Assembly: GCA_030431525.1 (NCBI GenBank)
Contig: JAUIJC010000001.1
Location: forward strand, 5,901 to 69,900
Length of the DNA: 64,000 bases
Source of the DNA: Bacteroidia bacterium
GTDB lineage: Bacteria > Bacteroidota > Bacteroidia > Cytophagales > JAAEPT01
Direction of reading: 5' to 3'
Of the stretch, positions 1 through 64,000 are shown in pieces. The position numbers were made by a program, and so were the translations under genes. The notes beneath the pieces were generated by a model that had not been told where the DNA came from, did not search any database, and worked only from the letters and a program-made list of their open reading frames with translations. Position 1 is the stretch's first letter; the number at the start of each line of letters is the position of its first letter.

Positions 1-84
1 ATGGCCAACGGCCAATTGGTAAATAAGAAGTTCGTCAAGCAATAAGAAGAACTTAGCGTTCAGACATTAGACCTTAGCTCCTGA

Positions 85-903
85 TTGGGGCTAAGGTCTT
101 TTTTATGCCTAATTTTGTGGCAAATGATGCAAAAACACTTCTACCTTATCCATATCCAATACCTCGGATTTCGGTTCCACGGCTACGCCAAACAGCCACA
201 GGTGAAAACCATCCAAGGCATGATCGACAAAACCATTCGGTTTATCCTTGGACCAGAGGTACCCTTCAAAACATTGGGTAGCGGGCGGACGGACGCCTTG
301 GTTTCTGCCAATCACATGGCCTTTGAATTATTCCTTCAACACCCCATTGACCAAGAGGAATTCTTGGAATTACTTAACCATAACTTCCCTGCCGATATCC
401 GAGCCTTGGAAATCGATGAGGTGGACGCTGAGTTTAACATCATTCAGAATCCAAAGACCAAGGAATACGTTTACCTCTTCGCCCACGGACAACAACATCA
501 CCCCTACAGCGCACCATTTATCCATACCTCCAAACAGCATTTGGATGTAGAACTGATGAAAGAAGGGGCACTACTTTTTGAGGGAAAACACCATTTCCGG
601 AGTTACTGCAAAAAACCAAGCGAGACAGGAAAATTTGAGCGTGAGGTATTAGTGAGTCGCATCGAGGAAAATACGGTACTAACGGCCAATTTCTTCCCTG
701 AACAGACCTATGCCTACCACATCCATTCCAAGGGGTTTATGCGCAACCAAATCCGCATGATGATGGGACAGCTCCTTCGTCTTGGCCGTGGGGAAACTGA
801 CTTGGAGGAAATAAAAAAATCCCTGAAACCAGACTACGACACACATTTGGATGCTGTCGCGCCAGCTTCAGGGCTGATGCTGAATAAAATTCGGTTTGAT
901 TGA
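85..903 (+). CDS. truA: tRNA pseudouridine(38-40) synthase TruA
   Basis: 272-aa ORF with a GSGRTDALV motif (catalytic Asp region of the TruA family) and overall TruA-like length and organisation. Confidence 0.8.
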   Translation: MGLRSFLCLILWQMMQKHFYLIHIQYLGFRFHGYAKQPQVKTIQGMIDKTIRFILGPEVPFKTLGSGRTDALVSANHMAFELFLQHPIDQEEFLELLNHNFPADIRALEIDEVDAEFNIIQNPKTKEYVYLFAHGQQHHPYSAPFIHTSKQHLDVELMKEGALLFEGKHHFRSYCKKPSETGKFEREVLVSRIEENTVLTANFFPEQTYAYHIHSKGFMRNQIRMMMGQLLRLGRGETDLEEIKKSLKPDYDTHLDAVAPASGLMLNKIRFD

Positions 904-985
904 TTGGGAGGGGGGTATTTGAATACGTCTGGTGTAAAACCCAACGCTACGGACAGCCGTTTTGGGCAGTTCATACCGTCAGATA

Positions 986-1900
986 TTATGCCCGACGAAC
1001 AGCAGCCCTCCTCGAAAACTTCCCATTAATTACAAACACCGCCATTATCCCCAAGAAACCTCCAAGGAGAGTATACCACTCAATGGTTTCATCAAGGAAG
1101 AACCAAGAGGAAAGCATCGCTCCGGCAGGAACCAAGAAGATATAAGTGCTCGCCTTCTCTGCTCCGATTTGCGTGGTCGCAAACAGGTAGGTGCACGTGG
1201 CAAAGGTGGAGTTGATAATGCCGAAATAAAGGATGTTCATCCAAAAGAGGCGGTCTCCGTTTTGGAGGATGCTCCCCACCTCTTGGAAATCCACCATAAA
1301 GGACATTCCTACGGACACCAACACATGTAACCAGAAGCTGAACGTCAGCGGGTGCCCGAAGTCCGTAGACTTTGAGCTGATCTTGCTCATGACCGCCCAA
1401 AGAAAAGCGGCCACCACGAAATAGAGGTTTCCTGTGGAAAAGATGACCTCAAAACTGTCCCACACTTTTAGCAAGGCACTACCCGCCACGACTCCGAGGG
1501 CAAGTCCGATATATTCAATTTTTTGTGGCGCCTTTCGGCTGATGAGCAAGCCCACCAAAAAGGCCAAAATGGGATTGAGCGTAGTCACCAAAACCCCTCC
1601 CGCTCCAGCAAATCCATGCTGAAGTCCTGTAAAGAACATCAAGCTGTAAAAGCCCAAAAAGAAACCCGCTCCCAACACATAGGGAATCCCCTTTCGGCTC
1701 ACATTCAAATCGATCTTCATTAGCTTGAGCGTAGGAAATAAGGCAAAAACCACCAGCCAAAAGCGGATGTAGGCGATGCTCAAAGCACTGCCATATTGAG
1801 AAAGCACCTTGGCCGACGACCAGCTTATCCCCCAAATCACCATGCTGACCAACATCAGGGTCACCAAGAGTTGTTCCTTACCTATGTTAAGTTTCTTCAT
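986..1900 (-). CDS. DMT/EamA-family membrane transporter
   Basis: 304-aa polytopic hydrophobic ORF with ~10 predicted TM helices and the two-repeat EamA-like architecture. Confidence 0.65.
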   Translation of the reverse strand: MKKLNIGKEQLLVTLMLVSMVIWGISWSSAKVLSQYGSALSIAYIRFWLVVFALFPTLKLMKIDLNVSRKGIPYVLGAGFFLGFYSLMFFTGLQHGFAGAGGVLVTTLNPILAFLVGLLISRKAPQKIEYIGLALGVVAGSALLKVWDSFEVIFSTGNLYFVVAAFLWAVMSKISSKSTDFGHPLTFSFWLHVLVSVGMSFMVDFQEVGSILQNGDRLFWMNILYFGIINSTFATCTYLFATTQIGAEKASTYIFLVPAGAMLSSWFFLDETIEWYTLLGGFLGIMAVFVINGKFSRRAAVRRA

Positions 1901-2040
1901 TTAAATGCTCGAACTTCATCGGGAGCAAAACCTCACCGTGATTCAGTTCGTTCGCCCAAGCACAAAAATACCCCCCGACAACTCATAAATAGCTATCGGG
2001 GGCTTCTTCATTTAATAATCAGTTTGTCTTACTTCTAAAA

Positions 2041-5000
2041 TCACCACTCCACCTTCTCCCACTCTGGGTTAAAGCCAGTTCCCGAATCAGCCACCGACTT
2101 CAACTCATTGTAAATCTCAGAATACAGGCGGGCTGGAATCTGCTCCAAGGCAAAAGTGTTTCCATCCTTGGGCTTGTCATACATATAGGAACCACGGGCT
2201 ACCAAACCCTTTTGGTGGAAGACCACATCATACAATGGCACGGAATCGTGCATGCTGTATCCCACACAATCGCCCAAGAAATTCAAATCAACGGAGATGC
2301 CGTGTCCTTCGATGTCCTTGTAGAAATCATAGAAGCAACCTGCATCCTGAACGCTTCCGCGGTTCCAACCCAACTTGAACAGTTTTGACTGCAAGGAAAG
2401 CGGGTTGATCATAAAGCCTTGGAAATCCAATAGCTTCTTCTCCCCTTTCTGCTCGTCCTTGATGCGATAAACAGGGCGGTGCAACTGCGGGAACGGCTGT
2501 TGAATATCATAATCTTCCAACTGTTCCTTCCAAGCCTCCAGCTCTTCCTCGGCCAATTCAATCGGGTGAACCATGCCTATGCGACAATCAGCAGGCAATT
2601 CAAACTCCTCGTCCTCCACATTGTTGAACGATCCGTCGTCCATATAGCGGAAAGCACCCACCAACTGGCCGTCCTCATAAATTCCCCAAACCAAACCTGT
2701 GGCAAAGGCCTGCATCAACGGGTTCTCTGCAAACAACTTCAGCCAGCTTTCTTTGGCCCACAAACGATTCTTCGCTAAGCCCTGCTCCAATCGCTCGCCT
2801 TGGGCCTTGACCTGCTCGCGGACATCCTTTTTCAATTGCTTGAAGAAATTGCTGGCAGAAGTTGCCTTCTCCTCATCATCTCCCTTTCCTGGCTTCGGCA
2901 GGCTCTTGAAGGTTTTCCCATTATCGTCCGCAATAGCCAAACTCAAATCGCCCCCCAAAGAAATGGTGAACTGACGCGGACCATAATCCAACACCAAGGT
3001 TCCATCTTGGGAGAAACCAAAGTCAGGAACAATGCGGTCCATCAACTCATCAGCTGTGATGCCCAATTCATTGGCGGCAACCTCCAAAGCATTGATCGCA
3101 GCATTCTTCACCTGTTTATGGCGTTCCTTTCGTCGCAAAAAATCCACGGCCTGCAAGGCTCTTGACGTCCCCATCAAAGCCATCGCATGAACATAGTTAG
3201 CAGCCATGGCGCCACGCCCCATGCCAGCCAATTCCTTGGCCGTAGTACGGAGTTTATCCACCAAGGCATCCCCTCCGAAGGCAGCCAAGAAGCCCAAGAC
3301 CCATTTGGTTTTTGACTCTCCATCCCAATGACCAAAGACGTCATTCGCCAAAGGTTTCAGACTATCCTCATGGATGAAATGGGCCAACTCAAGGGCTTCC
3401 TTATCCAAAGTCACCTGCTTGTTACGAGAGAACAGCTTAATCAATGCCTCCGAAACAGAAACAGGCACCTCACTTTTGTCATCCTTCCATTTCAAGCTTG
3501 GCAAGGCCTTATCCTTGAGCCAAGAAATCTTTTGGATGTCTGTGCCAGAGCGTTGTTTCAAAACTTTATCCACACGGGCCAAAACGGCCGAATTGGAATC
3601 AAGTGCAGAAACATCTTCATCACCCGAACCGGCAGTGGTGACAGAAAGGTTTTTTGATTGGAAATATTCGTTGATGGCAGAAACCACAGCCTTGCCTTTC
3701 TCTTGGTCAAGCTGAGCCTTCAACACCTCCACCACTTCTGGCTTATCAAAACGCATCAATAGGCGGACGCCTGATTCACGTGCCCCCTGCTTTTTGGCTT
3801 TCAGCAATTCCTTGGCATCCTCAAAACTGCTCTCCTCATCAGCCAAGCAATCGACTACTGCCCCACGAACTTTCTGGGAACCGTCACTGGCCATTTCCAG
3901 CAGGAATGACTTGTACTTATCACGGTCGATTTCCCAAAGCCAATGAACGCCGTTGAACTTGCCATCAACCGTTGAATTTCGAATGGCATTCAAACCCGCC
4001 TCATCATCATTCTCCAAAACAGTTTCAAACAAAGGTCGCTCTGGGTACTCATGGTGATCCATATAGCGCTCTACATCCAAATAGAGATTGGCCACCAATT
4101 CCTTATTGATGCCATAATCCTCCACTTTGGAAATCAGCTCCTCCGACTTGTTGTTGTGTACATTGAAGAGCTTTTCGAGGACATTCTTTCCAATAAAACT
4201 ACCCAACCAGTACAAGCGTCTTTTTTGTTCTTCGGGAAGGCTTTGTTCAATATTATCCAACATGAAGGAAGCAAAAGCAAGACGTTCCTTCATTTTGCGA
4301 CCGACAGCCAACAGGTCTTTCTCCAAGTCCTTGTCCTTCTCGCCCGTCAAAAAATAGTCTGCCCAGCGGTCGGCAATCACCTTTGCTTTGGGCAACATTT
4401 TAGAGATGTCATTGCCATAGGCCCTCAACCGTTCGCTGATGATTTTAGTGACAAAAGATTCATCGCGGATTTGAGCCAACACCCCATTAAGATTGTCATA
4501 CCCTTGATAGTAATATCGAGTACTCCCCCCATCATAAGGTGTCTGTAAAATCATTTGTTTGATGCGCGCCTCATTCCCCTCATAATCCAGCAGAAGTACC
4601 ATGCTCTCAAAATATTCTCGAACTGACCCTGATGAATTTGCCGACTCTTTTTGTAACGATGGAATGTCGAAAACCGTCAACTTTGGGGAAATGATTCTTG
4701 CCATCTCTGGTCTCAGGGCATCATCAGTATACTCAAAAAGGTGGTTAACAATCTCCATGGTTGGCACCCCTGCCTTCTGCAACAGCTCAAAACGATGCAA
4801 GACCTGTTCTTCAGAGCTAGCATGATGGACAAACACTCCCCAACTTGATTGGGAAACCACCAACGCATGGTGATAGATGCGCAACAGAATAGGATCCTCC
4901 TCGCTAACAAACTTATCCGTCAGCTTTTCGACCAGACGATCCCAATGCCAAAAATCCTTAGGAGTGGCAGGCTTTCGCCCCATAAGCTCATCAACATAGA

Positions 5001-5586
5001 CGGTCTGCTCAGGCTCCTCAATCCGATAGTCACTCAGGGCTTCCCTGATGACCTTTTCCTTATAATCATCAGTGTCATAATTTTTCGCAATCACCTCCTG
5101 AATCTTGGACTTGTAGTTTTTAAACAAGGTTTGTGATGCCTTGTAGTCCTTATCCTTGATATAGGCCTGTGCCATCACATCATAAGCCTCGTCATATTTC
5201 CCCAATGAATTAGCCACATGTGCCAAGGTGTCGAGGTTATGAGAAGTCTTTTGCAATTCCACAGACTTCTTGCTGTAGATATATGCATCCTCAAGTTGAA
5301 TAGCATTGAACTTCACCCAAGCATAGAGGTTGAAAAAATCACTGGCAATCCACCCTGAATCATGGGCAAGGGTATTCATCTCCTTTAAAAATGGTTTTGT
5401 AGCCTCCAAATACGCCTCCATTTCCCCCAAGTTATATAGGGCCGATGAGCGAAGATTGATAGCTCTGGCTCGACTATAACTATCAGTATTTTCCCCGTCT
5501 AAAAATGGTGTCAAGAGGTCAACAACTTCTTGATACTTCTGCTCTCCGTATGCTTTGTGTGCTTTTCTTAAAAGTGACCTACTCAT
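2041..5586 (-). CDS. large TPR + DUF4132 (MolR/YehI-like) protein
   Basis: 1181-aa ORF with N-terminal TPR-like helical repeats, a long alpha-helical middle and a conserved C-terminal domain (WGIYEDGQLVGAFRYMDDG...EFELP...). Last gene of the yeh-like array. Domain assignment is from memory, not from a search. Confidence 0.55.
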   Translation of the reverse strand: MSRSLLRKAHKAYGEQKYQEVVDLLTPFLDGENTDSYSRARAINLRSSALYNLGEMEAYLEATKPFLKEMNTLAHDSGWIASDFFNLYAWVKFNAIQLEDAYIYSKKSVELQKTSHNLDTLAHVANSLGKYDEAYDVMAQAYIKDKDYKASQTLFKNYKSKIQEVIAKNYDTDDYKEKVIREALSDYRIEEPEQTVYVDELMGRKPATPKDFWHWDRLVEKLTDKFVSEEDPILLRIYHHALVVSQSSWGVFVHHASSEEQVLHRFELLQKAGVPTMEIVNHLFEYTDDALRPEMARIISPKLTVFDIPSLQKESANSSGSVREYFESMVLLLDYEGNEARIKQMILQTPYDGGSTRYYYQGYDNLNGVLAQIRDESFVTKIISERLRAYGNDISKMLPKAKVIADRWADYFLTGEKDKDLEKDLLAVGRKMKERLAFASFMLDNIEQSLPEEQKRRLYWLGSFIGKNVLEKLFNVHNNKSEELISKVEDYGINKELVANLYLDVERYMDHHEYPERPLFETVLENDDEAGLNAIRNSTVDGKFNGVHWLWEIDRDKYKSFLLEMASDGSQKVRGAVVDCLADEESSFEDAKELLKAKKQGARESGVRLLMRFDKPEVVEVLKAQLDQEKGKAVVSAINEYFQSKNLSVTTAGSGDEDVSALDSNSAVLARVDKVLKQRSGTDIQKISWLKDKALPSLKWKDDKSEVPVSVSEALIKLFSRNKQVTLDKEALELAHFIHEDSLKPLANDVFGHWDGESKTKWVLGFLAAFGGDALVDKLRTTAKELAGMGRGAMAANYVHAMALMGTSRALQAVDFLRRKERHKQVKNAAINALEVAANELGITADELMDRIVPDFGFSQDGTLVLDYGPRQFTISLGGDLSLAIADDNGKTFKSLPKPGKGDDEEKATSASNFFKQLKKDVREQVKAQGERLEQGLAKNRLWAKESWLKLFAENPLMQAFATGLVWGIYEDGQLVGAFRYMDDGSFNNVEDEEFELPADCRIGMVHPIELAEEELEAWKEQLEDYDIQQPFPQLHRPVYRIKDEQKGEKKLLDFQGFMINPLSLQSKLFKLGWNRGSVQDAGCFYDFYKDIEGHGISVDLNFLGDCVGYSMHDSVPLYDVVFHQKGLVARGSYMYDKPKDGNTFALEQIPARLYSEIYNELKSVADSGTGFNPEWEKVEW

Positions 5587-5658
5587 GATTAAATATTTTT
5601 TTGTTCAAAACTCTGGGGCCTCTCCGCACTCAAAGTGCGAACCCAAAAAATGCTCTTT

Positions 5659-6240
5659 TTAGAACTGATAAAAGACTGTCTTCCCTCCCACCAAAATCTT
5701 GTTGTCATTCTTTAAACGCTCAATGCAGTTCTCGGCTTTTGCCTCATCGTAATCGAAGAAACGAGTGAGGGCATTTTGCAGGCCCAAAATTGTTTGCGGA
5801 CGACTCAGCATAGGTTGATCCTGCAACCAAGCCACCGCCTTTTCCATCCGATTGTTCGCCAATTCAGCTTGTGTTGGCTGATAATGCCATGAGCTGAACT
5901 TCCGCTCTTTCTGGGTCAAGGTCTGTAACAAACCCTTGAAAAATGGGTTTTTGGAAATGAGAACTACCTCAACGGCTGGATTCAATCGGGTGTCAATCCG
6001 ACCCAATGCAAAGGCGATATGCAGGGCCAAATTGTTCTCCTGAGTGCCATCCACTTTTATCCATTCCAACTGCTCGCCCAAGGGTTGCAACTCCTGAATC
6101 AAATCCAGTGAAACATGGTCCTGTTCCTCGGGAATAATGGCGATAACACGCTCTGCTTCTTCACGAAAATTGAACGGTACTTGGGACAACTCCTCGAATG
6201 GAAGTTGCTCGAAATCAATCAAAAAAACCTTCTTGTTCAT
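5659..6240 (-). CDS. hypothetical protein (yeh-like array member)
   Basis: ORF runs to 6360 but would overlap the upstream 94-aa ORF. An internal ATG (MNKKVFLIDF) at 6240 gives a 193-aa product. Co-directional with neighbours. Confidence 0.45.
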   Translation of the reverse strand: MNKKVFLIDFEQLPFEELSQVPFNFREEAERVIAIIPEEQDHVSLDLIQELQPLGEQLEWIKVDGTQENNLALHIAFALGRIDTRLNPAVEVVLISKNPFFKGLLQTLTQKERKFSSWHYQPTQAELANNRMEKAVAWLQDQPMLSRPQTILGLQNALTRFFDYDEAKAENCIERLKNDNKILVGGKTVFYQF

Positions 6241-6284
6241 TGTCTTAGAAAATATGAATTGGAATGAATTCCACTGGAGCTCTA

Positions 6285-6569
6285 TCAAGTCGCCTTGCGG
6301 ATTCCTTCCAAATAATAGCTCAACTGAAAATAGGCGTCGGCATAAACTTCCTTGGAACATGCAATGTCCCGACGAATCTTTTGCGCCTCCTCAGCCAATA
6401 TAGCCAACAATTCTGCGCCTTTGGTCAATCCAACCTGCTTACATTCCTTTTCAGACAGGTTTATCCGTTGTACCAAATCGGGCGTCAGGCTGGCGCTTCC
6501 TCCTAAAAGCATGTCTTCCAAGAGTCGGGAGGTTTTATCGATGATGATGGCGAGTTGTGGGTGTAGCAT
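6285..6569 (-). CDS. hypothetical small protein (94 aa)
   Basis: Intact ORF in operon orientation, located between the SWIM gene and the 193-aa gene. No recognisable motif. Confidence 0.3.
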   Translation of the reverse strand: MLHPQLAIIIDKTSRLLEDMLLGGSASLTPDLVQRINLSEKECKQVGLTKGAELLAILAEEAQKIRRDIACSKEVYADAYFQLSYYLEGIRKAT

Positions 6570-6630
6570 GGGGTTGAATTATCAAATAGGGTTTGAATGG
6601 TGGGTTAACACATCATGGATGAACGAATAG

Positions 6631-6730
6631 ATAGGATTTCATCCTATCCTGACATATTTCGCCCTTACAGGGCTGTGACGTGGTAGCCCTGTAAGGGCGA
6701 AATCCGTTAGCGTAGGGTAAAACCCTACGT
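6631..6730. repeat. composite intergenic palindromic element, copy A
   Basis: Small hairpin ATAGGAtttcaTCCTAT at 6631-6647, a 19-bp-stem hairpin ATTTCGCCCTTACAGGGCT/AGCCCTGTAAGGGCGAAAT at 6656-6703 with loop gtgacgtggt, and a third hairpin CGTAGGGtaaaaCCCTACG at 6711-6729. Confidence 0.8.
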
Positions 6731-6794
6731 ACGACGAACGCCATACATCCAAAACCATACACACAAACCACATCATCATATTCACACATCATTT

Positions 6795-8519
6795 TCATTC
6801 CACCCGCTCCCGAATCGTCCAATTCCGCACCAATCCACTCCCATACAAACCCGTAAAAGGAAAGAAAACCGCCTCGGTGCCATCATGGAAAACCCGCCCC
6901 ATAATCGCCTCAGGAAAGGCCTTGTTCTTATTCATTTTCTCCAAGGCATCAATCAGGCGTTTGGTCGCCTCTGAATAGCGAATCTTAATATCGATGTAAT
7001 CGTCCCGCTCATCAAAAATGGGCTGGGTAAAGACCTGCTCCACCGCATCGAAATTGGGCGTTCCCCAACCTTTTGGACGAAGAATCACTGGCATCGACTC
7101 TTCTGGTGTCAGACTGGGCAATAGACTGGACTGAACCGCCTTCCGCAAGGCACTCCAGTTGGTAAAACCAAACTCATGGGAAAGCCCTGAAACATCCGTA
7201 CTCTGGTAAATCAAAGCCTCGGTTTCCTGACTGGATGAAAGCCTTCGCTCACGGCTGACCTTTGGTGATTTCAGGTCGATGACCGAATGGGTGAGCATCC
7301 GCGCCTCCACATTCAATCCCCAAGGAGCAATCTGGTGAAAAGGCCTAAAGTTGAGTTTTTCGGCATACATGGTCGGCGAGGCTTGGGTGTAACTGAACCA
7401 CTTTTTGGTCCGTTGGTCCACGAAGTAATAGGTGATGCCCTGATAACCTGAGTTCGCCAACCAAGCCTCGGCACCCAAACCAGCCAACCTCAGGCTGGCC
7501 AAAGGCACGTAAGGGCTTTTATGCTCGCCCACCAATTGCGGGAGGTCGCCCTTGCCATGAACAAGCGCTTTTGCAGTCAAATAAAGCCGTTGCAACTGGC
7601 CTTGTATCCCTTGGGGCGTTACCGTCACCTTTTGCTTGAGGTAATCACCCAAGCTGGTTTCCACCCCACGGAGCTTTTTCTCAAGATTTGGCAAATCTGC
7701 ACTATGACAGGCCACGGCCAACTGCCCAGCACGGGGCGGAAGGCTCTCCGGCAAACGTGCCAAACCCATGCCCAGAATCTCGGTACAAAACGCCATAACA
7801 TCAGCCAACAATGGAAATGGAAGATCATAATCGCTTCCCTCAATCAACTCATCAGGATTCATCTCCCCTTGGTCGATGAGATAATGCGCCAAGGCCTCCA
7901 AACGGTGGTAACAAGTACCCTTGGCCTTGCAGGAACAAAGCGAGTTTTTCCATGGCTCCTGCGCAGGAAAAGCGCAGGTGATATTCTCGGCGGGAAAGCT
8001 GATTTGAAGCATGGCCTGCGGAACAATCTCGGCCCGTACACCAAAGGCATAGCGCATGGACAACAGCTTCAAGTCCTTGATATTCGCTTCTTCCTTCAAA
8101 CGTTTTTTGCCCAAAGCCAAGACCTCTGAAAAATCGACTTGAACAAGCTCTTCACCATTCGTTTCTTCCGCATTTCCTTCTTCCAGCCAATGCTCCTTTA
8201 AGTAGAGCAAGGCCATCATCCGATGCTTGCAAAATGTGCGTGACGGACAGGTACAGATGGACGCCTCAATGTCATCCGTGAACACACATTCCGTGGCATC
8301 GTCCCACTTCACGGCCACCTTTCCATCTCCCTCCGAGATTTCAGGAGCATCCATTTTTGCCAGCTCCTTTTGGGCACGCTTGTAAATGCCTTTGTTCGCT
8401 AACAGGATAAAGGCGTTTTCGTCAAGGGTTTGGAGGAAGGATTGGAAGGACATGGGAATTGACGTTACGGCTGTCACCTGCCAACAGCTGTAAGCTTTGG
8501 CGGGTGATAAAATCAACAA
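6795..8519 (-). CDS. SWIM zinc-finger protein (YehQ-like)
   Basis: Two CxCxnCxH SWIM signatures (CTCPSRTFCKH and CSCKAKGTCYH) in a 574-aa ORF. Confidence 0.7.
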   Translation of the reverse strand: MLILSPAKAYSCWQVTAVTSIPMSFQSFLQTLDENAFILLANKGIYKRAQKELAKMDAPEISEGDGKVAVKWDDATECVFTDDIEASICTCPSRTFCKHRMMALLYLKEHWLEEGNAEETNGEELVQVDFSEVLALGKKRLKEEANIKDLKLLSMRYAFGVRAEIVPQAMLQISFPAENITCAFPAQEPWKNSLCSCKAKGTCYHRLEALAHYLIDQGEMNPDELIEGSDYDLPFPLLADVMAFCTEILGMGLARLPESLPPRAGQLAVACHSADLPNLEKKLRGVETSLGDYLKQKVTVTPQGIQGQLQRLYLTAKALVHGKGDLPQLVGEHKSPYVPLASLRLAGLGAEAWLANSGYQGITYYFVDQRTKKWFSYTQASPTMYAEKLNFRPFHQIAPWGLNVEARMLTHSVIDLKSPKVSRERRLSSSQETEALIYQSTDVSGLSHEFGFTNWSALRKAVQSSLLPSLTPEESMPVILRPKGWGTPNFDAVEQVFTQPIFDERDDYIDIKIRYSEATKRLIDALEKMNKNKAFPEAIMGRVFHDGTEAVFFPFTGLYGSGLVRNWTIRERVE

Positions 8520-8528
8520 CTAATTCGG

Positions 8529-8795
8529 TTAGGAATTCTTTGGTGGCTTAAACTTCGGGGAATTCTCACTTCGTTTAGAACGCCTCTCAGTCATCAGATA
8601 AAGGCTTTCCACCTTCTCCCTCGCCCATGGCGTCGCCCGCAAAAACTTGAGGCTGGACTTGACGGATGGATTGCTCTGAAAACAGCGGATGGGAATTAGC
8701 TCGCCCAGTTCCTCCCAACCATAATGGGCAACGAGGTATTCGACAATATCGGCGAGCTTTACACCGTGGAGGGGGTTGTTGGGTTGGTCACTCAT
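8529..8795 (-). CDS. DUF2132/VF530-like small protein
   Basis: 88-aa ORF. N-terminal NNPLHGVKL...YGWEELG...IRCF...[19 protein letters not shown] is recalled as characteristic of the VF530 family. Not verified by search. Confidence 0.45.
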
Positions 8796-8805
8796 GGTTC
8801 TGGCG

Positions 8806-8899
8806 CAGGGGACAAGCCCCTACGTTACGGAATTCAGTTAATAATGGAAGAGTTACTGGTAGTCGCAACTCCGTAACGTAGGGCCTTGTGCCCTACGTC
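8806..8899. repeat. nested hairpin element (CCCTACGTTACGG ... CCGTAACGTAGGG)
   Basis: 13-bp perfect inverted repeat at 8818-8830 and 8871-8883 with a ~40-nt loop. Also AGGGGacaagCCCCT at 8806-8820 and ACGTAGGGCcttgtGCCCTACGT at 8877-8899. Confidence 0.7.
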
Positions 8900-8912
8900 T
8901 TAAAAGGACGCA

Positions 8913-10097
8913 TCAACTCCCCACAATCTCCCCAACCCATTCCGCCAAATGCTCCGGCGTCATGGCGCCAACCTCCGCACCAAGTTCGCGCATTTTTTCC
9001 GCCGCTTGTCGGTCATAGAATGGCTCAGCATCGGCATCCAAGGACGTCAGGAGTAGCAATTTAGCACCCGACTCAATGATGGACGAAGCACGGGCATACA
9101 TCTGGGCGTAGCCTCCTCCCTCATACAAGTCCGTCACCATCACCACGATGGAGCGCTGTGGCGTTTCCAACAAGGATTCGCAATAAGCCAAGGCCTTCTG
9201 GATGTTGGTTCCTCCGCCCAATTGGAAACTCATCAGAGTTTGGACGGGATCATCCAGATGGTCAGAAAGGTCCACCACATTGGTGTCAAACACATTAAGC
9301 TTTAGGCGAAGCTGGGGCAATGAGGCAAAGATACCAGCCATGATAGCACTGTGGATGGCAGAATCCAGCATACTTCCACTTTGGTCCACAGAAATGATGA
9401 AATCCCATGGTGTAAAGCGTTTCACCCGACCGTGGAAATACATGCGCTCCACCACCAGTCGGTTATTTTTAGCGTCCCAGTTCTTTAGGTTTTGACGCAC
9501 GGTGCGCTTAAAATCCAAGTTCCGAATGGATTTGACAGTGCTTGCCTTATTGCGGTCAATCTTCCCGAAAAAACTTAAACGGACTTGACTTTCCAATTTC
9601 TCACGCAGTTCACCCACCACCTTGGCCACAATGGTTCGTGCGGTTTCCAGCACCTCGCCCTTCATCAGGTGTTTCATTTGGAGGACAGTTTTCAACAAGT
9701 CCATATTCGGACTCATCTTTTCCAACACCTCCTTGTCAGTGAGCAGGTCGCGCATCTGGTACTTGTCCAAGGCATGGCGCTCCAAGATTTCCACCGTAGA
9801 TTTTGGGAACAGCTTGCGGACCTTGGTGATCCACTTGGGCACACTCAACTGACTGCCTCCCGTGCCTCCAGCCTTGTCCTGCTCGCCTTTCTTCTCACGC
9901 TCCTGATCCACACGAATGCCTCGCTCCTTGCCGTATTCCCGCCCATAGAGGTATTCCAACAATTCCTCCATTTGCTGATACTTGGAAGGCATGCCTTGAC
10001 CTTCGCCCTCTCCTTCGCCTTCAGCTTGCTGGAAATCCAAGGACTGCTCGGCGGACTTGCCGAGGACTAATCGCCAACGGTTTAGGGTGATGCTCAT
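8913..10097 (-). CDS. von Willebrand factor A domain protein (YehP-like)
   Basis: 394-aa ORF with MIDAS DxSxS motif (DQSGSM) and a vWA-like beta-alpha pattern (VFDTNVVDL...GGGTNIQKAL). Confidence 0.75.
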   Translation of the reverse strand: MSITLNRWRLVLGKSAEQSLDFQQAEGEGEGEGQGMPSKYQQMEELLEYLYGREYGKERGIRVDQEREKKGEQDKAGGTGGSQLSVPKWITKVRKLFPKSTVEILERHALDKYQMRDLLTDKEVLEKMSPNMDLLKTVLQMKHLMKGEVLETARTIVAKVVGELREKLESQVRLSFFGKIDRNKASTVKSIRNLDFKRTVRQNLKNWDAKNNRLVVERMYFHGRVKRFTPWDFIISVDQSGSMLDSAIHSAIMAGIFASLPQLRLKLNVFDTNVVDLSDHLDDPVQTLMSFQLGGGTNIQKALAYCESLLETPQRSIVVMVTDLYEGGGYAQMYARASSIIESGAKLLLLTSLDADAEPFYDRQAAEKMRELGAEVGAMTPEHLAEWVGEIVGS

Positions 10098-10125
10098 TGT
10101 GTTTTATTAATTCTTTGAATCGTGG

Positions 10126-10222
10126 ATTGTACCATGGTTTGTACCATGGATTTCATCCATGGCTAACATATTTCGCCCTTACAGGGCTATGACCTGAAAG
10201 CCCTGTAAGGGCGAAATATGTC
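10126..10222. repeat. composite intergenic palindromic element, copy B
   Basis: Tandem gtaccatgg x2, hairpin CCATGGAtttcaTCCATGG at 10143-10161, and the same large hairpin at 10167-10221 (ACATATTTCGCCCTTACAGGGCT...AGCCCTGTAAGGGCGAAATATGT) with loop atgacctgaa. Confidence 0.8.
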
Positions 10223-10260
10223 AACGATGGTCATTAGCCCGTCGAACTCAACCAAGACTG

Positions 10261-10821
10261 CTAAACCATACCTGAAAAATGCTTAAACCCCAGTCCAAAC
10301 TTCACATGTAATTCTTCAATAAATGAGGGCTTTATCGAAGGCCAATTCCAAAAGGTGATGACAAAATTGGTTAGACAAAACCCTTTATTAACAGAGAAAG
10401 AATCCATAGGACTCTCATGTTTACAAGAAGCACAAGTCATCGCTATATTTTCCCCTTCATTCCAACTTCCAACCCTTTCAAAAAAATCGCCAAGGTCCAA
10501 GCCATGTTCAAGTTGATTTGCCTCACAAACAGGACATAGAATCTCTTCTAATTCCATATTACCTCCCGCCGTAGCCACTTGTCGTTCATCTGAAAACTCA
10601 ACTCCACACACGCCACTTGTTGGAATAGACTCCTCATCCTCCACAAGCAATTTGGCAAACTCTCCTGCTCTAAATCCCTCTTTCTCTGATGCCAACAAAC
10701 AATTGCTTGGGATTGAGTCTAAAATCCCCTTCTCATGGAAATAGGAAATCACTTCCTTCTTGGAAATTTCTTGAGGGGGAAAAACAGCGATTAGTTGATA
10801 ATGCGTACTCATCTTTCTCAA
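10261..10821 (-). CDS. hypothetical Cys-rich protein (186 aa)
   Basis: Contains CPVCEAN...CASCKH, a possible zinc-ribbon. 4-bp overlap with the upstream gene suggests translational coupling. No known family recognised. Confidence 0.45.
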   Translation of the reverse strand: MRKMSTHYQLIAVFPPQEISKKEVISYFHEKGILDSIPSNCLLASEKEGFRAGEFAKLLVEDEESIPTSGVCGVEFSDERQVATAGGNMELEEILCPVCEANQLEHGLDLGDFFERVGSWNEGENIAMTCASCKHESPMDSFSVNKGFCLTNFVITFWNWPSIKPSFIEELHVKFGLGFKHFSGMV

Positions 10822-11837
10822 ATGTTCATTAACAAACCTTCCCCTACTGTATTCAACCGCTCCGCCTCCTTCAACACCGCCTCATCCAAGGCCTCCATAT
10901 CCAATACCTCCTTTTCCGTTGTCTGATAAAGCTCGGCCACTTGTCCCCCAATCTTGTTGATGTCTGAGGGATTGAAGAAACTGAAAGCCAGTCGAAGCTC
11001 CGGCAGAATGGCTAAGAATTCCTCCTCGCCGACATTCTGTAAAATATGGTCAAGCCCTTGAAGGAGCTCGCCTCCACTCAGCAAGGTCTCCCGTGCCGTG
11101 GCAAACAAACCTTTGAGGAAGGAAACCGCATTCGCGAAATGGTGTCCTGTTCCATAGAAGAACCCTTCGGCCCTTTTCACCACATCCGCCCGTTCCATTT
11201 CCCCAAGACCCAAGAGCAGTCCCGCCGAGGCACCCTGCAAGGCCACATTCCCGTTTTCAAGGTTTAGTAGACTCTCCAAACCTCCTTGCAACAGCTGTTG
11301 GTCCAACAATCGAGGATGCTCCAACAACAACTGGTAAATGCCCCTAAGGGACGAAATCCGTTTATCTTCCTCTTCTACCCGTGTACCGCCAAGAGTCGCC
11401 ACCAACAAGGCCGTGCGACTCCATCCCTGCTTGAGCACCTCCTCCAATTCCTCATTCAGTTTAAAGTCCAACAGTCGATGAGCATGGAACAGGTAATTGA
11501 GATGGAAACAGGCATCAGAAAGAGAATCAAACTCATGGTCGGACTGCAACTTTTCCTTGAGCTGTGGCAAGAAAAACGGAATCTCATTACCGAGGCCCAT
11601 GCGAAAGGCTTCAACCAAAAGCTTGGCTACTTCCCTTGAATTCACTGCATTTTTCAAGGACTGAAGCAACAACTCACGTCCCGCCTCTTTCAGGCTTCCG
11701 CCAAAAATGGACAGCTCCACCAACATGCCTTCAACGGATGGCGACATGCGGTATTCCCAAATCTCACGAATCAGGTTAGTGTCTTTTTGCTTCGCAAAGT
11801 CAGGTCCTTTCTTCAACTCGCAGAAGGCCGTTCCCAA
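10818..11837 (-). CDS. YehM/DUF5682-like protein, C-terminal portion
   Basis: 339-aa helical ORF immediately after the 442-aa ORF. Combined length (~781 aa) matches single-chain YehM-type proteins (~760 aa). Confidence 0.45.
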   Translation of the reverse strand: MGTAFCELKKGPDFAKQKDTNLIREIWEYRMSPSVEGMLVELSIFGGSLKEAGRELLLQSLKNAVNSREVAKLLVEAFRMGLGNEIPFFLPQLKEKLQSDHEFDSLSDACFHLNYLFHAHRLLDFKLNEELEEVLKQGWSRTALLVATLGGTRVEEEDKRISSLRGIYQLLLEHPRLLDQQLLQGGLESLLNLENGNVALQGASAGLLLGLGEMERADVVKRAEGFFYGTGHHFANAVSFLKGLFATARETLLSGGELLQGLDHILQNVGEEEFLAILPELRLAFSFFNPSDINKIGGQVAELYQTTEKEVLDMEALDEAVLKEAERLNTVGEGLLMNI

Positions 11838-11865
11838 ATAATTGAGGATATGAAAAAAGTGGCTT

Positions 11866-13194
11866 TTACGTAGGTGTAGGCTTTTGATAGATGCTCAACG
11901 CCTCTTCTTGGGAATTGTTGGTCGCCACCTTGAGCTTCAACTTTTGGCATTGCTCGCGGAAATCCTCCAAAATGGGTGGCACAGGCGCCTCGTCGCAAAG
12001 ATTGCCGAAACGCTCGCCTTGCAACAGCTTGCCCATTTCCTGCAAGGGCGTGGCATTCATATCCGAAAGCTCGCCTTTGATAAAACAGGAATGCACCCCG
12101 TCCAACAACTCATACACGCCGGCATCCCGTTTTTTGCGCAAGTCACGTAGGCCCAAGGCCAAGTTCAAGGCCTCAATCTCATCGGCGGTGGAAAGAGGCT
12201 CCTCCAACTTGCGAACTGCCCTTCCCGTCCTGACCACATAATCCCGAACCGTCAAGCGATAGGCGTCATCAATGCCCGAGGATTGGATGTTGTCCCAAAC
12301 CTTCTGGTAAAATGCGGGATGAGGCATGCCACTGGCATAGCCCATCACTTGGTCGGCCTCACGGAAGGAATAGGCCATCGGAAAGGTGCCGACCTCTTCG
12401 GGCTTAATCTTTCGAACCTTTTGTTTCTTGGGCTTCTTGGCATTCAACAGCTCCACCAATCCCAAGGTGTGAAAACCACCCGTAACGACTAAAACACGGT
12501 CGTATTTCTCTTGCGCCTCCCGAATCTTTTCGGCCATGAAACGTTCGCGCGCCAAACAGCCTTCTGCCTCCAAGCTTTCCTCGGATTGCTCGATACGGGC
12601 ATAATAGCAATAGCCCAACATGCTGTGGACAAAATCCGCAGTGGACTTGCCCAAGCCGTTCACCTCGTAGTGCTTTTCCCACAATTCATTGAAATCGCGG
12701 ACACCCTCTTTCTCACACAAGGTTTGGATGTAATGGCTTTGAAAAAGGCGATGCTCATCACCGTAAGCCTGCTTGCGCCCTTCCTTCCGCAAGCCTTTCT
12801 GCTCTTGGCTCGCCAACAAAATATTGGGGTAGTTCAAATCAATGAACTCGGTTTTGACACCATGCTCCAAGCCCTTCTTGAGAATCACCAACTCTGGGGA
12901 ATAATCGAGAAAAGGATAGTAACAGCGATAGCGTTTGTCTTTCTCGCCCAGCATTCCGCCCTTGTCATGAAAACTGTAATAAATGGCGATGGGCGTTTCC
13001 GTGTCAGAATGTACCAACAAGGGGTTGAGGTGGTTGGTGTCCTCAGGTCCCTCGATAAGGATGCAATCGGGCTGGTATTCCTCAAACACCCTCTCCAAAT
13101 GCCATGAACAGGCTGGGCTGTGGTGGCGGACTGGAAAAAAAACGGTGTTGGTGGTGAGGTTGAAGGATTGGGAGAAGAGGTCTTGGAGGGTCAT
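11866..13194 (-). CDS. YehM/DUF5682-like protein, N-terminal portion
   Basis: 442-aa ORF starting ...FFPVRHHSPACSWHL..., a motif I associate with the DUF5682 N-terminus. Sits between the AAA and vWA genes as in yehLMP. Confidence 0.45.
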   Translation of the reverse strand: MTLQDLFSQSFNLTTNTVFFPVRHHSPACSWHLERVFEEYQPDCILIEGPEDTNHLNPLLVHSDTETPIAIYYSFHDKGGMLGEKDKRYRCYYPFLDYSPELVILKKGLEHGVKTEFIDLNYPNILLASQEQKGLRKEGRKQAYGDEHRLFQSHYIQTLCEKEGVRDFNELWEKHYEVNGLGKSTADFVHSMLGYCYYARIEQSEESLEAEGCLARERFMAEKIREAQEKYDRVLVVTGGFHTLGLVELLNAKKPKKQKVRKIKPEEVGTFPMAYSFREADQVMGYASGMPHPAFYQKVWDNIQSSGIDDAYRLTVRDYVVRTGRAVRKLEEPLSTADEIEALNLALGLRDLRKKRDAGVYELLDGVHSCFIKGELSDMNATPLQEMGKLLQGERFGNLCDEAPVPPILEDFREQCQKLKLKVATNNSQEEALSIYQKPTPT

Positions 13195-13212
13195 GGGGGA
13201 TTACATTTCTTG

Positions 13213-13313
13213 GACGATGGGCTTTACGCCCATCGCTATCATATTTCGCCCTTACAGGGCTGTGACGTGGTAGCCCTGTAAGGGCGAAATATGTTAGCAT
13301 AGGACAACCTCCT
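13213..13313. repeat. composite intergenic palindromic element, copy C
   Basis: Hairpin CGATGGGCtttaCGCCCATCG at 13215-13234, a large hairpin at 13240-13293 identical to copy A including the loop, and hairpin CATAGGAcaaccTCCTATG at 13299-13317. Confidence 0.8.
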
Positions 13314-13375
13314 ATGTCTTCGTTAATTGCGACGATTGTGAAAAATGCGACGAACAAAATGTTACAATTATCCCC

Positions 13376-14554
13376 TCATTTCAACCTCCCCGAAGCCTCA
13401 TAATACTTCTTCCACAACCCCTCCTCACTAATCGCCCGTTGCTTGATGACCACATCGAAATAAGCCTTCAAACGGCCCAAGTCATCCTCGTTTTCCTTCA
13501 ACACCGCCCCGACCAAGTTTTCTACAATGCGCTCTGGAGCGATAGCCTCCTCTCCATAATAATGCGCCGAAAGCGCTGACTGATAATAAACAGAGACAGC
13601 CTCTGCGGTACTCATCACCGTGAAAGGCGATTCCACACGATGCCCTTCCTTGGTCACACCCTCCCGCAACTCTTGGAAGGTGGTCGCCAACAAGCCCACC
13701 AAATCGGTATCGATTTGAGGTTCAATGCCATTGGAACGAAGCAATTCCATACTCTCCTGCTCAATGATTTTTGCCTCCAAATTCACATTGGAAATCGGCC
13801 TCACCGTCTCAAAATTGAAACGGCGCTTCAGCGCGGCACTCATTTCGTTCACCCCCTTGTCGCGCGTGTTTGCCGTGGCAATCAGGTTAAAACCCGCCTT
13901 GGCATACAGATGACCTTCCTGTCCCAATTCAGGAATGGTCATCACCTTATCGGAAAGCACACTCACCAAAGCATCCTGCGTTTCGGCCGGACAACGCGTG
14001 ATTTCCTCGAAACGGGTAATCAGTCCGTCCCTCATCCCCACATATAATGGTGATGGCACCAAGGCCTCAGGCACTGGACCCTTAGCCAAAAGCAGGGCGT
14101 AGTTCCAAGAATATTTGATCATGTCCTCGGTGACGGCTGCTGTTCCCTGAATAGTGTGCGCCGTGGTGCCACAAATAGCAGCCGAAAGCAACTCGCTCAA
14201 CATGGTCTTGGCTGTGCCCGGCTCCCCGACCAGCATGAGTCCTCTATTGCCCGCCAAAGTGACAATGCAACGCTCTATCAAGGCGTCATTACCGAAAAAC
14301 TTGCGCGAGATGGTAATTTCCTCTCCCTTATGAACAAGTGGCTTCTCCGCTCCTAGAATAAAGGTGCGAACGGCCTGAGGAGAAAGTTTCCAAGTCGCTG
14401 GTTTCGGGGCTTTGTCATGGGTGGCCAAGGCCTCCAACTCTTTCTGATAGCTAACTTCAACGGGTGGCTTGAGGTGCTGGTTTTGGGACATGTTTTGGAA
14501 AAGTTTGAACTTGTGGTGCAATAGTACGCAATCCTCTGCAATCGGGGGAGGCAT
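13376..14554 (-). CDS. MoxR-like AAA+ ATPase (YehL-like)
   Basis: Walker A LVGEPGTAKT, an AAA_5/MoxR-type core, ~390 aa. Alternative start MSQNQHL at 14491. Confidence 0.75.
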   Translation of the reverse strand: MPPPIAEDCVLLHHKFKLFQNMSQNQHLKPPVEVSYQKELEALATHDKAPKPATWKLSPQAVRTFILGAEKPLVHKGEEITISRKFFGNDALIERCIVTLAGNRGLMLVGEPGTAKTMLSELLSAAICGTTAHTIQGTAAVTEDMIKYSWNYALLLAKGPVPEALVPSPLYVGMRDGLITRFEEITRCPAETQDALVSVLSDKVMTIPELGQEGHLYAKAGFNLIATANTRDKGVNEMSAALKRRFNFETVRPISNVNLEAKIIEQESMELLRSNGIEPQIDTDLVGLLATTFQELREGVTKEGHRVESPFTVMSTAEAVSVYYQSALSAHYYGEEAIAPERIVENLVGAVLKENEDDLGRLKAYFDVVIKQRAISEEGLWKKYYEASGRLK

Positions 14555-14557
14555 TGG

Positions 14558-14635
14558 AGACTTTAGACATTAGACTTTGGACTTAAGCTTTTTGATCAGC
14601 ATAAAGCTTAAGTCCAAAGTCTAAAGTCTAACGTC
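14558..14635. promoter_or_regulatory. long near-perfect palindrome in a divergent intergenic region
   Basis: GACTTTGGACTTAAGCTTT (14573-14591) is the exact reverse complement of AAAGCTTAAGTCCAAAGTC (14603-14621). Arms extend to ~27 bp with one mismatch. The loop contains a TGATCA palindrome. It sits between the AAA ATPase start and the oxidase start. Confidence 0.6.
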
Positions 14636-14649
14636 CCTTCCAACTCCAT

Positions 14650-16182
14650 ATGAAACGCCGCACCTTTCTCAAGCTTTCCTCTCTTTCCTTACTTCCCCTT
14701 CTGACCAACAGCTGTGATGAGGAGGAACATGCATTTGACATTGAAATCCAATCCGACCAAAAGACGGGGCATTTGGTGTTCGAAAGCTTCCTTTATCCCG
14801 AGGGAAAAACGATGGAGACAGAGACGCTGATTGTAGGCGGTGGGATTGCTGGTCTGAGCGCAGCCTATGAACTGAAAGAACGGGATTTTCTGCTATGCGA
14901 ACTTTCCACGGCTTTGGGTGGTAGCTCCAGCGCACAGCATTTCAAAGGCTTGTCCTTTAGCCAAGGCGCGCACTACGATCTTTCCTATCCTGAATATTAT
15001 GGTGCTGAGGTGTTGGAGATGCTCAAAGAGCTGGGCATCATCTACCACGACCCTCACCGGAAATGTTGGGACTTTAAACAAAAGGAATACCTGATTCCTG
15101 AGGCCATTGAAAGCCGTACTTTTTCTGACGGAAAATTCAGGGCAGGCGTCCTTCCCGAGGGAAAATTGAAAGATGATTTCCTGAAACTGATTCAGCCCTA
15201 TTTGGGGAAAATGCATCAGCCTACTCGCCTCATTCCCGAAGAGGTACGACACCTAGATAACCTTACCTTTTTAGATTGGCTGAATCAGCACCTCAGCCTC
15301 AATACTGAATTTATCCGTGCACTGGATTACCACATGATGGACGATTATGGTGCTGGCGCTGCCGATGTTTCAGCCTTGACTGGCATTCATTATTACCGTT
15401 GTCGCCCCTACTATTCACAGCATGTAGAACTGTTCTCACCACCTGAGGGAAACAATTTCTTCATTCAAAAACTTGCTCAGCAAGTCCCTGAAAAACACCT
15501 CAAAACCAAACATCTCGTTCGGAAAATCAGCAAACTGGAAGGTGGCTTTAAGGCTGAGGTGGTTGACATTGAAAAAAAACAGGTCCATACCATAAAATGC
15601 AAAGGGGTGATTTATGCGGGCCATAAACACGCCCTAAAACACATTTGGAAAGATGACTACCCACTTTTTGAGAACAACCGCTATGCACCGTGGTTGGTGA
15701 TGAACTTTGTGTTAAAGCCTGAAATCAATAGTCAAGAAGTGTTTTGGCAGAATGAATTGCTTACCAATAATCGGGCATTGATGGGCTTTGTGGATTCAGC
15801 CAGTCAATTCACGGAATCCCAAGAATACCGCGTGCTGAACACCTATTTCTGTTTCAAGCCCGAGGAACGGAAATATTTGGCGAACATCGATGATAACGCC
15901 CAAGCATTGACGAAGGAAACCATCAACATCATCAATCAATATTTTGATCAAGACATTTCCAGCTTGGTGGAAAAAGTGTTTATCAAAGTGATGGGACATG
16001 CCATGTCCATTCCTTATCCCAACTATCTGTTTAGGGATGTCAACTCAAAGCGAAGTGAGGAAAAGCTGATCTTTGCTGGGGTTGATTCTGGACAACTGCC
16101 ACTCTTTTTTGAAGCGGCCGATTCTGGATTAATGGCCGCCAAACTGCTTAAAAGCCAATATTCGGGTTCGATGAAAAATTGA
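14650..16182 (+). CDS. Tat-exported lipoprotein, FAD-dependent amine-oxidase-like oxidoreductase
   Basis: N-terminal MKRRTFLKLSSLSLLPLLTNSC (twin-arginine signal plus lipobox Cys) and a Rossmann dinucleotide motif LIVGGGIAGLSAA. Confidence 0.65.
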   Translation: MKRRTFLKLSSLSLLPLLTNSCDEEEHAFDIEIQSDQKTGHLVFESFLYPEGKTMETETLIVGGGIAGLSAAYELKERDFLLCELSTALGGSSSAQHFKGLSFSQGAHYDLSYPEYYGAEVLEMLKELGIIYHDPHRKCWDFKQKEYLIPEAIESRTFSDGKFRAGVLPEGKLKDDFLKLIQPYLGKMHQPTRLIPEEVRHLDNLTFLDWLNQHLSLNTEFIRALDYHMMDDYGAGAADVSALTGIHYYRCRPYYSQHVELFSPPEGNNFFIQKLAQQVPEKHLKTKHLVRKISKLEGGFKAEVVDIEKKQVHTIKCKGVIYAGHKHALKHIWKDDYPLFENNRYAPWLVMNFVLKPEINSQEVFWQNELLTNNRALMGFVDSASQFTESQEYRVLNTYFCFKPEERKYLANIDDNAQALTKETINIINQYFDQDISSLVEKVFIKVMGHAMSIPYPNYLFRDVNSKRSEEKLIFAGVDSGQLPLFFEAADSGLMAAKLLKSQYSGSMKN

Positions 16183-16287
16183 TTTATTCCCGATTTGGGA
16201 AAACCGTAAAAAGCCCATCACTTTTTGGGGTCCAGTCTCCGTATCTCTTCTTGTCGGCATTCCCGCCGTTTTTTAAGATTTGACCTT

Positions 16288-16524
16288 ATGGACCCAAGAC
16301 GAGTTCACCGCATTACTCCCAAGCCTGTTATTATTCGGGTAGGACGCAGACCATCGGGACCACGCGCTGCCAGTTCGCGCAGTGTGGGGCTTTCCATGGT
16401 TGCGACCGTTGGATATGTACTTTTTGTTGTCGGCTCATTTGCCTTTTTTAGTAAGGAACATGCCGGCGAACTAAAAAGGTTAAAAGGCAGCATTATTAAG
16501 GTGATTGGAAACAGTGACAAATAA
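16288..16524 (+). CDS. possible small membrane protein
   Basis: 79-aa ORF from an internal ATG with one hydrophobic helix (VGLSMVATVGYVLFVVGSFAFF). Weak call. Confidence 0.2.
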   Translation: MDPRRVHRITPKPVIIRVGRRPSGPRAASSRSVGLSMVATVGYVLFVVGSFAFFSKEHAGELKRLKGSIIKVIGNSDK

Positions 16525-16550
16525 AAAAAGGGGTGAACAATGTCACCCCT
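16522..16550 (-). terminator. intrinsic terminator after the spermidine-synthase-like gene
   Basis: On the minus strand, GGGGTGAcattgtTCACCCC followed by TTTTTTTT. On the plus strand it is preceded by an A-run, so it may act bidirectionally. Confidence 0.6.
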
Positions 16551-16560
16551 GAGTTCCCTT

Positions 16561-18114
16561 TTAATAAACGCTCCAGTCGCCATTTAGATAATAGCTGTGT
16601 AAAACGGGCTCCCGAATCGTATTGACTTTCACTTTTGAAACATCAACAGGATCCTTTCCGAAGGAAGTGATTTGGAGCATTCCGTCATTATTCAGCCAAC
16701 GTGTTTCCACATCATCAAAAGTGAGTCCTCGGAGACGTTGGATAACTTGCTCCTGTGTGCCATTCTTGGCCGCAAGGACATATCCCCATTCTCCCAAGGT
16801 CAAAACCTGTTTATGAAGAGGAACAGTAGAAAAACCAGCGGCTTGCATGGACTTTTCAATGCATTTGAAAGCCTTGAAAGCAAACTGTGGCGTACCTGAT
16901 TGGCTAATCAACACGCCATTTGGAGTCATTTGCTTGTAGCAAAGCTGATAAAACTCCTTTGAGTAAAGCTTCGCCAAATCGGTATTCTTAGGATCGGGAA
17001 GATCCACAATAATGACATCGTAGAAATCTGGTGTCTCGCTGAGGAACAAGAAACCATCAGTGTTCACAATACTCAGCTTCTCACTGTCCATTGAACCCTT
17101 GTTCAATTTAGTAAGGATGGGATGCTGCTTGCCCAAATTGGTCATCGCCGAATCCAAATCCACCAAAGTGATTTTCTCCACAGAAGGATACTTAAGGATT
17201 TCACGAACGGCGCAACCATCACCTCCTCCCATTACCAACACATTTTTCGGGTGACCTGACAACTTCATTGACGGATGCACCAATGGCTCGTGGTAATGCC
17301 ATTCATCCAGCGTGCTTAACTGCTGATTATTGTCGATATACAACCAGTAATTCTCCTTCCACTGGGTAATCACAATCTTTTGGTAACGGCTCTGCTTCTC
17401 AAAAACGACCTTCTCTGCATAGCGCGCCTGTTCGCTGAACTCAATGATTGGCGAGGAGAAAATCACCCCAAGAATCAATATCACGGCTACTCCAGCCCCA
17501 CTACCCCACAGCAGTTTTGACCTTGTAACGTAGCTTTTGAAGCGATCCAAAAGCAAGAGGGCGACAATAAAATTGATGCCTCCCAATACAAATGGCACGT
17601 AGCGCATCCCCAAATATTGAATACCGATAAAGGCAAAGAACATCCCGCCGATTAGGCTTCCGAAGTAATCCACGGCCATGATGGAGGAAATATTTTCCCG
17701 CAAATCCTCAAACTCATCATTAAGGCGAGTAACAAGGGGAATTTCCATGCCTATCAACAGGCCAATAATGATGCTGAGGGAGTAGATGATAAGTGGGGTA
17801 AGTTGCGTATAACCAGCCGCCACATAAACGATCAACGCAGAGAATGAACTGAAAAAGGACAGCACGAATTCAATCCCCACAAATTTCTCCAGTAGGTTCT
17901 CCGACATTTTTCGGCTCAGCTGGCTTCCCATACCCATGGAAAACATCATGATGGAAATCACCATCGTCCACTGGAACACTGAATTACCCAAAAAGTAATT
18001 GGCCAAAGTCGCCAACACATATTCCGCCACAATGCCCGACAAACCAGTGGCAAAAATGGCCAGCTTGAGGATATGTGAACCCCACAATTTCTTGTTGCCC
18101 ATATTTTCTATCAA
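16561..18114 (-). CDS. polyamine aminopropyltransferase (spermidine-synthase-like) fused to an N-terminal polytopic membrane domain
   Basis: C-terminal VLVMGGGDGCAVREILKYP...VDLD matches the SpeE GGGDGG signature. N-terminal ~200 aa carries ~7 TM helices. Confidence 0.75.
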   Translation of the reverse strand: MIENMGNKKLWGSHILKLAIFATGLSGIVAEYVLATLANYFLGNSVFQWTMVISIMMFSMGMGSQLSRKMSENLLEKFVGIEFVLSFFSSFSALIVYVAAGYTQLTPLIIYSLSIIIGLLIGMEIPLVTRLNDEFEDLRENISSIMAVDYFGSLIGGMFFAFIGIQYLGMRYVPFVLGGINFIVALLLLDRFKSYVTRSKLLWGSGAGVAVILILGVIFSSPIIEFSEQARYAEKVVFEKQSRYQKIVITQWKENYWLYIDNNQQLSTLDEWHYHEPLVHPSMKLSGHPKNVLVMGGGDGCAVREILKYPSVEKITLVDLDSAMTNLGKQHPILTKLNKGSMDSEKLSIVNTDGFLFLSETPDFYDVIIVDLPDPKNTDLAKLYSKEFYQLCYKQMTPNGVLISQSGTPQFAFKAFKCIEKSMQAAGFSTVPLHKQVLTLGEWGYVLAAKNGTQEQVIQRLRGLTFDDVETRWLNNDGMLQITSFGKDPVDVSKVKVNTIREPVLHSYYLNGDWSVY

Positions 18115-18492
18115 AAGAATCTTATTTCAACAGGAGCCCTTGACTTACACATTCTGCGATTTACCAAAACTCAGGTCGCCTGTTGAACAAAAGGTGGCGC
18201 AAAATTACGAATTAATTCGCCGCCAATCTCTATCCTTCGATTTCCCACTCAAGCAAGTTCTACTTTCTCCCAAAGCCCCTTTCCACTTGTTTATCAACTA
18301 TACAGCATCTTTCCCAAAAAACTTCATTGGGGTTTGCTTTAAACTTTTTCACAAAAAGAAATGTAATGTCTTCAGCGGATTTGAGCTCAAAACAGAACGA
18401 CAATCCACTCATTCCCTTTGTACCAGCTTTTTAGAAGCTGTAACTTTGGAAGTTCAATTGGAGTACCATTCTCATCAAATTTGAAGATTTAC

Positions 18493-20175
18493 ATGTTCTT
18501 GTCTCAATACCTTCTCAGTAAAAATGCTGACGTCAAAACGGAGGTCTTTTCGGGCATGACCGTTGCGCTCGCGCTGGTCCCTGAAGCTGTCGCCTTTGCT
18601 TTCGTCGCCGGAGTTAGCCCTTTGGTTGGCCTTTATGCCGCCTTTATGGTTGGGCTTATCACTTCCCTTTTCGGCGGACGACCAGGCATGATTTCCGGTG
18701 CGACTGGTGCTATGGCCATTGTGATGGTTGCCTTAGTAAAGAAGGGCAACATAATTGAACCGGGAATGGGTGAGATTTACCTCTTTTTGACGGTAATCCT
18801 TACAGGACTAATTCAAATGACTATTGGTTTCCTAAAACTGGGGAAATTTGTCCGGCTCATTCCGCATCCAGTAATGATTGGTTTTGTAAACGGATTGGCT
18901 ATTGTAATTTTCACCTCTCAGTTAGGCATGTTTCAAGAATTTGAACTGACCGAACTTGGAAAAATTGCCACTGATCCGGAAACAGGTGAGAAAATCACAC
19001 ACTGGAGAACAGCAGAAACTCTCTACCCGATGATTGGCCTTGTTGGTTTGACCATGGCAATCATGTATTTTTTGCCAAAGGCCACCAAAAAAGTCCCTGC
19101 TGGGTTGGTTGCCATTCTTTCCGTAACCCTCATTGTTGTATTTAGCGGCATTGACACACCAACTGTAAAATCGTTTATCGAAAACGGCGGAGGTGACGGA
19201 ATGAAAGGTGGTTTGCCAGAGCTACAGGCAGACCTTTGGACAAAAATTCAATCAAGCTGGGCCTTCGACGCTACTTTTGAAGATGGTTCCAACAGCCCAA
19301 AATCATTCTGGCAAACTCTGTTATTCATCTTGCCTTATGCCTTTACCCTTGCCATGGTGGGTCTTATTGAATCGTTGATGACATTAACCTTGGTTGACGA
19401 CATCACCAACACACGTGGAAACGGTAACAAAGAATGTGTTGCCCAAGGCCTTTCCAACGTGGTAAACGGTTTCTTCGGTGGCATGGGCGGATGCGCCATG
19501 ATTGGCCAAAGCATGATCAACATCAAAGGTGGAGCACGCAGCCGCTTGTCTGGAATTGTGGCAGCCTTGGTACTTCTCTCCTTTGTTCTTTTCCTTTCTG
19601 CTTATATCGAGATGGTGCCAATCGCAGCTTTGGTTGGTATCATGTTCATGGTCGTTATCGGAACATTTGAATGGGCGACCTTTAAAATGCTTAACAAAAT
19701 TCCGAAGGAGGACGTACTTGTTATCCTTGCCGTCACTGGAATTACTGTTTACAAAGACCTCGCAGTTGCAGTTGGTGTGGGTATCGTTTTGTCCGCCTTG
19801 ATATTTGCGTGGAAACATGCAAAATCGATGGAAGCCAAGAAAGAAGTGCTTGATGATGAAACGAAAGTATATAAATTGGACGGCACACTTTTCTTCGCCT
19901 CAACCACCAGTTTCATGGAGTTGTTCGATGTGGAAAATGACCCTAAAAAGGTTATCATCGAGTTCAAAGATTCCCGTGTGGTGGACCACTCTGCCATTGA
20001 AGCCATTAACAATTTGACGGACAAATACCGCGCATTGGACAAGGAACTCACTTTGCGCTACTTAAGTGAGGATAGCATCAAATTGTTGGAAAACGCCGAG
20101 AAGATCATTGAGGTGAATGTGGATGAGGATCCTAAATATCGCGTGGCGGTGGATCCAGAATTGATGGAGGCGTAA
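18493..20175 (+). CDS. SulP-family anion transporter with C-terminal STAS domain
   Basis: FSGMTVALALVPEAVAFA SulP signature and a C-terminal STAS-like tail. The ORF track starts at a TTG at 18418, but the ATG at 18493 matches family N-termini. Confidence 0.8.
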   Translation: MFLSQYLLSKNADVKTEVFSGMTVALALVPEAVAFAFVAGVSPLVGLYAAFMVGLITSLFGGRPGMISGATGAMAIVMVALVKKGNIIEPGMGEIYLFLTVILTGLIQMTIGFLKLGKFVRLIPHPVMIGFVNGLAIVIFTSQLGMFQEFELTELGKIATDPETGEKITHWRTAETLYPMIGLVGLTMAIMYFLPKATKKVPAGLVAILSVTLIVVFSGIDTPTVKSFIENGGGDGMKGGLPELQADLWTKIQSSWAFDATFEDGSNSPKSFWQTLLFILPYAFTLAMVGLIESLMTLTLVDDITNTRGNGNKECVAQGLSNVVNGFFGGMGGCAMIGQSMINIKGGARSRLSGIVAALVLLSFVLFLSAYIEMVPIAALVGIMFMVVIGTFEWATFKMLNKIPKEDVLVILAVTGITVYKDLAVAVGVGIVLSALIFAWKHAKSMEAKKEVLDDETKVYKLDGTLFFASTTSFMELFDVENDPKKVIIEFKDSRVVDHSAIEAINNLTDKYRALDKELTLRYLSEDSIKLLENAEKIIEVNVDEDPKYRVAVDPELMEA

Positions 20176-20201
20176 ACAACTAAAGCGTTTTCTATTTCAA
20201 G

Positions 20202-20238
20202 AGCCCTCAAGCCTCATCGCTTGGGGGCTGTTCTTTTT
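20202..20238 (+). terminator. putative intrinsic terminator of the SulP gene
   Basis: AGCCCTCAAGC...GCTTGGGGGCT stem (one G-U pair) followed by TTCTTTTT. Overlaps the 3' end of the convergent MscS gene. Confidence 0.45.
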
Positions 20239-22708
20239 CATCCTCCTCCTTTTTAGGACTTGTTCCATCAGGATTAAGCAACTTGACATCGATTTTTTGG
20301 AACGGTACCTCAATATTCTCACGCTGGAGCGCAGCGTAAATCTCCACAGTTACATCACTCTGGGTTTTCAGGAAAGAAGCTTCCTTAGTCCAAAAGTGAA
20401 GTAGGAAATCCAAGGAGGAGGCTCCAAAGCCTTTGAAATACACACTGACTGGAGGGTAATGCAACACGCCATCCACATCACGGACGGCATCTTTCACCAG
20501 TTCAATAATCTCCTTTGGGTTGTTGCCATAGGCCACGGGCACATTCACCCCATATCGACGCGTCCCATCCGTAGGCGTCATGTTCACCAATTCCTTTGAA
20601 ATCAAATCATTGTTCGGGACGCTGACCATTGCTCCCTCAAATGTTTCCACATCACTAGCTCGAATGCCCACTTTGTGGATAATCCCCATTCGATCCCCTA
20701 ACAGAACCACATCACCCTTTTTAACGGGGCGCTCAAACAGCAGTACCAAACCTGCCACAAAATTGCTCACCACATTTTGCAAACCGAAGCCTATACCCAC
20801 ACTCAAGGCACCAACCAAGAAGTTCACGCGGTCCATATCCACGCCTGACGCCCCAATTGCTACAAAGAAGCCCAACACGATCAGGCCATATTTGCTGACC
20901 ATGGCCACGGCATTGGGAACGCCTCGCTTCATGTTAAAATGCGGAAGCACCTCCTCCTCCAAAAGCAACCGAAGGAAATTTGCCAAAATCACAATCACCA
21001 CCATCACCAAGAAGAAGATGCTGATGTCTTTGATTGCAATGTGCGCCTCTCCAATGATGAATTCCAATCGATAGAAATTGCTCAGCCATTCAATAAAAAT
21101 CCCCCTCAAGTTCAGCTCAAAAAGAATGGCCTGAATCCATAACAGAACAATAATGAGGTGAAGAATTTTAGTGAAACCTGTAAAAAACCTCGCACCGTAT
21201 TCTCGGACCAACACAAACTGTCGCAAGGGCTTCCAGTGCAACAGACGCCAAATAAAACGGTTTAGAATCCGTGAGGTGAGCTCAAACAAGATTACATAGT
21301 AAAACGCACTGATGATGGTGTGTGTGATGTAATGTGAAAAGAGTGAAAACCCAAAAAGATTGGCGATAAACGAAATGCCAAAAAGAATGGGGAGCAACCA
21401 CGTGATTTTATGCAACCAGACCCACCATTGGGGGCCGTCCTTGAAACGGAGTAATCGACGGTTTCTGTAAAGAAATACAGCCCCAAGGAAGGCCAAGGTG
21501 GTTAGCACCTGAAGCAGGATGCGATATATACGCAAGTCTGCCGAGACCATGATCAAAAACAGATCAAACAGGATAAGAAAAAGCAGACAGAAAAATGGGA
21601 ACCACTGTATCTTTCGGAGATAGGTGAGCACCAAAAAGGCAATGGGAATCAGGGTTACCATCCTCAACATCTCGTTGAGAATAAGTGACATGGATTCGTA
21701 CAGGTAAAATGCCGACATCGTTGCCAGCAACAAAGCAGAAAGCCCCGGCACCACCAACACTTCAATGTAGGTGACATTACAGGGAAATACCTCCTCTTCT
21801 AACTGCCCCTTTCGAAGAAATAGAAAGAGGCCATAAATCAACACAAAAAACAAGGCTTCGAGAAAAACCCTGCCCTTCCGTCGTTTCCAAAGGCCTTCCA
21901 CTTCCAAATGAACAAATGACATTGTTTCCCCAAACACCTGAGTAAAACGGGAACTGTCAGCCTGTCCCTCATCAACCTTCCAAAGTGGCTCATAGGGCTC
22001 GGTAAACATAGACTCAAAGACACCCCTTGTCAGGTCATCCACCACATCCTGATACCTCCGAATGACCATCATCTCATTGCTCACTTCATTCAAGAGAGAA
22101 AAAGTAGTTACCAAGGAATCGGAGAGTCGTTCTTTGGAATAAGAAACGTCCTTTAGGATGTCCTCAATACGTGCAGAAATGTCTTCAGGCACATTTAGCT
22201 TGTCCGTAATATCTTTCGCCCTTTCAAAATAGGCATGATCATCCTTTAGGTATTCATACTCCTCATTCAATTGGTGCGCCCGGTCAGTCACATCCTCCTC
22301 TATCGTTCGAAAGCGTCGCTCATACACATCCCATTCACGCTTGATAATCTTCAGCTGTGTAATGGAAAAATGCTTTTGCTCAAACTTGCGAGTGTTCCGC
22401 TTCAACAAATTCAAATCTTGGGCAAATTCCTTATACCGCTCCCTGTAAAGATGAAGGGGTTTTTGAAGCTCAATAACACGCTCCACCTGCACCAGTCGCT
22501 TCTGAACTTCCTCCGCCCGCTGGTTAAAATTCGCAAAGCCCGTAGTAGCGCTAATACTGTCTCTTGAGTTTTGGATAGAGTCTGGAATTCCAAATTCCGT
22601 TGTAGACTCAGGACGGGTTCTCACAATTTGGTCCACCACACTTTGAGCGTTCGAAAAAAGGGGGAACTGAGCCAGCAACAAAAAACAAAGTAAAAGGCGG
22701 ATGGGCAT
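20207..22708 (-). CDS. MscS-family mechanosensitive channel (large, MscK-like) with periplasmic N-terminal domain
   Basis: Signal peptide, long coiled-coil periplasmic region, multiple TM helices and an MscS core (GDRMGIIHKVGIRASDVETFEGAMVSVPNN). Confidence 0.75.
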   Translation of the reverse strand: MPIRLLLCFLLLAQFPLFSNAQSVVDQIVRTRPESTTEFGIPDSIQNSRDSISATTGFANFNQRAEEVQKRLVQVERVIELQKPLHLYRERYKEFAQDLNLLKRNTRKFEQKHFSITQLKIIKREWDVYERRFRTIEEDVTDRAHQLNEEYEYLKDDHAYFERAKDITDKLNVPEDISARIEDILKDVSYSKERLSDSLVTTFSLLNEVSNEMMVIRRYQDVVDDLTRGVFESMFTEPYEPLWKVDEGQADSSRFTQVFGETMSFVHLEVEGLWKRRKGRVFLEALFFVLIYGLFLFLRKGQLEEEVFPCNVTYIEVLVVPGLSALLLATMSAFYLYESMSLILNEMLRMVTLIPIAFLVLTYLRKIQWFPFFCLLFLILFDLFLIMVSADLRIYRILLQVLTTLAFLGAVFLYRNRRLLRFKDGPQWWVWLHKITWLLPILFGISFIANLFGFSLFSHYITHTIISAFYYVILFELTSRILNRFIWRLLHWKPLRQFVLVREYGARFFTGFTKILHLIIVLLWIQAILFELNLRGIFIEWLSNFYRLEFIIGEAHIAIKDISIFFLVMVVIVILANFLRLLLEEEVLPHFNMKRGVPNAVAMVSKYGLIVLGFFVAIGASGVDMDRVNFLVGALSVGIGFGLQNVVSNFVAGLVLLFERPVKKGDVVLLGDRMGIIHKVGIRASDVETFEGAMVSVPNNDLISKELVNMTPTDGTRRYGVNVPVAYGNNPKEIIELVKDAVRDVDGVLHYPPVSVYFKGFGASSLDFLLHFWTKEASFLKTQSDVTVEIYAALQRENIEVPFQKIDVKLLNPDGTSPKKEEDEKEQPPSDEA

Positions 22709-22765
22709 TAGGGAGAAACTGCTAGTGGTTTCCTTAGGAGTACGTTTTTTAGCCTACAGGGATAC

Positions 22766-22804
22766 ACAAAAAAGGGTGAGAGAAACATGTTTCCCCCACC
22801 CTTT
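22766..22804 (-). terminator. intrinsic terminator after WD40 gene
   Basis: On the minus strand, AAGGGTG-(18 nt)-CACCCTT followed by TTTTTT. Confidence 0.55.
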
Positions 22805-22824
22805 CACAATGTTTTAATGGAAAT

Positions 22825-23766
22825 CTATTTCACTTCCCAAGCCTTAATGGTTCGGTCATCACCCGTAGAAATCAGCGCGTTTTCAAAGGTGCTCCAAAGC
22901 ACGCTGTTAACGGAGTTTGCATGAGCATCCTCGTGCTTGGGCTTACTGATATTGAGTAGCAACTCTAATTCGTTGGTTTCCCACACCTTCACAGACTTAT
23001 CCATACTTCCTGTGGCAAAACTGCTTCCATCTGGACTGAAGGAGATGCTGTAAATGGCGTAGTTGTGTGCAGGAATTCGCTTCACCATGGCATAGTCCTT
23101 TTCCACATCCCAAAGATTTAGATGGGCATCACGAGAACCTGAAATCAAGTATTTTCCATCGGGCGTATAGCGCAAAACCGTCACCGAAAAATCAGCTTGG
23201 TGACCTTCGCAAGATTGCTTTTCCTCAAAGCTGTCCAAATCAAAAATGCGAACCGTTCCATCCCCGCAACCCAAGGCAAATTCACGGCGCTCCAATTGGA
23301 AATCCATGGAACGAAGCCGTTTTTCCGACACCCGCTTTGCCTTAATCAAACTGAAATCTTCGAGGGACCAGACGGAAAACGAGCCATCCCCAGAAAGAAC
23401 AAAGAAACAGTCCTTCTCCTCCCAATACTGAATGTCAAAAATGACCATCTGGTGAAACTGAATCAGCTTCACCTCCTTTTTCTGGGCCAAATCAATGACA
23501 TGAACCCCGCCATTGAAATTTCCGACCAACAATAGATTCCTTTGGGGAATGTACTTGATGGCAAAGGCCTTCATCGGCAACTTGGCCACCGCACGACTGG
23601 ATTTTGGATTCGTCAAATCCCACTCAACAATCAGGTTGTCATTGCTTCCCGAAAAGAAAAGATGAGGCTCCGCCCCCTGTTCAAGGGTATAAATTGACCC
23701 TTCATGCCCATCAAACTGCTTGATTTTCTTCGCCTTGGGATAATAGAGTTTCCGCACCTTTGTCAT
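22825..23766 (-). CDS. WD40 repeat protein
   Basis: 313-aa ORF with repeated ...GS.D..v.vWd WD-like units (SGSNDNLIVEWD, SGSRDAHLNLWD, TGSMDKSVKVWE, TGDDRTIKAWE). Confidence 0.75.
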   Translation of the reverse strand: MTKVRKLYYPKAKKIKQFDGHEGSIYTLEQGAEPHLFFSGSNDNLIVEWDLTNPKSSRAVAKLPMKAFAIKYIPQRNLLLVGNFNGGVHVIDLAQKKEVKLIQFHQMVIFDIQYWEEKDCFFVLSGDGSFSVWSLEDFSLIKAKRVSEKRLRSMDFQLERREFALGCGDGTVRIFDLDSFEEKQSCEGHQADFSVTVLRYTPDGKYLISGSRDAHLNLWDVEKDYAMVKRIPAHNYAIYSISFSPDGSSFATGSMDKSVKVWETNELELLLNISKPKHEDAHANSVNSVLWSTFENALISTGDDRTIKAWEVK

Positions 23767-24003
23767 CTGCTTCGGGGAGTTTATTGAGAGGATACAAAGT
23801 TACAGCTGGAAATTGCTAAGAGCAACTGGTGTTGGGGTGGGGCTCAATGCTCTAAGTTTGGTAGGTATAAAACCTACCGCTATAGACTATGCATGGATTG
23901 CGTAGGCTGTCTCCATAGCGTCATCCGCCAGCTGGCGGATGACGTTTTAGAAGGTTATTATACAACAGAACCCTACGCCCAAATTACTCTTCAAGTAAAA
24001 TAA

Positions 24004-24564
24004 TTACGTCCTATCCACCTTACTTATCGGCACATCAACCCATCGTGATACTTCCACCGCCAAACCCTCTATTTTCTTATAATCGGTACTTTCATGAATT
24101 AATACCGATTTCCTCTTTGTACTAAACTTAAAATATACTCGATGCAATAATTCTGTTGATGAATAAGTCGTTACAGCCCTCGCACCAACGGTCTTTTGCT
24201 TTGTCACTTTTCCACTGGCCAAAAGCACTCTATTTGGATTCCCCACAACCTCTGAAGTTGAAAAAATAGGGATACCAAATACTCCTGTAACCGTTTTCAA
24301 GACAACCCCTTTTACTGGGGTGTAGAATAACTTCAACTTGGTTGTATTGAAAAACTTAAACGTCGTGCCGAGAAAAAATAAAATACTAAACACCAAAAAA
24401 ATGAGATCATCCATGGTCACAAGGACCATGAATAAAGACATTGGCCAAAACAGAAGTCCAAGTAAAACTCTTGACCAAACCTTATCAATGACCCAAAAAC
24501 TTATACCTTTCTTGTTTTGTATTCCCATAATTAAACAACCCCACCCAAAATATGGGCGGGGCAT
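24004..24564 (-). CDS. 2-TM membrane protein with C-terminal beta-rich domain (possibly bacterial PH-like)
   Basis: Two N-terminal hydrophobic helices then a ~110-aa soluble domain. Lies 9 bp downstream of the giant AAA gene. Alternative start at 24528. Confidence 0.45.
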   Translation of the reverse strand: MPRPYFGWGCLIMGIQNKKGISFWVIDKVWSRVLLGLLFWPMSLFMVLVTMDDLIFLVFSILFFLGTTFKFFNTTKLKLFYTPVKGVVLKTVTGVFGIPIFSTSEVVGNPNRVLLASGKVTKQKTVGARAVTTYSSTELLHRVYFKFSTKRKSVLIHESTDYKKIEGLAVEVSRWVDVPISKVDRT

Positions 24565-24573
24565 ATCAAATCA

Positions 24574-27500
24574 TTAATCAACTTCCTGACCGTACACCAC
24601 CTTTTTTGGCTTCCAAACCACTTCAAGCTCCTCCAAGGCCTTTGACTTCAATAGAATATCTCGGTCCAAGAACTTGTTGTAAGCCATCTGTGCGGACCAC
24701 GTGCAGGCGCTGTTTGGCTCCAAACCTTCATCGAAACTCAAATCGAGCTGGTGAATGTTCTCCCCGAACTCATCGCAGAATTCCACGGTACCCGAGAAGC
24801 CCTGCAAGGCTTTGTCCGTCTTGTTTTCAAAAGCGAACTCATAGGTGATAAAGCCCATATTATTCTCCTCGGAAAAACCTTTTTCGGTAACGGTTACGGC
24901 AATTTGGGTGCGCAAGGCCTCCAATTTCGTTTCCTCTTCTTGAAGGGCCTTTTGCACCAAAAACTTGCGCTCTTCAGCTTCCTTTAGGCGTTTTTCCTGC
25001 ACCTCCTGCTCATGATTGATGCGCTTGTCCTGCAACTCCTTTTGGCGGATAATCTCAGAAGTGATGCGCTCTTGGTTATCTCCCAATCGCTTGAGCACCT
25101 CCAATAATTCAGGAGCCGGAGCGGATGGCGCCTGTTCCACCTTCACCTCAACAGGCAACGGTTTTGGCTCCTCTTTCTTGACAACCTCAGGAAGCTGTTT
25201 TGGTTTGTCGGCCAAGTTCTTAGCGATGGCGCCAAGCCCTTGGGAGAGCTCTTCCAACTGAATCAAGACCTGCCCCATCTCATTGCCTGCACCCAAGCTG
25301 TTGAGCTTATTGTTTCGGACAAAAGTGTCTTTGATGTCAGCCCAACGTTGCTTTTCCTCGTCGGTAATCCAACCCACCATTTCTTTGAACTTGAGCAGGT
25401 TGGCCTCGGCACCTGTGGTCAAGGTTTGGGACTCGCCCTCGTAATGAGACATGATTAACTCATCGAGCTCCTTGTCGTTCATCACAGGAAGCACCTTCTC
25501 GACAATCTTGTTCATGTTCCGGTAAGAGCCCTGTAACTTGAATGGAGGCTCGGTACGATAGGCGTCGTTTTGGCTCGCCGATTTGATGTATTCAAGGTTC
25601 ACCCTCAAAATCACATCACGAACGGTGAGCATTTTTTTCAACACATTGACATACTCGTTGATTTCCTCTACCGAGTGATTCGCCTCGAACTCAATGCCGT
25701 CTTGGCTTCCCGTTTCGGCAATCTTAATCAAGCCATACAAATCAGACTTGCTCTTGCCTGACAGCTTGTTCAACACAGGGTTTGAGGTCAGGCTGTTCTC
25801 CAAATAACTCAGTTTGAACACATCAGCGCTGTCGCCAATGATGTCACCCAAGTTGTAGATGTCGGCACGGTTGGCCAACATGTCCGGAATCTGGAACTTG
25901 TCACCGCTCTCCGTGTACGGGTTGCCCGCCATGACCACAGCCACCTTTCGCCCACGGAAATCATAGGTTTTCGGACGGCCTTTGTACACACCCTCAATCT
26001 TCCGTTGGCCATCACAAAGCGAGATGAATTTCTGCAAGAACTCAGGGTGACAGTGTTGGATATCGTCAAGGTAAATCATGACGTTGTCCCCCATCTCAAA
26101 GGCAAGGTTCAACTTCTTGAGCTCTTCCTTGGCTCCGGCGTTATTCGCCGAAGAAGGGTCCACGCTGGTCACTTCATGGCCCAAAGCCGGACCGTTAATC
26201 TTCATGAAGACAATGCCCAAACGGTTGGCCACGTACTCCATCAAGGTGGTTTTACCGTATCCCGGAGGGGAAATCAGTAGCAACAAACCCATCTGGTCGG
26301 TTCGCTTGTTCTCGCCGGCCGTGCCCATCTGCTTGGCCAAGTTGGCGCCAATCAATGGCAAATAAAGTTTGTCAATCAGCTTGTTTCGCACAAAGGAGCT
26401 CATCACACGAGGCTTGAACTCGTTGAGCTTCATGTTGTCCTCAAACTCCTTAATGCACGTCTTTTTGGCTTCAAGGAAGGCCTCATAACGAGGCACATGA
26501 TTGAGGGCATATTGGCTCAGCTTCTCGGGGAAGGCATAGAAATCCAAGGCATATTGCTGGCTATCCAAAAGCTTATGTGACCCTTGAAGTCCATCCAACA
26601 CACGCGTTGTCTCCAAATGATGAAGCTCTTTTGGCTGGCCAGTCTCCAACAGCAACAGGGCCGTTTCATCAATGTAGGCCTCGGCAGATTCATGGTCACG
26701 GCTTGAATCAAAGGCGCGCAACCACTGACGCAACAGACCAAACTGCCCTTCAAAATTGCCTTCCAGACGATTGAGTGACTCCTCAAAAGCTGGCTTTACG
26801 TGCTGGTCTTGCAGGAAGCTCAGGAAATCATCGTGGAACAATCCCGCCTTGCCCATGGTCACAAATTCCGTTGCGCCTTGGGTCAATTCCTCAAAGAGAT
26901 AGGCGGAAGAATCCTGAACGTTTGAGGTATCAAATAAGGAAGAAGCATTGGCAAAATCATTAATGGCCTCTGCCAATTCAGCTTTCAACCCCTCGAACTC
27001 CTTACTGTTTGGAAATGCCTGCAAAACAAGGCCTGCTCCCTGAACTTGCTTCTCCAACTCAGCCTTTCGCTCATCCTCGCCATACAACCAAAAGGCTTTG
27101 GCCAAGGAGCGAATCGCTGGACTATATTTTAACAACTTGGCCTCAATGGTAATTTCCACCAAAGCACCAAGAATAATGGCTGTGTCATGGTCATGGACAC
27201 CCTTTACGTAGCCCTCGTTATAGCGAACCGCCATAAACTTCTGGACCACGGCCACCAATTCCTTTTGAGTAAGGTTATGAAGTTGCTCCAAATTGGGCAC
27301 CTCTCCTTCTCCAGCGTGCTCCAGCACTTGATAAGCCAAGTATTCGGCGCGATAGACTTGGTCATTTTCAGACACCAAACTTTGCTCCCAAAGCGCCTTG
27401 TCGCTTACCAAGGCCTCTTCGGTCACTTGCTCAAAGAAGTTGGTTCCCGCCAAATGGTAAAATAGCCCGCCATCACGATTCACCATCGAAAGCGCTGGCG

Positions 27501-30093
27501 TTTGGGTATTCACCAAGAATTTGAAGTTGCCGAAGCTGATGATGTTGTCCCCATCCAAAAAGAGCTCCTGCTTGTCCTTGAGCTGGCGCAGGGCATCCTC
27601 CTTGATGGTTTTCAAACGGGACTGCAAATCATCCGCCTTCACGGAATCCTCCAAGGCCACCAATTCTTTGATGATGCCACGCACCTTGTCAATCATCAAA
27701 TCGGAAGCGAAATAACCGTTGATTTCGCTGACGCTTTTCAGGCTTTCCGCCTTGGATTTGGCAGACTTCAAGATGCGAATGGCCGACTGCTGAAGGACAT
27801 TGGTCCGCTTGCTACGGGCTTCCGCCAATTGGACTTTCTTGCTCTCAAAAGCGCTGTAGATTTCCTCGCGCTGGGTGGCAATCTTGTCCAAGAAATCATC
27901 GAACTCGGCAAACTTCCCTTCCAACTCCTCCAACTGCACCATGAGCTTGGTGAGGTATTCCTCACACTTTTCTGGCTTGTCGCAGAGGTCCAAGAAGTTG
28001 ACCACGCTTTGCCCAATCAGTTTCAACTGGGCGTTGAATTCCGCCTTTCCTTCGACACCCGCCAGCTCCTTGCGCTTGTTTTTCAGTCGCGCACGAATCT
28101 GGTTGAACGAGGAATAGATTTCGGAAATGCTGTCGATGATTTGTGTGGTTTTGGTCGCATCCTCAATCTTGAGGTTGCCCACAATCTCAATCAACATTTC
28201 CAGCTCCTTGGCGGTCTGGTTGATGTTTTCCTCCACCTTGTTGGCATCCACCACCTTGGTGAGCCCTTCGATGGAGCCGTCAATCTCCCCTACTTTGGTG
28301 CGGTAAGGCGCCAAGGCCTCATCCTTGGTCAAGAACTTGACACAGCCCTCCGACAATTCATTGCCCAGCCCTTCGAGCTTTTCCTCATAGGATTCCACCA
28401 ACTCGGTATCCACATAGCGAAGCTCCTTGAGAGAAATAACTTCACCTCGAAGTCCACGCAAGCGCGAGAGGTAGCCAACAAACTCATCAATATGCTTGGG
28501 CACCTGACGACTGATTTCCGCCATCAAAGCATCCGCATCGGCAGTAACATTCGCCACGGCCTCGGCTGTGCTTCGACGAAGGCGCACCACTTTCTCGAAC
28601 TCATCAATGGCCGAAGAAGCGGACTGCTTGATTTCGCCCAATGGCTCAGACAACTGATAGGCATCTGGCTCATTAATCCAGTAATAGGCATCAAGAATGT
28701 CAGTGGACTTCTTCATCAAGTCCAGATACAGTCCTTGATAGCCGTCATCCTTTCCGAGCAAGCCCAAAATCTCATGGCACTCGGCCATGGCTTTTACGAT
28801 GTCCCTGTTGCCAATTTTATAGAGCAGGGAATCATCTTCCGTTCCGAAATCATAATCGGCATCGACAAATGGCGTTTGCCAAATCTGGATGGCATGGGTT
28901 TTCTTAGGCTCCTGATCCGCCTTGAAATAGCACATCTCTCCATTGCCAAAAATGGAGAAACCATGACAAGTCAACGGATTTTCAACGCTCTGATTAATCA
29001 GGTTGTAAGAGAGCATGAGGTAAAGCCCCTGCTCCCGATTGTAGAACACATAGGCGTAATCCTCACCGTTTGGCGAGGAAATCCGCTGTTCAAAAAGCAT
29101 ATCCTTCAACTGGATATCGAACAGCTTGTATTCTCCCGTTTGGAGATAATACCCATTCGGGAAAATCAAACCGTGGTCCTGTGGGAGCAATACACAAGAA
29201 TCCGCAATGGCGTCAATGCGCTGGGCCTCCTGCAACTTCTCGTTATAAACGATATAGCGAAACTCATTCTCCTGATACGGCTTTACCTTCAAGAGAATCA
29301 AGTTGCCGACGATGGCAAAATGGATTTCGGCATCATCCAAGGTTTGGTCCTTGTTGGCCACAGGCTCGGAGAAAATGCCTTTGCCTGTCTTGGTATTGTC
29401 CTCAACCTTGATGGTCAAATCCCCGCCAATGGTCTCCACAAAAATCCTGTCGGCAATGGAGATATGAGGGTGCGCCCCTTCCCTGTGCATATCGCGGGAA
29501 GTGCGTTTCCACTCAAATTCATGCTGACGTGGGAAATCATATTCGTGCTCGCTCCGCCCGTCAATGTATGAAAGCCCACCCTCAGTCATTAACCACTTGA
29601 AGACCTTAAGGTCGGAAACAGATTTCCCCACTTGGAAAACCATATACAAGTGGGCTCCGCGAACGGCAAACTTTACGAAACGGGCTTCCTTGTAATAGCG
29701 GTAAAGATTTTTGAAATCATCCAAAAAGGTCTCGTCCTCCAACACGGAAAGATCCAACGGATGAAAGCTCTGCTCCCTGTATTCAAAAACGCTGAACACA
29801 TCGGCCAATCGAATCTCATTCCTCAGCCCGATTTGGACGTTATAGCCAAAAATGAAGTGCCCACCTACGGGCACCATGTCCCAAGGCACGCAATTGTTCT
29901 CCGTGGTCACCCGATCCGTCCCAAGAAGCTGAGACTCGATGGAACCAAACACCTCCTTTCGGGAAGTGTTCAATTCGTTCAGGCGTTGGCGCAACTCATC
30001 GCCGTGTTTATTCAGGCGGGATTTCAATACCTCGTAGGTACCGCCTTCAAGTTGAGTTGGAGTTTCTATATGTTGAGTTTCGTTGGTGTTCAT
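24574..30093 (-). CDS. giant multidomain AAA+ ATPase (~1840 aa) with extensive coiled coils
   Basis: Walker A ISPPGYGKTTL, Walker B MIYLDDIQ and an AAA_5/MoxR-Lon-like core, with an N-terminal beta-rich region and >600 aa of coiled coil. ORF extends to 30168, but those 25 codons are encoded by the repeat element. The MNTNETQ ATG at 30093 is preferred. Confidence 0.7.
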   Translation of the reverse strand: MNTNETQHIETPTQLEGGTYEVLKSRLNKHGDELRQRLNELNTSRKEVFGSIESQLLGTDRVTTENNCVPWDMVPVGGHFIFGYNVQIGLRNEIRLADVFSVFEYREQSFHPLDLSVLEDETFLDDFKNLYRYYKEARFVKFAVRGAHLYMVFQVGKSVSDLKVFKWLMTEGGLSYIDGRSEHEYDFPRQHEFEWKRTSRDMHREGAHPHISIADRIFVETIGGDLTIKVEDNTKTGKGIFSEPVANKDQTLDDAEIHFAIVGNLILLKVKPYQENEFRYIVYNEKLQEAQRIDAIADSCVLLPQDHGLIFPNGYYLQTGEYKLFDIQLKDMLFEQRISSPNGEDYAYVFYNREQGLYLMLSYNLINQSVENPLTCHGFSIFGNGEMCYFKADQEPKKTHAIQIWQTPFVDADYDFGTEDDSLLYKIGNRDIVKAMAECHEILGLLGKDDGYQGLYLDLMKKSTDILDAYYWINEPDAYQLSEPLGEIKQSASSAIDEFEKVVRLRRSTAEAVANVTADADALMAEISRQVPKHIDEFVGYLSRLRGLRGEVISLKELRYVDTELVESYEEKLEGLGNELSEGCVKFLTKDEALAPYRTKVGEIDGSIEGLTKVVDANKVEENINQTAKELEMLIEIVGNLKIEDATKTTQIIDSISEIYSSFNQIRARLKNKRKELAGVEGKAEFNAQLKLIGQSVVNFLDLCDKPEKCEEYLTKLMVQLEELEGKFAEFDDFLDKIATQREEIYSAFESKKVQLAEARSKRTNVLQQSAIRILKSAKSKAESLKSVSEINGYFASDLMIDKVRGIIKELVALEDSVKADDLQSRLKTIKEDALRQLKDKQELFLDGDNIISFGNFKFLVNTQTPALSMVNRDGGLFYHLAGTNFFEQVTEEALVSDKALWEQSLVSENDQVYRAEYLAYQVLEHAGEGEVPNLEQLHNLTQKELVAVVQKFMAVRYNEGYVKGVHDHDTAIILGALVEITIEAKLLKYSPAIRSLAKAFWLYGEDERKAELEKQVQGAGLVLQAFPNSKEFEGLKAELAEAINDFANASSLFDTSNVQDSSAYLFEELTQGATEFVTMGKAGLFHDDFLSFLQDQHVKPAFEESLNRLEGNFEGQFGLLRQWLRAFDSSRDHESAEAYIDETALLLLETGQPKELHHLETTRVLDGLQGSHKLLDSQQYALDFYAFPEKLSQYALNHVPRYEAFLEAKKTCIKEFEDNMKLNEFKPRVMSSFVRNKLIDKLYLPLIGANLAKQMGTAGENKRTDQMGLLLLISPPGYGKTTLMEYVANRLGIVFMKINGPALGHEVTSVDPSSANNAGAKEELKKLNLAFEMGDNVMIYLDDIQHCHPEFLQKFISLCDGQRKIEGVYKGRPKTYDFRGRKVAVVMAGNPYTESGDKFQIPDMLANRADIYNLGDIIGDSADVFKLSYLENSLTSNPVLNKLSGKSKSDLYGLIKIAETGSQDGIEFEANHSVEEINEYVNVLKKMLTVRDVILRVNLEYIKSASQNDAYRTEPPFKLQGSYRNMNKIVEKVLPVMNDKELDELIMSHYEGESQTLTTGAEANLLKFKEMVGWITDEEKQRWADIKDTFVRNNKLNSLGAGNEMGQVLIQLEELSQGLGAIAKNLADKPKQLPEVVKKEEPKPLPVEVKVEQAPSAPAPELLEVLKRLGDNQERITSEIIRQKELQDKRINHEQEVQEKRLKEAEERKFLVQKALQEEETKLEALRTQIAVTVTEKGFSEENNMGFITYEFAFENKTDKALQGFSGTVEFCDEFGENIHQLDLSFDEGLEPNSACTWSAQMAYNKFLDRDILLKSKALEELEVVWKPKKVVYGQEVD

Positions 30094-30118
30094 AGTATTC
30101 AAGTATTTTTCATCTGAA

Positions 30119-30224
30119 CCCCTCTCTGTCATTCTGACGAAGGAAGAATCTGATAAAAAGAAAAACAATGTTGTCAGCCAGTTCCTTCGCTAACGCTCAG
30201 GATGACAGCCTGTAGTTCAGACCA
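30119..30224. repeat. ~100-bp direct repeat, copy 1 (flanks GIY-YIG gene)
   Basis: cccctctctgtcattctgacgaaggaagaatctg...gttccttcgctaacgctcaggatgacagcctgtagttcagacca. It is internally an imperfect inverted repeat and aligns to copy 2 along its length. Confidence 0.75.
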
Positions 30225-30242
30225 CTTTGTTTGACAAAGCTA

Positions 30243-30548
30243 TTACTGCCCTATTTCCTCATTCAAAAAATCCCATCGGGGATTAAACTCGTTGATCAAC
30301 GCCTCTTTCTTTCGTCTCACCCAACCTTTGATTTCCTTTTCTCTGGCGATGGCATCATTGACATATTGAAAGGTTTCCCAATAAATCAGGTTGTAGCAGA
30401 AGTACTTCCCTGCAAAAGATTTTTTTGACTCCATGTTGTCGGCTAAGTGTTCCTCCATTCGTCTTCTCAAGTCATTGGTCACTCCTGTATAAAGGACTGT
30501 TTTCTTTGGGTTCGTGGTGATGTAGACGAAATAACAATGCTTGTTCAT
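30243..30548 (-). CDS. GIY-YIG nuclease family protein (UPF0213/YhbQ-like)
   Basis: CYFVYITTNPKKTVLYTGVTNDLRRRMEEH carries the GIY-(10-11)-YTG motif plus an Arg and Glu in the right spacing. 101 aa. Confidence 0.8.
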   Translation of the reverse strand: MNKHCYFVYITTNPKKTVLYTGVTNDLRRRMEEHLADNMESKKSFAGKYFCYNLIYWETFQYVNDAIAREKEIKGWVRRKKEALINEFNPRWDFLNEEIGQ

Positions 30549-30597
30549 TGTTGAAAAAATTTTCGTTTTGAGACTCTTTTAAACTCCACTTAGCAAA

Positions 30598-30691
30598 CTC
30601 CCTCCTGTCCTTCTGACGAAGGAAGAATCTGGCAAAGATTTTCAATCAGTTCCTTCATTACACTCAGGATAACAGCCCAGATTTTAGACCA
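30598..30691. repeat. ~100-bp direct repeat, copy 2 (flanks GIY-YIG gene)
   Basis: ctccctcctgtccttctgacgaaggaagaatctg...gttccttcattacactcaggataacagcccagattttagacca. Same orientation as copy 1, ~80% identity by eye with one ~11-bp indel. Confidence 0.75.
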
Positions 30692-30881
30692 TAGAACCAG
30701 AACCCTTTAACTCAAAGACAAGAAATAGAATGACCATTAGGTAAATGAGAATTCCAGTAATGATATAGACCACCATTTTAGAATCCTTCTTTGCGTAATA
30801 CCCGAAAGTAAGGCAGTGAAATACAGTAGAACTTAACTCTCCAAGGGTCAAAACCACTTCCAAAACTAATTCTAACACCAC
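30684..30881 (-). CDS. possible small hydrophobic protein (65 aa)
   Basis: ORF with two hydrophobic segments. Lies between the flotillin terminator and repeat copy 2. Weak call. Confidence 0.2.
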   Translation of the reverse strand: MVLELVLEVVLTLGELSSTVFHCLTFGYYAKKDSKMVVYIITGILIYLMVILFLVFELKGSGSMV

Positions 30882-30902
30882 CGAGCTATTGGGGAAAGAC
30901 CT

Positions 30903-30931
30903 TTAAAAAAAGGGCAAGTTTCCCTGCCCTT
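30903..30931 (-). terminator. intrinsic terminator after flotillin gene
   Basis: On the minus strand, AGGGCAgggaaacTTGCCCT followed by TTTTTTT, 25 bp past the stop codon. Confidence 0.55.
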
Positions 30932-30955
30932 TTCTCATCATCACAAATCAAACGA

Positions 30956-33082
30956 TTAAAGCAATCCTAGGCTTCCAACCGTTTTGTCGGCGACTCCCAT
31001 GACGTTAGCGATGTTAGCGAGGCGACCGATGGAGGCCTGCATGTCGCTATCGTTGGTGTAGTCGGTTGACATTTTATTGAGCAAGTTGGCTACGCTGAGG
31101 TTGCGAACATCCTCGGTGTTCATGCCGAACTGATCCACAAACTTGTGGAGGTTTTCCTTGAACGAGGAACCGTCCGAAGTGTCGAACAAAGCGTCACGCA
31201 CTTGCGAGAGCGACTTCGAGTTGTCCATAAGTCCCTCGATTTGCTTGCCTTTGCCGATGGCTCCAGTGATGCGGTCGAAGAACTGCTGTTCGCCACCCAC
31301 GATGTCGATTTTGGCCGATTTGAGGGCCTCTGCCAACACGCTTGCTTGAGCGGAAGCGACTTTCTCCTGAATGGAGATTTGCGCCAACTCGATTTTGGTG
31401 TCCTTCTCCAAACGAAGCTTGAACTCTTCGTGGTCGCGACCAACACCATCCAATTTCTGCATGGCATTCGCCTTTTCCTCGATACCCTTCGCTTCGGCGA
31501 GGTACTTCTCGGAAGCGATTTTGGCTTCCACCAAACCTTTTTTCTCTTCGGCTTCGGCTTTGGCGTCGATGCCTTTTGCTTCGGCAAGCGCTTTCTTCTC
31601 CAAGATAGATGCCTCTGCAGCACCTTCCTTTTCGAGTGCGGCAGCCTTGGCTTCCATTACTTGTGCTTCAGCCAATCCGCTTGCAGCGGCCTGTTTCGCT
31701 TCAGCTTCTGCCAAGATTTTAATGGCTTCTGCTTTCTTATCGGCGGCAAGCTTTTCAGCCTCAGCCTCAATTTGCAATTGCTTGGCCTTGAATTCAGCAG
31801 ATACTTTCTGTGCCTCAGCTTCCTTCGTCTGACGGAGCAATGCCTCTTGTGCATGCATTTCTGCCTCAATCAATTTGGCCTGCTTCTCACGGTCGGCCTC
31901 AGCCACCAAGCGGGTTTCCTTGATTTTCTCCTCTTCCTCAACTACTGCCTTCTCGACAATCACACGCTCACGGATGACGTCTTGAATTTGCTTGCGCTCC
32001 TCTTCAAGAGCTTTCTCCTTTTCAATGTTCGCCAACTCAACAATGCGCTCACGCTCGGTTTGCTCCAATTGCTGGTCTTTTTGAACGCGCTCAGTCTCAA
32101 TGGCCAAGGTGCGCTCCTTGTTCTTCTCAGCAACCAACACCTGACGGCGTTTGTTTTCCTCAGCTACCTCGATTTCCTCTTGAGTGGAAATTCGAGCCCT
32201 TTCAGATTTCAGACGCTCTTCCTCACGGACCTTTTGCGTTTCTGCACGCTCACGAGCACGAATGGATTCAACCTCACGGAGTTGCTTCTCCTCCTTTTCA
32301 GCCATTTGGCGTTCAAGCTCCAAGATGGTCTCACGAGCCTCAACATCTTGCTTCTTGATGGTTTGGGTCTTTTGGTTCTGCACCAAATTGGCCTCCATCT
32401 TTTCCTTGGCTGTCAGCGTAATAATCTTCTTGATACCCTCAGCATCCAAGATGTTGTTCTCATCAAGGCTTGTGATTGGCGTCTGCTCCAAGGAGTCAAT
32501 AGCGCAGTCATCCAACACATAACCATTCAAGTCTGTACCGATAATCTGAAGAATCTCAGACTTGAAGGCATCACGAGAGTTATACAACTCCACGAAATCA
32601 AAGTGTTTACCAACAGTTTTGAGCGCCTCAGAGAACTTCGCGTCAAACAGGGCAACCAATGATTGTTGCTCGGAAGCACGCGCACAACCGATTGACTGAG
32701 CCACCTTGATAACATCCTGCTCCGTCTGGTTGACACGAACAAAGAAGTTCACCTGAATGTCCGCCCTCATATTGTCTTTACAAATGAGACCTTCCTTTCC
32801 CTCTCGGGAGATGGTAATTTTCTTGACAGTGATGTCCATCTTTTCCAGCTTGTGAATCACTGGAACAACCAACATCCCTGAGAAGGATACCTTTGAACCT
32901 CCCATTCCGGTCTTCACCAAGGCCTGACCTTGGGAGGCTTTATTGTACATCTTCACGAAGAAGGCCACCAAACCGATGAGGAAAATGACTCCTCCCACGG
33001 TAATCGCCATCGCCGCTTGACTAAACAACGAACTTTGTAACAACATAAAATGTGTGTGATAAATATTAAACAGGTATTGCAC
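30956..33082 (-). CDS. flotillin/SPFH (Band 7) family protein, YqiK-like
   Basis: N-terminal TM anchor, an SPFH domain (ISREGKEGLICKDNMRADIQVNFFVRV...) and a long A/E/K-rich coiled-coil with AEAKGI(D/E)xKA tandem repeats. Start may be 33046 or 33010. Confidence 0.8.
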   Translation of the reverse strand: MQYLFNIYHTHFMLLQSSLFSQAAMAITVGGVIFLIGLVAFFVKMYNKASQGQALVKTGMGGSKVSFSGMLVVPVIHKLEKMDITVKKITISREGKEGLICKDNMRADIQVNFFVRVNQTEQDVIKVAQSIGCARASEQQSLVALFDAKFSEALKTVGKHFDFVELYNSRDAFKSEILQIIGTDLNGYVLDDCAIDSLEQTPITSLDENNILDAEGIKKIITLTAKEKMEANLVQNQKTQTIKKQDVEARETILELERQMAEKEEKQLREVESIRARERAETQKVREEERLKSERARISTQEEIEVAEENKRRQVLVAEKNKERTLAIETERVQKDQQLEQTERERIVELANIEKEKALEEERKQIQDVIRERVIVEKAVVEEEEKIKETRLVAEADREKQAKLIEAEMHAQEALLRQTKEAEAQKVSAEFKAKQLQIEAEAEKLAADKKAEAIKILAEAEAKQAAASGLAEAQVMEAKAAALEKEGAAEASILEKKALAEAKGIDAKAEAEEKKGLVEAKIASEKYLAEAKGIEEKANAMQKLDGVGRDHEEFKLRLEKDTKIELAQISIQEKVASAQASVLAEALKSAKIDIVGGEQQFFDRITGAIGKGKQIEGLMDNSKSLSQVRDALFDTSDGSSFKENLHKFVDQFGMNTEDVRNLSVANLLNKMSTDYTNDSDMQASIGRLANIANVMGVADKTVGSLGLL

Positions 33083-33088
33083 TCAAGG

Positions 33089-33742
33089 TTAGATGCCTTG
33101 ATAAGGCTCCACAATATAACATTGGAGCGCCTCATTAAATTCTATTACCAATCCCTGTTCTCCTTTTTGCAAGGACTTGCCTTCGGGAGATTTCGCGTTG
33201 ATAATATAACTTCCTTTAGCATCGATGGTCACTTGCCCAATACGTGAACTGCTTAGGGGCAAGCTTGCAACGCAAATCTTCCCAATTGGATTAAACTTGT
33301 CCTCTTCGCTTTCCTCCATTTTTCGGAACAATACCACAAAGGGCATTGTGCAAAATTTGGCGATAAACAGGCTTACAAAAAAGTATCCTGACAATGCCAA
33401 AATCCCGATTAAGATGGAATCAATGCCCAAATAATGGTTTCCTACTATCGCCATAAACCAAAAAGGCAAAGCGAGAAAAGTCATGAAAACCATGAAAGGC
33501 ACCTTTCCAAGATTAAAGAAGGAAAGTACAGACAAATAGAAAGGAACATCCGTTCCCGCCTCCACACTTAAATCCACCTCAATCTCCACATCGGCCTCGC
33601 CGTCCGCTTCCACATCAAAATCAAGGAAGCCCATATCAAGGGCGCCGAGCATTACAGTAAACCAATAAATTACAACCAGTAGAATCATACCAGTTGGCAG
33701 GACATTTACTCCTGAAAATGCGGCGTGGAGAAGTTCGTTCAT
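33089..33742 (-). CDS. NfeD/YqiJ-like membrane protein
   Basis: N-terminal TM helices plus a C-terminal OB-fold-like segment (IGKICVASLPL...GQVTIDAKGSYIINAKS...GEQGLVIEF). It is immediately upstream of the flotillin gene, the conserved NfeD-SPFH arrangement. Confidence 0.6.
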   Translation of the reverse strand: MNELLHAAFSGVNVLPTGMILLVVIYWFTVMLGALDMGFLDFDVEADGEADVEIEVDLSVEAGTDVPFYLSVLSFFNLGKVPFMVFMTFLALPFWFMAIVGNHYLGIDSILIGILALSGYFFVSLFIAKFCTMPFVVLFRKMEESEEDKFNPIGKICVASLPLSSSRIGQVTIDAKGSYIINAKSPEGKSLQKGEQGLVIEFNEALQCYIVEPYQGI

Positions 33743-33789
33743 AGGCGATTTAAGCTATTGGAAACACATTATTTCTTACAATTTGACAT

Positions 33790-33835
33790 AAAAAAGTCCA
33801 GTAGACCGCCGGTGTTCCCAACGGAATACTGGACT
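33790..33835 (-). terminator. terminator/attenuator between pspA-like and yqiJ-like genes
   Basis: On the minus strand, AGTCCAGTA-(22 nt containing an inner CCG...CGG)-TACTGGACT followed by TTTTTTA. Confidence 0.5.
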
Positions 33836-33849
33836 ATACTTATAGCGGA

Positions 33850-34575
33850 TTAGATGCTGGAGTCAGCAGCTTTACCACCATTCATTTTAGCTTTCAAAGC
33901 AGCCAACGCATCAGATGCAGCGGCTTGAGGCTCATCCTTCAACGCAGAATCGATTTCCTCGTCAACAGAACGGTTCTCATTAGCGATGTCGCCGTAGGCT
34001 TCAGCCAAAGACTCCTCCTCGGCAACTTTGTCCTTCATGCGCTCCAACATGGAGATCGTGCTTGAAGAATCGATTTGAGCCATCTGCTTGTTGAGGTTCT
34101 TGGTGGTTGAAGCCACCTTCTGACGAGCCTTCAAGGTCTTGAGCTCGTTCTCCCACTTGCTGATGTTATGGCGAAGGGTGCGAACGTTACCTTCCAATTT
34201 CTCTAACTGCTTGTCGAAGTGAGCAACCTCTTTGGACAAACGAGCAGTGTGTTCGTCACACTCTTGCTTTTTCAACAAGGCGTCACCGGCCAAACGGTCG
34301 GCATCAGCAGCAGTCATCCCTCCGGCCTCAGCCTTCTGAAGGATTTGCATCGCCTTGCGCTCGTAGTCAGCACCTTTGTTTTTATAGCTGCTCAAATCGT
34401 TTTTTGAGCGGATAGCCAACGCTTTTACTTCAGCCAAGGCGTGAAGCGCCTTGTCCAAGTCAGCTTTCATATCACGGATGCCCTGTTCGGTCATCTTGAT
34501 TGGGTTCTCTAGGGCGTCAATCGCAGAGTGTGCTTCAGCCTGACCCACTTTGAATATTCTTTTGAAAATGTTCAT
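33850..34575 (-). CDS. pspA: PspA/IM30 (Vipp1) family protein
   Basis: MNIFKRIFKVGQAEAHSAIDALENPIKMTEQGIRDMKADLDKA... is a canonical PspA/IM30 N-terminus. The protein is predicted entirely coiled coil. Confidence 0.85.
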   Translation of the reverse strand: MNIFKRIFKVGQAEAHSAIDALENPIKMTEQGIRDMKADLDKALHALAEVKALAIRSKNDLSSYKNKGADYERKAMQILQKAEAGGMTAADADRLAGDALLKKQECDEHTARLSKEVAHFDKQLEKLEGNVRTLRHNISKWENELKTLKARQKVASTTKNLNKQMAQIDSSSTISMLERMKDKVAEEESLAEAYGDIANENRSVDEEIDSALKDEPQAAASDALAALKAKMNGGKAADSSI

Positions 34576-34604
34576 AAGTCTAAATGTTTAGAAGTTTAAA
34601 CTGC

Positions 34605-35009
34605 TTAGGCAGTCACTTGTGAAAATTTAATCATCTCGTCGGCGTACTCGCTCAACAAGAGGCTCAGGGAATTGATGGAACCTTCCAACTCATTAAGGTC
34701 AAGGTTTTCCAATTGGAGAGTGTCCCTGAAGATGACTTTACGACCAGAATCGTCCAATACAAAGGCGCCGTGGATAATATCCCTGTTCTTCTGAAGAAGC
34801 TGTTTCAATACTGACGCGTCTGCATCGTCGCTCAAATCAAAAAGGTACTGCTCAATGATCAACAATGGATCTGCACAACCCAACACTAAGTTGGAAATAC
34901 CTTCATCTTCTTTGCTGACGACTAATACTTCGTCATTTTCATCTTCCAAAACGATATTGTACTCCAATTCGAGCACGTAATCCTTAACCTTTGAAAAGTT
35001 ATCTTTCAT
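34605..35009 (-). CDS. PspA-associated small acidic protein (possibly YjfI/DUF2170-like)
   Basis: 134-aa acidic ORF directly upstream of the pspA-like gene, mirroring the E. coli yjfI-yjfJ arrangement. No sequence verification. Confidence 0.35.
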   Translation of the reverse strand: MKDNFSKVKDYVLELEYNIVLEDENDEVLVVSKEDEGISNLVLGCADPLLIIEQYLFDLSDDADASVLKQLLQKNRDIIHGAFVLDDSGRKVIFRDTLQLENLDLNELEGSINSLSLLLSEYADEMIKFSQVTA

Positions 35010-35269
35010 GGTTTAAAAGTTGTTGTTTAAAGTTCTTCGACCAAGTTAGAAATTCTCTGACAACAAGGCTTACCTTGCAGGACAATTTGCCAAGATTTTC
35101 TTCCTTGGTCGCCCCCAGACAATTTCCTGAGTGAAAAGCTGGGGGGCTACGGTGGATGGATGGACCTGTTCATAGGCGTCATGGGTTAGTGGTTTGCTTG
35201 CCGTCAACAATACAAACGTACTAACCTTTTGAGAGGTTCCAAAATTTTTAGCAAAAAAAATTTAGCAAC

Positions 35270-36028
35270 ATGGCCCTTATCGGGAAAAACATACGAAAGA
35301 TTAGAAGCGTAAAGCAACTCAGCCAACAAGCCTTTGCAGACCTTTTTGGGGTCTCCAGAGCCTCTGTAGGCTCTTATGAGGAAGGTCGGGCTGATCCGAA
35401 AATCGACACCATCATTGCCATTGCAAATTATTTTAGCATAACTTTGGAAGAGTTCCTCACCAAGGAACTAACGGTGAACGATCTCTACCACTTTGATGTC
35501 TTTAAGGCGAAACTGGGGAAGGAGAAAAAGCCAAACACGAAGAAGCCTAACGAGAATGAAATGCCTCTTGTGACGGCTAAATTGCGCGACGAATACATCA
35601 AGAAACACCAGAACAAGGATTTCCTAATGGATTTGCCGAGCATTATGCTCCCCAAAAAGAGCAATGCGCTAAACAGGGCTTTTGAGGCAAACAAAGATTC
35701 AACGGCAGGAAATTTCAAGAAGGGCGACCTTTTGATCAGTCAGGCTATTGACTCCGAAAAGATGTTAGTCGGCCAAGTTTATGTAGTCCATACAGATGCC
35801 CGCCTCCTCTTCAGGAGGCTTTTATCCAAAACGGACGAAAACTTGGAGTTCTCCCCTGGCGATGAAAAGTCCAGAGAAATCTTGGACCAAAAAGACATCA
35901 TTGAGGCTTGGGAGGTGATTGGAAAATACACCACTGAGCTTAGGGCCAGAAAATCCCTTGAGGAAAGGGTGGCCTTGTTGGAAGAAAAGGTGAGTAAGCT
36001 GGAATTGGCTTCTACAATGAACCTATAA
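35270..36028 (+). CDS. XRE-family HTH regulator with LexA/cI-like C-terminal domain
   Basis: N-terminal IRKIRSVKQLSQQAFADLFGVSRASVGSYEEGRADPKIDTIIAIANYF (HTH_XRE). C-terminal GDLLIS...VGQVYVVHT...LLFRRL resembles the S24/LexA fold. Divergent from the psp operon. Confidence 0.65.
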   Translation: MALIGKNIRKIRSVKQLSQQAFADLFGVSRASVGSYEEGRADPKIDTIIAIANYFSITLEEFLTKELTVNDLYHFDVFKAKLGKEKKPNTKKPNENEMPLVTAKLRDEYIKKHQNKDFLMDLPSIMLPKKSNALNRAFEANKDSTAGNFKKGDLLISQAIDSEKMLVGQVYVVHTDARLLFRRLLSKTDENLEFSPGDEKSREILDQKDIIEAWEVIGKYTTELRARKSLEERVALLEEKVSKLELASTMNL

Positions 36029-36034
36029 TTCACC

Positions 36035-36433
36035 TTACTCCGTCACCATTCCCCGCTCAATGGACTGAAAGGAATGTTCTGTTGATTCTAACTTCTCAGC
36101 CAGATAATCATAGGCTTCCTGCAAACGCATATCCTCACCACAAGTGAAGATATCAACAGCTGCGTAGCCATGCTCAGGCCAGGTATGAATGGAAAGGTGA
36201 CTCTCCATCACGACCACTACTCCAGTCACTCCCATTGGGGAAAAAGGATGGAAAACGGACTTGATGACCGTGGCATTAGCAACCTCAGCTGCTTCCAAAA
36301 GAAAGGTTTCCAAACGCTCCAAATTATCGAGGGTTTGGACATTACAACCATGGAATTCAGCCAATAAATGACGCCCCAAAGGTTTAGGTAAAACGGGCAA
36401 TGACTTGTCTTTCTTGGGATTAAGTTTCGTCAT
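36035..36433 (-). CDS. speH: S-adenosylmethionine decarboxylase proenzyme (small class 1B, SpeH-type)
   Basis: GRHLLAEFHGC..., the self-cleavage site VVVMESHLSIHTWPE (E-S) and ...AVDIFTCG; 132 aa. Confidence 0.8.
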   Translation of the reverse strand: MTKLNPKKDKSLPVLPKPLGRHLLAEFHGCNVQTLDNLERLETFLLEAAEVANATVIKSVFHPFSPMGVTGVVVVMESHLSIHTWPEHGYAAVDIFTCGEDMRLQEAYDYLAEKLESTEHSFQSIERGMVTE

Positions 36434-36505
36434 TCAAGCAATTTACAAAGGAAGTGTGGCATTCTTTCTATATTTAAACTTTGGCAAACCAAAAATCTAC
36501 CATTC

Positions 36506-37060
36506 ATGGGACTATTTGATTTTTTCCGCGATAAAAAAGAGTCGGAAGACCATAAACCATCTGATCAACTAACCGTTTCTGACCTCAAAAAGGGCTACAT
36601 CATCGATTACTTCATGAAGTCTTGGGAAGTAAAGGCTTGTTATGAGTACGACTGGGGAAATAACTTTTTCTCTAAAGAATTTAAACTCGATGCTGGTGAT
36701 GAGGTGATTTACCTCAGCGTGGAAGAGGACGATGAAATCACGTTGGCGGTATCTCGTGGTGTGCCTTTGATGTCCATCGACAAAAACCTCAAGTACAACA
36801 TCATCGACCGCGACGAGCCAGGAATCCGTGAGATTGTGTACAAAGGCAAGGTCTTTTACTACAACGAATCAAGCCAAGGCATTCAGCGAGACTTGGATTA
36901 CTACAACGAACCTCACAAATTTGTGGCTTGGGAATACACGGACGAGGAGGAAAAAGAATTTATCTACATCTCTCGTTGGGGCGAAGAGGAAATCGAAGCC
37001 GCACATGGTGAGTATGTGGAAAACTATGAGTTCTCGAACATTCTACCTGTAAAACATTAA
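36506..37060 (+). CDS. hypothetical protein, possibly DUF4178
   Basis: LKKGYIIDYFMKSWEVKACYEYDWG...DEVIYLSVEEDDEITLAVSR resembles the DUF4178 pattern. Genomic context with DUF350-like, lipoprotein and AdoMetDC genes. Confidence 0.4.
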   Translation: MGLFDFFRDKKESEDHKPSDQLTVSDLKKGYIIDYFMKSWEVKACYEYDWGNNFFSKEFKLDAGDEVIYLSVEEDDEITLAVSRGVPLMSIDKNLKYNIIDRDEPGIREIVYKGKVFYYNESSQGIQRDLDYYNEPHKFVAWEYTDEEEKEFIYISRWGEEEIEAAHGEYVENYEFSNILPVKH

Positions 37061-37078
37061 CACAACCTTTTTAGGACC

Positions 37079-37828
37079 ATGAAAAAAATTGTGTCTTTCT
37101 CCCTGATGGGGATGCTGCTTTCATTAGCTTTTCTGTCATCCTGTGGTGGAGGAAAAAAGAAATACGTCAAGAGCCCTGTTGACAAACTGATCACCAAATA
37201 CAGCAACGACTCCACTTTTACCATTATCCTTCGTGATATGGATGTGGACGAGTCTGGTTGGGATCCAGTCTACAAGCACAAATACGATGTCATCCGCGTG
37301 GTGAATGACAAACCTCAAAAGGATTCCACAGGCTGGGAAAAAGTGAGTGAAGACTTCTTCTGGGAGCATGAGAAAAACCTTGGGATGGCCTTGGCTACAA
37401 AAACCGAGGACGGAAAAATCACGAAAGTTGCCTCCCCTCCAGGGTACAACAACTACGTTGGCAACAAACGTTATGGGTACTGGGACAACAGTGGATCTTG
37501 GCATTTCTTCGCCAACTACATGATGTTCAGCACCATGATGAACCTGGCGACCAGACCAATTTATCGCTACGATTATGACACCTATCGTCGTAGCTATTAT
37601 GGCAAGCGCCCATACTATGGTTCATACCAGTCTAAGCCAATCTACGGAACAAGAAGTAGCTATACGAAGGCTTCTCGTCCTAACTTCTTTACCCGTCGTT
37701 CCAGCAAAACTGGATGGTCGTCTTCAAGCCGAAGCACAGGTTATTCTGGTCGTACTTCCTCAAAAGGAACTGGCCGCTACAACAGCAGCCGCAGCTACCG
37801 TTCAAGCGGTGGTGGATACGGAAAATAA
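37079..37828 (+). CDS. lipoprotein with Y/R/S-rich low-complexity C-terminal tail (possibly DUF1190/YjfM-like)
   Basis: Signal peptide plus lipobox (LAFLSSC). A globular ~150-aa region is followed by a ~90-aa tail rich in Y, R, S and G. Confidence 0.55.
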   Translation: MKKIVSFSLMGMLLSLAFLSSCGGGKKKYVKSPVDKLITKYSNDSTFTIILRDMDVDESGWDPVYKHKYDVIRVVNDKPQKDSTGWEKVSEDFFWEHEKNLGMALATKTEDGKITKVASPPGYNNYVGNKRYGYWDNSGSWHFFANYMMFSTMMNLATRPIYRYDYDTYRRSYYGKRPYYGSYQSKPIYGTRSSYTKASRPNFFTRRSSKTGWSSSSRSTGYSGRTSSKGTGRYNSSRSYRSSGGGYGK

Positions 37829-37923
37829 TTCCGTCATACCAACAAGAAAAGGTTCACATCATACAGGTGTGAACCTTTTTTTATACCTTCCGTTCTAACC
37901 TGAAGTTTTAACCTTACTGTTTT

Positions 37924-38826
37924 ATGGACTTTTCTTCAATCAATGAAGCCATCAATAAACTCCCCTTTGGAGGGATGATTGTATCAGTTGCCACCTCCAT
38001 CATCTTGGGACTCCTCTTGCTCTGGATAGGAAAGGCTGTTTTTGGCTTGTTTCACAGGAATGTCAACATCAACCACGAATTGGTTGAAAAGGATAACCTT
38101 GCTTTCTCCATCACCTACGTGGGCTATTTTGTAGGTCTGCTAATGTGTATTGGTGGAGTTCTTGTGGGGGAGTCGCATGGCTTTGTGGAGGATATTATTG
38201 CCATCCTAAGTTTTGGAACCTTGGGTATCCTACTTCTCAATGTCTCACAGATCATCAATGACAAATTTGTCTTGAACCAATTCTCCATTAAGGAGGAGGT
38301 TATTAACGAACAAAACATTGGCACTGCAATATTGGTTGCCGCGCACTCTTTGGCTGTAGGATTTGTCGTAATGGGCGCCATCACAGGCGAAGGAGGAAGC
38401 ATTCTTACCACCTTAGGCATTTGGGCAATCTCCCAAGTGTTATTGATTATCACCACAAAGGCTTACAGCATCTTCATTCCTTACAACCTTCATGAGGAAG
38501 TAAAAAATCAGAATGTAGCCGTAGCCCTCGGAGCCGCTGGAGCAACCATCGCTGTTGGTTATCTGATTAACTTCAGCACACAAGACAACTTCGAAAGCTG
38601 GGGATTCATGCTATTGACCTTGGCCGAATACACAGGTGCGGCCTTGGTCGTGCTTCCTATTGTACGATGGGCAGCAGACAAAACATTGCTTCCAGGCAGG
38701 AACTTGACGGATGAATTGGTCAATCAGGAAGTCCCCAATGTGGGAGCTGGCCTAGTGGAAGCCTTCGCTTATTTAGGAGGAGCAATATTGGTCAGCTGGG
38801 CACTAATGGGAATGGGAGGTTTTTAA
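37924..38826 (+). CDS. polytopic membrane protein with three internal repeats (DUF350-like)
   Basis: Three repeats of ~ELV..N.A......G.......G....G with TM helices (HELVEKDNLAFSITYVGYFVG; HEEVKNQNVAVALGAAGATIAVG; TDELVNQEVPNVGAGLVEAFAYLGG). Confidence 0.45.
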   Translation: MDFSSINEAINKLPFGGMIVSVATSIILGLLLLWIGKAVFGLFHRNVNINHELVEKDNLAFSITYVGYFVGLLMCIGGVLVGESHGFVEDIIAILSFGTLGILLLNVSQIINDKFVLNQFSIKEEVINEQNIGTAILVAAHSLAVGFVVMGAITGEGGSILTTLGIWAISQVLLIITTKAYSIFIPYNLHEEVKNQNVAVALGAAGATIAVGYLINFSTQDNFESWGFMLLTLAEYTGAALVVLPIVRWAADKTLLPGRNLTDELVNQEVPNVGAGLVEAFAYLGGAILVSWALMGMGGF

Positions 38827-38846
38827 CCTCCCATTTTTCTTTCTAC

Positions 38847-39926
38847 CTACTTAGGCAACTTCTTATATAGAATAAAGCTGATTCCAATAAAAACAAGGTT
38901 CGGAATCCATGCACTAAGAAGCGGGTGAATGGTTTGGTCCATCGTAAAACTTCGCCCCACCAGTAGAAAAATCACATAAATAAAGGCGAGGATAAGCCCA
39001 AAGACAATCTGAAGGCCAACCCCTTCCCTACTTTTCCGACCAGACACTATTACTGCCAAACAGGTCAAAATAATCACAGCAAAGGGATAGGTGTATCGCT
39101 CGTATTTTTCAATCTCAAACACCTCAACGCCTTCCGTTCCCTTAATCCTCATATCCTCAATATGAGCATCCAGCTCTGGCAATGTGAGCTGTTCATTCAT
39201 CTTATATTGAGTCTGGAAATCGTTTGGCGTGATTGGCAAAGTGGTGTCCATACCCTTGCCATAGATCAATTCTTCCTCTTGGGTGGCAGGATCAAAAGTC
39301 CTCAGAACATATTCATCCACCAACCACTTGCCATTTGTCGTATCCCATTTGACCGTCTCGGCAGTTAGTTTAGCCACCACATCCTTTCCCTCCATTTTCT
39401 CCAGACAGAACTTACTTCCTTCCTGTCTCCGAGGGTTGTAGGAATAGAGATAGGCGTAGGTATCTGAGGAAATTCGTCGGTGAATATTCTTCCCCTCGAA
39501 GTCCACATTCTTCAGATAGGCCATCTCAAAGGCCACTCGAATCTTATTGGACTTTGGAATAATCCACCCCTGCAACAGAAAAATGCTTATCCCTAAGACA
39601 ATCGCACCTTTCACATAGGACCACAGAATCCTCTTGAAACTCATTCCACTACTTAACATCGCCACGATCTCTGTATGAGATGCAAGGTTGGAAGTGACAA
39701 GAATGGTGGAAATGAAGATAGTAATCGGACTCAGGAAAACCGCCAGGTATGGAACGAAGTTGAGATAAAACTCCCCGAAAATCTGCCCCATGGTCAACTG
39801 GTGCTCCATGAAGTCATCATTCTTCTCCGTGTAATCAACGGCAACAATGATAAGCAACAGGGCAAACACCGTGAACAGGTAGGTTCCCAAATATTTCTTA
39901 AGAATATATCGGTCAAGGAGTTTCAT
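38847..39926 (-). CDS. LptF/LptG-family (YjgP/YjgQ) permease
   Basis: MKLLDRYILKKYLGTYLFTVFALLLIIVAV is a typical LptF/G N-terminus. 359 aa with 6 TM helices and a periplasmic beta-jellyroll. Confidence 0.75.
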   Translation of the reverse strand: MKLLDRYILKKYLGTYLFTVFALLLIIVAVDYTEKNDDFMEHQLTMGQIFGEFYLNFVPYLAVFLSPITIFISTILVTSNLASHTEIVAMLSSGMSFKRILWSYVKGAIVLGISIFLLQGWIIPKSNKIRVAFEMAYLKNVDFEGKNIHRRISSDTYAYLYSYNPRRQEGSKFCLEKMEGKDVVAKLTAETVKWDTTNGKWLVDEYVLRTFDPATQEEELIYGKGMDTTLPITPNDFQTQYKMNEQLTLPELDAHIEDMRIKGTEGVEVFEIEKYERYTYPFAVIILTCLAVIVSGRKSREGVGLQIVFGLILAFIYVIFLLVGRSFTMDQTIHPLLSAWIPNLVFIGISFILYKKLPK

Positions 39927-39955
39927 TCAATCGGATCAAAACGCGATCATCAAAT

Positions 39956-41086
39956 TTACAAACGCTGGGACACACGTGGCACCATCATGTCCTTCCACTC
40001 ACGGAATGTTCCAGCCAAAATCTGTTTCCGAGCTTCCCTGACCAACCACAAATAGAAGGTCAAGTTATGCACGCTGGCGATCTGAGCACCCAACATCTCC
40101 TTGCTGTGAATCAAGTGGCGAAGGTATCCCTTTGTATAAAAAGTGCTTGCATAACCTCCCAACTCCGCATCAATCGGAGAGAAATCATCTGCCCACTTCT
40201 TGTTTCGGATATTGATAATTCCCTGAGTAGTGAACAACATGCCATTTCGAGCATTTCGCGTTGGCATCACACAGTCAAACATATCCACACCAAGCGCAAT
40301 ACATTCCAAGATGTTTGCAGGCGTACCAACACCCATCAAATATCGAGGCTTATCTTCAGGCAATACATCGCAGACCAAATCGGTCATCTCATAGAGCATC
40401 TCGGCTGGCTCACCCACCGACAATCCGCCAATGGCATTCGCCTCCCTTCCTGCTTCCGCAATCGCCTCTGCAGACTGAACCCTCAAATCCTTGTAAACAC
40501 TGCCCTGAACAATCGGCAACAAGGTCTGATTATACCCATACTTACCTTCCGTGCTATCAAAGCGGTCACAACAACGCTTCAACCAACGATGGGTCATTTC
40601 CATCGACTGCTTGGCATAGCTGTAATCACAAGGAAAGGGTGTGCATTCATCAAACGCCATAATAAGGTCAGCACCAATACTGCGCTGAATATCCATGACA
40701 TTCTCTGGGGTGAAATGATGACGGGAACCGTCAATATGAGATTGGAAAACCACGCCATCCTCCTTGATTTTCCTTGTTCCAGACAAGGAATAAACTTGGT
40801 AGCCACCGCTATCCGTCAAAATCGGGCGGTCCCAACCATTGAATTTATGAAGACCACCAGCCTTTTCCAGCGTATCCAGACCTGGACGTAGATAAAGGTG
40901 GTAGGTATTCCCTAATATGATGTCGGCGTTGATATCCTCCTTGAGTTCACGTTGGTGAACAGCCTTTACGCTACCAGCCGTACCCACAGGCATAAAAATC
41001 GGCGTCTCAATCTTACCGTGATCGGTCTCTATCACCCCTGCCCTTGCCTTGGACTGCGGGTCTTTCGCTTTCATCTCGAACTTCAT
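39956..41086 (-). CDS. tgt: queuine tRNA-ribosyltransferase
   Basis: ARAGVIETDHGKIETPIFMPVGTAGSVKA..., a Zn-binding CxCxxC...H near the C-terminus, 376 aa. Confidence 0.9.
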   Translation of the reverse strand: MKFEMKAKDPQSKARAGVIETDHGKIETPIFMPVGTAGSVKAVHQRELKEDINADIILGNTYHLYLRPGLDTLEKAGGLHKFNGWDRPILTDSGGYQVYSLSGTRKIKEDGVVFQSHIDGSRHHFTPENVMDIQRSIGADLIMAFDECTPFPCDYSYAKQSMEMTHRWLKRCCDRFDSTEGKYGYNQTLLPIVQGSVYKDLRVQSAEAIAEAGREANAIGGLSVGEPAEMLYEMTDLVCDVLPEDKPRYLMGVGTPANILECIALGVDMFDCVMPTRNARNGMLFTTQGIINIRNKKWADDFSPIDAELGGYASTFYTKGYLRHLIHSKEMLGAQIASVHNLTFYLWLVREARKQILAGTFREWKDMMVPRVSQRL

Positions 41087-41160
41087 AGATGCAAGTTACC
41101 GAATTTGCTCGGAAGCCCATTACTGGTTTTTAGCCCAAAGAAGTTAGAAATTACGGTCAA

Positions 41161-42285
41161 ATGACAACTCCGCTTTTGGTATCCCTCCTTTTTGGTTTTT
41201 TAGTTCTTCTTCTTGGTTTGCAGACCTTCTTTCAGATTTGCATCCTAAGACCCTTGATTTCAGCTGATTCAGCTAAATCAAAGAAGGTTTCAGAATCGGT
41301 TTCCATTGTAATTTGCGCCCACAACGAAGCGGAAAACCTAAAGCAGTTTCTCCCCTCTATCCTCAAACAGGATTATCCCCATTTTGAAGTCATTGTGGTC
41401 AATGACCGTTCAAAGGACAATTCCATTGAAATTTTGGAGAAGTTCCAGTCTCCAAATCTTACCACAGTACATATCAATGAAGTTCCCAAAGGGTTCAACC
41501 CAAAAAAGTATGCCCTGAAAGAGGGAATCAAAAAGGCTCAAAACGACATTATTCTTCTCACAGACGCTGATTGCCGTCCAAACTCTCCTTTTTGGATTCA
41601 GGAGATAGCAAACCACCTCGGCACTGAAAAAGACATTGTTCTGGGTTACTCTCCCTATTTGACGACTGACACCACCGTCAATACCTTAATTCAGTTTGAC
41701 ACCCTTTATACCGCTTCACTTTACTTTTCATTTGCCAATGCAGGCTATCCCTACATGGGAGTGGGAAGAAATTTGATGTACAGGAGAAAAATTTTTGAAA
41801 AAAATTCAGCCTTCGAAAAGTACAAAAATACCACTGGTGGTGATGACGATTTAATCATCAATGCTGTTGCAAACCAACGTAATACAAGCATTTGCCTACA
41901 CCCCAATTCCTTTGTCGCCTCTGTTCCAAAAAACACGCTAAAAGGCTGGATCACCCAGAAGCAACGACACCTTTCGGTGGGAAAACATTACACCACTAAA
42001 ACGCTTTTATTACTGGGCCTTCAAAGCCTAAGCTCCCTTCAAATTCCTTTAGCTATTGTGGCTTTGGCCTTGCTTCCCTATCCCTTCAAGGGGATTTCCC
42101 TACTTTTCCTATTTAGTTACTTCTACCGTATCAGCCTCCTTAAGCAAATCAACAACCGCCTAAAAGGCACATTGTCATGGGGGTCCATTTTCCTATGTGA
42201 TATTTTTTACCCGCTGGGTCAATTCAGTCTGGGATTCCTCTCGTTTTTCAAGCGGAGGATAAGGTGGGAACAAAACCAACAATAA
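41161..42285 (+). CDS. family 2 glycosyltransferase with C-terminal membrane segments
   Basis: SIVICAHNEAENL...EVIVVNDRSKDNS is a GT2 signature. DAD motif (LLTDADC). C-terminal TM helices. Confidence 0.8.
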   Translation: MTTPLLVSLLFGFLVLLLGLQTFFQICILRPLISADSAKSKKVSESVSIVICAHNEAENLKQFLPSILKQDYPHFEVIVVNDRSKDNSIEILEKFQSPNLTTVHINEVPKGFNPKKYALKEGIKKAQNDIILLTDADCRPNSPFWIQEIANHLGTEKDIVLGYSPYLTTDTTVNTLIQFDTLYTASLYFSFANAGYPYMGVGRNLMYRRKIFEKNSAFEKYKNTTGGDDDLIINAVANQRNTSICLHPNSFVASVPKNTLKGWITQKQRHLSVGKHYTTKTLLLLGLQSLSSLQIPLAIVALALLPYPFKGISLLFLFSYFYRISLLKQINNRLKGTLSWGSIFLCDIFYPLGQFSLGFLSFFKRRIRWEQNQQ

Positions 42286-42496
42286 CCTTTCCCTCAGTCC
42301 ATGCGTAAAATTTTTGTCCACCTAAACCACTAAAACGCAAGGACCTATGGACTCATACCAATTGATTTTCAAGAGTTTATTCTCTAACATTGGAAACTGG
42401 TATTTTTTGACAGAGGGCTCTTCAATTGATTCCACATAAGGACTTCTAATTATCCGAAGAGCTTTTACACCTCATACTTTTTAACCAGCTATTACT

Positions 42497-43102
42497 ATGG
42501 AACAACGGAAAAAATTCTCCCAGAAAGCTCAAGAAGACTTTCTATTGGTCAATTCGGCCAAAGAGGGAGATCATACCGCCTTCAATAAATTGTACTCACG
42601 TTACCAAAAACCTGTTTACCACATGATCCTTAAGATGGTGAAGGATCCATGTGAAGCCGAGGACCGCACAAGCGAAGCCTTTGCAAAGGCTTTTGATAAA
42701 ATCCAGAAGTTCAATCCAGACTACACCTTTAGCACTTGGCTTTTCCGAATTGCCACGAACAACGCCATCGACTGGATTCGCAAGAAAAAACTGGAAACTC
42801 AAAGCCTCAACTCCACTTACACGGACGATAATGGGGAGAACGTTGGGCTGGACGTAAAAGATGACGGTATGGACCCAGAACATATCGCCATCAAACAGCA
42901 ACGGGCAGAAATTGTCCGAAAGCTTGTCACACGACTACCAGACAAGTACCAAGAACTCGTTAGGCTCAGGTATTTCAAGGAATTGTCCTATGCGGAAATT
43001 TCAGACCAACTGAACGCCCCTCTTGGAACAGTTAAAGCACAACTCCACAGAGCCCGTGAATTGCTCATGGATCTCCTAAAACACAGAAAAAGTGGCATCT
43101 AA
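42497..43102 (+). CDS. ECF-type sigma-70 family RNA polymerase sigma factor
   Basis: Region 2 (FSTWLFRIATNNAIDWIRKK) and region 4 HTH (LSYAEISDQLNAPLGTVKAQLHRAR). Confidence 0.8.
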   Translation: MEQRKKFSQKAQEDFLLVNSAKEGDHTAFNKLYSRYQKPVYHMILKMVKDPCEAEDRTSEAFAKAFDKIQKFNPDYTFSTWLFRIATNNAIDWIRKKKLETQSLNSTYTDDNGENVGLDVKDDGMDPEHIAIKQQRAEIVRKLVTRLPDKYQELVRLRYFKELSYAEISDQLNAPLGTVKAQLHRARELLMDLLKHRKSGI

Positions 43103-43237
43103 CCTCTACTAAATCAAGGACATGAAAAAATATCCTTTTTCATGTCCTTTAGTTTACAAAGCCATGGTACTGGCACAGTAATCGCTTATCAGTCAGCGAC
43201 TTTTATTTTTTCCTTCACTAACCTAAATTTTTTGCTT

Positions 43238-43831
43238 ATGCGCCAATCTACACGCACCAAAGAAGATTTTTTGCTCATCAAGCAAGCACAAGAGGGCAAC
43301 GAGCGCTCTTTCCACAAGTTTTACAACAAGTATGAAAAATCTGTTTTTCATACCATCCTGAAAATGGTGAAGTCCACTGAAGACGCTGAAGACTTGACTT
43401 GCGAGGTGTTTACCAAAGCTTGGAAAAACCTTTCTAAGTTCAACCCTGAGTACGCCCCTACCACTTGGCTATTTAGGATTGCCAGTAACCACGCCATCGA
43501 CTTTATTAGGAAGAGACGTCTCCAAACCATCAGCATCCACTCAGGAGTAAATAATAGCGATGGTGAGAGCATCTACCTTGACATTGAATGCGACAATCCA
43601 GATCCAGAGGCTTTGGCAATTACCAAGCAACGCGCAGACCTTCTGTTTAACATTGTAGCACAGCTTCCTCAGGATGACCAAGAGCTTATCTTGTCGCGAT
43701 ACTACAACGAGCTTTCCTACAAGGAAATCGCTGAGGAGCGCACGAAGCCATTAGGAACCATCAAGGCTCAACTCCACCGAGCACGTAAAAACCTTGGAGT
43801 AATCTTGGAGGCTCATCAGGCCATGCTTTAA
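43238..43831 (+). CDS. ECF-type sigma-70 family sigma factor (tandem paralog)
   Basis: Collinear with the preceding sigma factor at roughly 45-50% identity by eye (TTWLFRIASNHAIDFIRKRR; LSYKEIAEERTKPLGTIKAQLHRAR). Start placed at the internal ATG. Confidence 0.75.
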   Translation: MRQSTRTKEDFLLIKQAQEGNERSFHKFYNKYEKSVFHTILKMVKSTEDAEDLTCEVFTKAWKNLSKFNPEYAPTTWLFRIASNHAIDFIRKRRLQTISIHSGVNNSDGESIYLDIECDNPDPEALAITKQRADLLFNIVAQLPQDDQELILSRYYNELSYKEIAEERTKPLGTIKAQLHRARKNLGVILEAHQAML

Positions 43832-43888
43832 GCGCAATCCATCAATTCTTTAAAAGACCTGTCTTGGCAGGTCTTTTTTTGTGTATTT

Positions 43889-44554
43889 TTGTCGCCCACT
43901 TCCCAAATCACGGGCTATATGAATGACGGTACCAAACTGATAAAGGAACACTTCCCTGACCTGACACCAAGTCAAATTGAAAAATTTGATCAGCTTGGGG
44001 ATCTCTACAAAGAATGGAATGAGAAGGTTAATGTGATTTCACGAAAAGACATTGACCAATTATATACTCGTCACATTCTACATTCCTTGGGGATTGCCAA
44101 ATTCATCCAATTCAAACCCATGACGGAGATATTGGATGTTGGTACTGGCGGAGGCTTTCCTGGCATTCCACTGGCAATCATGTTCCCTGAGTGTAGGTTC
44201 CATTTGGTGGATTCCATTGGCAAGAAAATTTTGGTCGTCAAAGAGGTTGCTAAGGCATTAGGACTTGATAATGTCGTTGCAGAGCAGGTTCGAGCTGAAA
44301 CCATTGACAACCAATACGATTTTGTGGTGAGTAGGGCCGTAACCCGCATGTCCCGCTTCTTGGGCTGGGTTAAAAACAAAATTCATAAGAACCATTGCAA
44401 CGACTTGTCCAATGGTATTGTTTACCTAAAAGGCGGTGACTTGGAAGAAGAGATGAAAGAGGCTGGCCGAAAGTACGTAAGCAAGGACCTTTCGGACTAT
44501 TTTGAAGATGAATTCTTCGAAACCAAAAAGGTCGTCTATCTTCCCTTTAAGTAA
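43889..44554 (+). CDS. rsmG: 16S rRNA (guanine527-N7)-methyltransferase RsmG
   Basis: LDVGTGGGFPGIPLAIMFPE...HLVDSIGKK SAM-binding motif of the GidB family. Confidence 0.8.
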   Translation: MSPTSQITGYMNDGTKLIKEHFPDLTPSQIEKFDQLGDLYKEWNEKVNVISRKDIDQLYTRHILHSLGIAKFIQFKPMTEILDVGTGGGFPGIPLAIMFPECRFHLVDSIGKKILVVKEVAKALGLDNVVAEQVRAETIDNQYDFVVSRAVTRMSRFLGWVKNKIHKNHCNDLSNGIVYLKGGDLEEEMKEAGRKYVSKDLSDYFEDEFFETKKVVYLPFK

Positions 44555-44632
44555 ATTAAGGAGGAACGGCTATGCACTTCCTCCCTAAATAGCGTAGATT
44601 TAATTATCGTTTCACCTTAAACGAATCAGACT

Positions 44633-44953
44633 ATGAGCAAAGCGATTGAAATCACAGACCAAAATATTGACGAGCTCATCTCAGGCGATAAGCCTGTTTT
44701 GGTAGACTTTTGGGCAGAGTGGTGTGGCCCATGCCGCATGATCGGTCCAGTTGTCGAAGAGCTCGCTGGAGAATACGATGGCAAAGCTGTTATCGGTAAA
44801 CTTAATGTTGACGAAAACCAAGAGGCTTCTGCCAAGTATGGCGTTCGTAGCATCCCTACCCTTTTGATCTTCAAAAACGGAGAAATTGTTGACAAGCAGG
44901 TAGGTGCTGTTCCAAAGAACGTTTTGGAAGAAAAACTTAATGCTCAGTGCTAA
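44633..44953 (+). CDS. trxA: thioredoxin
   Basis: WAEWCGPCRMIGP active site, 106 aa. Confidence 0.9.
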   Translation: MSKAIEITDQNIDELISGDKPVLVDFWAEWCGPCRMIGPVVEELAGEYDGKAVIGKLNVDENQEASAKYGVRSIPTLLIFKNGEIVDKQVGAVPKNVLEEKLNAQC

Positions 44954-44977
44954 TCCAGTACTAAGTAGGAATAGAAA

Positions 44978-45011
44978 AGCAGGCAACCATTTTGGTTAGC
45001 CTGTTTTTTTA
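44978..45011 (+). terminator. putative terminator of trxA
   Basis: CAGGCAACCattttGGTTAGCCTG imperfect hairpin followed by TTTTTTT. Confidence 0.45.
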
Positions 45012-45016
45012 TGCCA

Positions 45017-45062
45017 AAAAATAAGGGCCTTTCTCGATTTGAGAAAGGCCCTTATTTTTTGA
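45017..45062. terminator. bidirectional intrinsic terminator between convergent trxA and ftsZ
   Basis: AATAAGGGCCTTTCTCgatttGAGAAAGGCCCTTATT is a perfect 16-bp stem. It is flanked by AAAAAA upstream and TTTTTT downstream. Confidence 0.7.
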
Positions 45063-45082
45063 GCTGAAAGCCAGCTTACGGA

Positions 45083-46741
45083 TTAATCAACATTATCATG
45101 GAGGAACCTGTTGTTCCCAAGTACTTCGTTATCCTCTGACAAAGTCAAACGAGACACGTTGTTATCGTTGGATGAAGGAAGATTATCCAGATTAACATTT
45201 CTGCGCAAGTAAGCAGGCCCATTTTCCATGTGCCTAAACTGACCTGAATCAGCATCTGGATTTGAAGAATTCTTCATCACCGACGCAGGAGACTGATTCA
45301 CATAACGGCGTTGACGTTCCTGCATTTCACGTAGTTGTTGCATTGCTGCCTCCCTACGCTCACGCTCCAAACGCTCTCTCTCCTGTTGTTGCTGGTAATA
45401 GTAATTCTGGTTAGATGAAGGCTGATGGCCACCCTGTTGGTTTACATCAACAACCTCATATCCACCGTAAGTCCTATTGGCGTTAGCCTCAAAGTTCCCC
45501 TGTGGATTCTGAGAATTTCCATTTCCAGAAGGATTATAACCTTGGGATTGAGAATTCTCCCATTGTCCATTTCCACCAGAATTACTTGGCGTTGGACGCT
45601 TCCCTAATGGCTGATACTCCTTAGGAGCAGCAGTAGATGGATTTGGTTTATTTCCCTCGAGGGAATAGACTTCTTTCTTTGGAGAGTTTTTATTGAGACC
45701 AAGGAAATCATCATCCTGAGAGAAACCTGTTGCAATAATGGTTACACGCAAGTTCTCTTCAAGAATTGGATCGACACCCTGACCCCAAATCACATCGGCA
45801 CCAAAGCCAGAACGCTCTTCGACATAGTCAGTAATTGCCGTCAATTCATCCATGGTCATCTCGCACTGCTCACCATAGGTGATGGACAAGAGAACCTTCT
45901 TGGAACCTTCAATATCGGTATTGTTCAAGAGCGGGGAAGTCAAGGCACTCTCAACCGCACGAATCGCACGGTTATCGCCTGAAGCCACCGCTGAACCCAT
46001 AACAGCAGCACCCGAATCCTTCATGACCGTTACAACGTCTTTGAAGTCAACGTTCATGTCATTGGTCACTGTAATGATTTCTGCAATACTTTTTGCTGCA
46101 GTCATCAACACATTATCCGCTTCCTTGAAAGCTTCGCGAATTGGCTGGTTGCCGTGAATTTCACGCAATTTGTCATTGGAAATCACCAAGACAGTATCAC
46201 AAGACTCCTTGAGTCTGTCAATACCTTCCTTGGCCGCCATGATCTTTCTCTTTCCTTCAAAAGCGAAAGGGGCGGTAACGATTCCCACCGTTAGGATATC
46301 CAATTCTTTGGAAACCTGAGCAATGACAGGAGCTGCACCAGTTCCGGTTCCTCCACCCATTCCTGCTGTTACAAACAGCATTTTGGTGTCATTACCCAAA
46401 AGTTCTCTGATTTCCTCCTTGTTTTCAATAGCCGCGTTCATCCCCATTTCTGGGTTTGCGCCAGCTCCCAAGCCCTCGGTCAATTTTACACCGATCTGCA
46501 ATTTGCTTGGAACAGGACTGCTTTTTAGCGCTTGGGCATCAGTATTACAGATGACAAATTCCACATCTTTAATACCTTGATTAAACATGTGTGTCACCGC
46601 ATTACTTCCGCCACCACCAACACCTACAACCTTTATGATAGACTTCTCTCCAGCAGAAGGAAGGTCGAATCTATAATCTGACATCGTGGACAAGTCTGTT
46701 TTGAAGGAACCCGAAAAAAAGATATTTGAACCTTTTTTCAA
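45083..46741 (-). CDS. ftsZ: cell division protein FtsZ
   Basis: GVGGGGSNAV tubulin signature. T7 loop. Long disordered Q/N/G-rich C-terminal linker. Confidence 0.95.
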   Translation of the reverse strand: MKKGSNIFFSGSFKTDLSTMSDYRFDLPSAGEKSIIKVVGVGGGGSNAVTHMFNQGIKDVEFVICNTDAQALKSSPVPSKLQIGVKLTEGLGAGANPEMGMNAAIENKEEIRELLGNDTKMLFVTAGMGGGTGTGAAPVIAQVSKELDILTVGIVTAPFAFEGKRKIMAAKEGIDRLKESCDTVLVISNDKLREIHGNQPIREAFKEADNVLMTAAKSIAEIITVTNDMNVDFKDVVTVMKDSGAAVMGSAVASGDNRAIRAVESALTSPLLNNTDIEGSKKVLLSITYGEQCEMTMDELTAITDYVEERSGFGADVIWGQGVDPILEENLRVTIIATGFSQDDDFLGLNKNSPKKEVYSLEGNKPNPSTAAPKEYQPLGKRPTPSNSGGNGQWENSQSQGYNPSGNGNSQNPQGNFEANANRTYGGYEVVDVNQQGGHQPSSNQNYYYQQQQERERLERERREAAMQQLREMQERQRRYVNQSPASVMKNSSNPDADSGQFRHMENGPAYLRRNVNLDNLPSSNDNNVSRLTLSEDNEVLGNNRFLHDNVD

Positions 46742-46978
46742 TTAACTAAATAACGGGGAGTTTTCCCAGAATCGTAAAGAAATAATCATTTCAGAGGCTT
46801 ACTTGTCACCCCTTTTTAAACTTGTAATAAGCTTGAGGTTTTTGCGAAAAAAGCAAGCCGAATACAGTTTACAAAAATAAGAAATTAATGAAAGACCACA
46901 CTGTTCAATCGAAAAAGCCCCTCCTCTTTTTTCACAGAGGAGGGGCTTTCTTCATATGAGCTTAACAAAGTGTAAACC

Positions 46979-48298
46979 TTATTTTACGTCATCGTCAATC
47001 AAGAAGTCCTTAAGGCTTCTCAAGCCTCCTCTTACCGCTCCAGACATGATGCCGCCTTTCTTAGGTTTCCCAGCCTCAGAGCTTATGGTGTCCACTTGCT
47101 GAACGTTATTCCCTTTCACCTCCTCGGCATATTTTTCGGAAGCATCCAGTCCGCTCAACACCAATCCAATGGCAGTGGAATAATCAGGTGATTTCACGCG
47201 CTCTACGTCAGATTTACCCAAATATTCTGTTGGGTGACCAACCTGAGCGTCCAAAGCTGTCTTCAACTCAAACAACTTATCCACATCTTCCAAAAGTGAT
47301 GCACCGCCAGTAAGCACGATTCCTGCTGCCAATCTGTTTTTAAAACCAGATTTCTCCAGCTCCACGTCAACCAATTCCGCGATGTCCTCCATGCGAGCTT
47401 GGATGATGTAAGAAAGATTTTTTCGGGAAATCTCCTTTGGTGGACGGTTTCTCAATCCAGGGATTGCAATGACCTCATTTGGTGCCGTCTCAGAAGCCAG
47501 AGCCTTACCAAACTTCACCTTCAATTGCTCTGCTTGGCTTTGGGTTACCATACACCCCTGACGAATGTCCTGAGTAACGATATTTCCGCCGTAAGGAATT
47601 ACAGCAATGTGACGCAATACCCCATCGTAATAGACAGAAATATCAGTCGTCCCACCTCCAATATCAACAACAGCAACACCAGCCTCTTTATCCTCCTCGC
47701 TCAATACCGCCGTGCTTGAAGCGATAGACTCCAACACAATGCCTTCAAGATCCAAAGACCTTACTGAGACTCCAGCACCGCTAACACAACGAAGCAACAT
47801 ATCTACCGACTTGGCAGGAGCTGTCACTACGTTAAAGTCACCCTCAAGACGCGTACCCAACATTCCAACTGGATCCTTAATCCCATCCGCTTCATCAACT
47901 GTATAAAGCTGAGGAACCACCTGAATAATCTTGTTTCCAGGAGGAGGAACCAATCGGTAAATGTCATTCACCAACCGAGCCACATCAGACTGGTTGATTT
48001 TAACGTCCTTGCTTTCCTTTAAAATATATCCGCTACGCAACCCGTGCTTCATCTCCTGACTGGAAATACCGACCAAAACAGAACCTACGTTCAATTCAGC
48101 CTCCTTTTCCACCTCAGCCAACACTTCGTTGATTGCACGGATAGTTTTATCAATATTTTGGACGCCACCTCGTTCAACTCCTTCTGAGGAAGTAAATCCT
48201 GCACCCAGCACTTCCAAACGACCAAACTGATCGCGGCGGCCAGCCACAGCACAAACTTTTGTTGTCCCTATATCTAATCCTACAATTATCTCCTGCAT
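46979..48298 (-). CDS. ftsA: cell division protein FtsA
   Basis: Actin-like ATPase fold (VGLDIGTTKV, DIGGGTTD). Position between ftsQ and ftsZ. Confidence 0.9.
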   Translation of the reverse strand: MQEIIVGLDIGTTKVCAVAGRRDQFGRLEVLGAGFTSSEGVERGGVQNIDKTIRAINEVLAEVEKEAELNVGSVLVGISSQEMKHGLRSGYILKESKDVKINQSDVARLVNDIYRLVPPPGNKIIQVVPQLYTVDEADGIKDPVGMLGTRLEGDFNVVTAPAKSVDMLLRCVSGAGVSVRSLDLEGIVLESIASSTAVLSEEDKEAGVAVVDIGGGTTDISVYYDGVLRHIAVIPYGGNIVTQDIRQGCMVTQSQAEQLKVKFGKALASETAPNEVIAIPGLRNRPPKEISRKNLSYIIQARMEDIAELVDVELEKSGFKNRLAAGIVLTGGASLLEDVDKLFELKTALDAQVGHPTEYLGKSDVERVKSPDYSTAIGLVLSGLDASEKYAEEVKGNNVQQVDTISSEAGKPKKGGIMSGAVRGGLRSLKDFLIDDDVK

Positions 48299-48334
48299 AG
48301 ACTCATTCGTCTAACGGGCATTGCGCGCTGAAAT

Positions 48335-49099
48335 TCAACGGCAAACCACCTGCCCTGCATATTTTAAAGAAATACTTTTGAAAGCACTCTCACCCTTAAC
48401 AGGCAGCACTTTCTGATAAAAAACACGGAGTCGATCAAACTTATCCCTTATGTTTTTGGGCTTGCCTAAATTAATCACAAAGCCACCTACCTGAGGGTAA
48501 AGCACCACCTCTTGCCGGTTGGTCACCTCCACTCCACTAATCAAAGCCCTAAGAAACTCATCTTGATCGAGAAAAGACAAAAGTTCAAGAAGTTCCTGCC
48601 CTCCTTCAACAGATTTCAGACCTCCCCTCTCCTTCAATCCTCTGACTCCAGCACCCGTTACCACCACTACTCGTGCTACATAGCTAACACTCAATGGCAA
48701 CACCTCGCCCTCAGTCCCAAGATAATAACTTTCCTTTGATCCAAGACTGACACGAGCCAGAGGTCTGCGTTGCAAAACTTGCACATTCACCCCTCCGGCT
48801 ACATTCTGGAAAGAGTTAACTCCTTTGACAAATTTATTACTTTTTATCTGCAATTCCATCGCCCTCAAGTCGATATCCCCGAGGACACTTCCTAAAGCAG
48901 ACCGCCCATCACCCTGCATGGTCTCTAAAATCTCTCCCTCAGTAACAAACAAGTTTCCCTGCTGCCCTTCAATGACGATGCTTGGGGTGTGATATTTTCT
49001 TTGTTTAGACCAAAACACCCCTGCAAAAACGATGATACCTAGGCCTACTACAAAGCCCAAGTTCTTTATCAATTCCCAAAGCGTTTTTTTATCCTGCAT
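48335..49099 (-). CDS. ftsQ: cell division protein FtsQ
   Basis: Single N-terminal TM plus POTRA-like region. Position between murC and ftsA. 11-bp overlap with murC. Confidence 0.6.
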   Translation of the reverse strand: MQDKKTLWELIKNLGFVVGLGIIVFAGVFWSKQRKYHTPSIVIEGQQGNLFVTEGEILETMQGDGRSALGSVLGDIDLRAMELQIKSNKFVKGVNSFQNVAGGVNVQVLQRRPLARVSLGSKESYYLGTEGEVLPLSVSYVARVVVVTGAGVRGLKERGGLKSVEGGQELLELLSFLDQDEFLRALISGVEVTNRQEVVLYPQVGGFVINLGKPKNIRDKFDRLRVFYQKVLPVKGESAFKSISLKYAGQVVCR

Positions 49100-50492
49100 A
49101 GGTCTTAAGCTCCAATAAACCCTTCAATGGCTGCACCAAACGGTCAATATCACCTGCACCAAGCACAGCCGTCACACCACCTTCAAACTCCTTAGCCAAC
49201 GCTAAAAACTCCTCCTTGCCGACCAATGATTTTTTATCCATTGGAATTTTATCAAGCAAAACGGAAGATGTTATATCCTCAATAGGAAGCTCCCTTGCAG
49301 GATAAATTTCCAACAAGTAAACCTCATCCGCCAAGGCCAAGCTTTCGGCAAATTCATCCAAAAAATCTCGGGTTCTACTGAACAAATGGGGCTGAAATAT
49401 TACACGCAGGTATTTGTCTGGAAACAAACTCCTTGCTGATCTTAGGAAAGAGGTAATTTCTGAAGGATGGTGGGCATAATCATCGATTAGCACCTGATTC
49501 TCATCCTTCAACACATATTCAAAACGGCGTTTAACACCACCATAGGTGCTTATCCCTTCTCGGATTACCTCAGCTTCCAGACCAAGTTCTACGGCAACTG
49601 CAATGGCCGCCGTGGCATTGTCAATATTATGCCACCCAGGCACACTTAAACGCAAGTCCTTAATCAATCCAATTGGAGTACGAACATCAAAAACTTGCTC
49701 ACCATCATCCACACGGACATTCTCTGCGCCACAACCCAATTCATTCAATCCATATTTATTGAACCGAATGGTTTTCCCCTCTGAAAGATAATCTTGATCT
49801 ACTTGACTATTTAGCCAGCAGACACCATCAGCACCCAACTTCCCAACAAAATCTTTAAACCCTTGGCTGTAAACCTCTGGGGTATCATAAATATCCAAGT
49901 GATCTGGATCCATGGAAGTGATGACAGCGATATCTGGGGATAGGGTTAAGAAAGAACGGTCATATTCATCTGCCTCAACCACTACAACCGCCTTGTCACG
50001 AGGCCCTTCATTCAACAAGAGGTTGCTGTTGTAGTTTTTAGTGATGCCACCCAAAAAAGCAGTCACATCAATTCCTCCATGTTTTAGCAAATGAGCTACC
50101 ATAGAGGAAGTCGTGGTTTTTCCGTGAGTTCCCGCAATTGCCACGGTAAACATATCCTGAGTAAGAAAACCCAGCACCTGAGAGCGCTTATGCAACTGCG
50201 CCTTTTCCTGTTGGAAATAACACAACTGAGGATGATGGGCAGGGATGGCAGGGGTATAAACTACGAGTAATTCCTCGGTCACCTCCCTAAATGCACCTGG
50301 AATGGCGGACAACTCCTCATCAAATAGCACCGCTATTCCCTCCTCTTGTAAAGCGTCAGTAAGCGGAGATGGGGTTTTATCATATCCTGCAACCTCATAA
50401 TCATTGGCCTTAAACCAACGAGCCAAAGCACTCATCCCAATTCCGCCAATGCCCAAGAAATAAACCCTTTTCACTTTCGAAAGCTCCACCAT
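49089..50492 (-). CDS. murC: UDP-N-acetylmuramate--L-alanine ligase
   Basis: GIGGIGMSALA and GTHGKTTTSSM Mur ligase motifs. Confidence 0.9.
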   Translation of the reverse strand: MVELSKVKRVYFLGIGGIGMSALARWFKANDYEVAGYDKTPSPLTDALQEEGIAVLFDEELSAIPGAFREVTEELLVVYTPAIPAHHPQLCYFQQEKAQLHKRSQVLGFLTQDMFTVAIAGTHGKTTTSSMVAHLLKHGGIDVTAFLGGITKNYNSNLLLNEGPRDKAVVVVEADEYDRSFLTLSPDIAVITSMDPDHLDIYDTPEVYSQGFKDFVGKLGADGVCWLNSQVDQDYLSEGKTIRFNKYGLNELGCGAENVRVDDGEQVFDVRTPIGLIKDLRLSVPGWHNIDNATAAIAVAVELGLEAEVIREGISTYGGVKRRFEYVLKDENQVLIDDYAHHPSEITSFLRSARSLFPDKYLRVIFQPHLFSRTRDFLDEFAESLALADEVYLLEIYPARELPIEDITSSVLLDKIPMDKKSLVGKEEFLALAKEFEGGVTAVLGAGDIDRLVQPLKGLLELKTYAG

Positions 50493-50505
50493 CCTTTCTC
50501 AATTA

Positions 50506-51621
50506 TTATGTATGCTGACCAGCTAAAGCCAAAGCCTCATCTGCAATCTGCTCGGCAGCCAAAGGCTTAGCCAAGGCTTTAATATTTTTTCCTAAATCCG
50601 TCCTGCTTTGGGTATCCTGAACCAAACGAAGTACCTCTTTTATCAGATGCATTCCTGCCTCAACATCTTTCACCAACCACGCAGCATCCTTTTCCACCAA
50701 TGCCATTGCATTCTTGGTTTGATGGTCATCGGTCACATTGGGCGAAGGAACAAGGATGGAAGGCTTTCCAGCAAGACATAGCTCCGAAACAGACAGGGCT
50801 CCAGCCCTTGATACTACCACATCTGCGACAGCATAGGCTAAATCCATTTCATAAATGAAATCAGATGCTTTCACCAATGGGCTTCCTAAAGCATCTACCT
50901 GCTTGCGCACGTCCTCATAATAGCCCTTACCAGTCTGCCACAATAGCTGAATGCCATTATCAACCAGCTCCTGCAGACCATTTCCAATACTCTCGTTGAT
51001 GGTCCTAGCCCCAAGGCTTCCTCCCAATACCAAAAGCACAGGCTTATCGGCAGACAAACCAAAATGCTTCAGAGCTTCCTCGCGTTTGCCTTCCAGACTG
51101 ACGATATCCTTTCGAACTGGATTTCCTGTCAAAACGAGCTTATCAGCAGGAAAAACTTTTTCCATGCCTTCATAGGCTACACAAATACGACCAGCAAATT
51201 TTGAAAGCCAACGGTTGGCAAGGCCAGCAAAGGAATTCTGCTCCTGAATAAGAATCGGCACATCGGCCCAAGCCGCCATTCGCAGTACGGGTCCGCTGGC
51301 ATATCCACCTACGCCAACCACGATATCAGGCCTAAAATCCTTAATAATCTTTTTGGCTCGAAAAAGACTTTGCGCCAAGCGAATCGGAAAGGATAAATTT
51401 CTTGGGGAAAGGCTTCGCTGCAAACCTGTCACTGGCAGCCCAATTATCTTATATCCAGCTTTGGGCACCTTCTCCATTTCCATGCGGCCCTCAGCACCAA
51501 CAAAAAGGATTTCAGCATTGGGATGCTTCTCCTTTATCGTGTTAGCAATAGCGATGGCAGGGTAAATATGTCCACCTGTACCGCCTCCACTAATAATTAC
51601 TTTTAATGTCTTTTCGCTCAC
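50506..51621 (-). CDS. murG: undecaprenyldiphospho-muramoylpentapeptide beta-N-acetylglucosaminyltransferase
   Basis: GGGTGGHIYPAIA N-terminal glycine-rich loop, 371 aa. Confidence 0.9.
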   Translation of the reverse strand: MSEKTLKVIISGGGTGGHIYPAIAIANTIKEKHPNAEILFVGAEGRMEMEKVPKAGYKIIGLPVTGLQRSLSPRNLSFPIRLAQSLFRAKKIIKDFRPDIVVGVGGYASGPVLRMAAWADVPILIQEQNSFAGLANRWLSKFAGRICVAYEGMEKVFPADKLVLTGNPVRKDIVSLEGKREEALKHFGLSADKPVLLVLGGSLGARTINESIGNGLQELVDNGIQLLWQTGKGYYEDVRKQVDALGSPLVKASDFIYEMDLAYAVADVVVSRAGALSVSELCLAGKPSILVPSPNVTDDHQTKNAMALVEKDAAWLVKDVEAGMHLIKEVLRLVQDTQSRTDLGKNIKALAKPLAAEQIADEALALAGQHT

Positions 51622-51653
51622 CTAAAGGTTGGTTTATGGGTAAAAACTGCTCT

Positions 51654-52814
51654 CTACCTCAATTGATTGCCTTCACTTACTTCTTCCGAAAGATCACCTC
51701 GACTAACACTCAAAATGATTCCAAGCGAAAGCCCTGTAAACAGCAAAGAGGTACCCCCCATACTTAATAACGGCAAAGGCTGTCCCGTGACTGGAAACAG
51801 GCCTACCACAACCCCCATATTTATCATGGCTTGGATAACCAAACCAAAACTTAAGCCCACAGAAAGAAGCCCCCCAAAGGCTCTGTCACTCCGTGATGCG
51901 ATTACCATTCCCCGATAAAGCAATACCAAATAAGCCAACAATACCACGATTCCAATTTTCAAACCGTGTTCCTCAATCAACACCGCAAAGATGTAATCGG
52001 AGTCTGCCGCTGGCAAAAAATGTCTTTGTTGACTACCTGCCAAGCCTGTTCCCCAAAATCCACCTTTAAATACAGATAAAAGCGCTTGCTGTGCCTGATA
52101 ACTCAAATCATTAAACGGAATTTGCTCCGTCACAATACCCCACCAGTTTGCCATCCTGCTGATGGCCGTATCTAATCGGTCACCTGCTGCAAGGCCAATG
52201 ACCAAGGCCGTTGAAACGACAACAATCAAGGTCGCAATCTGCTTGAAAGGCACACGACCAATCAACATGATCACCACACAGGTCATAAAGAGCAATAAGG
52301 CAGTACTTAAATCGGAAAGAGCAATCAATCCGCAAATCACACTACACCAACCAAGCAGCGGATAAAGCGTCTTTTTGACATCCTCAATATCCTCCTGACG
52401 CTTGGCCAACATGCTGGCAAGGTTGGCTATCAGCGCGAGCTTTGCCAAATCGGAAGGCTGAAAGGATTGATTGATCAACGGAATATTAATCCAACGGGCC
52501 GCACCATTGATTTTCGCTCCCCACAAAAAAGTATAAATCAATAAGGGAACAGAAAGCAGCAAGAGAAGACGAGAAAGCCTTGCGTAGTAGATATAGTTGA
52601 TATTATGCGCTACCCAAGTGGCCAACAGCCCTAAAAACAGCAACACAATATGTTTGAACAAGAAATATTCTGTATCCCCAGCCTTAATCAGATAGGCCTT
52701 GCCACTCACTGCACTGTAAACGCACAGAATACTAAGCAACGTCAAACTGATGATCACCGTCCAAATAGCGGGATCGCCCTTCAAATTTCTCTTCAGCCAA
52801 CCAAGGGACAACAT
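51654..52814 (-). CDS. ftsW: SEDS-family cell division protein FtsW
   Basis: 10-TM SEDS protein located between murG and murD. Confidence 0.85.
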   Translation of the reverse strand: MLSLGWLKRNLKGDPAIWTVIISLTLLSILCVYSAVSGKAYLIKAGDTEYFLFKHIVLLFLGLLATWVAHNINYIYYARLSRLLLLLSVPLLIYTFLWGAKINGAARWINIPLINQSFQPSDLAKLALIANLASMLAKRQEDIEDVKKTLYPLLGWCSVICGLIALSDLSTALLLFMTCVVIMLIGRVPFKQIATLIVVVSTALVIGLAAGDRLDTAISRMANWWGIVTEQIPFNDLSYQAQQALLSVFKGGFWGTGLAGSQQRHFLPAADSDYIFAVLIEEHGLKIGIVVLLAYLVLLYRGMVIASRSDRAFGGLLSVGLSFGLVIQAMINMGVVVGLFPVTGQPLPLLSMGGTSLLFTGLSLGIILSVSRGDLSEEVSEGNQLR

Positions 52815-52855
52815 AATTTTTAGGGTTCTAATATTCTGTCACTAATGATATAGCG

Positions 52856-54211
52856 TCACAATTTCGCTACATTTTCCTCAAGCTTTTGAACCGCATCTTT
52901 GAATTGCTCACCGCGATCCTCATAGTTTTTGAACAAGTCAAAACTTGCACAGGCTGGGGACAATAGCACGACATCTCCCTCATCCGCAATCTCACTGGCA
53001 ATATTGATCACCTCGTCCATGTGTTGGGACTCATAAATGGTGTCCACCTTCTCTTGAAAAGCTTTTATCAGAGCACCATTATCTACACCCAGACATATCA
53101 ACGCCTTGACCTTTTCATAGGCCAATTCTTCCAACTCCGAATAATCATTGCCCTTGTCCACACCTCCAGCAATCCAAATGATAGGCTGCTCAAAGCTGTC
53201 CAAAGCATAACTTACCGCATCCACATTGGTCGCCTTGGAATCATTGACATAGCGCACGCCATGAATAACCCCAACCTCTTCCAAGCGATGTGGAACATTT
53301 TGGAAAGAGCCCAAAGACTTGGCAATTACAGATTGGTCAACCCCCAATGACACCACCGCTAAGATGGCACACATGGCATTCACCTCATTATGCTTCCCGC
53401 GAAGTGGAAGTTTGTCCACAGGAATACTGAACACTTGCTCAGCCGTATTGAAGACCATCTTCCCCTCCCCCTCATAAGCGCCATTCAATACGCGCTCCTT
53501 GTGGGAAACACCAAGCACTTTTGGAACCACCTGCTGCTCCTTCAACTCCCGACGGATGACCTTGTCATCCAAGAAGGTGATAAAGGAACCTTGGCTGTCC
53601 ATATTCTGCAAAATACGAAACTTGGACTGGACGTAATTCTCAAAGCGATAATTGTATCGATCCAAATGGTCTGGAGTAATATTGGTCAACACCGCCACAT
53701 CTGCCTTGAACTCATACATGCCGTCGAGCTGAAAACTACTCAACTCCAACACATAGATATCAAAAGCATCATCAATCACCTGACGAGCCAAGCTCGTCCC
53801 AATATTTCCTGCCAAGCCCACCTTCAAGCCAGCACTCTTTAAGAGGTGGTAGGTCAATAAAGTGGTAGTTGTCTTACCATTACTTCCCGTGATGGCAACG
53901 AAACGAGCATTCGTATATCGCGAGGCAAACTCAATCTCCGAAACCACAGAAATCCCCAACTCCTTGGCTGCGATAACCAAAGGCACATGGTCTGGAATCC
54001 CAGGGCTTTTGATGATTTCTTGAGCTGACAAAATCCTGTTCTTGTCATGACTGCCCTGCTCAAAAGGAATTCCTGCTTTTTCCAAGGTTTCCCTGTGTTG
54101 GTTAGAAATCTCGCCAAGGTCAGAAACAAAAACAGCATACCCTTTGGCTTGTGCCAAGAGGGCTGCTCCAGTCCCGCTTTCTCCAGCCCCTAAAACAACA
54201 ATCTCCTTCAT
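52856..54211 (-). CDS. murD: UDP-N-acetylmuramoylalanine--D-glutamate ligase
   Basis: VLGAGESGTGAALLA N-terminal Rossmann motif. GSNGKTTTT Mur ligase P-loop. Confidence 0.9.
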   Translation of the reverse strand: MKEIVVLGAGESGTGAALLAQAKGYAVFVSDLGEISNQHRETLEKAGIPFEQGSHDKNRILSAQEIIKSPGIPDHVPLVIAAKELGISVVSEIEFASRYTNARFVAITGSNGKTTTTLLTYHLLKSAGLKVGLAGNIGTSLARQVIDDAFDIYVLELSSFQLDGMYEFKADVAVLTNITPDHLDRYNYRFENYVQSKFRILQNMDSQGSFITFLDDKVIRRELKEQQVVPKVLGVSHKERVLNGAYEGEGKMVFNTAEQVFSIPVDKLPLRGKHNEVNAMCAILAVVSLGVDQSVIAKSLGSFQNVPHRLEEVGVIHGVRYVNDSKATNVDAVSYALDSFEQPIIWIAGGVDKGNDYSELEELAYEKVKALICLGVDNGALIKAFQEKVDTIYESQHMDEVINIASEIADEGDVVLLSPACASFDLFKNYEDRGEQFKDAVQKLEENVAKL

Positions 54212-54240
54212 TTGAAATGCCTTTTGCGAATGGAAAAACC

Positions 54241-55500
54241 TTAACGGATTTTCAATGTTGCTAGGGTGACCAATGCCAACAATAAACCAACAATCCAGAA
54301 TCGGCTCACAATCTTAGCTTCGTGCAAACCAAGCTTTTGATAATGGTGATGCAAAGGAGCCATTTTAAAGACCCTTCTTCCTTCACCGTACTTTTTTCTG
54401 GTGTATTTGAAATAGCTGACCTGAATCATTACGGAGAGGTTTTCAATCAAAAACACTCCACACAACACAGGAATCAACAATTCCTTCCGAATCGAAAGGG
54501 CAATTACCGCAATGATGCCACCAATGCACAAACTACCTGTATCCCCCATAAACACCTTGGCTGGATACGAGTTGAACCAAAGGAAACCAATACATCCACC
54601 CACAAAGGCACAGGTATAAATCACCAACTCACCAGAGTTCGGGATGTACATGATGTTCAAATAATCCGCAAATACGGTATGGCCAGACACGTAAGCCAAA
54701 GCCGCCAAAACAGACCCAATTATCGCCGAAGTTCCAGCGGCCAAACCGTCAATCCCATCGGTAATATTTGCTCCGTTAGAAACGGCAGTGACAATGAAAA
54801 TCACCAAGCCTACAAAAAGAATCCAAGTCAAGTTTTCCAGACCAAATGGAGCCAACAACTTGGAGTAGTCCAATTCATTGTTCTTGACAAATGGGATGGT
54901 TGTAGCCGCAGACTTGATATCCTCATAGCTATGGGTAAAATCGATGTACTCTCGTTTAATTACTCCACCCTCTTCGTGGCCTGTAATGATATTATACTCC
55001 TTCTCTGTTGACTGATTGTATTGCCTTACCGTCACATCTTCATGGAAATAAAGGGTAAAGCCCACAATCAAACCCAACCCTACTTGTCCTACCACTTTAA
55101 AGCGACCAGCAAGCCCTTCCTTGTTCTTTTTGACAACCTTGATGTAATCATCCAAAAAACCGATGCCGCCCATCCAAACAGTCGCCACAATCATCAGAAT
55201 CACATAAATGTTGTTCAGCTTGGCTAACAACAGGGTCGGCACCAAAATGCAGATGATAATAATGAGGCCTCCCATGGTAGGAGTTCCAGCCTTTTCCAAC
55301 TGCCCTTCCAAGCCTAAATCACGTACGGTTTCACCCATTTGCAAACGCTGCAACATTCCAATGATTCGCCTTCCGAAGACCATAGCGATAATCAAGGAAA
55401 GAGCCATTGCAAGACCTGCACGGAAGGAAATGTATTGAAACAGACCCGCGCCCGGCAGCCCAAAGTGTTCCTGTAAGTATTCAAAAAGATAATAAAGCAT
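54241..55500 (-). CDS. mraY: phospho-N-acetylmuramoyl-pentapeptide transferase
   Basis: Polytopic membrane protein with MraY-type loops (NAxNxTDGxDGLA: [13 protein letters not shown]). Confidence 0.9.
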
Positions 55501-55613
55501 GGAAGCCAGTCATTGAACGGTTTTGACAAACAGCAAAAGAGAAACAAAAAGCTGAACCAGTCGGCTTGTTATTTCTCTTTCGTTGAACAGAATGCCAAAG
55601 TACATAGATCTAA

Positions 55614-57080
55614 TCACTTTTGGAGCAATTCGAAACAGGAAAGCAATTCCTCTCGGTCATCAAAATGATGACGTACTCCTTGAATTTCTTGATAATCCTC
55701 ATGGCCTTTGCCCGCAATCAAAACCACATCATGAGGATTGGCGAAAGAACACGCCAGCTTTATGGCTTCTCGACGGTCCTCAAGGGTAATGTTTTTCCTT
55801 CTGTCGGTAGGACTCAGCCCCGCTTCCATCTCCTTCAAAATTTCCTTTGGATCCTCCGAGCGAGGATTATCGGATGTCAACACCACTCGGTCGCTAAACT
55901 TGGCAGCAATGGCCGCCATTTTCGGGCGCTTCTCACGATCCCGATCACCACCACAACCAACCACGGTTATCACTTGACCACCACCTTTACACTCCTCAAT
56001 GGTTTTCAGTACATTCTCAAGGGCATCAGGCGTATGTGCATAGTCCACAATACCCAAAATTCCCGTGGAGGAAATCACTCTTTCAAATCGGCCTTTCGCC
56101 CCTTCCATTTTGGAAAGCACTGACAAGACTTCCATCGGATCCTCACCTAAAGAAACAGCCACACCATACACCGCCAGCAAATTGTAAGCATTGAATCTAC
56201 CTACCAGCTGGAACCAAACATTATGGCCGTCAAGCTCCATTTCCAAACCTTGAAGGGAATCCAAAACGATCTTCCCTTTAAAATCGGCCGGGCTCTTTAA
56301 TGCGAAATACATTTGCTTAGCATCCGTATTCTGCAACATCACCGAACCACGCTTATCATCACCATTCACCAAGGCAAAAGCATTCTTAGGCAATTCATCA
56401 AAGAAGCCTTTTTTCGCTTTTATGTACTCAGCAAAGGTCTTGTGGTAATCCAAATGGTCATGGGAGATATTGGTGAACACACCTCCATTGAAAACCAAGC
56501 CTGCAATCCTTCGCTGCACTACCGCATGAGAGCTGACCTCCATGAAGCAATGCGTGCAACCCTGTTGAAGCATCTCAGCCAATAAAGCATTCAACGAAAC
56601 AGGATCAGGGGTAGTCAAACTGGTTTTATAGACCTTATCCTCAATCTTATTTTCTACCGTGGAAAGCAAGCCACAGCGGTAGCCCAACTCCCTAAAAAGT
56701 TGAAACAACAAGGTCGCAACACTGGTCTTTCCATTTGTTCCGGTGATGCCTACCAGTTTCAGCTTTTCAGATGGTTTCCCATAAAAATTAGAGGCCAACT
56801 TGCCAACAGCCTCATGACTGTTCTGTACGGCCACATAGACGACACCCTCAACTGAAGCCTCAGGCAAGGTTTCACACACCACCACAGAGGCACCCAAGCT
56901 GATCGCCTTATCAATATAGTTATGGCCGTCGGCCAATGCCCCACGAACAGCGACAAAGGCAAAACCCTGTTCCACTTTCCTTGAATCCAAGGTTAATCCA
57001 GAAACAGGTTTATCTAGTTGCCCAACGGTCTGAACAACAGCAATTCCCTCTAAAAGAGCTTCAAGTAATATCACGTTCAA
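55614..57080 (-). CDS. murE: UDP-N-acetylmuramoyl-tripeptide ligase (meso-DAP/L-Lys adding)
   Basis: GITGTNGKTS P-loop and a C-terminal DNPR motif (TSDNPRSEDP). Confidence 0.9.
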   Translation of the reverse strand: MNVILLEALLEGIAVVQTVGQLDKPVSGLTLDSRKVEQGFAFVAVRGALADGHNYIDKAISLGASVVVCETLPEASVEGVVYVAVQNSHEAVGKLASNFYGKPSEKLKLVGITGTNGKTSVATLLFQLFRELGYRCGLLSTVENKIEDKVYKTSLTTPDPVSLNALLAEMLQQGCTHCFMEVSSHAVVQRRIAGLVFNGGVFTNISHDHLDYHKTFAEYIKAKKGFFDELPKNAFALVNGDDKRGSVMLQNTDAKQMYFALKSPADFKGKIVLDSLQGLEMELDGHNVWFQLVGRFNAYNLLAVYGVAVSLGEDPMEVLSVLSKMEGAKGRFERVISSTGILGIVDYAHTPDALENVLKTIEECKGGGQVITVVGCGGDRDREKRPKMAAIAAKFSDRVVLTSDNPRSEDPKEILKEMEAGLSPTDRRKNITLEDRREAIKLACSFANPHDVVLIAGKGHEDYQEIQGVRHHFDDREELLSCFELLQK

Positions 57081-57098
57081 AACTATTTTAAAAATGGC

Positions 57099-59282
57099 CT
57101 ATTCCATGTAGAGACGCATCACACTTCCTGGCAACAATAACACATCGGGTTGTTGGGACTGCCGTTTCACCTTGCCGAGCTTATTCCCAGAAACTTCTAC
57201 TTTCAAACCCAAGCCTTCCAAAATCGGCAAAGCATCTCTCAAAGTCATACCTTGCACATCTGGCACCTTGTTGCGATCAAAGGTCAACGGCTTCATCTTC
57301 ACCTTTCCTTTTGAGGATTGGGAAGCAGAAACGAATGTTGGCCCCAATCGAACAACTGAGGAATCAACATCAAGTCCAACCGACTGCGCCACGGCCATCA
57401 AATCTTTGATATGCCCACGTCCAGCTTGAAGGCGAAGCTTCTTGCTCGTCTCAGGGAATTGAGCAACCAATACTGGATCCAAAAGGAAGATCTTATCAGC
57501 AATCTCACGGAATACCGGCGCGGCTACCGCACTACCGTATTTCTTTTCGGATTGCGGACGCTCAATGGCCACAATCATTGAGTAGCGTGGATTCGTGGCA
57601 GGGAAAAATCCTGCAAAGGAGGTGTAATACTCTTGAATATATTCCCCATTCTCAAGAATCTTGGCTGTGCCCGTTTTTCCAGCAATACCATAAGCCTCTG
57701 AGCGAATTCCCTTGGCTGTACCACGCTCCACAACCCCTTCCAAGCAAACTCGAAGTTTTTGCAGAGTTTCCTGAGAACACATTTTCGGGGAGATGACTTT
57801 TGCCTCGTAGTTGTTTATACTTTGACCGCCCTTGCTCACTTTTCTAACCAAAAGTGGTTGTAGCACCTTTCCATCGTTGGCCACTCCGTTGTAAAGCGCT
57901 AACACCTGAAGCGGCGTTAAATCCAACTCATAACCAATGGACATCCAGGGCAAGGTAACACCACTCCAACGTTCATCTGGATTGCTCGGGTTTTTAATCT
58001 TAGGCTGTCCTTCTCCTGCAAGTTGGACCCCCAATGGCCTCGTCAAACCTGCCTTCGCCAAATAGGCGTAAAACCGTTCTTGACCACCAGCATCGGACGA
58101 AAAATAGCGATCAGCGAGCCTTGCCACTCCAACGTTTGAGGACTTCTCGAGCACCTGTTGAATCGTCAACACTCCCTCACCATCCTCATAGGTGTGGTCG
58201 TCCTTCATCTCCTTGTCATAAAACTTGTGAATACCCGTTCCCACATGGATGGTATCATCAAGTCCCAAACCCTTCGCCTCTTCCAAAATGGCCATCAATG
58301 AAGCCAACTTAAAAGTGGAACCTGGCGCAGTACTTTCACCCACGGCATAGTTCAGGCCTTCCCAGTATTTCCCAGTTAGTTCTCCCTTCTTCTTTTCCGC
58401 CGTCAAACTGGCCATGGCCTTAATTTCACCCGTAGCCACCTCCATCAAAACAACCGTTCCTTTGTGGGCCATATGGGTTTTCATAGCATCCATCAAGGCA
58501 GTCTCCACCACCTCTTGCATACTCACATCCAAGGTAGTGTGAATATCCAAACCATCCACAGGATCCAATTCATTCTGATCCTTCAGCGGCTTCCAAAAGC
58601 CACCAGGAAGACGGGAAAACAAAGCTTTTCCAGGCTGACCTGCCAACACACCATTGAAGGTATGCTCCAAGCCATACTGTTTATCCCTTACAGTGTCCTC
58701 CACCCCAATGGTTCTGCGCGCCAGATACCCAAAAGGACGGTGCCTTTCCTCCACGCGCTCGAAGATGATTCCTCCCTTCATCTGACCAGCCCTAAAAATA
58801 GGCCAGCGCATCATCCTCAACTTTTCCTCATGAGTAATTAGCTTTCGGCTTAGCAACAAGTATTGGCTGCTATCCAAACGGGCGCGTTCAATTCGTTCAC
58901 GGTAGTAACGAGGGCTTTCGTCTTGAAAAAATCCAGAAAGGCTGTCACAGAGGGCTTGAATCCCTTCTTCAAAAATGACCCGCCTTGAATTTCGTGGATC
59001 CTCATTGACAGAGCGGCTCGGATCAAATGCCACGCGATAGAATGGTAGAGAAGTAAGCAAAAGGCTGCCATCCGCAGCATAAATATTTCCTCTTGGCGCA
59101 GGCACCTCACCCAATTTCAAATACCGTTGGGAGGCTCTTTCCATCCATTCTTGATTGGAAAAATACTGGATATCCACGATGCGGTAAACCACCATCAATG
59201 CGAATACACAGACCATCAAAAAGGCCACTCGGACCCTCAACAATATTGATTTCTTAAAATTAGGGTTAGAGGATGTCGCCAT
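57099..59282 (-). CDS. ftsI: class B penicillin-binding protein (division transpeptidase) with C-terminal PASTA domain
   Basis: N-terminal TM anchor, STFK active-site serine motif (GSTFKL), SSN and KTGT motifs, C-terminal PASTA-like segment. Confidence 0.8.
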   Translation of the reverse strand: MATSSNPNFKKSILLRVRVAFLMVCVFALMVVYRIVDIQYFSNQEWMERASQRYLKLGEVPAPRGNIYAADGSLLLTSLPFYRVAFDPSRSVNEDPRNSRRVIFEEGIQALCDSLSGFFQDESPRYYRERIERARLDSSQYLLLSRKLITHEEKLRMMRWPIFRAGQMKGGIIFERVEERHRPFGYLARRTIGVEDTVRDKQYGLEHTFNGVLAGQPGKALFSRLPGGFWKPLKDQNELDPVDGLDIHTTLDVSMQEVVETALMDAMKTHMAHKGTVVLMEVATGEIKAMASLTAEKKKGELTGKYWEGLNYAVGESTAPGSTFKLASLMAILEEAKGLGLDDTIHVGTGIHKFYDKEMKDDHTYEDGEGVLTIQQVLEKSSNVGVARLADRYFSSDAGGQERFYAYLAKAGLTRPLGVQLAGEGQPKIKNPSNPDERWSGVTLPWMSIGYELDLTPLQVLALYNGVANDGKVLQPLLVRKVSKGGQSINNYEAKVISPKMCSQETLQKLRVCLEGVVERGTAKGIRSEAYGIAGKTGTAKILENGEYIQEYYTSFAGFFPATNPRYSMIVAIERPQSEKKYGSAVAAPVFREIADKIFLLDPVLVAQFPETSKKLRLQAGRGHIKDLMAVAQSVGLDVDSSVVRLGPTFVSASQSSKGKVKMKPLTFDRNKVPDVQGMTLRDALPILEGLGLKVEVSGNKLGKVKRQSQQPDVLLLPGSVMRLYME

Positions 59283-59301
59283 AGTTGAATGCTATAAATT
59301 T

Positions 59302-59676
59302 CTATTCGGCCTTCAGGGTGTAAATTTTTCCTTTATCCTCACCCAAGCCAATACGGGAAGCTCGTTCTACAATTTTCGAACGCCGTCCCTCACCCATTAA
59401 CTCTTTTTTCAAGGTTTTGTAATCGGCTTTCAACAGGTTCACCTCCTTTTCCAAAGCCACATATTCACGCACAGTTCGGTCCGAATGGTGTCCGTTCCAT
59501 ACATATAGCACCCCCAAAAAAGTCAGATACAAGGCTGGAAGCAAAACGTGAATTGGAATACCATTTTCCAGCACACCAAAGGAACTCATCAAGTCCTCAA
59601 TGCGAGTGAAAATGGATTTGCTTGCCCTTTCCTGTTGCTCTTCCGACTGGGGCGTTCTTACTTGGTTTCGTCCCAT
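59302..59676 (-). CDS. ftsL: FtsL-like cell division protein
   Basis: 124-aa protein with a single TM plus coiled coil, between rsmH and the PBP gene. 19-bp overlap with rsmH. Confidence 0.5.
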   Translation of the reverse strand: MGRNQVRTPQSEEQQERASKSIFTRIEDLMSSFGVLENGIPIHVLLPALYLTFLGVLYVWNGHHSDRTVREYVALEKEVNLLKADYKTLKKELMGEGRRSKIVERASRIGLGEDKGKIYTLKAE

Positions 59677-60593
59677 ACAAAATCATTTCTTTTGGCCACT
59701 CGGAATTTTGCGCTCCGAGCCCGAGGATTCCGAAGGATTTCTTCCTCCGTTGGAATCAAAGGCTTCCGAGTCACGGGATCCAAAGGCTTAAGCGGATTCC
59801 CGTAAAAGTCCTTTTCCAATGCTCCGTGGAATTTTCCTTTCTGAATAAAGTTCTTCACCAATCGGTCTTCAAGCGAGTGGTATGAAATCACCACCAAACG
59901 ACCCTCTGGATTCAACACCTCCACCGACTGCTGCAACATATTTTCCAAGGCGCCCAACTCATCATTCACCACAATCCGAAGTGCCTGAAAAACCTGCGCA
60001 AAATATTTCATTTGCTTTCCCCTTGGGGCAAGACTTTCCAAAACTTTCATCAAGTCCTCTACCGTTTCCATGGCGAAATTTGATCGCTCACGGACAATGG
60101 CCGCAGCCAAAGACTTGGCATTTTTTACTTCTCCATAGATGCCGAAAATGCGGTGAAGTTCCTTCTCCTCATATTCATTCAACACCTCCTTGGCCGAAAC
60201 TCCAGCTTCTTGGTTCATGCGCATGTCCAATTCCGCCTCCTTGAAACGGAAGGAAAATCCACGGCTCTCCTCATCAAACTGATGTGACGAGACGCCAATA
60301 TCAGCCAAGATGCCATCAACCTTGCTCACGCCATGAAGGCGCAAATACTTTTGAAGAAAACGGAAGTTGGCAGGCACAAAGGTGAACCCTGGATGGTCAA
60401 TTCCCTCGGCATTTTTAGCAGCATCTTGGTCTTGGTCGAAGGAAAAAAGTCTTCCTCCATCCAACTTTTCCAAGATGGCACGGCTATGCCCCCCTCCACC
60501 AAACGTCACATCTACATAAACCCCATCAGGGCGAATGGCCAGACCCTCAAGGCTCTCGGCCAACATCACAGGAACATGATAGTCCATTTCCAC
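59658..60593 (-). CDS. rsmH: 16S rRNA (cytosine1402-N4)-methyltransferase RsmH (MraW)
   Basis: HVPVMLAESLEGL...VDVTFGGGGHS SAM motif, 311 aa. Confidence 0.9.
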   Translation of the reverse strand: MEMDYHVPVMLAESLEGLAIRPDGVYVDVTFGGGGHSRAILEKLDGGRLFSFDQDQDAAKNAEGIDHPGFTFVPANFRFLQKYLRLHGVSKVDGILADIGVSSHQFDEESRGFSFRFKEAELDMRMNQEAGVSAKEVLNEYEEKELHRIFGIYGEVKNAKSLAAAIVRERSNFAMETVEDLMKVLESLAPRGKQMKYFAQVFQALRIVVNDELGALENMLQQSVEVLNPEGRLVVISYHSLEDRLVKNFIQKGKFHGALEKDFYGNPLKPLDPVTRKPLIPTEEEILRNPRARSAKFRVAKRNDFVWDETK

Positions 60594-60665
60594 AACTCAA
60601 CACTTTGTACCAAAGACAAATATACACAGAAAAAATACGGCCTCTACCTCTCGCCTGAGAAGGCC

Positions 60666-60710
60666 AAAAAAAGAAAAAGCCTGACTGGTTTATGAAAACC
60701 TGTCAGGCTT
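60666..60710 (-). terminator. intrinsic terminator after the TerB-like gene (upstream of the rsmH promoter)
   Basis: On the minus strand, AAGCCTGAC-(16 nt)-GTCAGGCTT followed by TTTCTTTTTTTGG. Confidence 0.5.
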
Positions 60711-60744
60711 GTCTCTCGAAAGAAACTGGTGTTTATTCAACTAT

Positions 60745-61194
60745 TTAGTAGTTGATGAACGCCTCTGCCTCTTTCAAAATTTCCTTTTTGGAAAGTCCTT
60801 CAGAGATACCACGCTGAATTTTGCTCACCAAAACACCAACGATGATTTTACGGAAGCCAAGACGGTTAGCCAACATCATGCAGAAATCAGTCTCCGCATC
60901 GTTCACCTCGTCGTCCTTCAACATCATCACAACCAAGTCAAACAACTGGTCGAACTTCGCTTCCTTAGATTTAGGAATCACGATGTCAACAGAAGTTGGG
61001 CTGTCGATGATTTTCTTGATATCGCTATCAGAAAGACCGTTTTCGCGACCAACTTTCTTGATGAACTTCTCTTCTTTTTTATGAACCACACCGTCGGACT
61101 GGGCCAAACGCACCAAGTGACGGATATGGGACTTTACCAATTTTTTCTCCGCAGACTCAAAGAAACTGAACATAACAGTACAATTTGTTAACAC
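60745..61194 (-). CDS. TerB-like (DjlA N-terminal domain-like) protein; not MraZ
   Basis: Two ADG-like repeats (QSDGVVHKKEEKFIKKVGRENGLSDSDIKKII and KDDEVNDAETDFCMMLANRLGF) typical of the TerB fold. No duplicated MraZ DxxGR motif. Confidence 0.45.
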   Translation of the reverse strand: MLTNCTVMFSFFESAEKKLVKSHIRHLVRLAQSDGVVHKKEEKFIKKVGRENGLSDSDIKKIIDSPTSVDIVIPKSKEAKFDQLFDLVVMMLKDDEVNDAETDFCMMLANRLGFRKIIVGVLVSKIQRGISEGLSKKEILKEAEAFINY

Positions 61195-61220
61195 GTTAGG
61201 TCAAGCCCAAAAAAGGACTT

Positions 61221-61242
61221 AAAACCGAGCTATTCCGCTCGG
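61221..61242 (-). terminator. weak putative terminator after polyprenyl synthase gene
   Basis: On the minus strand, CCGAGCggaataGCTCGG followed by TTTTAAGTCCTTTTTT. Confidence 0.3.
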
Positions 61243-61250
61243 AAGATACA

Positions 61251-62237
61251 TTATTTTTTTCGCTCTGTGGTATAGCGGACAATTTGTTCCAAGGAACGCT
61301 TTTCTGGGGAATCAGGAAACTCCTCCAAAATTGCCATGGCTTCTGCCACATAACGGTGCATTACTTCTTCGGCATATTGCAAGCCTCCCGACTCCTTCAC
61401 AAACTGAATTACCTCACTAACTGTGGCTGGATTATCAGCACCATACTTCACAGTCATCACCATCTTTTTGCGCTTCAACCAAGAGCATTTGCTCAAAGCG
61501 TAAATCAACGGAAGGGTCATTTTGCGCTCTTTGATGTCAATACCAAGTGGCTTTCCAACCTCGTCAGTACCGAAGTCAAACAAGTCATCCTTGATTTGGA
61601 ATGCCATGCCCACCTTCTCACCAAAGAGACGCAACTTTTCAACCTGTTCGGGAGTACTGCCTACCGAGGCGGCGCCAACCGCACAACAAGAGGCAATCAA
61701 GGATGCCGTCTTTTGGCGAATCACCTCGAAGTAAACATCCTCGGTGATATCAAGACGACGGGCCTTTTCAATCTGCAATAGCTCACCCTCACTCATCTCC
61801 CGTACAGCGTGGGAAACATGGCGAAGCAAATCGAAATCGTTGTTATCCACAGATAACAAGAGTCCCTTCGAAAGCAGGTAATCACCTACCAACACCGCCA
61901 CCTTGCTGTTCCACAAAGCGTTCAATGAAAAGAATCCACGGCGATAGTTAGCCTCATCCACCACATCATCATGAACCAATGTGGCGGTATGCAACAATTC
62001 AATCAAAGCGGCACCACGATAACTCGCCTCCGTCACTTCCCCACACAATTTGGCCGTCAAGAACACAAACATTGGACGCATTTGCTTCCCCTTGCGCTTG
62101 ACAATGTAGTTCATGATTTTGTCAAGCAAGAAGGCATCGCTCTTGAGCGTCTGCTCAAACAAGCCTTCAAACTTGGCCAATTCTTCCTCAATCGGGGCTT
62201 TTATGTCGTTTGCGGTAACCGCCATCTGTATGCGCAC
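61251..62237 (-). CDS. polyprenyl diphosphate synthase (trans-IPPS, octaprenyl/solanesyl type)
   Basis: First DDxxD (LVHDDVVDEANYRRG) and second DDxxD (FQIKDDLFDF) motifs, 328 aa. Confidence 0.85.
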   Translation of the reverse strand: MRIQMAVTANDIKAPIEEELAKFEGLFEQTLKSDAFLLDKIMNYIVKRKGKQMRPMFVFLTAKLCGEVTEASYRGAALIELLHTATLVHDDVVDEANYRRGFFSLNALWNSKVAVLVGDYLLSKGLLLSVDNNDFDLLRHVSHAVREMSEGELLQIEKARRLDITEDVYFEVIRQKTASLIASCCAVGAASVGSTPEQVEKLRLFGEKVGMAFQIKDDLFDFGTDEVGKPLGIDIKERKMTLPLIYALSKCSWLKRKKMVMTVKYGADNPATVSEVIQFVKESGGLQYAEEVMHRYVAEAMAILEEFPDSPEKRSLEQIVRYTTERKK

Positions 62238-62334
62238 TCAATAACAAAGACCTGAGGGCCTTTCTGAAAAACTGTCCTTTTCTCGCGCCACACTTATCTC
62301 CCATTCATAGTTGGGAAACTCGAAAATTTGAAAA

Positions 62335-63246
62335 ATGAGTGTACTTTTATCACCCACTTTCATTCATCAACGGACCATGGCGGATATCAGAAAATTCGGG
62401 GATAAAGTACTCAATTCAAAACACGGGAATAAAAAAATCACCTTTGACCTTCGGTTCATCCCGAGCCAAAAGCCCGTTCCTCTGGTTATTTTCTTACACG
62501 GCTTTAAAGGCTTCAAGGACTGGGGGCACTTTAACTTGATGGCCGACGAATTTGCCCAACAAGGGTTTGCTGTTCTCAAGATGAACTTTTCCCACAATGG
62601 CACCAGCCCTTCCCATCCCATTGATTTTATTGACCTTGAAGCCTTTGGCAACAATAATTTCAGCATCGAACTGGACGATGTGGATGTTGTCATTGAGCAT
62701 CTTTTTTCCACGAATGAAGAGTGGATTCAAAACATTGACCTGAGCCAACTTTTCATCATTGGCCACAGCAAGGGAGGCGCTACCGCATTAATCAAAGGCT
62801 TGGAAGATTCTCGAATAAAAGCTGTCGGGACGTTGGCGAGTGTGCTATTTGTCAAAGAGCGCTATTCCCAAGACTTGGAGGATTGGAAGGAAAAAGGAGT
62901 CAAATTCATTTGGAACGGGCGCACGGAACAAAACATGCCATTGTATTTCCAACTCGCCGAAGATGTCTTGAAAAACAGCGACCGCTTCAATCTCCCCCAC
63001 TTATTACAAGATTACCCGAAGCCTGCTCTTTTAGTCCATGGCACCGCTGATGAAGCAGTAGCCTTCTCAGAAACAGACCTTATTAAAGAGGACAATCCCT
63101 CAGTAAAAGTTGTCGCCATCGAGGGAGCCAACCACACCTTTGGAGGCAAACACCCTTATGACATCAATGCCTTACCGCATGATTCCAAAACAGCAGTCCA
63201 CTTGCTTAGTGATTTTTTTCACGACCATGTAATAAAAAACCCCTAA
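62335..63246 (+). CDS. alpha/beta hydrolase (dienelactone hydrolase/peptidase S9-like)
   Basis: FLHGFKGF oxyanion region, nucleophile elbow GHSKGG, C-terminal His (GANHTF). Start may be the ATG at 62380. Confidence 0.7.
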   Translation: MSVLLSPTFIHQRTMADIRKFGDKVLNSKHGNKKITFDLRFIPSQKPVPLVIFLHGFKGFKDWGHFNLMADEFAQQGFAVLKMNFSHNGTSPSHPIDFIDLEAFGNNNFSIELDDVDVVIEHLFSTNEEWIQNIDLSQLFIIGHSKGGATALIKGLEDSRIKAVGTLASVLFVKERYSQDLEDWKEKGVKFIWNGRTEQNMPLYFQLAEDVLKNSDRFNLPHLLQDYPKPALLVHGTADEAVAFSETDLIKEDNPSVKVVAIEGANHTFGGKHPYDINALPHDSKTAVHLLSDFFHDHVIKNP

Positions 63247-63395
63247 AACAAACTAAACAAGGTGATTTTCAGACGCATAATGCCTCACCATGGAGGTAGA
63301 CAAAAACGGATATCTGTAAGTTTTTGAACCAAACCTGCTAATAATTTTGTACTTTCGGAAGATTGTCTCCTCTAAAAAGTCACTGAATTTTAGAT

Positions 63396-64000
63396 ATGGC
63401 GTTAAATTTCATCCAACCAAGATTCCAGAATCATTCTTGCCAAAAGTTTGACAAAACGCTTCGTCAACGGGTAAATGAATACTTTGATTCTAAAGGAATT
63501 GACCGCTACGGCAACCGCCAAATGGTGTTCAAAGCCACCCTCATGCTGAGCCTATTCTTCGTTCCGCTCCTCATGATGATTACTGGCGTGGTCACCAACC
63601 CTTGGCTCGTCTATGCTTGTTGGTTGGTTATGGGCTTGGGAAATAGTGGTATCGGACTGTGCATCATGCACGACGCCAACCATGACGTCTTTTCCAAGAA
63701 AAGATGGATTAACAAATGGATGGGCAAAACGCTCAACTTGGTTGGCGGAAATGCCGAGATGTGGAAAATCCAGCACAATGTGCTTCACCACACCTACACC
63801 AACATCGAAGGCATCGACCGAGACATCGATGCTCCAGCCTTCCTCCGTTTTTCCCCGCATAAGAAAAGACTACGAATCCACCGTTTCCAACACCTTTACG
63901 CTTGGTTTTTCTACGGACTTTCCACCCTTCCTTGGGTGATTGTGAATGACTTCGTTCAGTTCCGAGATTATAACCGCCAAGGGCTTTTGAAAGGCAATAA
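63396..64000 (+). CDS. membrane fatty-acid desaturase, 5' partial (runs off the window)
   Basis: Manual translation of frame 3: His box 1 HDANHD, His box 2 HNVLHHTYTN, TM segments. No stop before 64000. Absent from the ORF track because it is incomplete. Confidence 0.75.
   Translation, partial: MALNFIQPRFQNHSCQKFDKTLRQRVNEYFDSKGIDRYGNRQMVFKATLMLSLFFVPLLMMITGVVTNPWLVYACWLVMGLGNSGIGLCIMHDANHDVFSKKRWINKWMGKTLNLVGGNAEMWKIQHNVLHHTYTNIEGIDRDIDAPAFLRFSPHKKRLRIHRFQHLYAWFFYGLSTLPWVIVNDFVQFRDYNRQGLLKGN

Follow-up and report, generated by a model that had tools for sequence, protein, structure and literature searches.

A diverged yeh-type MoxR-vWA operon with lineage-specific insertions and a DUF5682 protein of predicted protease/esterase-like fold

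YehL represents one of the seven MoxR subfamilies, and MoxR proteins with their vWA partners mature or activate other complexes (PMC3893208). The Escherichia coli cassette comprises yehL-yehM-yehP-yehQ and yehI, with yehH and yehF; H-NS and StpA repress yehL and yehM (PMC3686432), and sigma-S preferentially transcribes yehL in vitro (PMC3141248). Our literature searches on the yeh-type cassette returned nothing functional, in agreement with an earlier annotation of the present locus made from its letters alone (the sequence-only reading), which had named no established function. In the characterised pairs RavA-ViaA, CbbQ-CbbO, NorQ-NorD and CoxD-CoxE, the MoxR ATPase gene adjoins the gene for a vWA/MIDAS partner, as it does here. 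The MoxR-vWA-VMAP ternary conflict systems (Kaur et al. 2020, PMC7159879) likewise set a MoxR and vWA core in an operon with multiple accessory genes.

We analyzed a 64,000-nt stretch of Bacteroidota DNA (the window) in which ten co-directional ORFs form one operon. It is closed by a terminator-like hairpin with a U-run, the only such hairpin in the operon, and is flanked by housekeeping genes. ORF and Pfam analysis bore out the gene content, order and coordinates given previously, and Pfam agreed with the calls of DUF5682, DUF4132, vWA, VF530 and SWIM, the last resting on its fingers. VF530 had been called DUF2132-like, which we take to be the former name of the same family. The helical repeats of the 1181-aa protein had been read as TPR and score as HEAT instead, and the hypothetical protein of about 193 aa kept its size, counted from its likely start at M41 (6240), but proved to carry a PIN7 domain. 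The true AAA start probably lies at 14491 (M22), which gives 371 aa, because 45 of 81 homologues start at window residue 21-22; the SWIM protein probably starts at M23 (8453).

Table 1. Features of the operon and its boundaries (window coordinates).
Feature	Position	Strand	Support
Divergent promoter region, AAA gene versus amine-oxidase gene	14492-14649		holds palindrome 14558-14635
Promoter palindrome, 36-nt arms	14558-14635		-48.5 kcal/mol, z -11.3
AAA_5/MoxR, YehL subfamily	13376-14554	-	Pfam AAA_5 E 9e-34
AAA/DUF5682 junction, inverted dimer of Acido-Lenti-1-like units	13215-13316		RF01687 40.3 and 38.1 bits; -67 kcal/mol, z -10.5
DUF5682 (YehM-like), N-terminal piece, 442 aa	11866-13194	-	profile positions 2-371, E 1e-63
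+1 frameshift window in DUF5682	11869-11894	-	sequence reading versus alignment of homologues
DUF5682, C-terminal helical piece, 339 aa as called	10818-11837	-	profile positions 408-700, E 2e-25
Cys-rich protein, 183-186 aa	10261-10821	-	Pfam: no family
Cys-rich/vWA junction, inverted dimer of Acido-Lenti-1-like units	10144-10244		RF01687 41.7 bits; -61.5 kcal/mol, z -12.0
vWA protein, YehP-like, VWA_CoxE family	8913-10097	-	Pfam E 2e-43
vWA/VF530 junction, different composite palindrome	8804-8897		-51 kcal/mol, z -7.9
VF530 small protein, 88 aa	8529-8795	-	Pfam PF09905 E 2e-34
Double-SWIM protein, YehQ-like	6795-8519	-	Pfam SWIM E 0.005 (below threshold), two CxCx5CxH fingers
SWIM/94-aa ORF junction, inverted dimer of Acido-Lenti-1-like units	6630-6729		RF01687 39.3 bits, partner 32.3; -59.6 kcal/mol, z -8.9
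94-aa helical module	6285-6569	-	iterated HMM
PIN7-domain protein	5659-6360	-	Pfam PF18475 E 2e-11, residues 47-147
HEAT-repeat and DUF4132 protein, YehI/MolR-like, 1181 aa	2041-5586	-	DUF4132 E 7e-53
Intrinsic-terminator-like hairpin, operon end	1964-2004	-	GC-rich 12-bp stem, then UAUUUUUG

The locus is a diverged, modified copy of the widespread YehL-type cassette. A core of AAA, DUF5682, vWA and SWIM genes plus DUF4132, with overlapping genes, recurred across 80 related loci and kept its order in nearly all of them. The equivalence with E. coli yehI/yehLMPQ that had been proposed holds for all five protein families (E values of 2e-103 for AAA, 3e-92 for vWA, 1e-45 for DUF4132, 4e-19 for DUF5682 and 3e-07 for SWIM), the last two being remote, and E. 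coli shares both the AAA-DUF5682-vWA-SWIM order and the motifs for catalysis and metal binding. In the AAA protein the Walker A (GEPGTAKT) and Walker B (FEEITR) motifs, sensor-1 N229 and the arginine pair R244/R245 were invariant in 82 homologues, and the MIDAS of the vWA protein (D238-x-S240-x-S242, T297, D323) was invariant among 77, which makes the earlier analogy to MoxR-vWA remodelling a reasonable one. Both SWIM fingers (C89/C91/C97/H99 and C195/C197/C203/H205) were invariant in 25 aligned homologues including YehQ. The two loci differ in that DUF4132 lies downstream in the window but upstream in E. coli, and the window lacks the WGR protein (YehF) and a YehK homologue. Peculiar to the window are a SWIM C-terminal module encoded as a separate ORF, the frameshift in DUF5682, three inserted genes and four inserted palindromes.

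The separate ORF is the 94-aa module, which the sequence-only reading had counted among four extra genes. Iterated HMM searches placed it in an ORF of its own, about 100 aa long and directly behind the SWIM gene, in 36 loci; in about 35 it forms the C-terminal domain of a SWIM protein of 680-990 aa. By these matches the ORF is a detached SWIM C-terminal domain, and therefore a core component and no extra gene; the other three genes did stand as extras. SWIM proteins also contain a weaker internal copy of the module.

The cassette family is thus already known and widespread; what is new here is the fold predicted for DUF5682. Its N-terminal domain, which precedes a helical domain, is predicted to adopt the protease/esterase-like fold of TIKI, TraB, ChaN and erythromycin esterase. 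It has conserved His/Glu/Arg motifs, the invariant residues of the family coincide with the TIKI-type superfamily motifs, and ChaN matches, all sub-threshold, occurred in 10 of 22 family members on the R-E..M...GGFH motif. Direct sequence matches to members of the TIKI/TraB/PrgY/GumN-ChaN-erythromycin esterase superfamily were never significant; a profile comparison against one TraB sequence, E. coli YbaP, gave E 0.12. Unlike members of this superfamily, DUF5682 has some 500 additional helical residues and is always encoded between the MoxR and vWA genes. The fold also covers haem binders that have no enzymatic role, such as ChaN, so that hydrolase activity of DUF5682 is not assured.

From these data, and by analogy with other MoxR-vWA pairs, it is fairly probable that the core encodes an ATP-driven MoxR-vWA remodelling complex that gates a DUF5682 hydrolase on a scaffold of the SWIM and HEAT-DUF4132 proteins. 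The AAA+ ring would spend ATP while the vWA adaptor grips a partner through its MIDAS, and the two would jointly remodel a multiprotein complex. We infer that a complex forms because the core genes overlap in relatives. The likeliest partner would be DUF5682, whose protease- or esterase-like activity may be turned on or delivered under certain conditions only. Structural and sequence searches with DUF4132 and SWIM gave no informative relatives, and a sequence search with the SWIM protein found no solved one; the scaffold role is for this reason a guess. RavA-ViaA, CbbQ-CbbO, NorQ-NorD and CoxD-CoxE share the general chaperone or remodelling logic (PMC3893208) and have no DUF5682, SWIM or DUF4132 partners.

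We consider it unlikely that the cassette is instead an anti-phage or anti-mobile-element system, in which HEAT-DUF4132, SWIM or both would sense, MoxR-vWA would transduce and DUF5682 would act as the effector protease. The structural relatives of DUF5682 do include effector toxins, as the superfamily does (RRSP, HopBA1), H-NS silences the E. coli locus (PMC3686432), and the distribution is patchy in a way that resembles horizontal transfer, the host being Cytophagales-like by its FtsA while the nearest cassette relatives are all Bacillota, at no more than 52% identity. Flanking genes are not conserved (115 nearest neighbours fall into 121 Pfam families) and include six ATPases of AbiL, Gabija, PARIS or Septu type, and the copy on a mobilizable plasmid of Iodobacter adjoins a type I R-M system, IS elements and an integrase. 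Two of the related loci (L008 and L015), Iodobacter and E. coli have duplicated DUF4132 genes, and disruption is frequent: the window, L003, L038 and L044 are frameshifted, and TnpB has inserted in L012. Against this, PADLOC models gave zero matches to any cassette component, about 95% of the relatives' nearest neighbours are non-defence genes, and the window flanks are housekeeping genes. Of 5426 complete E. coli genomes, 5353 (98.7%) carry the cassette, as one copy on the chromosome, whereas typical defence systems vary between strains. Phages are practically devoid of it (1 record), and few plasmids have it: 37 of 72,556 records, for the most part large replicons that are not mobilizable. 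SWIM, YehL, DUF4132 and TIKI go unmentioned in the survey of MoxR-vWA conflict systems published in 2020 (PMC7159879). Unlike those systems the window operon has no VMAP protein, beta-propeller or effector-associated domains, and its AAA protein scored 20.7 bits on the bpMoxR model, below the threshold of 27. A defence role, which the sequence-only reading had entertained, is not supported.

The frameshift raises the question of whether the window copy still works. Judged against aligned homologues whose one ORF encodes about 770 aa, the frame of the DUF5682 N-terminal piece stops at a TAA (11866-11868), while the +1 frame is open already from 11894 and encodes the conserved H..S motif ('HLRKSHFFHILNYL') 5' of the TTG called as the start of the C-terminal piece. 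The interval contains no canonical slippery site. Since the codons before that start still encode a conserved motif, the shift may be either a very recent mutation or a sequencing error. The Cys-rich and DUF5682 C-terminal sequences were identical in two independent read-set assemblies, whose coverage leaves out the frameshift site. Being frameshifted, the copy may be inactive, and it might even be a decaying, non-functional remnant, acquired horizontally and interrupted by hitch-hiking genes, with its translational coupling broken by repeats. Consistent with decay, every junction that overlaps in relatives has become a spacer of 75-225 nt or holds an inserted gene, the relatives listed above are split or interrupted in a similar manner, and yehH is annotated as a pseudogene in E. 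coli. Decay is nevertheless improbable, as apart from the one frameshift the ten ORFs are intact across 12.5 kb and all family-invariant residues checked are kept.

It is rather doubtful that the cassette is a chaperone for metalloenzyme maturation or cofactor insertion, comparable to CoxD/CoxE, NorQ/NorD or CbbQ/CbbO, in which DUF5682 would carry a metal or cofactor as a ChaN-like protein. The vWA protein is a CoxE family member, MoxR proteins are generally linked to the maturation of specific complexes (PMC3893208), and near-core status in E. coli would fit such a role. The characterised pairs, however, adjoin a recognisable client enzyme, and we found no conserved candidate client beside the cassette in the window or the 80 loci. 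DUF5682 also retains the His/Glu/Arg pattern typical of enzymatic superfamily members. The name 'MolR / molybdate metabolism regulator', still attached to DUF4132 proteins in some database records, would hint at a pathway, but the molybdate link consists of this old name and literature searches gave no paper in its support.

None of the 80 loci has a homologue of the Cys-rich, VF530 or PIN7 gene; together with four REP-like palindromes, these three genes are best read as lineage-specific insertions. They occupy junctions at which the genes of relatives overlap: vWA and SWIM genes overlap by about 25 nt in the 80 loci, and VF530, a putative DNA-binding four-helix protein, sits between them in the window. 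Elsewhere the same junctions carry TnpB, RhuM, a glycosidase or a NADAR-like gene, unrelated to these. The Cys-rich gene lies right at the stop codon of DUF5682, with a 4-nt overlap or a 5-nt gap, and its product has a zinc-ribbon-like CxxC...CxxC centre. A word-indexed search with it returned itself alone; an exhaustive HMMER search gave 187 representatives of about 180 aa with at most 34% identity, which match Zn-ribbon families below threshold only and whose neighbourhoods are unrelated and not yeh-like.

Structured repeats had been reported at every junction. They are real but occupy four of the nine internal junctions, and a fifth palindrome lies in the promoter region. At the first of these junctions the dimer fills the place where AAA and DUF5682 genes overlap by about 40 nt in relatives. 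The junction repeats fold at -51 to -67 kcal/mol (z-scores -8 to -12), and their 18-mer core matched six times against 0.04 expected, far beyond chance. Four units exceed the Acido-Lenti-1 (RF01687) gathering score of 37 bits and show compensatory changes in the first hairpin. The host is a member of neither the Acidobacteria nor the Lentisphaerae but of the Bacteroidota, and the head-to-head inverted dimers of the window have no counterpart among 125 metagenome occurrences. The vWA/VF530 palindrome fell below the threshold of all Rfam families and has the short 'CGTAGGG...CCCTACG' hairpin type common to the other elements. More than 120 unrelated metagenome contigs contain the core 18-mer, so the repeats are a widespread family and not operon-specific.

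The proposal of the sequence-only reading that the extra genes and hairpins have co-evolved with the core as integral parts of an expanded machine built for a purpose is therefore very unlikely, for all that the genes share one direction and lack a terminator-like hairpin until the operon end, that the Cys-rich gene is tight against DUF5682, and that the VF530 and PIN-like domains could bring nucleic-acid recognition. Given their direction, the lack of terminators between them and the position of the Cys-rich gene, the three inserted genes may still contribute something to function.

In being multi-copy, intergenic, very stable and located inside an operon, the palindromes resemble REP/BIME elements; we identified no associated transposase. 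Like REP elements, they would probably just modulate how stable particular stretches of the polycistronic mRNA are, or how strongly these are expressed. The dimer between the AAA and DUF5682 genes consists of a long central hairpin between two short, variable ones.

With this locus, a gene cassette that is known but uncharacterised gains a new member, a somewhat damaged one. Its ten consecutive open reading frames lie on the minus strand, from 14554 down to 2041 of the window. The sequence-only reading had described a ten-gene array with named domains equivalent to E. coli yehI/yehLMPQ, and this observation was essentially correct. DUF5682, DUF4132 and vWA were found by Pfam, and the SWIM protein gave a sub-threshold match but carries two CxCx5CxH fingers that are invariant in the alignment with its homologues. 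For three genes the true start is probably later than the one chosen by the ORF caller: M22 (position 14491) for the AAA gene, M23 (8453) for the SWIM gene and M41 (6240) for the PIN7 gene. A GC-rich hairpin followed by a U-run stands just 3' of the DUF4132 gene and is absent from every other junction of the operon, which argues that the array is a single transcription unit. The operon is flanked by ordinary, housekeeping genes: those for TruA and an EamA transporter lie beyond one end, and those for an amine oxidase, spermidine synthase, SulP and MscS beyond the opposite end. In the promoter region between the divergent AAA and amine-oxidase genes we observed a near-perfect palindrome with 36-nt arms and TAGACTT-type direct repeats, which could be an operator or another repeat element.

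Coordinates of the genes, repeat elements and hairpins of the operon
Feature	Position	Strand	Remarks
AAA_5/MoxR	13376-14554	-	Pfam
DUF5682, N-terminal half	11866-13194	-	Pfam
DUF5682, C-terminal half	10818-11837	-	Pfam
Cys-rich protein, 186 aa	10261-10821	-	without Pfam family
VWA_CoxE	8913-10097	-	Pfam, E 2e-43
VF530 (PF09905)	8529-8795	-	Pfam
SWIM	6795-8519	-	weak Pfam match, below threshold
orf94, 94 aa	6285-6569	-	without Pfam family
PIN7	5659-6360	-	Pfam
HEAT_2 + DUF4132	2041-5586	-	Pfam
Composite element, ~100 nt	13215-13316		junction AAA/DUF5682
Composite element, ~100 nt	10144-10244		junction Cys-rich/vWA
Composite element, ~100 nt	6630-6729		junction SWIM/orf94
Related but distinct palindrome	8804-8897		fourth junction
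Palindrome in promoter region	14558-14635		-48.5 kcal/mol, z -11.3
GC-rich hairpin, then U-run	1964-2004		just 3' of DUF4132 gene

In E. coli K-12 the locus comprises yehF (WGR), yehH (pseudogene), yehI (DUF4132), yehK, yehL (MoxR), yehM (DUF5682), yehP (vWA) and yehQ (SWIM). Five proteins of the window matched their E. coli counterparts, with E values of 2e-103 for the AAA protein against YehL, 3e-92 for vWA, 1e-45 for DUF4132, 4e-19 for DUF5682 and 3e-07 for SWIM, so the proposed equivalence holds. YehL is a recognised MoxR subfamily (PMC3893208). A DUF5682 profile scan of the GTDB species-representative genomes returned at least 562 loci, and we compared the 80 best with the window in detail. 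All of these 80 were from Bacillota, with at most 52% identity to the window, whereas FtsA places the host in Bacteroidota, close to Cytophagales families (identity at most 61%), suggesting either a patchy distribution or horizontal transfer of the cassette.

The order AAA-DUF5682-vWA-SWIM was nearly universal among the 80 loci, and in nearly all of them a DUF4132 gene, which is present in the window cassette as well, lay directly upstream or downstream of the core. Genes in these loci overlap by ~40 nt (AAA/DUF5682) and ~25 nt (vWA/SWIM), which suggests translational coupling and a stoichiometric complex. In the window DUF5682 also directly follows the ATPase, but it is split by a frameshift and sits behind a 181-nt spacer with a repeat element. 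The MoxR ATPase of the window has its Walker A and B motifs, sensor-1 Asn and conserved Arg pair intact; Walker A, Walker B, N229 and R244/R245 were invariant in 82 AAA proteins including this one, as was the unusual E-E of Walker B. Likewise, all five MIDAS residues were invariant in 77 vWA proteins, the window's included.

The cassette is present in many phyla and its yehLMPQ DNA occurs in 5353 of 5426 complete E. coli genomes (98.7%; query positions 12597-18945 of the E. coli locus, L002), yet it has no assigned function. Identity of yehLMPQ across those genomes was spread over 90-100%, with 934 records at 90-95%, which seems rather divergent for a near-core E. coli locus. Our literature search found no functional study of the yehLMPQ/yehI cassette and no paper mentioning DUF5682; the yeh genes were named only in lists, and the function of the DUF4132 family was not the subject of the papers found, as far as their accessible text goes. 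A sequence search of solved structures gave no match for the DUF5682, SWIM, vWA or DUF4132 domains and matched only designed HEAT repeats and Midasin AAA modules. A fold search of the DUF4132 region returned HEAT-type matches, the small uncharacterised protein 2pww and a CdiI immunity protein, matches too weak to assign a function, and a sub-threshold Pfam scan of DUF4132 proteins added nothing.

For DUF5682, the N-domain is predicted from structural modelling to share the alpha/beta fold of the TIKI/TraB/ChaN/erythromycin-esterase superfamily, to which all seven of its listed structural relatives belong: a TraB-family protein (score 11.4), HopBA1 (10.0), ChaN (9.4), the EreA-like proteins 2rad (9.4) and 2qgm (7.8), EreC (7.6) and RRSP (7.1). 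In the family alignment R23-H24-H25-S26, E48 and R216-E217..M220...G239-G240-F241-H242 were invariant or nearly so, and we take these residues to correspond in kind to the His/Glu/Arg motifs of the superfamily. The last of these motifs drew sub-threshold Pfam ChaN matches in 10 of 22 family members. The C-terminal motif aligned with those of ChaN, TraB and YbaP at sub-threshold scores only; in a profile comparison with YbaP, the E. coli TraB-family protein, the GxxH motif was aligned and the match was not significant (E 0.12).

DUF5682 homologues are single proteins of ~770-800 aa. In the window, the frame of the N-terminal piece stops at a TAA (11866-11868). From 11894 onwards the +1 frame is free of stops, and ahead of the called TTG start it encodes 'HLRKSHFFHILNYL', a match to the conserved H...S motif of the family. 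It follows that a single-base change within 11869-11894 separates the two halves. We rejected a programmed frameshift since a +1 shift is needed and the sole slippery-looking run, C-AAA-AGC, gives -1. The lack of a canonical +1 slippery site in the break region, together with the retention of all other conserved DUF5682 residues, suggests that the break arose by recent mutation or through a sequencing error. The two pieces are not on record in other assemblies, and Logan contigs with the neighbouring genes stop short of the frameshift site. Similar splits occur in three related cassette loci (L003, L038 and L044).

The sequence-only reading had also taken the locus for an expanded machine punctuated by structured repeats, and here it was largely unsupported. 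One of the supposed additions, orf94, proved to be a core module: its iterated profile found it as a separate gene of ~100 aa right after short SWIM genes in 36 loci and as a C-terminal fusion in long SWIM proteins (680-990 aa) of ~35 loci, with a weaker internal copy inside SWIM proteins. Judged by these profile matches, orf94 is a domain of SWIM proteins that can be detached from them. The E. coli locus gave no match to the profile, and we rejected an identity with YehK because the two have no similarity.

The Cys-rich, VF530 and PIN7 genes had no homologue in any of the 80 related loci. At the same junctions other lineages carry unrelated insertions: the vWA gene is interrupted by TnpB in one case, and RhuM-like genes, a glycosidase of family 1, a NADAR-like gene and an aldo-keto reductase also occur. 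To go by gene order, the cassette evidently tolerates insertions. The three genes are best read as lineage-specific passengers, although they are co-transcribed with the core and the Cys-rich gene sits very close to DUF5682, and the expanded architecture of the operon appears incidental. A word-indexed search with the Cys-rich protein matched only itself, while an exhaustive search returned 187 representatives of ~180 aa at no more than 34% identity, none of them in a Pfam family and with sub-threshold zinc-ribbon matches only. None of the three relatives with a readable neighbourhood was in a yeh-like locus. Around the closest (33% identity; GCA_964268985.1, CAXWLU010000009.1, 1-12606) we observed an array of small Pfam-less ORFs, one of which equals the relative in length (201 aa); two Gp49/HTH toxin-antitoxin-like pairs bracket the array. 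Further family members carry a fused 'Unstab_antitox' domain or have HsdM_N ahead of them.

The composite repeats themselves are real and match a known family, the Acido-Lenti-1 RNA motif (RF01687). Each ~100-nt element has a central hairpin of 19-25 bp, in which ...ATATTTCGCCCTTACAGGGCT is present as two inverted copies. On either side stands a short hairpin; the sequences of these two hairpins vary while pairing is kept. Four of the six half-units passed the RF01687 gathering score of 37 bits (38.1-41.7 bits) and a fifth reached 32.3 bits; the units have a two-hairpin structure with compensatory changes in hairpin 1. Predicted stabilities of the operon palindromes were -48 to -67 kcal/mol (z -8 to -12). 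Across the 64 kb of the window there are six copies of the 18-mer core, all of them within the operon, against an expectation of 0.04. We found the exact 18-mer TTTCGCCCTTACAGGGCT in more than 120 metagenome contigs (L085-L204), usually in a single unit followed by further hairpin units in tandem; the head-to-head inverted dimer was not found among 125 metagenome occurrences. Logan short-read contigs (L001, L207 and L208; runs ERR3420974 and SRR24442557) contain genes of the window whose proteins are 100% identical, so that the organism has been sampled more than once, in two independent runs. The ends of these contigs fall at the repeat elements, the pattern expected when multi-copy repeats break assemblies. 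Repeats in the window stand where genes overlap in relatives; they behave like REP/BIME-type elements that colonised spacers, and a putative effect on segmental mRNA stability is plausible. The family name implies Acidobacteria and Lentisphaerae, whereas the host of the window belongs to Bacteroidota/Cytophagales by FtsA. The window thus extends the family to Bacteroidota, where it has colonised internal junctions of one operon.

Taken by their conserved residues, the cassette proteins include an active-looking MoxR ATPase and a MIDAS-competent vWA protein, alongside a predicted hydrolase-fold protein with conserved motifs (DUF5682), a double zinc-finger protein and a large HEAT-DUF4132 protein. 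Characterised MoxR-vWA pairs (PMC3893208) and the gene overlaps suggest that a MoxR ring with a vWA adaptor would remodel a complex in which DUF5682 may be the enzyme and the SWIM and DUF4132 proteins a scaffold or sensor. In E. coli, yehL and yehM are repressed by H-NS/StpA (PMC3686432), and transcription of yehL in vitro favours sigma-S (PMC3141248). This regulation, together with the frequent damage to the cassette, argues for a conditional, accessory function, which may lie in stress physiology, in enzyme maturation or in conflict. The TIKI/TraB-type fold with its motif set and the detachable SWIM domain make a MoxR-vWA motor gating a hydrolase a model that could be tested in E. coli. The useful outcome is this mechanistic handle on a cassette family, not a new kind of system.

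For a role in conflict or defence, as the sequence-only reading had suggested, the evidence points both ways. None of the ten proteins matched PADLOC-DB 2.0 at E ≤0.01, the operon flanks are housekeeping, and among 115 nearest neighbours in relatives (one gene scanned on each side) only six were defence-type ATPases, the rest being mostly housekeeping. Presence in 5353 of 5426 complete E. coli genomes also speaks against a standard defence system, as does the finding of one unannotated phage-collection record and 37 plasmids, mostly large, which is no mobile-element signature. On the other hand, the phylogeny of the cassette is patchy, DUF4132 is duplicated in places, toxins occur among the relatives of the predicted DUF5682 fold, and one plasmid copy adjoins a type I restriction-modification system. 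That copy, on the 77-kb mobilizable plasmid pl1 of Iodobacter fluviatilis (L209, 4321-21725), carries DUF4132 in duplicate and its SWIM gene in two pieces, and is interrupted by IS elements; the restriction-modification system comes directly after it.

Two known MoxR-vWA arrangements invite comparison. CoxD/CoxE-like maturation modules share the CoxE family of the window's vWA protein, but their linkage to a client enzyme is absent in the window and among the nearest neighbours in relatives. Compared with MoxR-vWA-VMAP ternary conflict systems, the window ATPase scored 20.7 bits on bpMoxR (cut-off 27), and their VMAP/beta-propeller third component and effector domains are absent from the operon; a 2020 survey of MoxR-vWA conflict systems did not cover the YehL-type cassette. 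We consider it quite improbable that the cassette is an unrecognised MoxR-vWA-gated protease class in conflict. In such a system, sensing of an invader or of a damage signal would fall to the SWIM and HEAT-DUF4132 proteins, and proteolysis of a host or invader protein to TIKI-like DUF5682. In this Cytophagales lineage its target or regulation would be altered by the Zn-ribbon, VF530 and PIN-like additions, and Acido-Lenti-1 dimers would set the stoichiometry of mRNA segments.

We also observed NAD/ADP-ribose-linked genes near several cassettes, either a coincidence or a lead. The cassette of L003 (8897-14177) adjoins genes for PncA, PncB and a Macro-domain protein, the related locus L066 has an inserted NADAR-like gene (12491-13018) separating DUF5682 from vWA, and the WGR-domain protein YehF is encoded in the E. 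coli locus (L002, 4475-5299). Elsewhere in the window, the minus-strand stretch 22825-34575 encodes a 1864-aa DUF3686 + DUF7902 + AAA protein (24574-30168), a WD40 protein, three Pfam-less ORFs (186, 708 and 217 aa) and PspA/IM30 (33850-34575). Next to it on the plus strand (35270-38826) are an HTH regulator and DUF4178, EAGR-box and DUF350 proteins, and the whole of 22825-38826 has the look of a stress neighbourhood centred on PspA, with a giant ATPase as a member.

Follow-up and report, generated by a model that had tools for sequence, protein, structure and literature searches.

The window, that is, the whole 64-kb stretch of DNA analysed here, comes from a Cytophagales-like Bacteroidota and carries a minus-strand operon whose genes were assigned by Pfam matches (Table 1). 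Close relatives of this operon are absent from the databases, the best reaching 49-51% protein identity, and PADLOC gave zero matches in it. Three of its intergenic spacers, each lying between minus-strand ORFs, hold composite palindromes of ~100 nt (A, B and C), and further copies are absent from the 64-kb window. The three sites fall inside 6.6 kb of the 64 kb (p about 0.03 under uniform placement), so the clustering pointed out in the original prediction is real but modest. The same prediction had offered the repeats as an explanation for the split of the YehM-like (DUF5682) gene, which our data do not support: the two halves are separated by a 28-nt gap and offset by +1 in frame, and the repeat is absent at 11838-11865. 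In the closest homologous operon (L123), where the genes overlap and the repeat units are absent, this gene is split at another place and is repeat-free.

Table 1 Genes of the host operon and palindromic repeats between them (window coordinates)
Feature	Coordinates	Strand	Remarks
Host operon	2041..14554	-	Pfam matches
AAA_5/MoxR	13376-14554	-	first in transcription order
DUF5682 N-half	11866-13194	-	Pfam; second
DUF5682 C-half	10818-11837	-	Pfam; third
186-aa ORF	10261-10821	-	fourth
VWA_CoxE	8913-10097	-	Pfam; fifth
VF530	8529-8795	-	Pfam; sixth
SWIM	6795-8519	-	Pfam; seventh
PIN7	5659-6360	-	Pfam; eighth
DUF4132	2041-5586	-	Pfam; ninth
REPIN-like doublet A	6630..6729	.	junction of SWIM gene stop (6795) and PIN7 gene
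Doublet A, left unit	6630-6674	+	10-nt loop separates the units
Doublet A, right unit	6685-6729	-
REPIN-like doublet B	10144..10244	.	junction of 186-aa ORF stop (10261) and VWA gene start (10097)
Doublet B, left unit	10144-10188	+
Doublet B, right unit	10199-10244	-	outer hairpin degenerate
REPIN-like doublet C	13215..13316	.	junction of MoxR AAA+ gene stop (13376) and start of DUF5682 N-terminal half (13194)
Doublet C, first unit	13215-13261	+
Doublet C, second unit	13272-13316	-
Possible degenerate relative	8804..8897	.	VWA/VF530 junction; inverted repeat I7

The central hairpins were found just as they had been described. Exact copies of ATTTCGCCCTTACAGGGCT and of its reverse complement lie at 6656-6674/6685-6703, 10170-10188/10199-10217 and 13243-13261/13272-13290 (six matches, with 0.02 expected by chance), and no other copy exists in the 64 kb even when three mismatches are allowed. 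The stems measure 19 bp in A, about 24 bp in B and 22 bp in C, A and C have the loop GTGACGTGGT and B has ATGACCTGAA, again as described, and a core of 51 nt is identical between A and C. The description of the smaller flanking hairpins was correct but incomplete: ATAGGATTTCATCCTAT, CCATGGATTTCATCCATGG and CATAGGACAACCTCCTATG are present, and two others had been overlooked, one right of A (CGTAGGGTAAAACCCTACG) and one left of C (CGATGGGCTTTACGCCCATCG). In A and C, an outer hairpin is thus present to the left and to the right, and in B the right-hand one is degenerate; an additional half-copy, TACCATGGTTTG, adjoins B at 10131-10142. The fold-energy calculation that had been proposed as a check gave RNA z-scores of -8.9 to -11.6. 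Folded as single-stranded DNA, the sites have z-scores of -10.5 to -13.2, with doublet A at -36 kcal/mol (z -11.3), B at -37 kcal/mol (z -10.5) and C at -40.2 kcal/mol (z -12.3).

Within each site, two ~46-nt units face each other as an inverted pair in convergent (3'-to-3') orientation. A unit consists, in this order, of a 7-8-bp hairpin (hp1) that is variable in sequence but conserved in structure, the conserved linker GCTAAnnTATTTCG, and a short, highly conserved hairpin GCCCTTACAGGGC (hp2) followed by CT. The CT dinucleotide stands directly 3' of both hairpins in 22 of the 22 aligned units. On the opposite strand, the CT after hp1 reads as an xTAG that immediately precedes the hairpin and resembles the GTAG tag of classical REPs, and in the orientation opposite to that of Rfam every unit has xTAG or xCAG directly before hp1. 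The tags in the window are GTTAG/C..., GATAG/C... and GTCAG/G... (the slash marks the start of the hairpin), and a canonical GTAG/CCCACGG is found at a locus of another genome (L015); the tag is GTAG-like, not strictly GTAG.

Our own covariance model of the unit (R1) picks exactly the six units of the window and nothing else in the 64 kb, with 42.6 and 41.3 bits in A, 38.5 and 25.5 bits in B, and 41.8 and 43.6 bits in C. Four of the six also exceed the gathering threshold (37 bits) of the Rfam family RF01687 (Acido-Lenti-1), namely the left unit of B (41.7 bits), both units of C (40.3 and 38.1 bits) and the right unit of A (39.3 bits); the left unit of A scored 32.3 bits, and the sixth unit was without a reported match. 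RF01687 has the same two-hairpin, 46-nt consensus as the units described here (Weinberg et al. 2010, PMC2864571), and in its published seed sequences every unit is preceded, at a distance of about 25 nt, by an additional hp2-like hairpin. Rfam lists the family as an sRNA from Acidobacteria and Lentisphaerae. In contrast to this listing, the units in our Bacteroidota host lie on both strands as inverted doublets and elsewhere flank a transposase gene (see below), which speaks for a DNA repeat and against an RNA gene. Of the alignment cells, 97.9% are paired, almost exclusively as Watson-Crick pairs: among 1571 cells, 256 double-sided changes stand against about 7 one-sided changes of the G-U type, counts that come from a model-fitted alignment and therefore favour the modelled structure. 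Because there is almost no G-U, a DNA palindrome fits better than an RNA structure. The repeats suggest that RF01687 is really a family of DNA repeats.

The motif is by no means confined to this locus. We found the exact 18-mer TTTCGCCCTTACAGGGCT in more than 116 genome blocks (8 kb each) from at least ten phyla, including Bacteroidota, Acidobacteriota, Planctomycetota, Verrucomicrobiota, Calditrichota, Nitrospirota, Desulfobacterota, Poribacteria and others. Among them are contigs of Mb scale as well as cultured strains of Flavobacterium and Cyclobacterium, and at least ten separate blocks with the motif lie on one Blastocatellia chromosome. The original prediction had proposed copy number as the means to recognise locus-specific regulatory structures; this spread and the RF01687 match point instead to a widespread family. 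In other genomes, the units are found both as single copies and as cassette-free arrays. Convergent pairs whose units are 8-17 nt apart correspond to the window type, in which all three doublets have 10-nt spacers, and three more of them lie beside a Y1 transposase gene in L015. In divergent pairs, the units are 480-553 nt apart when they enclose a Y1 gene (six cases) and 88-159 nt apart without a gene (22 cases, 19 of which are at 88-109 nt).

This Y1 gene encodes a HUH/Y1 transposase of ~150 aa, and in other genomes it is physically associated with the units, which flank it in inverted orientation. Such a flanked gene was carried by 13 of 116 motif-selected blocks, and units without the gene are far commoner than gene-carrying ones. 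At seven loci (L003, L029, L041, L051, L055, L087 and L102) the motif begins 5-28 nt after the stop codon of a ~150-aa ORF with a Pfam Y1_Tnp match (E 1e-19 to 1e-24) and with inverted modules on both sides. We also took an unbiased sample of six Y1 homologues chosen by protein similarity only, and all six were flanked by inverted units, with a unit and a partial hp2 on the minus strand upstream and a partial hp2 and a unit on the plus strand downstream. On a metagenome contig (L119), seven window-type doublets arranged in tandem with a period of 190 nt abut a Y1 gene whose product is 66% identical to an Aquiflexum 'RayT', and the outer hairpin pair of such metagenome doublets abutting a Y1 gene is that of our doublet C (CGATGGG.../CATAGG...). 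The Y1 gene was seen in an identical syntenic slot in two assemblies. It is absent from the 64-kb window (best tblastn E 0.26), and we infer that the host carries a gene of the matching type elsewhere in its genome.

The associated Y1 proteins passed the NCBIfam IS200/IS605 model NF033573 (58-64 bits, cut-off 55) and failed the REP_Tyr_transpos model NF047646 (22 bits, cut-off 80), so they are not canonical RAYTs. Their signature, about 150 aa with the HuH motif DH[IV]H, WQ, the Y-motif YIxNQxEHH and a conserved C-terminal tail, matches subclass 1.2 of TnpA_Y1 class 1 (Quentin et al. 2018, PMC6006769); this and the failed model led us to reject a placement in the RAYT/TnpA_REP clade (class 2). 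In that study, subclass 1.2 is entered as 'REP: no', is distributed in Cyanobacteria/Bacteroidetes, and has a low copy number (mean 1.7) without IS properties. Compared with the subclass as published, the Y1 genes found here lie consistently between inverted repeat modules and occur in many more phyla. The protein family is large, with at least 7994 matches at E<=1e-10. The IS200-like Y1 gene carries a RayT annotation by JGI.

Given the widespread motif, the flanking of Y1 genes and the Watson-Crick pairing on both strands, the three sites are REP/REPIN-like elements inserted between genes of the MoxR-DUF5682-VWA-SWIM-DUF4132 operon. The overlapping genes and missing units of L123 also speak for an insertion. 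We estimate a probability of about 80% that they are non-autonomous palindromic DNA repeats of the REPIN/BIME type. The suggestion of REP/BIME-like mosaic elements is thus borne out by inverted doublets of a tagged-hairpin unit that in many other genomes flanks a Y1 gene in inverted orientation. As a mobile-DNA palindrome type with an Rfam family match, the repeats are largely ordinary. Their nearest overall likeness is to the 'REPtron' formed by REP/BIME/REPIN and RAYT (TnpA_REP) in E. coli, Pseudomonas fluorescens and Stenotrophomonas. Both have a short tagged unit in which xTAG immediately precedes a GC-rich stem of 7-8 bp, doublets that are inverted and closely spaced, an extragenic location and, in other genomes, frequent local clusters or arrays, many copies without the gene and a single ~150-aa HUH/Y1 gene between inverted unit copies; the invariant CT beside the hairpins also recalls the CT cleavage site of TnpA_REP (PMC8266576). 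Unlike REPs, the unit is bipartite, with GCCCTTACAGGGC as a second and highly conserved hairpin after the variable hp1, its tag departs from GTAG, being mostly TTAG, ATAG or TCAG, and its core is identical across at least ten phyla, in contrast to the usual restriction of REPs to one lineage. The partner enzyme also differs from RAYT, being of the class 1, IS200-like 'subclass 1.2' (DH[IV]H, WQ, Y...Q..HH) and failing the NCBIfam RAYT model. Considering the two models and the subclass 1.2 signature, we describe the system as REPtron-like with an enzyme that is not a canonical RAYT.

For the RAYT enzymes of E. coli, Stenotrophomonas and Marinomonas, the cleavage sites in single-stranded REPs are CT dinucleotides (PMC8266576). 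By analogy, the units described here are probably recognised as folded single-stranded DNA, and the enzyme is likely to be a ~150-aa HUH/Y1 transposase with the 'subclass 1.2' signature, encoded by one gene elsewhere in the genome. It would cut and rejoin the units, which would thereby spread into intergenic DNA, often as local clusters; in this way the Y1 enzyme may have mobilised the units of the window, which would have landed in three or four spacers of the operon. We also think it fairly likely that RF01687 is not an RNA gene but the missing REP-type DNA partner of the Y1/HUH 'subclass 1.2', the two together being REPtron-like. If so, a REPtron-like system with a bipartite two-hairpin unit would exist, of which the doublets in the window are ordinary members, and its 18-nt core would be the same letter for letter in at least ten phyla, unlike the lineage-specific REPs found so far. 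The local arrays seen elsewhere only loosely explain the clustering in a single operon (p about 0.03).

Whatever their origin, the hairpins could have been co-opted as operon-internal regulators, namely as barriers to 3'-5' exonucleases, RNase processing sites or Rho-dependent attenuators, and would then determine in what ratio the MoxR, DUF5682, VWA and SWIM proteins are made; this is compatible with the REP/REPIN explanation, but we regard it as rather doubtful. E. coli REPs do stabilise upstream mRNA and modulate translation (Liang et al. 2015 is a paper on REPs and translation), all three sites are at cistron junctions of a single operon, the rest of the 64 kb being free of them, and the transcript is predicted to form hairpins of -60 to -67 kcal/mol per 121 nt whichever the orientation. 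However, the nearest operon works without spacers or hairpins. Furthermore, the stop-proximal distance reported for translational effects is about 15 nt; the central hairpins start about 43 to 91 nt downstream of the preceding stop codons and the weak outer unit of B starts 16 nt after the stop, beyond that distance. The stems also lack a following T-run, and none of the 12 terminator-like sites at 5000-15500 coincides with the elements. Intrinsic (Rho-independent) terminators were thus rejected, and the attenuator role once suggested for the repeats is not supported for this type. Roles as RNA stabilisers or protein-binding sites are possible as secondary effects, and the hairpins may have some consequence for the operon mRNA.

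The repeats might instead be miniature derivatives of an ordinary, actively transposing IS of the IS200/IS605 type rather than of a domesticated, single-copy RAYT-like system. IS200/IS605 elements and their miniature derivatives (PATEs) likewise depend on a Y1 HUH enzyme, and their subterminal hairpins are recognised as single-stranded DNA; moreover, the NCBIfam IS200/IS605 equivalog includes the associated proteins, and the protein family is very large and extends across phyla, suggesting horizontal transfer. We consider this origin improbable, since the ends of IS200/IS605 are asymmetric, non-inverted hairpins, with the left-end and right-end hairpins on the same strand (PMC6006769), and the whole IS is multicopy, whereas the flanks found here are inverted and symmetric and the multicopy part is the unit without the gene. 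The low copy number of subclass 1.2 and the shared syntenic slot of the Y1 gene also argue against it. Inspection revealed no obvious direct duplication, a classical MITE feature, around the three copies, whose boundaries are not sharp.

That the units function as RNA, be it as Acido-Lenti-1 sRNA genes or as cis-acting motifs, appears very improbable to us. RF01687 is typed 'Gene; sRNA' and was judged a probable RNA from its covariation (PMC2864571), which is indeed strong in both helices, and the elements lie within a putatively transcribed operon and have a very stable RNA fold. Nevertheless, beyond the virtual lack of G-U pairs, the occurrence on both strands as inverted doublets and the symmetric, inverted flanking of a transposase gene, the sites have no conspicuous promoter or terminator signal, and the tandem arrays, with their 190-nt period, look like typical repeat DNA. 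Integron attC-like or other tyrosine-recombinase sites marking cassettes (the 186-aa ORF, VF530 and PIN7) are hardly credible: the arm ends GCTAAC...GTTAGC resemble attC R''/R' cores, the elements adjoin small accessory genes, Acido-Lenti-1 has been noted near group II introns and multiple matches are reported for Vibrio anguillarum chromosome 1, but the perfect stems of 19-24 bp lack the bulges and extrahelical bases that define attC, the conserved partner gene encodes a Y1/HUH enzyme instead of an integron integrase, the sequence conservation across phyla is unlike that of attC sites, and the elements occur singly and in cassette-free arrays.

Apart from the three palindromes, the spacer at 8804..8897 contains two GTAG-type outer hairpins and inverted GTTACGGAATT arms without the GCCCTTACAGGGC core (RNA fold z -6.6). 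As neither RF01687 nor R1 detects it, we infer only a possible kinship with the repeat family from its sequence pattern; GTAGGG...CCCTAC is common to this spacer and the right hairpin of A.

The hairpin repeats that the original prediction placed at three gene junctions are real. The window holds six matches to ATTTCGCCCTTACAGGGCT or its reverse complement, where chance would give 0.02, and they form the central hairpins of three ~100-nt composite palindromes, here called copies or doublets A (6630-6729), B (10144-10244) and C (13215-13316). No further copy of ATTTCGCCCTTACAGGGCT was found in the 64 kb with up to three mismatches allowed, and a looser pattern of the core returned the same six matches. 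The stems are 19 (A), ~24 (B) and 22 bp (C) long, with loops of 10 nt. Smaller outer hairpins lie on both sides of A and C and on the left side only of B; those that had been predicted are present, but the prediction listed three of the five. The proposed check of RNA folding energy bears the hairpins out: for segments of 121 nt the energies are -60 to -67 kcal/mol, with z-scores of -8.9 to -11.6, and for the ~100-nt elements folded as single-stranded DNA they are -36 to -40 kcal/mol, with z-scores of -10.5 to -13.2.

Central hairpins of the three palindromes and genes of the surrounding operon (positions in the window)
Feature	Position	Strand	Basis
Central hairpin, copy A	6656-6703		ATTTCGCCCTTACAGGGCT and its reverse complement
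Central hairpin, copy B	10170-10217		ATTTCGCCCTTACAGGGCT and its reverse complement
Central hairpin, copy C	13243-13290		ATTTCGCCCTTACAGGGCT and its reverse complement
AAA_5/MoxR	13376-14554	minus	Pfam
DUF5682, profile positions 2-371	11866-13194	minus	Pfam
DUF5682, profile positions 408-700	10818-11837	minus	Pfam
186-aa ORF, no family	10261-10821	minus	Pfam
VWA_CoxE	8913-10097	minus	Pfam
VF530	8529-8795	minus	Pfam
SWIM	6795-8519	minus	Pfam
PIN7	5659-6360	minus	Pfam
DUF4132	2041-5586	minus	Pfam

In copies A and C a 51-nt core, loop included, is identical and runs in the same direction. Their outer hairpins, in contrast, match only when one copy is inverted (80% complementary over 99 nt), a pattern suggestive of an inversion of the loop or of recombination between the perfect arms. 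A contig from an independent short-read assembly of the same organism (Logan, SRR24442557) equals window positions 1-6682 at 100% identity and stops in the loop of doublet A, showing that palindromes of this type break assemblies. We rejected the idea that this end signals many genomic copies, since the identical cores of A and C, or the palindrome itself, suffice to interrupt assembly from k-mers. A fourth intergenic palindrome, at 8804-8897 in the VWA/VF530 junction, has two GTAG-type outer hairpins, CGCAGGGGACAAGCCCCTACG and CGTAGGGCCTTGTGCCCTACG, and inverted GTTACGGAATT arms; it lacks the GCCCTTACAGGGC core, is detected neither by the Rfam model RF01687 nor by R1, our own covariance model of the repeat unit, and may be a degenerate relative of the doublets.

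An Rfam scan matched the halves of the palindromes to RF01687, the Acido-Lenti-1 RNA, with four of the six halves (41.7, 40.3, 39.3 and 38.1 bits) above the gathering score of 37 bits and a fifth at 32.3 bits. This 46-nt model consists of an 8-bp hairpin (hp1), a 12-nt linker, a 5-bp hairpin (hp2) and one unpaired base, and the element of the window is two such units arranged 3'-to-3' with 10 nt between them. The pattern search proposed with the original prediction, which in the window gave no copies beyond the six, found the exact 18-mer TTTCGCCCTTACAGGGCT in at least 116 blocks when one genome per species was scanned. The phyla include Acidobacteriota, Planctomycetota, Verrucomicrobiota, Bacteroidota, Calditrichota, Nitrospirota, Desulfobacterota, Cloacimonadota, Sumerlaeota and Poribacteria. 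Mis-binning cannot explain this spread, since the 18-mer is also carried by contigs of Mb scale and by cultured strains of Flavobacterium and Cyclobacterium. Viral contigs gave a single match, so phages are not notable carriers of the family. With an exact core in so many phyla, the suggestion of a device specific to the yeh-like operon finds no support, and for the window itself the result is an ordinary one: more copies of a known type of element.

When the flanks of the matches were lined up, the motif was seen at several loci to lie 3' of an ORF ending in ...YDE(K/R)YVWD. These ORFs encode ~150 aa and match Pfam Y1_Tnp (E 1e-19 to 1e-24), and each is bracketed on both sides by inverted hp2-hp1-hp2 modules. 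Among the 116 blocks listed, 13 contain such a Y1 gene, and RF01687 matches surround the genes; in the 64-kb window no Y1 gene was found. Because these loci had been picked by the motif, the test was repeated from the protein side, with six Y1 homologues on long contigs chosen only by protein similarity to one Y1 protein and scanned with R1, filters off. At all six loci the gene (4001-4453) is flanked by units on both sides: upstream, a minus-strand unit at ~3900-3957 and a partial hp2 just ahead of the start codon, and downstream, a partial hp2 at 4451-4474 and a plus-strand unit at ~4487-4546 past the stop. In two different assemblies (L130 and L131) the gene occupies the same syntenic slot, after paaB, paaA/C, paaD and DUF4159 genes, which hints at vertical inheritance of the Y1 gene at a fixed locus.

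The doublet form of the window itself was found on five contigs in a metagenome scan. On one of them (L119), positions 6366-8191 hold a tandem array of seven such doublets, repeated every 190 nt, a minus-strand Y1 gene (7630-8082) whose 3' end directly adjoins the array, and one more unit beyond the gene. The product of this gene is 66% identical to an Aquiflexum balticum 'RayT'. The left and right outer hairpins of these doublets are of the same types as those of window copy C. The reading of the repeats as REP/BIME-like is thus upheld, since they are inverted doublets of an RF01687-type unit that flanks Y1 genes in other genomes.

The spacing of the units falls into distinct arrangements. 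Divergent pairs 480-553 nt apart enclose a Y1 gene (6 cases), and divergent pairs 88-159 nt apart contain no gene (22 cases, 19 of them within 88-109 nt); the latter look like the same structure minus the gene. Convergent pairs 8-17 nt apart are the type seen in the window, and three of them also lie right beside the Y1 gene of another locus, L015. In a 22-unit alignment a CT right after hp1 and another right after hp2 are invariant, and the opposite strand reads xTAG at the foot of hp1, as TTAG, ATAG or TCAG (GTAG in L015), a counterpart of the GTAG tag in classical REPs. Those TnpA_REP enzymes that have been characterised cut single-stranded REPs at CT dinucleotides (PMC8266576); by analogy, single-stranded units of the present family would be cleaved at CT in the same way.

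In the Y1 proteins the motifs DH[VI]H, WQ and YIxxQxxHH are invariant and the C-terminal tail is conserved, which is the published signature of TnpA_Y1 'subclass 1.2' (PMC6006769). That subclass is described as low-copy and without IS properties, and was entered as having no REP (PMC6006769). Many of the proteins bear the JGI label 'REP element-mobilizing transposase RayT'. They fall in the NCBIfam IS200/IS605 equivalog (58-64 bits, cut-off 55) and do not pass the NCBIfam RAYT model (22 bits vs 80). The system is thus organised like a REPtron, that is, REP-type repeats with their cognate transposase, but with an enzyme that falls outside the canonical class-2 RAYTs.

Other readings of the unit were weighed. 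Acido-Lenti-1 was rated a probable RNA by Weinberg et al. (PMC2864571), and a preprint took such matches as possible regulators of protease genes (bioRxiv 10.64898/2026.02.09.704811). R1 was built from nine 46-nt sequences only, because a MAFFT alignment mis-registered hp1, whose loop lengths differ. For 150 units (130 of them distinct) aligned through the model, the share of cells that pair is 97.9%, a value to be read knowing that the alignment behind the pair counts was fitted to the model; in slid controls it is only 35-56%. Double-sided changes occur in 13 of 13 pairs (256 cells), and one-sided changes of the G-U type in ~7 of 1571 cells. This strict Watson-Crick pairing, the presence of units on both strands, the symmetric inverted flanks around a transposase gene and the tandem arrays all favour a palindrome at the DNA level, recognised in its folded single-stranded form, over an RNA gene. 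An attC/integron reading, prompted by the GCTAAC...GTTAGC ends, a group II intron note and Vibrio matches, was rejected, as the stems are perfect and the partner gene encodes a Y1 enzyme.

The Rfam 'sRNA' family RF01687 thus appears to represent the REP-type repeat of Y1 subclass 1.2, which had been taken to lack one. A curated family that pipelines report as 'ncRNA' would then be a REP-like DNA element. We found no paper tying Acido-Lenti-1 or the core sequence to Y1 transposases, and a search for the core sequence returned nothing relevant; coverage of the literature was incomplete, and the link may already be published. The link is of moderate interest and can be put to a direct test. Since the core hairpin is almost perfectly conserved from phylum to phylum, it is a handy substrate for tests of DNA recognition by class-1 Y1 enzymes, and the family could serve as a marker for tracing REP-type elements outside Proteobacteria.

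In the window, the three elements are repeat DNA, selfish or domesticated, that was inserted between genes. The doublets lie at the SWIM/PIN7 (A), 186-aa ORF/VWA (B) and AAA/DUF5682 (C) junctions, with the outermost detected units starting 16-65 nt past the upstream stop codons and finishing 20-269 nt ahead of the next start codon. The nearest DUF5682 relative, the host's own copy aside, is 49-51% identical; in its operon (L123) the AAA, DUF5682, VWA and SWIM-like genes overlap or abut, and an R1 scan with filters off found no units there, nor are there spacers. The elements of the window are therefore best seen as insertions into the spacers of a normally compact operon. Three sites inside 6.6 kb of the 64 kb correspond to p ~0.03, a clustering that fits the local arrays seen elsewhere and is otherwise without explanation.

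Side effects on the operon mRNA are plausible, because transcripts would form very stable hairpins in either orientation. The suggestion of an attenuator finds no support for the intrinsic type, since no terminator-like site of the region coincides with the elements. Nor do the repeats explain the split YehM-like (DUF5682) gene, as had been suggested they might. At the split, ORFs of 442 and 339 aa are 28 nt apart (11838-11865) and offset in frame by +1, beside a T6 run; no repeat lies there, and the L123 homologue is likewise split at another position (568 + 246 aa). A defence-system annotation of the operon was dropped, as PADLOC models matched none of its nine proteins (2041-14554), including PIN7, VF530 and the 186-aa ORF.

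The GC content of the operon (2041-14554) is slightly above that of the rest of the window (0.47-0.51 vs 0.43-0.50, mostly 0.44-0.46). An inverted repeat at 14559-14635, with 36-nt arms that are 92% complementary, fills the divergent spacer between the MoxR AAA+ start (14554) and a 510-aa ORF (14650), and could be an operator or promoter element of the operon. The remaining window is ordinary chromosome, with ftsZ, murE, a PBP gene, lptG and an mscK-like gene; its MurE shares 60-64% identity with proteins of Runella, Spirosoma, Dyadobacter and Cyclobacteriaceae, which makes the host a Cytophagales-like member of the Bacteroidota that lacks close sequenced relatives. Upstream of a 1864-aa ORF, a 41-nt direct repeat (…CTGTCATTCTGACGAAGGAAGAATCTG…; 83% identical) occurs at 30117-30157 and 30596-30636, 479 bp apart, and carries a small inverted repeat of its own. 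A perfect hairpin with 21-bp arms (CAAAAAATAAGGGCCTTTCTC / GAGAAAGGCCCTTATTTTTTG) at 45015-45061, between convergent genes beside ftsZ, looks like an ordinary bidirectional terminator.

Follow-up and report, generated by a model that had tools for sequence, protein, structure and literature searches.

What kind of element is the long palindrome that lies between a gene encoding an AAA ATPase and a divergently oriented amine-oxidase-like gene of Bacteroidia bacterium (contig JAUIJC010000001.1)? The first-pass annotation of this region had offered three answers, i.e. an operator for a dimeric regulator controlling both operons, a cruciform-forming element or another mobile palindromic repeat. 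We analysed the locus within a window of 64,000 nucleotides (the whole stretch of DNA, to which all coordinates given below refer). The palindrome is composed of the following parts:

14559..14594, left arm, a degenerate heptamer array (AGACTTT AGACATT AGACTTT GGACTTA AGCTTTT)
14570..14591, left arm of the perfect 22-nt core, containing the off-consensus units GGACTTA and AGCTTT
14592..14602, 11 nt separating the two perfect cores (TTGATCAGCAT), with TGATCA at 14593–14598
14600..14635, right arm, carrying the array in inverse orientation (AAAGCTT AAGTCCA AAGTCTA AAGTCTA ACGTC)
14603..14624, right arm of the perfect 22-nt core
14547..14647, maximal span of the hairpin or cruciform as predicted, counting the weak outer pairs GGAG/CTCC and TTGGA/TCCAA

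The 19-mer GACTTTGGACTTAAGCTTT is present at positions 14573–14591 of the plus strand and 14603–14621 of the minus strand, and perfect pairing extends over 22 nt, with base 14597 at its centre. Beyond these cores the arms are near-perfect over 36 nt (33 of the 36 positions, i.e. 92%, are complementary), and a weaker outer pairing reaches approximately positions 14547–14647, its outermost predicted pair (14647) stopping 2 nt short of the ATG at 14650. The long perfect palindrome reported earlier is thus real, as is its 11-nt loop containing TGATCA.

The claim that such an element is unlikely to have arisen by chance was supported by comparison with shuffled sequences. No further match to GACTTTGGACTTAAGCTTT was detected in the 64-kb window, even with up to 3 mismatches tolerated, and the mean number of matches expected from shuffles was 0.02. 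Folding of the palindrome as single-stranded DNA yielded −35.2 kcal/mol, compared with −8.3 ± 2.5 kcal/mol for shuffles (z = −11), and none of the 200 shuffles matched this energy. An assembly fold-back artefact was ruled out, since the palindrome is flanked by different genes and since a contig assembled independently (Logan contig L007 of run ERR3420974), corresponding to positions 13261–15182, is identical to the window at all 1922 bases.

The length of the divergent spacer needed revision. The previously given value of 95 bp stems from an over-long AAA_5 ORF: homologues of this ATPase are 369–371 aa in length and their alignment starts at Met22 of the window protein (ATG 14491), with no homologue support for the upstream ATG at 14554. 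The AAA_5 gene therefore starts at ATG 14491 and the spacer is 158 bp long. On its other side, the amine-oxidase-like protein begins with MKRRTFLK..., as would be expected of a twin-arginine signal, in support of ATG 14650 as the start codon. The flanking features are as follows:

13376..14491, minus strand, AAA_5 (MoxR-like) ATPase with corrected start, 371 aa, first gene of its operon
14492..14649, corrected divergent intergenic spacer, 158 bp
14650..16182, plus strand, amine-oxidase-like flavoprotein gene, whose product carries the N-terminal twin-arginine-type motif RRTFLK
8529–8795, VF530-family putative DNA-binding protein, 88 aa, encoded in the AAA_5 operon 6 kb from the palindrome

The minus-strand operon comprises genes for AAA_5, DUF5682, a 186-aa ORF, VWA_CoxE, the 88-aa VF530-family protein, a 574-aa ORF, PIN7 and DUF4132. 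Comparison of this operon with defence-system and NCBIfam models revealed nothing that reached a curated family cut-off, and neither of the two genes flanking the palindrome encodes a known regulator.

Several conventional identities of the palindrome were rejected. A replication origin or terminus is not indicated, as the cumulative GC skew declines steadily through the site. Scans of the spacer for sigma-70 promoters and terminators detected nothing relevant; in particular, no terminator-like site was found in the region 14300–14800, and both flanking genes are directed away from it, which argues against an intrinsic terminator. Membership of a curated RNA family was also rejected: the Rfam 15 matches, found on both strands, were sub-threshold matches to microRNA precursor hairpins (at most 38 bits, compared with gathering thresholds of 56–85), and these were dismissed as generic long-hairpin matches.

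Analysis with Tandem Repeats Finder revealed that both arms are period-7 tandem arrays, a feature overlooked in the first-pass annotation. The left array (14558–14584) contains 3.9 copies of AGACTTT and the right array (14602–14635) 5.0 copies of TAAAGTC, and no other period-7 array was identified by this program in the 64-kb window. The direct repeats recognized earlier are therefore genuine and form parts of these arrays. The consensus of the unit is (A/G)GACTTT, with approximately five units in one arm followed by the inverse of the same in the other. Seven matches to the pattern RGACNTTRGAC were counted in the window (0.44 expected), of which six fall in the arms of the palindrome and one is a two-unit site at positions 62–72. 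The off-consensus units GGACTTA and AGCTTT are mirrored exactly between the perfect cores, which indicates that the arms are true inverted copies rather than two independent arrays. Each array consists of at least three head-to-tail 7-nt units and, with the AAA_5 start corrected, both lie in a non-coding position within the 158-bp spacer. The number of heptads is the same in the window and in L007, both of which possibly come from one population. Taken together, these features make it very probable that the palindrome is an inverted repeat with its origin in heptamer tandem repeats. Replication slippage is the most likely source of the degenerate array, which was then probably turned into, or preserved as, a near-perfect palindrome through template switching or inverted duplication.

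An over-representation of heptameric repeats has been described in bacteria, with inverted pairs noted in Xanthomonas (PMC4692102). Intergenic heptamer arrays are known from Bacteroidetes, where some of them coincide with junctions created by rearrangement or gene transfer (PMC4679880). The known heptanucleotide SSRs (the cyanobacterial STRR, GGGAATC of Xanthomonas and Nostoc, and TAACTGA of Beggiatoaceae, Cyanobacteria and Bacteroidetes) are, like the arms described here, intergenic and built of tandem 7-nt units, usually in 2–6 copies, and their function is largely unknown. At times they form inverted pairs able to fold into stem-loops (PMC4692102), and at times they are found at the Bacteroidetes junctions mentioned above (PMC4679880). 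The palindrome is a further example of a heptanucleotide tandem repeat, with two arrays paired unusually tightly in inverse orientation. It differs from the known SSRs in its unit, in the tight and perfect pairing of its two arrays, and perhaps in abundance: the known families are represented by many copies per genome, whereas in the 64 kb of the window we found one locus plus the two-unit site at 62–72. No mention of (A/G)GACTTT in bacteria was found in the literature searched. A strict cyanobacterial STRR was rejected, since the host is Bacteroidota-like as judged by protein homologues and since (A/G)GACTTT is, to our knowledge, not among the described STRR units.

The idea that the palindrome is mobile was examined with respect to its copy number. 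The window does contain a true family of REP-like palindromes, which occupy gaps of the AAA_5 operon:

6657–6702, first copy of the REP-like palindromic family
10171–10216, second copy
13244–13289, third copy

REP/BIME-type repeats are likewise intergenic imperfect palindromes with hairpin potential. However, the heptad palindrome is unrelated in sequence to this family, was single-copy where searched and left the short-read assembly unbroken: the short-read contig L007 spans it, yet ends 1.3 kb away at position 13261, exactly where the left arm of a REP-like element (TTTCGCCCTTACAGGGCT-N10-inverse) terminates. The arm was also searched for in one genome per species (185,579 species) and in metagenome contigs, collections that do not include the source genome, as is evident from the lack of any two-arm match in either of them; exact look-ups of the amine-oxidase protein likewise gave no match. 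The 19-mer arm had three matches in the species genomes and four in the metagenome contigs, all of them single-arm, the number in the species genomes being approximately that expected by chance. Several of the matches first taken as chance fall within heptamer arrays. BLAST analysis of plasmids and phages using the palindrome gave nothing below E = 0.9. Thus, the check for additional copies suggested in the first-pass annotation, carried out on the window and on collections lacking the source genome, returned single-arm matches only.

Within this scope (the window, the species genomes and the metagenomes) the palindrome appears to be single-copy and is probably locus-specific. Neither multiple near-identical copies nor collapse of the short-read assembly, the two marks of MITE and REP elements, were observed, and no target-site duplication was evident in the flanks when judged by eye. 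The nearby presence of a genuine palindromic repeat family is the one circumstance that favours membership of a REP or MITE family. A related suggestion, that the palindrome is a phase-variable contingency repeat, draws on hmw1A, where heptamer repeats drive phase variation (PMC12721329), but degenerate units such as those found here disfavour slippage and the copy numbers are equal in the two assemblies, i.e. there is no sign of copy-number switching. We consider either version of this explanation, mobile or phase-variable, very improbable, and the mobile palindromic repeat proposed earlier was not substantiated.

Heptamer arrays built of the same unit were found in unrelated phyla and in viral contigs, some of them as inverted pairs, and those outside the window occupy convergent, divergent and tandem intergenic contexts. 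In a Pyrinomonadaceae genome (L002), AAAGTCC ×5, GGACTTT ×4 and GGACATT ×4.6 lie between convergent genes; the two ORFs beside this array had no Pfam match. In a high-GC metagenome contig (L011), AAAGTCC ×5 adjoins the inverted arrays CGTGAAA ×4 and TTTCACG ×4 in a divergent spacer, and a second inverted pair is present between tandem genes. This contig has 24 identical bases in common with the right arm of the palindrome, and its arrays are flanked by the housekeeping genes for cobalamin adenosyltransferase and succinyl-CoA ligase. In the viral contigs, (GGACTTT)n was detected at 38 loci and (AGACTTT)n at 8, compared with 83, 72 and 5 loci for control heptads of the same composition, which indicates that the GGACTTT unit is not special. 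One of the control heptads happens to resemble the known TAACTGA unit. An inverted partner within 150 nt was identified for 6 of the 50 non-redundant arrays and for none of the 40 control flanks. By this test one locus (L028) forms a tight palindrome; another (L029) looks similar by eye and falls below the test threshold. No period-7 arrays were detected in 32 kb of related Cytophagales loci.

The proposal of a classical operator for a dimeric regulator appears rather unlikely. With arms of 22–36 nt the palindrome is far longer than a dimer operator, it has no adjacent regulator gene, and it does not recur in 64 kb: the half-site pair TTRGAC...GTCYAA was found in no other intergenic region of the window, and nothing similar was present near the only helix-turn-helix gene checked (35270). 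A different protein-based explanation is that several dimers of a small DNA-binding protein occupy the contiguous 7-bp units in a cooperative manner and thereby repress or activate both divergent promoters. The model for such an arrangement is provided by the omega repressor of pSM19035 and its operators, which consist of 6–10 unspaced heptads in direct or inverted orientation, at least four contiguous ones being required for full activity (PMC4627068, PMC9499535). The operators/parS sites of omega (ParB of pSM19035) resemble the palindrome in having at least four contiguous unspaced 7-bp units, both direct and inverted, at promoters. Here, approximately 5 + 5 unspaced heptads form direct runs facing each other in a divergent spacer, as in omega operators, and the left edge of the palindrome abuts the candidate −7 box of the AAA_5 operon, although the positions of both promoters are predicted only. 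In contrast to the mixed orientations of omega sites, the palindrome has a strict two-block layout, and it is chromosomal, in Bacteroidota, with a different heptad sequence, i.e. one unrelated to the omega consensus WATCACW (PMC4627068).

No counterpart of the cognate ribbon-helix-helix protein of omega systems was detected at the locus when domains were sought in the products of the flanking genes and of ten gap ORFs, out of 33 small ORFs located mainly in gaps, and no helix-turn-helix gene is adjacent. The only candidate binder is the putative DNA-binding VF530-family protein encoded in the operon, 6 kb off, whose gene is missing from the Firmicutes versions of this operon. We know of no VF530 proteins acting as sequence-specific regulators. 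The absence of the half-sites from all other intergenic regions of the 64 kb and the occurrence of the same heptad unit beside unrelated genes in unrelated phyla also speak against cooperative binding, which we therefore regard as unlikely.

A cruciform was the remaining proposal of the first-pass annotation. In a supercoil-driven version of it, negative supercoiling arising between the two divergent RNA polymerases would extrude the palindrome, thereby altering promoter geometry and coupling the two operons. Transcription drives supercoiling, as described by the twin-domain model, and the palindrome is located between divergent genes; moreover, it has 22-bp perfect arms, an AT-rich centre (TTTTTGATCAGCATAAA) and a hairpin that is very stable by DNA parameters. 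Formation of a cruciform is thus physically plausible. However, the 11-nt non-complementary centre makes extrusion costlier and cruciforms rarely form in vivo, and we consider this mechanism quite improbable, though somewhat less so than a mobile or phase-variable repeat.

We then considered the palindrome in relation to the promoters of the two flanking genes. The consensus of the Bacteroidota −7 promoter box is TAnnTTTG, and two candidates were identified within the spacer:

14519..14526, minus strand, candidate −7 box TACTATTG, with 1 mismatch to TAnnTTTG, 28 nt upstream of the AAA_5 ATG at 14491
14500..14507, plus strand, candidate −7 box AAAGTTTG, with 1 mismatch to TAnnTTTG, upstream of the palindrome

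The former sits between the palindrome and the AAA_5 gene. The latter is the sole −7-like box on the plus strand of the spacer and is a weak candidate (1 mismatch, with the nearest TTG 14 nt upstream). The base of the hairpin is separated from the amine-oxidase ATG by only 2–14 nt, a gap that fits no promoter, which implies that transcription of this gene starts inside or upstream of the palindrome. If both candidate boxes were used, the palindrome would be outside the AAA_5 mRNA and would be contained whole in an amine-oxidase leader of approximately 136 nt.

A start upstream of the palindrome would place a hairpin of 34–36 bp, with its 22-bp perfect core, in the 5' leader directly against the start codon. 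RNA folding of the region 14514–14680 gave a predicted energy of −67.9 kcal/mol (z = −8.8), and the predicted stem leaves only 2 nt before the AUG unpaired. Translation initiation in Bacteroidota depends on an open leader, and therefore a stem at the start codon would be expected to hinder it. A stem of 34–36 bp with a 22-bp perfect core is also a good substrate for RNase III, and the leader hairpin might thus both limit initiation and be processed as double-stranded RNA. A transcription start inside the right arm would strip the hairpin from the RNA. The closest amine-oxidase homologue is 54% identical, with none nearer for an analysis of conservation or covariation. Among the heptamer arrays of viral contigs there was no bias in orientation with respect to start codons (10 vs 10), which lends no general support to a role of such arrays in leaders.

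The closest described parallel is the (ATCTTTC)n array of hmw1A of Haemophilus influenzae, which is transcribed and forms a long hairpin in the 5'-UTR that is cut by RNase III (PMC12721329). In both cases a heptamer array upstream of a gene constitutes one arm of a long hairpin (PMC12721329), the hairpin at our locus being a stable one by prediction; in hmw1A the transcribed and RNase III-processed array sets the level of expression (PMC12721329). The two differ in the opposite arm, which is a G-rich region in hmw1A and an inverted array here, and in the repeats themselves, which are perfect and variable in number in hmw1A but degenerate and the same in two assemblies here.

We tentatively propose, by analogy with hmw1A, that the palindrome acts as a leader hairpin of the amine-oxidase mRNA; this is possible, but it is not the outcome that we would predict with confidence. 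The broader account, in which an origin as an inverted heptamer repeat is combined with a function as a leader hairpin, has in our view a little less than an even chance of being correct. Any effect of the palindrome would most likely depend on nucleic-acid structure and not on a dedicated dimeric repressor. An element of the leader or promoter that forms a structure is, accordingly, a likelier identity for the palindrome than either a mobile repeat or a classical repressor site.

The palindrome could, however, have no function at all. According to this explanation it is a neutral by-product, i.e. a slippage array situated at a lineage-specific junction and made palindromic by template switching, where a rearranged polyamine gene cluster meets a possibly acquired AAA_5 operon. 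Several observations are consistent with such a junction. The best homologues of the amine-oxidase-like protein are from Cytophagales and other Bacteroidota, at only 52–54% identity, and in two relatives the corresponding gene is preceded not by the AAA_5 operon but by co-directional ion-channel and spermine-synthase-like genes, which suggests that the present upstream region is lineage-specific, although these relatives are distant and the argument is accordingly weak. The nearest named homologues of the AAA_5 ATPase are clostridial (68% identity), and come from operons with a different gene order and an unsplit DUF5682 gene. The operon itself looks degraded and invaded, as DUF5682, a single ORF of approximately 805 aa in Firmicutes operons, is split across two frames and the three REP-like palindromes occupy its gaps. 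Mean GC content is approximately 0.48 to the left of the palindrome and 0.455 to the right. The variety of contexts (convergent, divergent and tandem) occupied by heptamer arrays elsewhere also favours neutrality, as does the location of such arrays at rearrangement or gene-transfer junctions in Gramella (MacGregor, PMC4679880).

On the other hand, a perfect 22-nt core within 92% complementary arms implies either a very recent origin or maintained pairing. Furthermore, the palindrome fills most of a spacer that must accommodate two promoters, so that an effect on expression would be hard to escape. On balance, a neutral by-product is not the most probable explanation, but we judge it to be nearly as likely as the leader hairpin.

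These results have consequences for the annotation of the locus. The start codon of the AAA_5 gene and the length of the spacer should be corrected, and the palindrome should be labelled neither a mobile repeat nor a proven operator. The significance of the locus is wider. Among the long simple repeats of bacteria, heptamers show the strongest over-representation, yet a mechanism has been tested for the hmw1A leader alone. Arrays of (A/G)GACTTT, undescribed in the literature searched, recur in Acidobacteriota, Bacteroidota-like and many viral contigs. There is a rather small chance that the palindrome represents a functional regulatory device undescribed in Bacteroidota, either an RNase III-processed leader hairpin that determines amine-oxidase expression or an omega-like operator read by several dimers of the VF530-family protein and governing both divergent promoters; if this were true, (A/G)GACTTT arrays would represent a widespread functional cis-element rather than the debris of slippage. 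As a clean, apparently single-copy and near-perfect inverted pair that adjoins a start codon and is flanked by two predicted promoters, the locus offers a convenient test case for deciding whether such arrays function as hairpins in RNA, serve as binding sites for proteins or have no role.

Arrays of the (A/G)GACTTT heptad, the unit of the palindrome located between the AAA_5 and amine-oxidase genes, were also detected in Acidobacteriota and in a high-GC metagenome contig, and many viral contigs carry them as well. The array loci are:

L002 (a Pyrinomonadaceae genome), 5673-5872
L011 (the high-GC metagenome contig), 867-983 and 7360-7440
L017, 4724-4935
Further loci in L027, L028, L029, L032, L036 and L138

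The longest of these arrays comprise up to 16 units, several are arranged as inverted pairs or tight palindromes, and they often form AT-rich islands within high-GC DNA. We found no description of such arrays in the searchable literature. At the left end of the window (60-105), two AGAC heptads (AGACATT AGACCTT) precede a 13-bp hairpin (AGACCTTAGCTCC...GGGGCTAAGGTCTTTTTT), which is followed by a T-run. This segment looks like an intrinsic terminator built partly from the AGAC heptad-type unit.

The operon headed by the AAA_5 gene carries a true palindromic repeat family with the structure TTTCGCCCTTACAGGGCT-N10-inverse (approximately 64-90 nt including the flanks). All three copies (6657-6702, 10171-10216 and 13244-13289) are located in intergenic gaps of this operon, and none was found in the other 50 kb of the window. 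A Logan contig identical to the window from position 13261 (L007) ends exactly there, on the last base of one copy's left arm, as would be expected of a multi-copy repeat.

Analysis of the operon and of the region to its right distinguished the following features of the window:

8529-8795, minus strand: unlisted ORF (88 aa) matching PF09905 (VF530, a family of putative DNA-binding proteins; E = 2e-34)
10818-11837 and 11866-13194, minus strand: DUF5682, two ORFs in different reading frames
13376-14554: AAA_5 gene, longest ORF
16183-16560: gap (378 bp) 3' of the amine-oxidase gene
30243-30548, minus strand: small ORF (101 aa) with a GIY-YIG nuclease domain

The VF530-family ORF lies within the operon, adjoining another hairpin (8804-8897); Firmicutes operons of this type lack it. 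In those operons, DUF5682 is a single protein of approximately 805 aa; its split in the window may be due to a frameshift or a sequencing error, or may mark a pseudogene.

The polyamine-type cluster, made up of amine oxidase, SpeE-like synthase, DUF350, DUF4178 and PspA, is contiguous in a relative (L006), whereas in the window it forms two blocks (14650-18114 and 33850-38826), part of it inverted. Between the blocks lie about 15 kb of other genes, among them SulP, MscS, WD40 and a 1864-aa DUF3686 ATPase. The GIY-YIG ORF sits in an otherwise gene-poor gap (30169-30955). The gap 3' of the amine-oxidase gene contains only two overlapping small ORFs, neither with a Pfam match; since relatives carry a gene of 181-344 aa at the corresponding position, it may be a remnant.

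Taken as its longest ORF, the AAA_5 gene comes out 21 codons too long; homologues back the ATG at 14491. The closest named homologues of its product (68% identity) come from Clostridia, although the source genome belongs to Bacteroidota, which hints that the gene was horizontally acquired.
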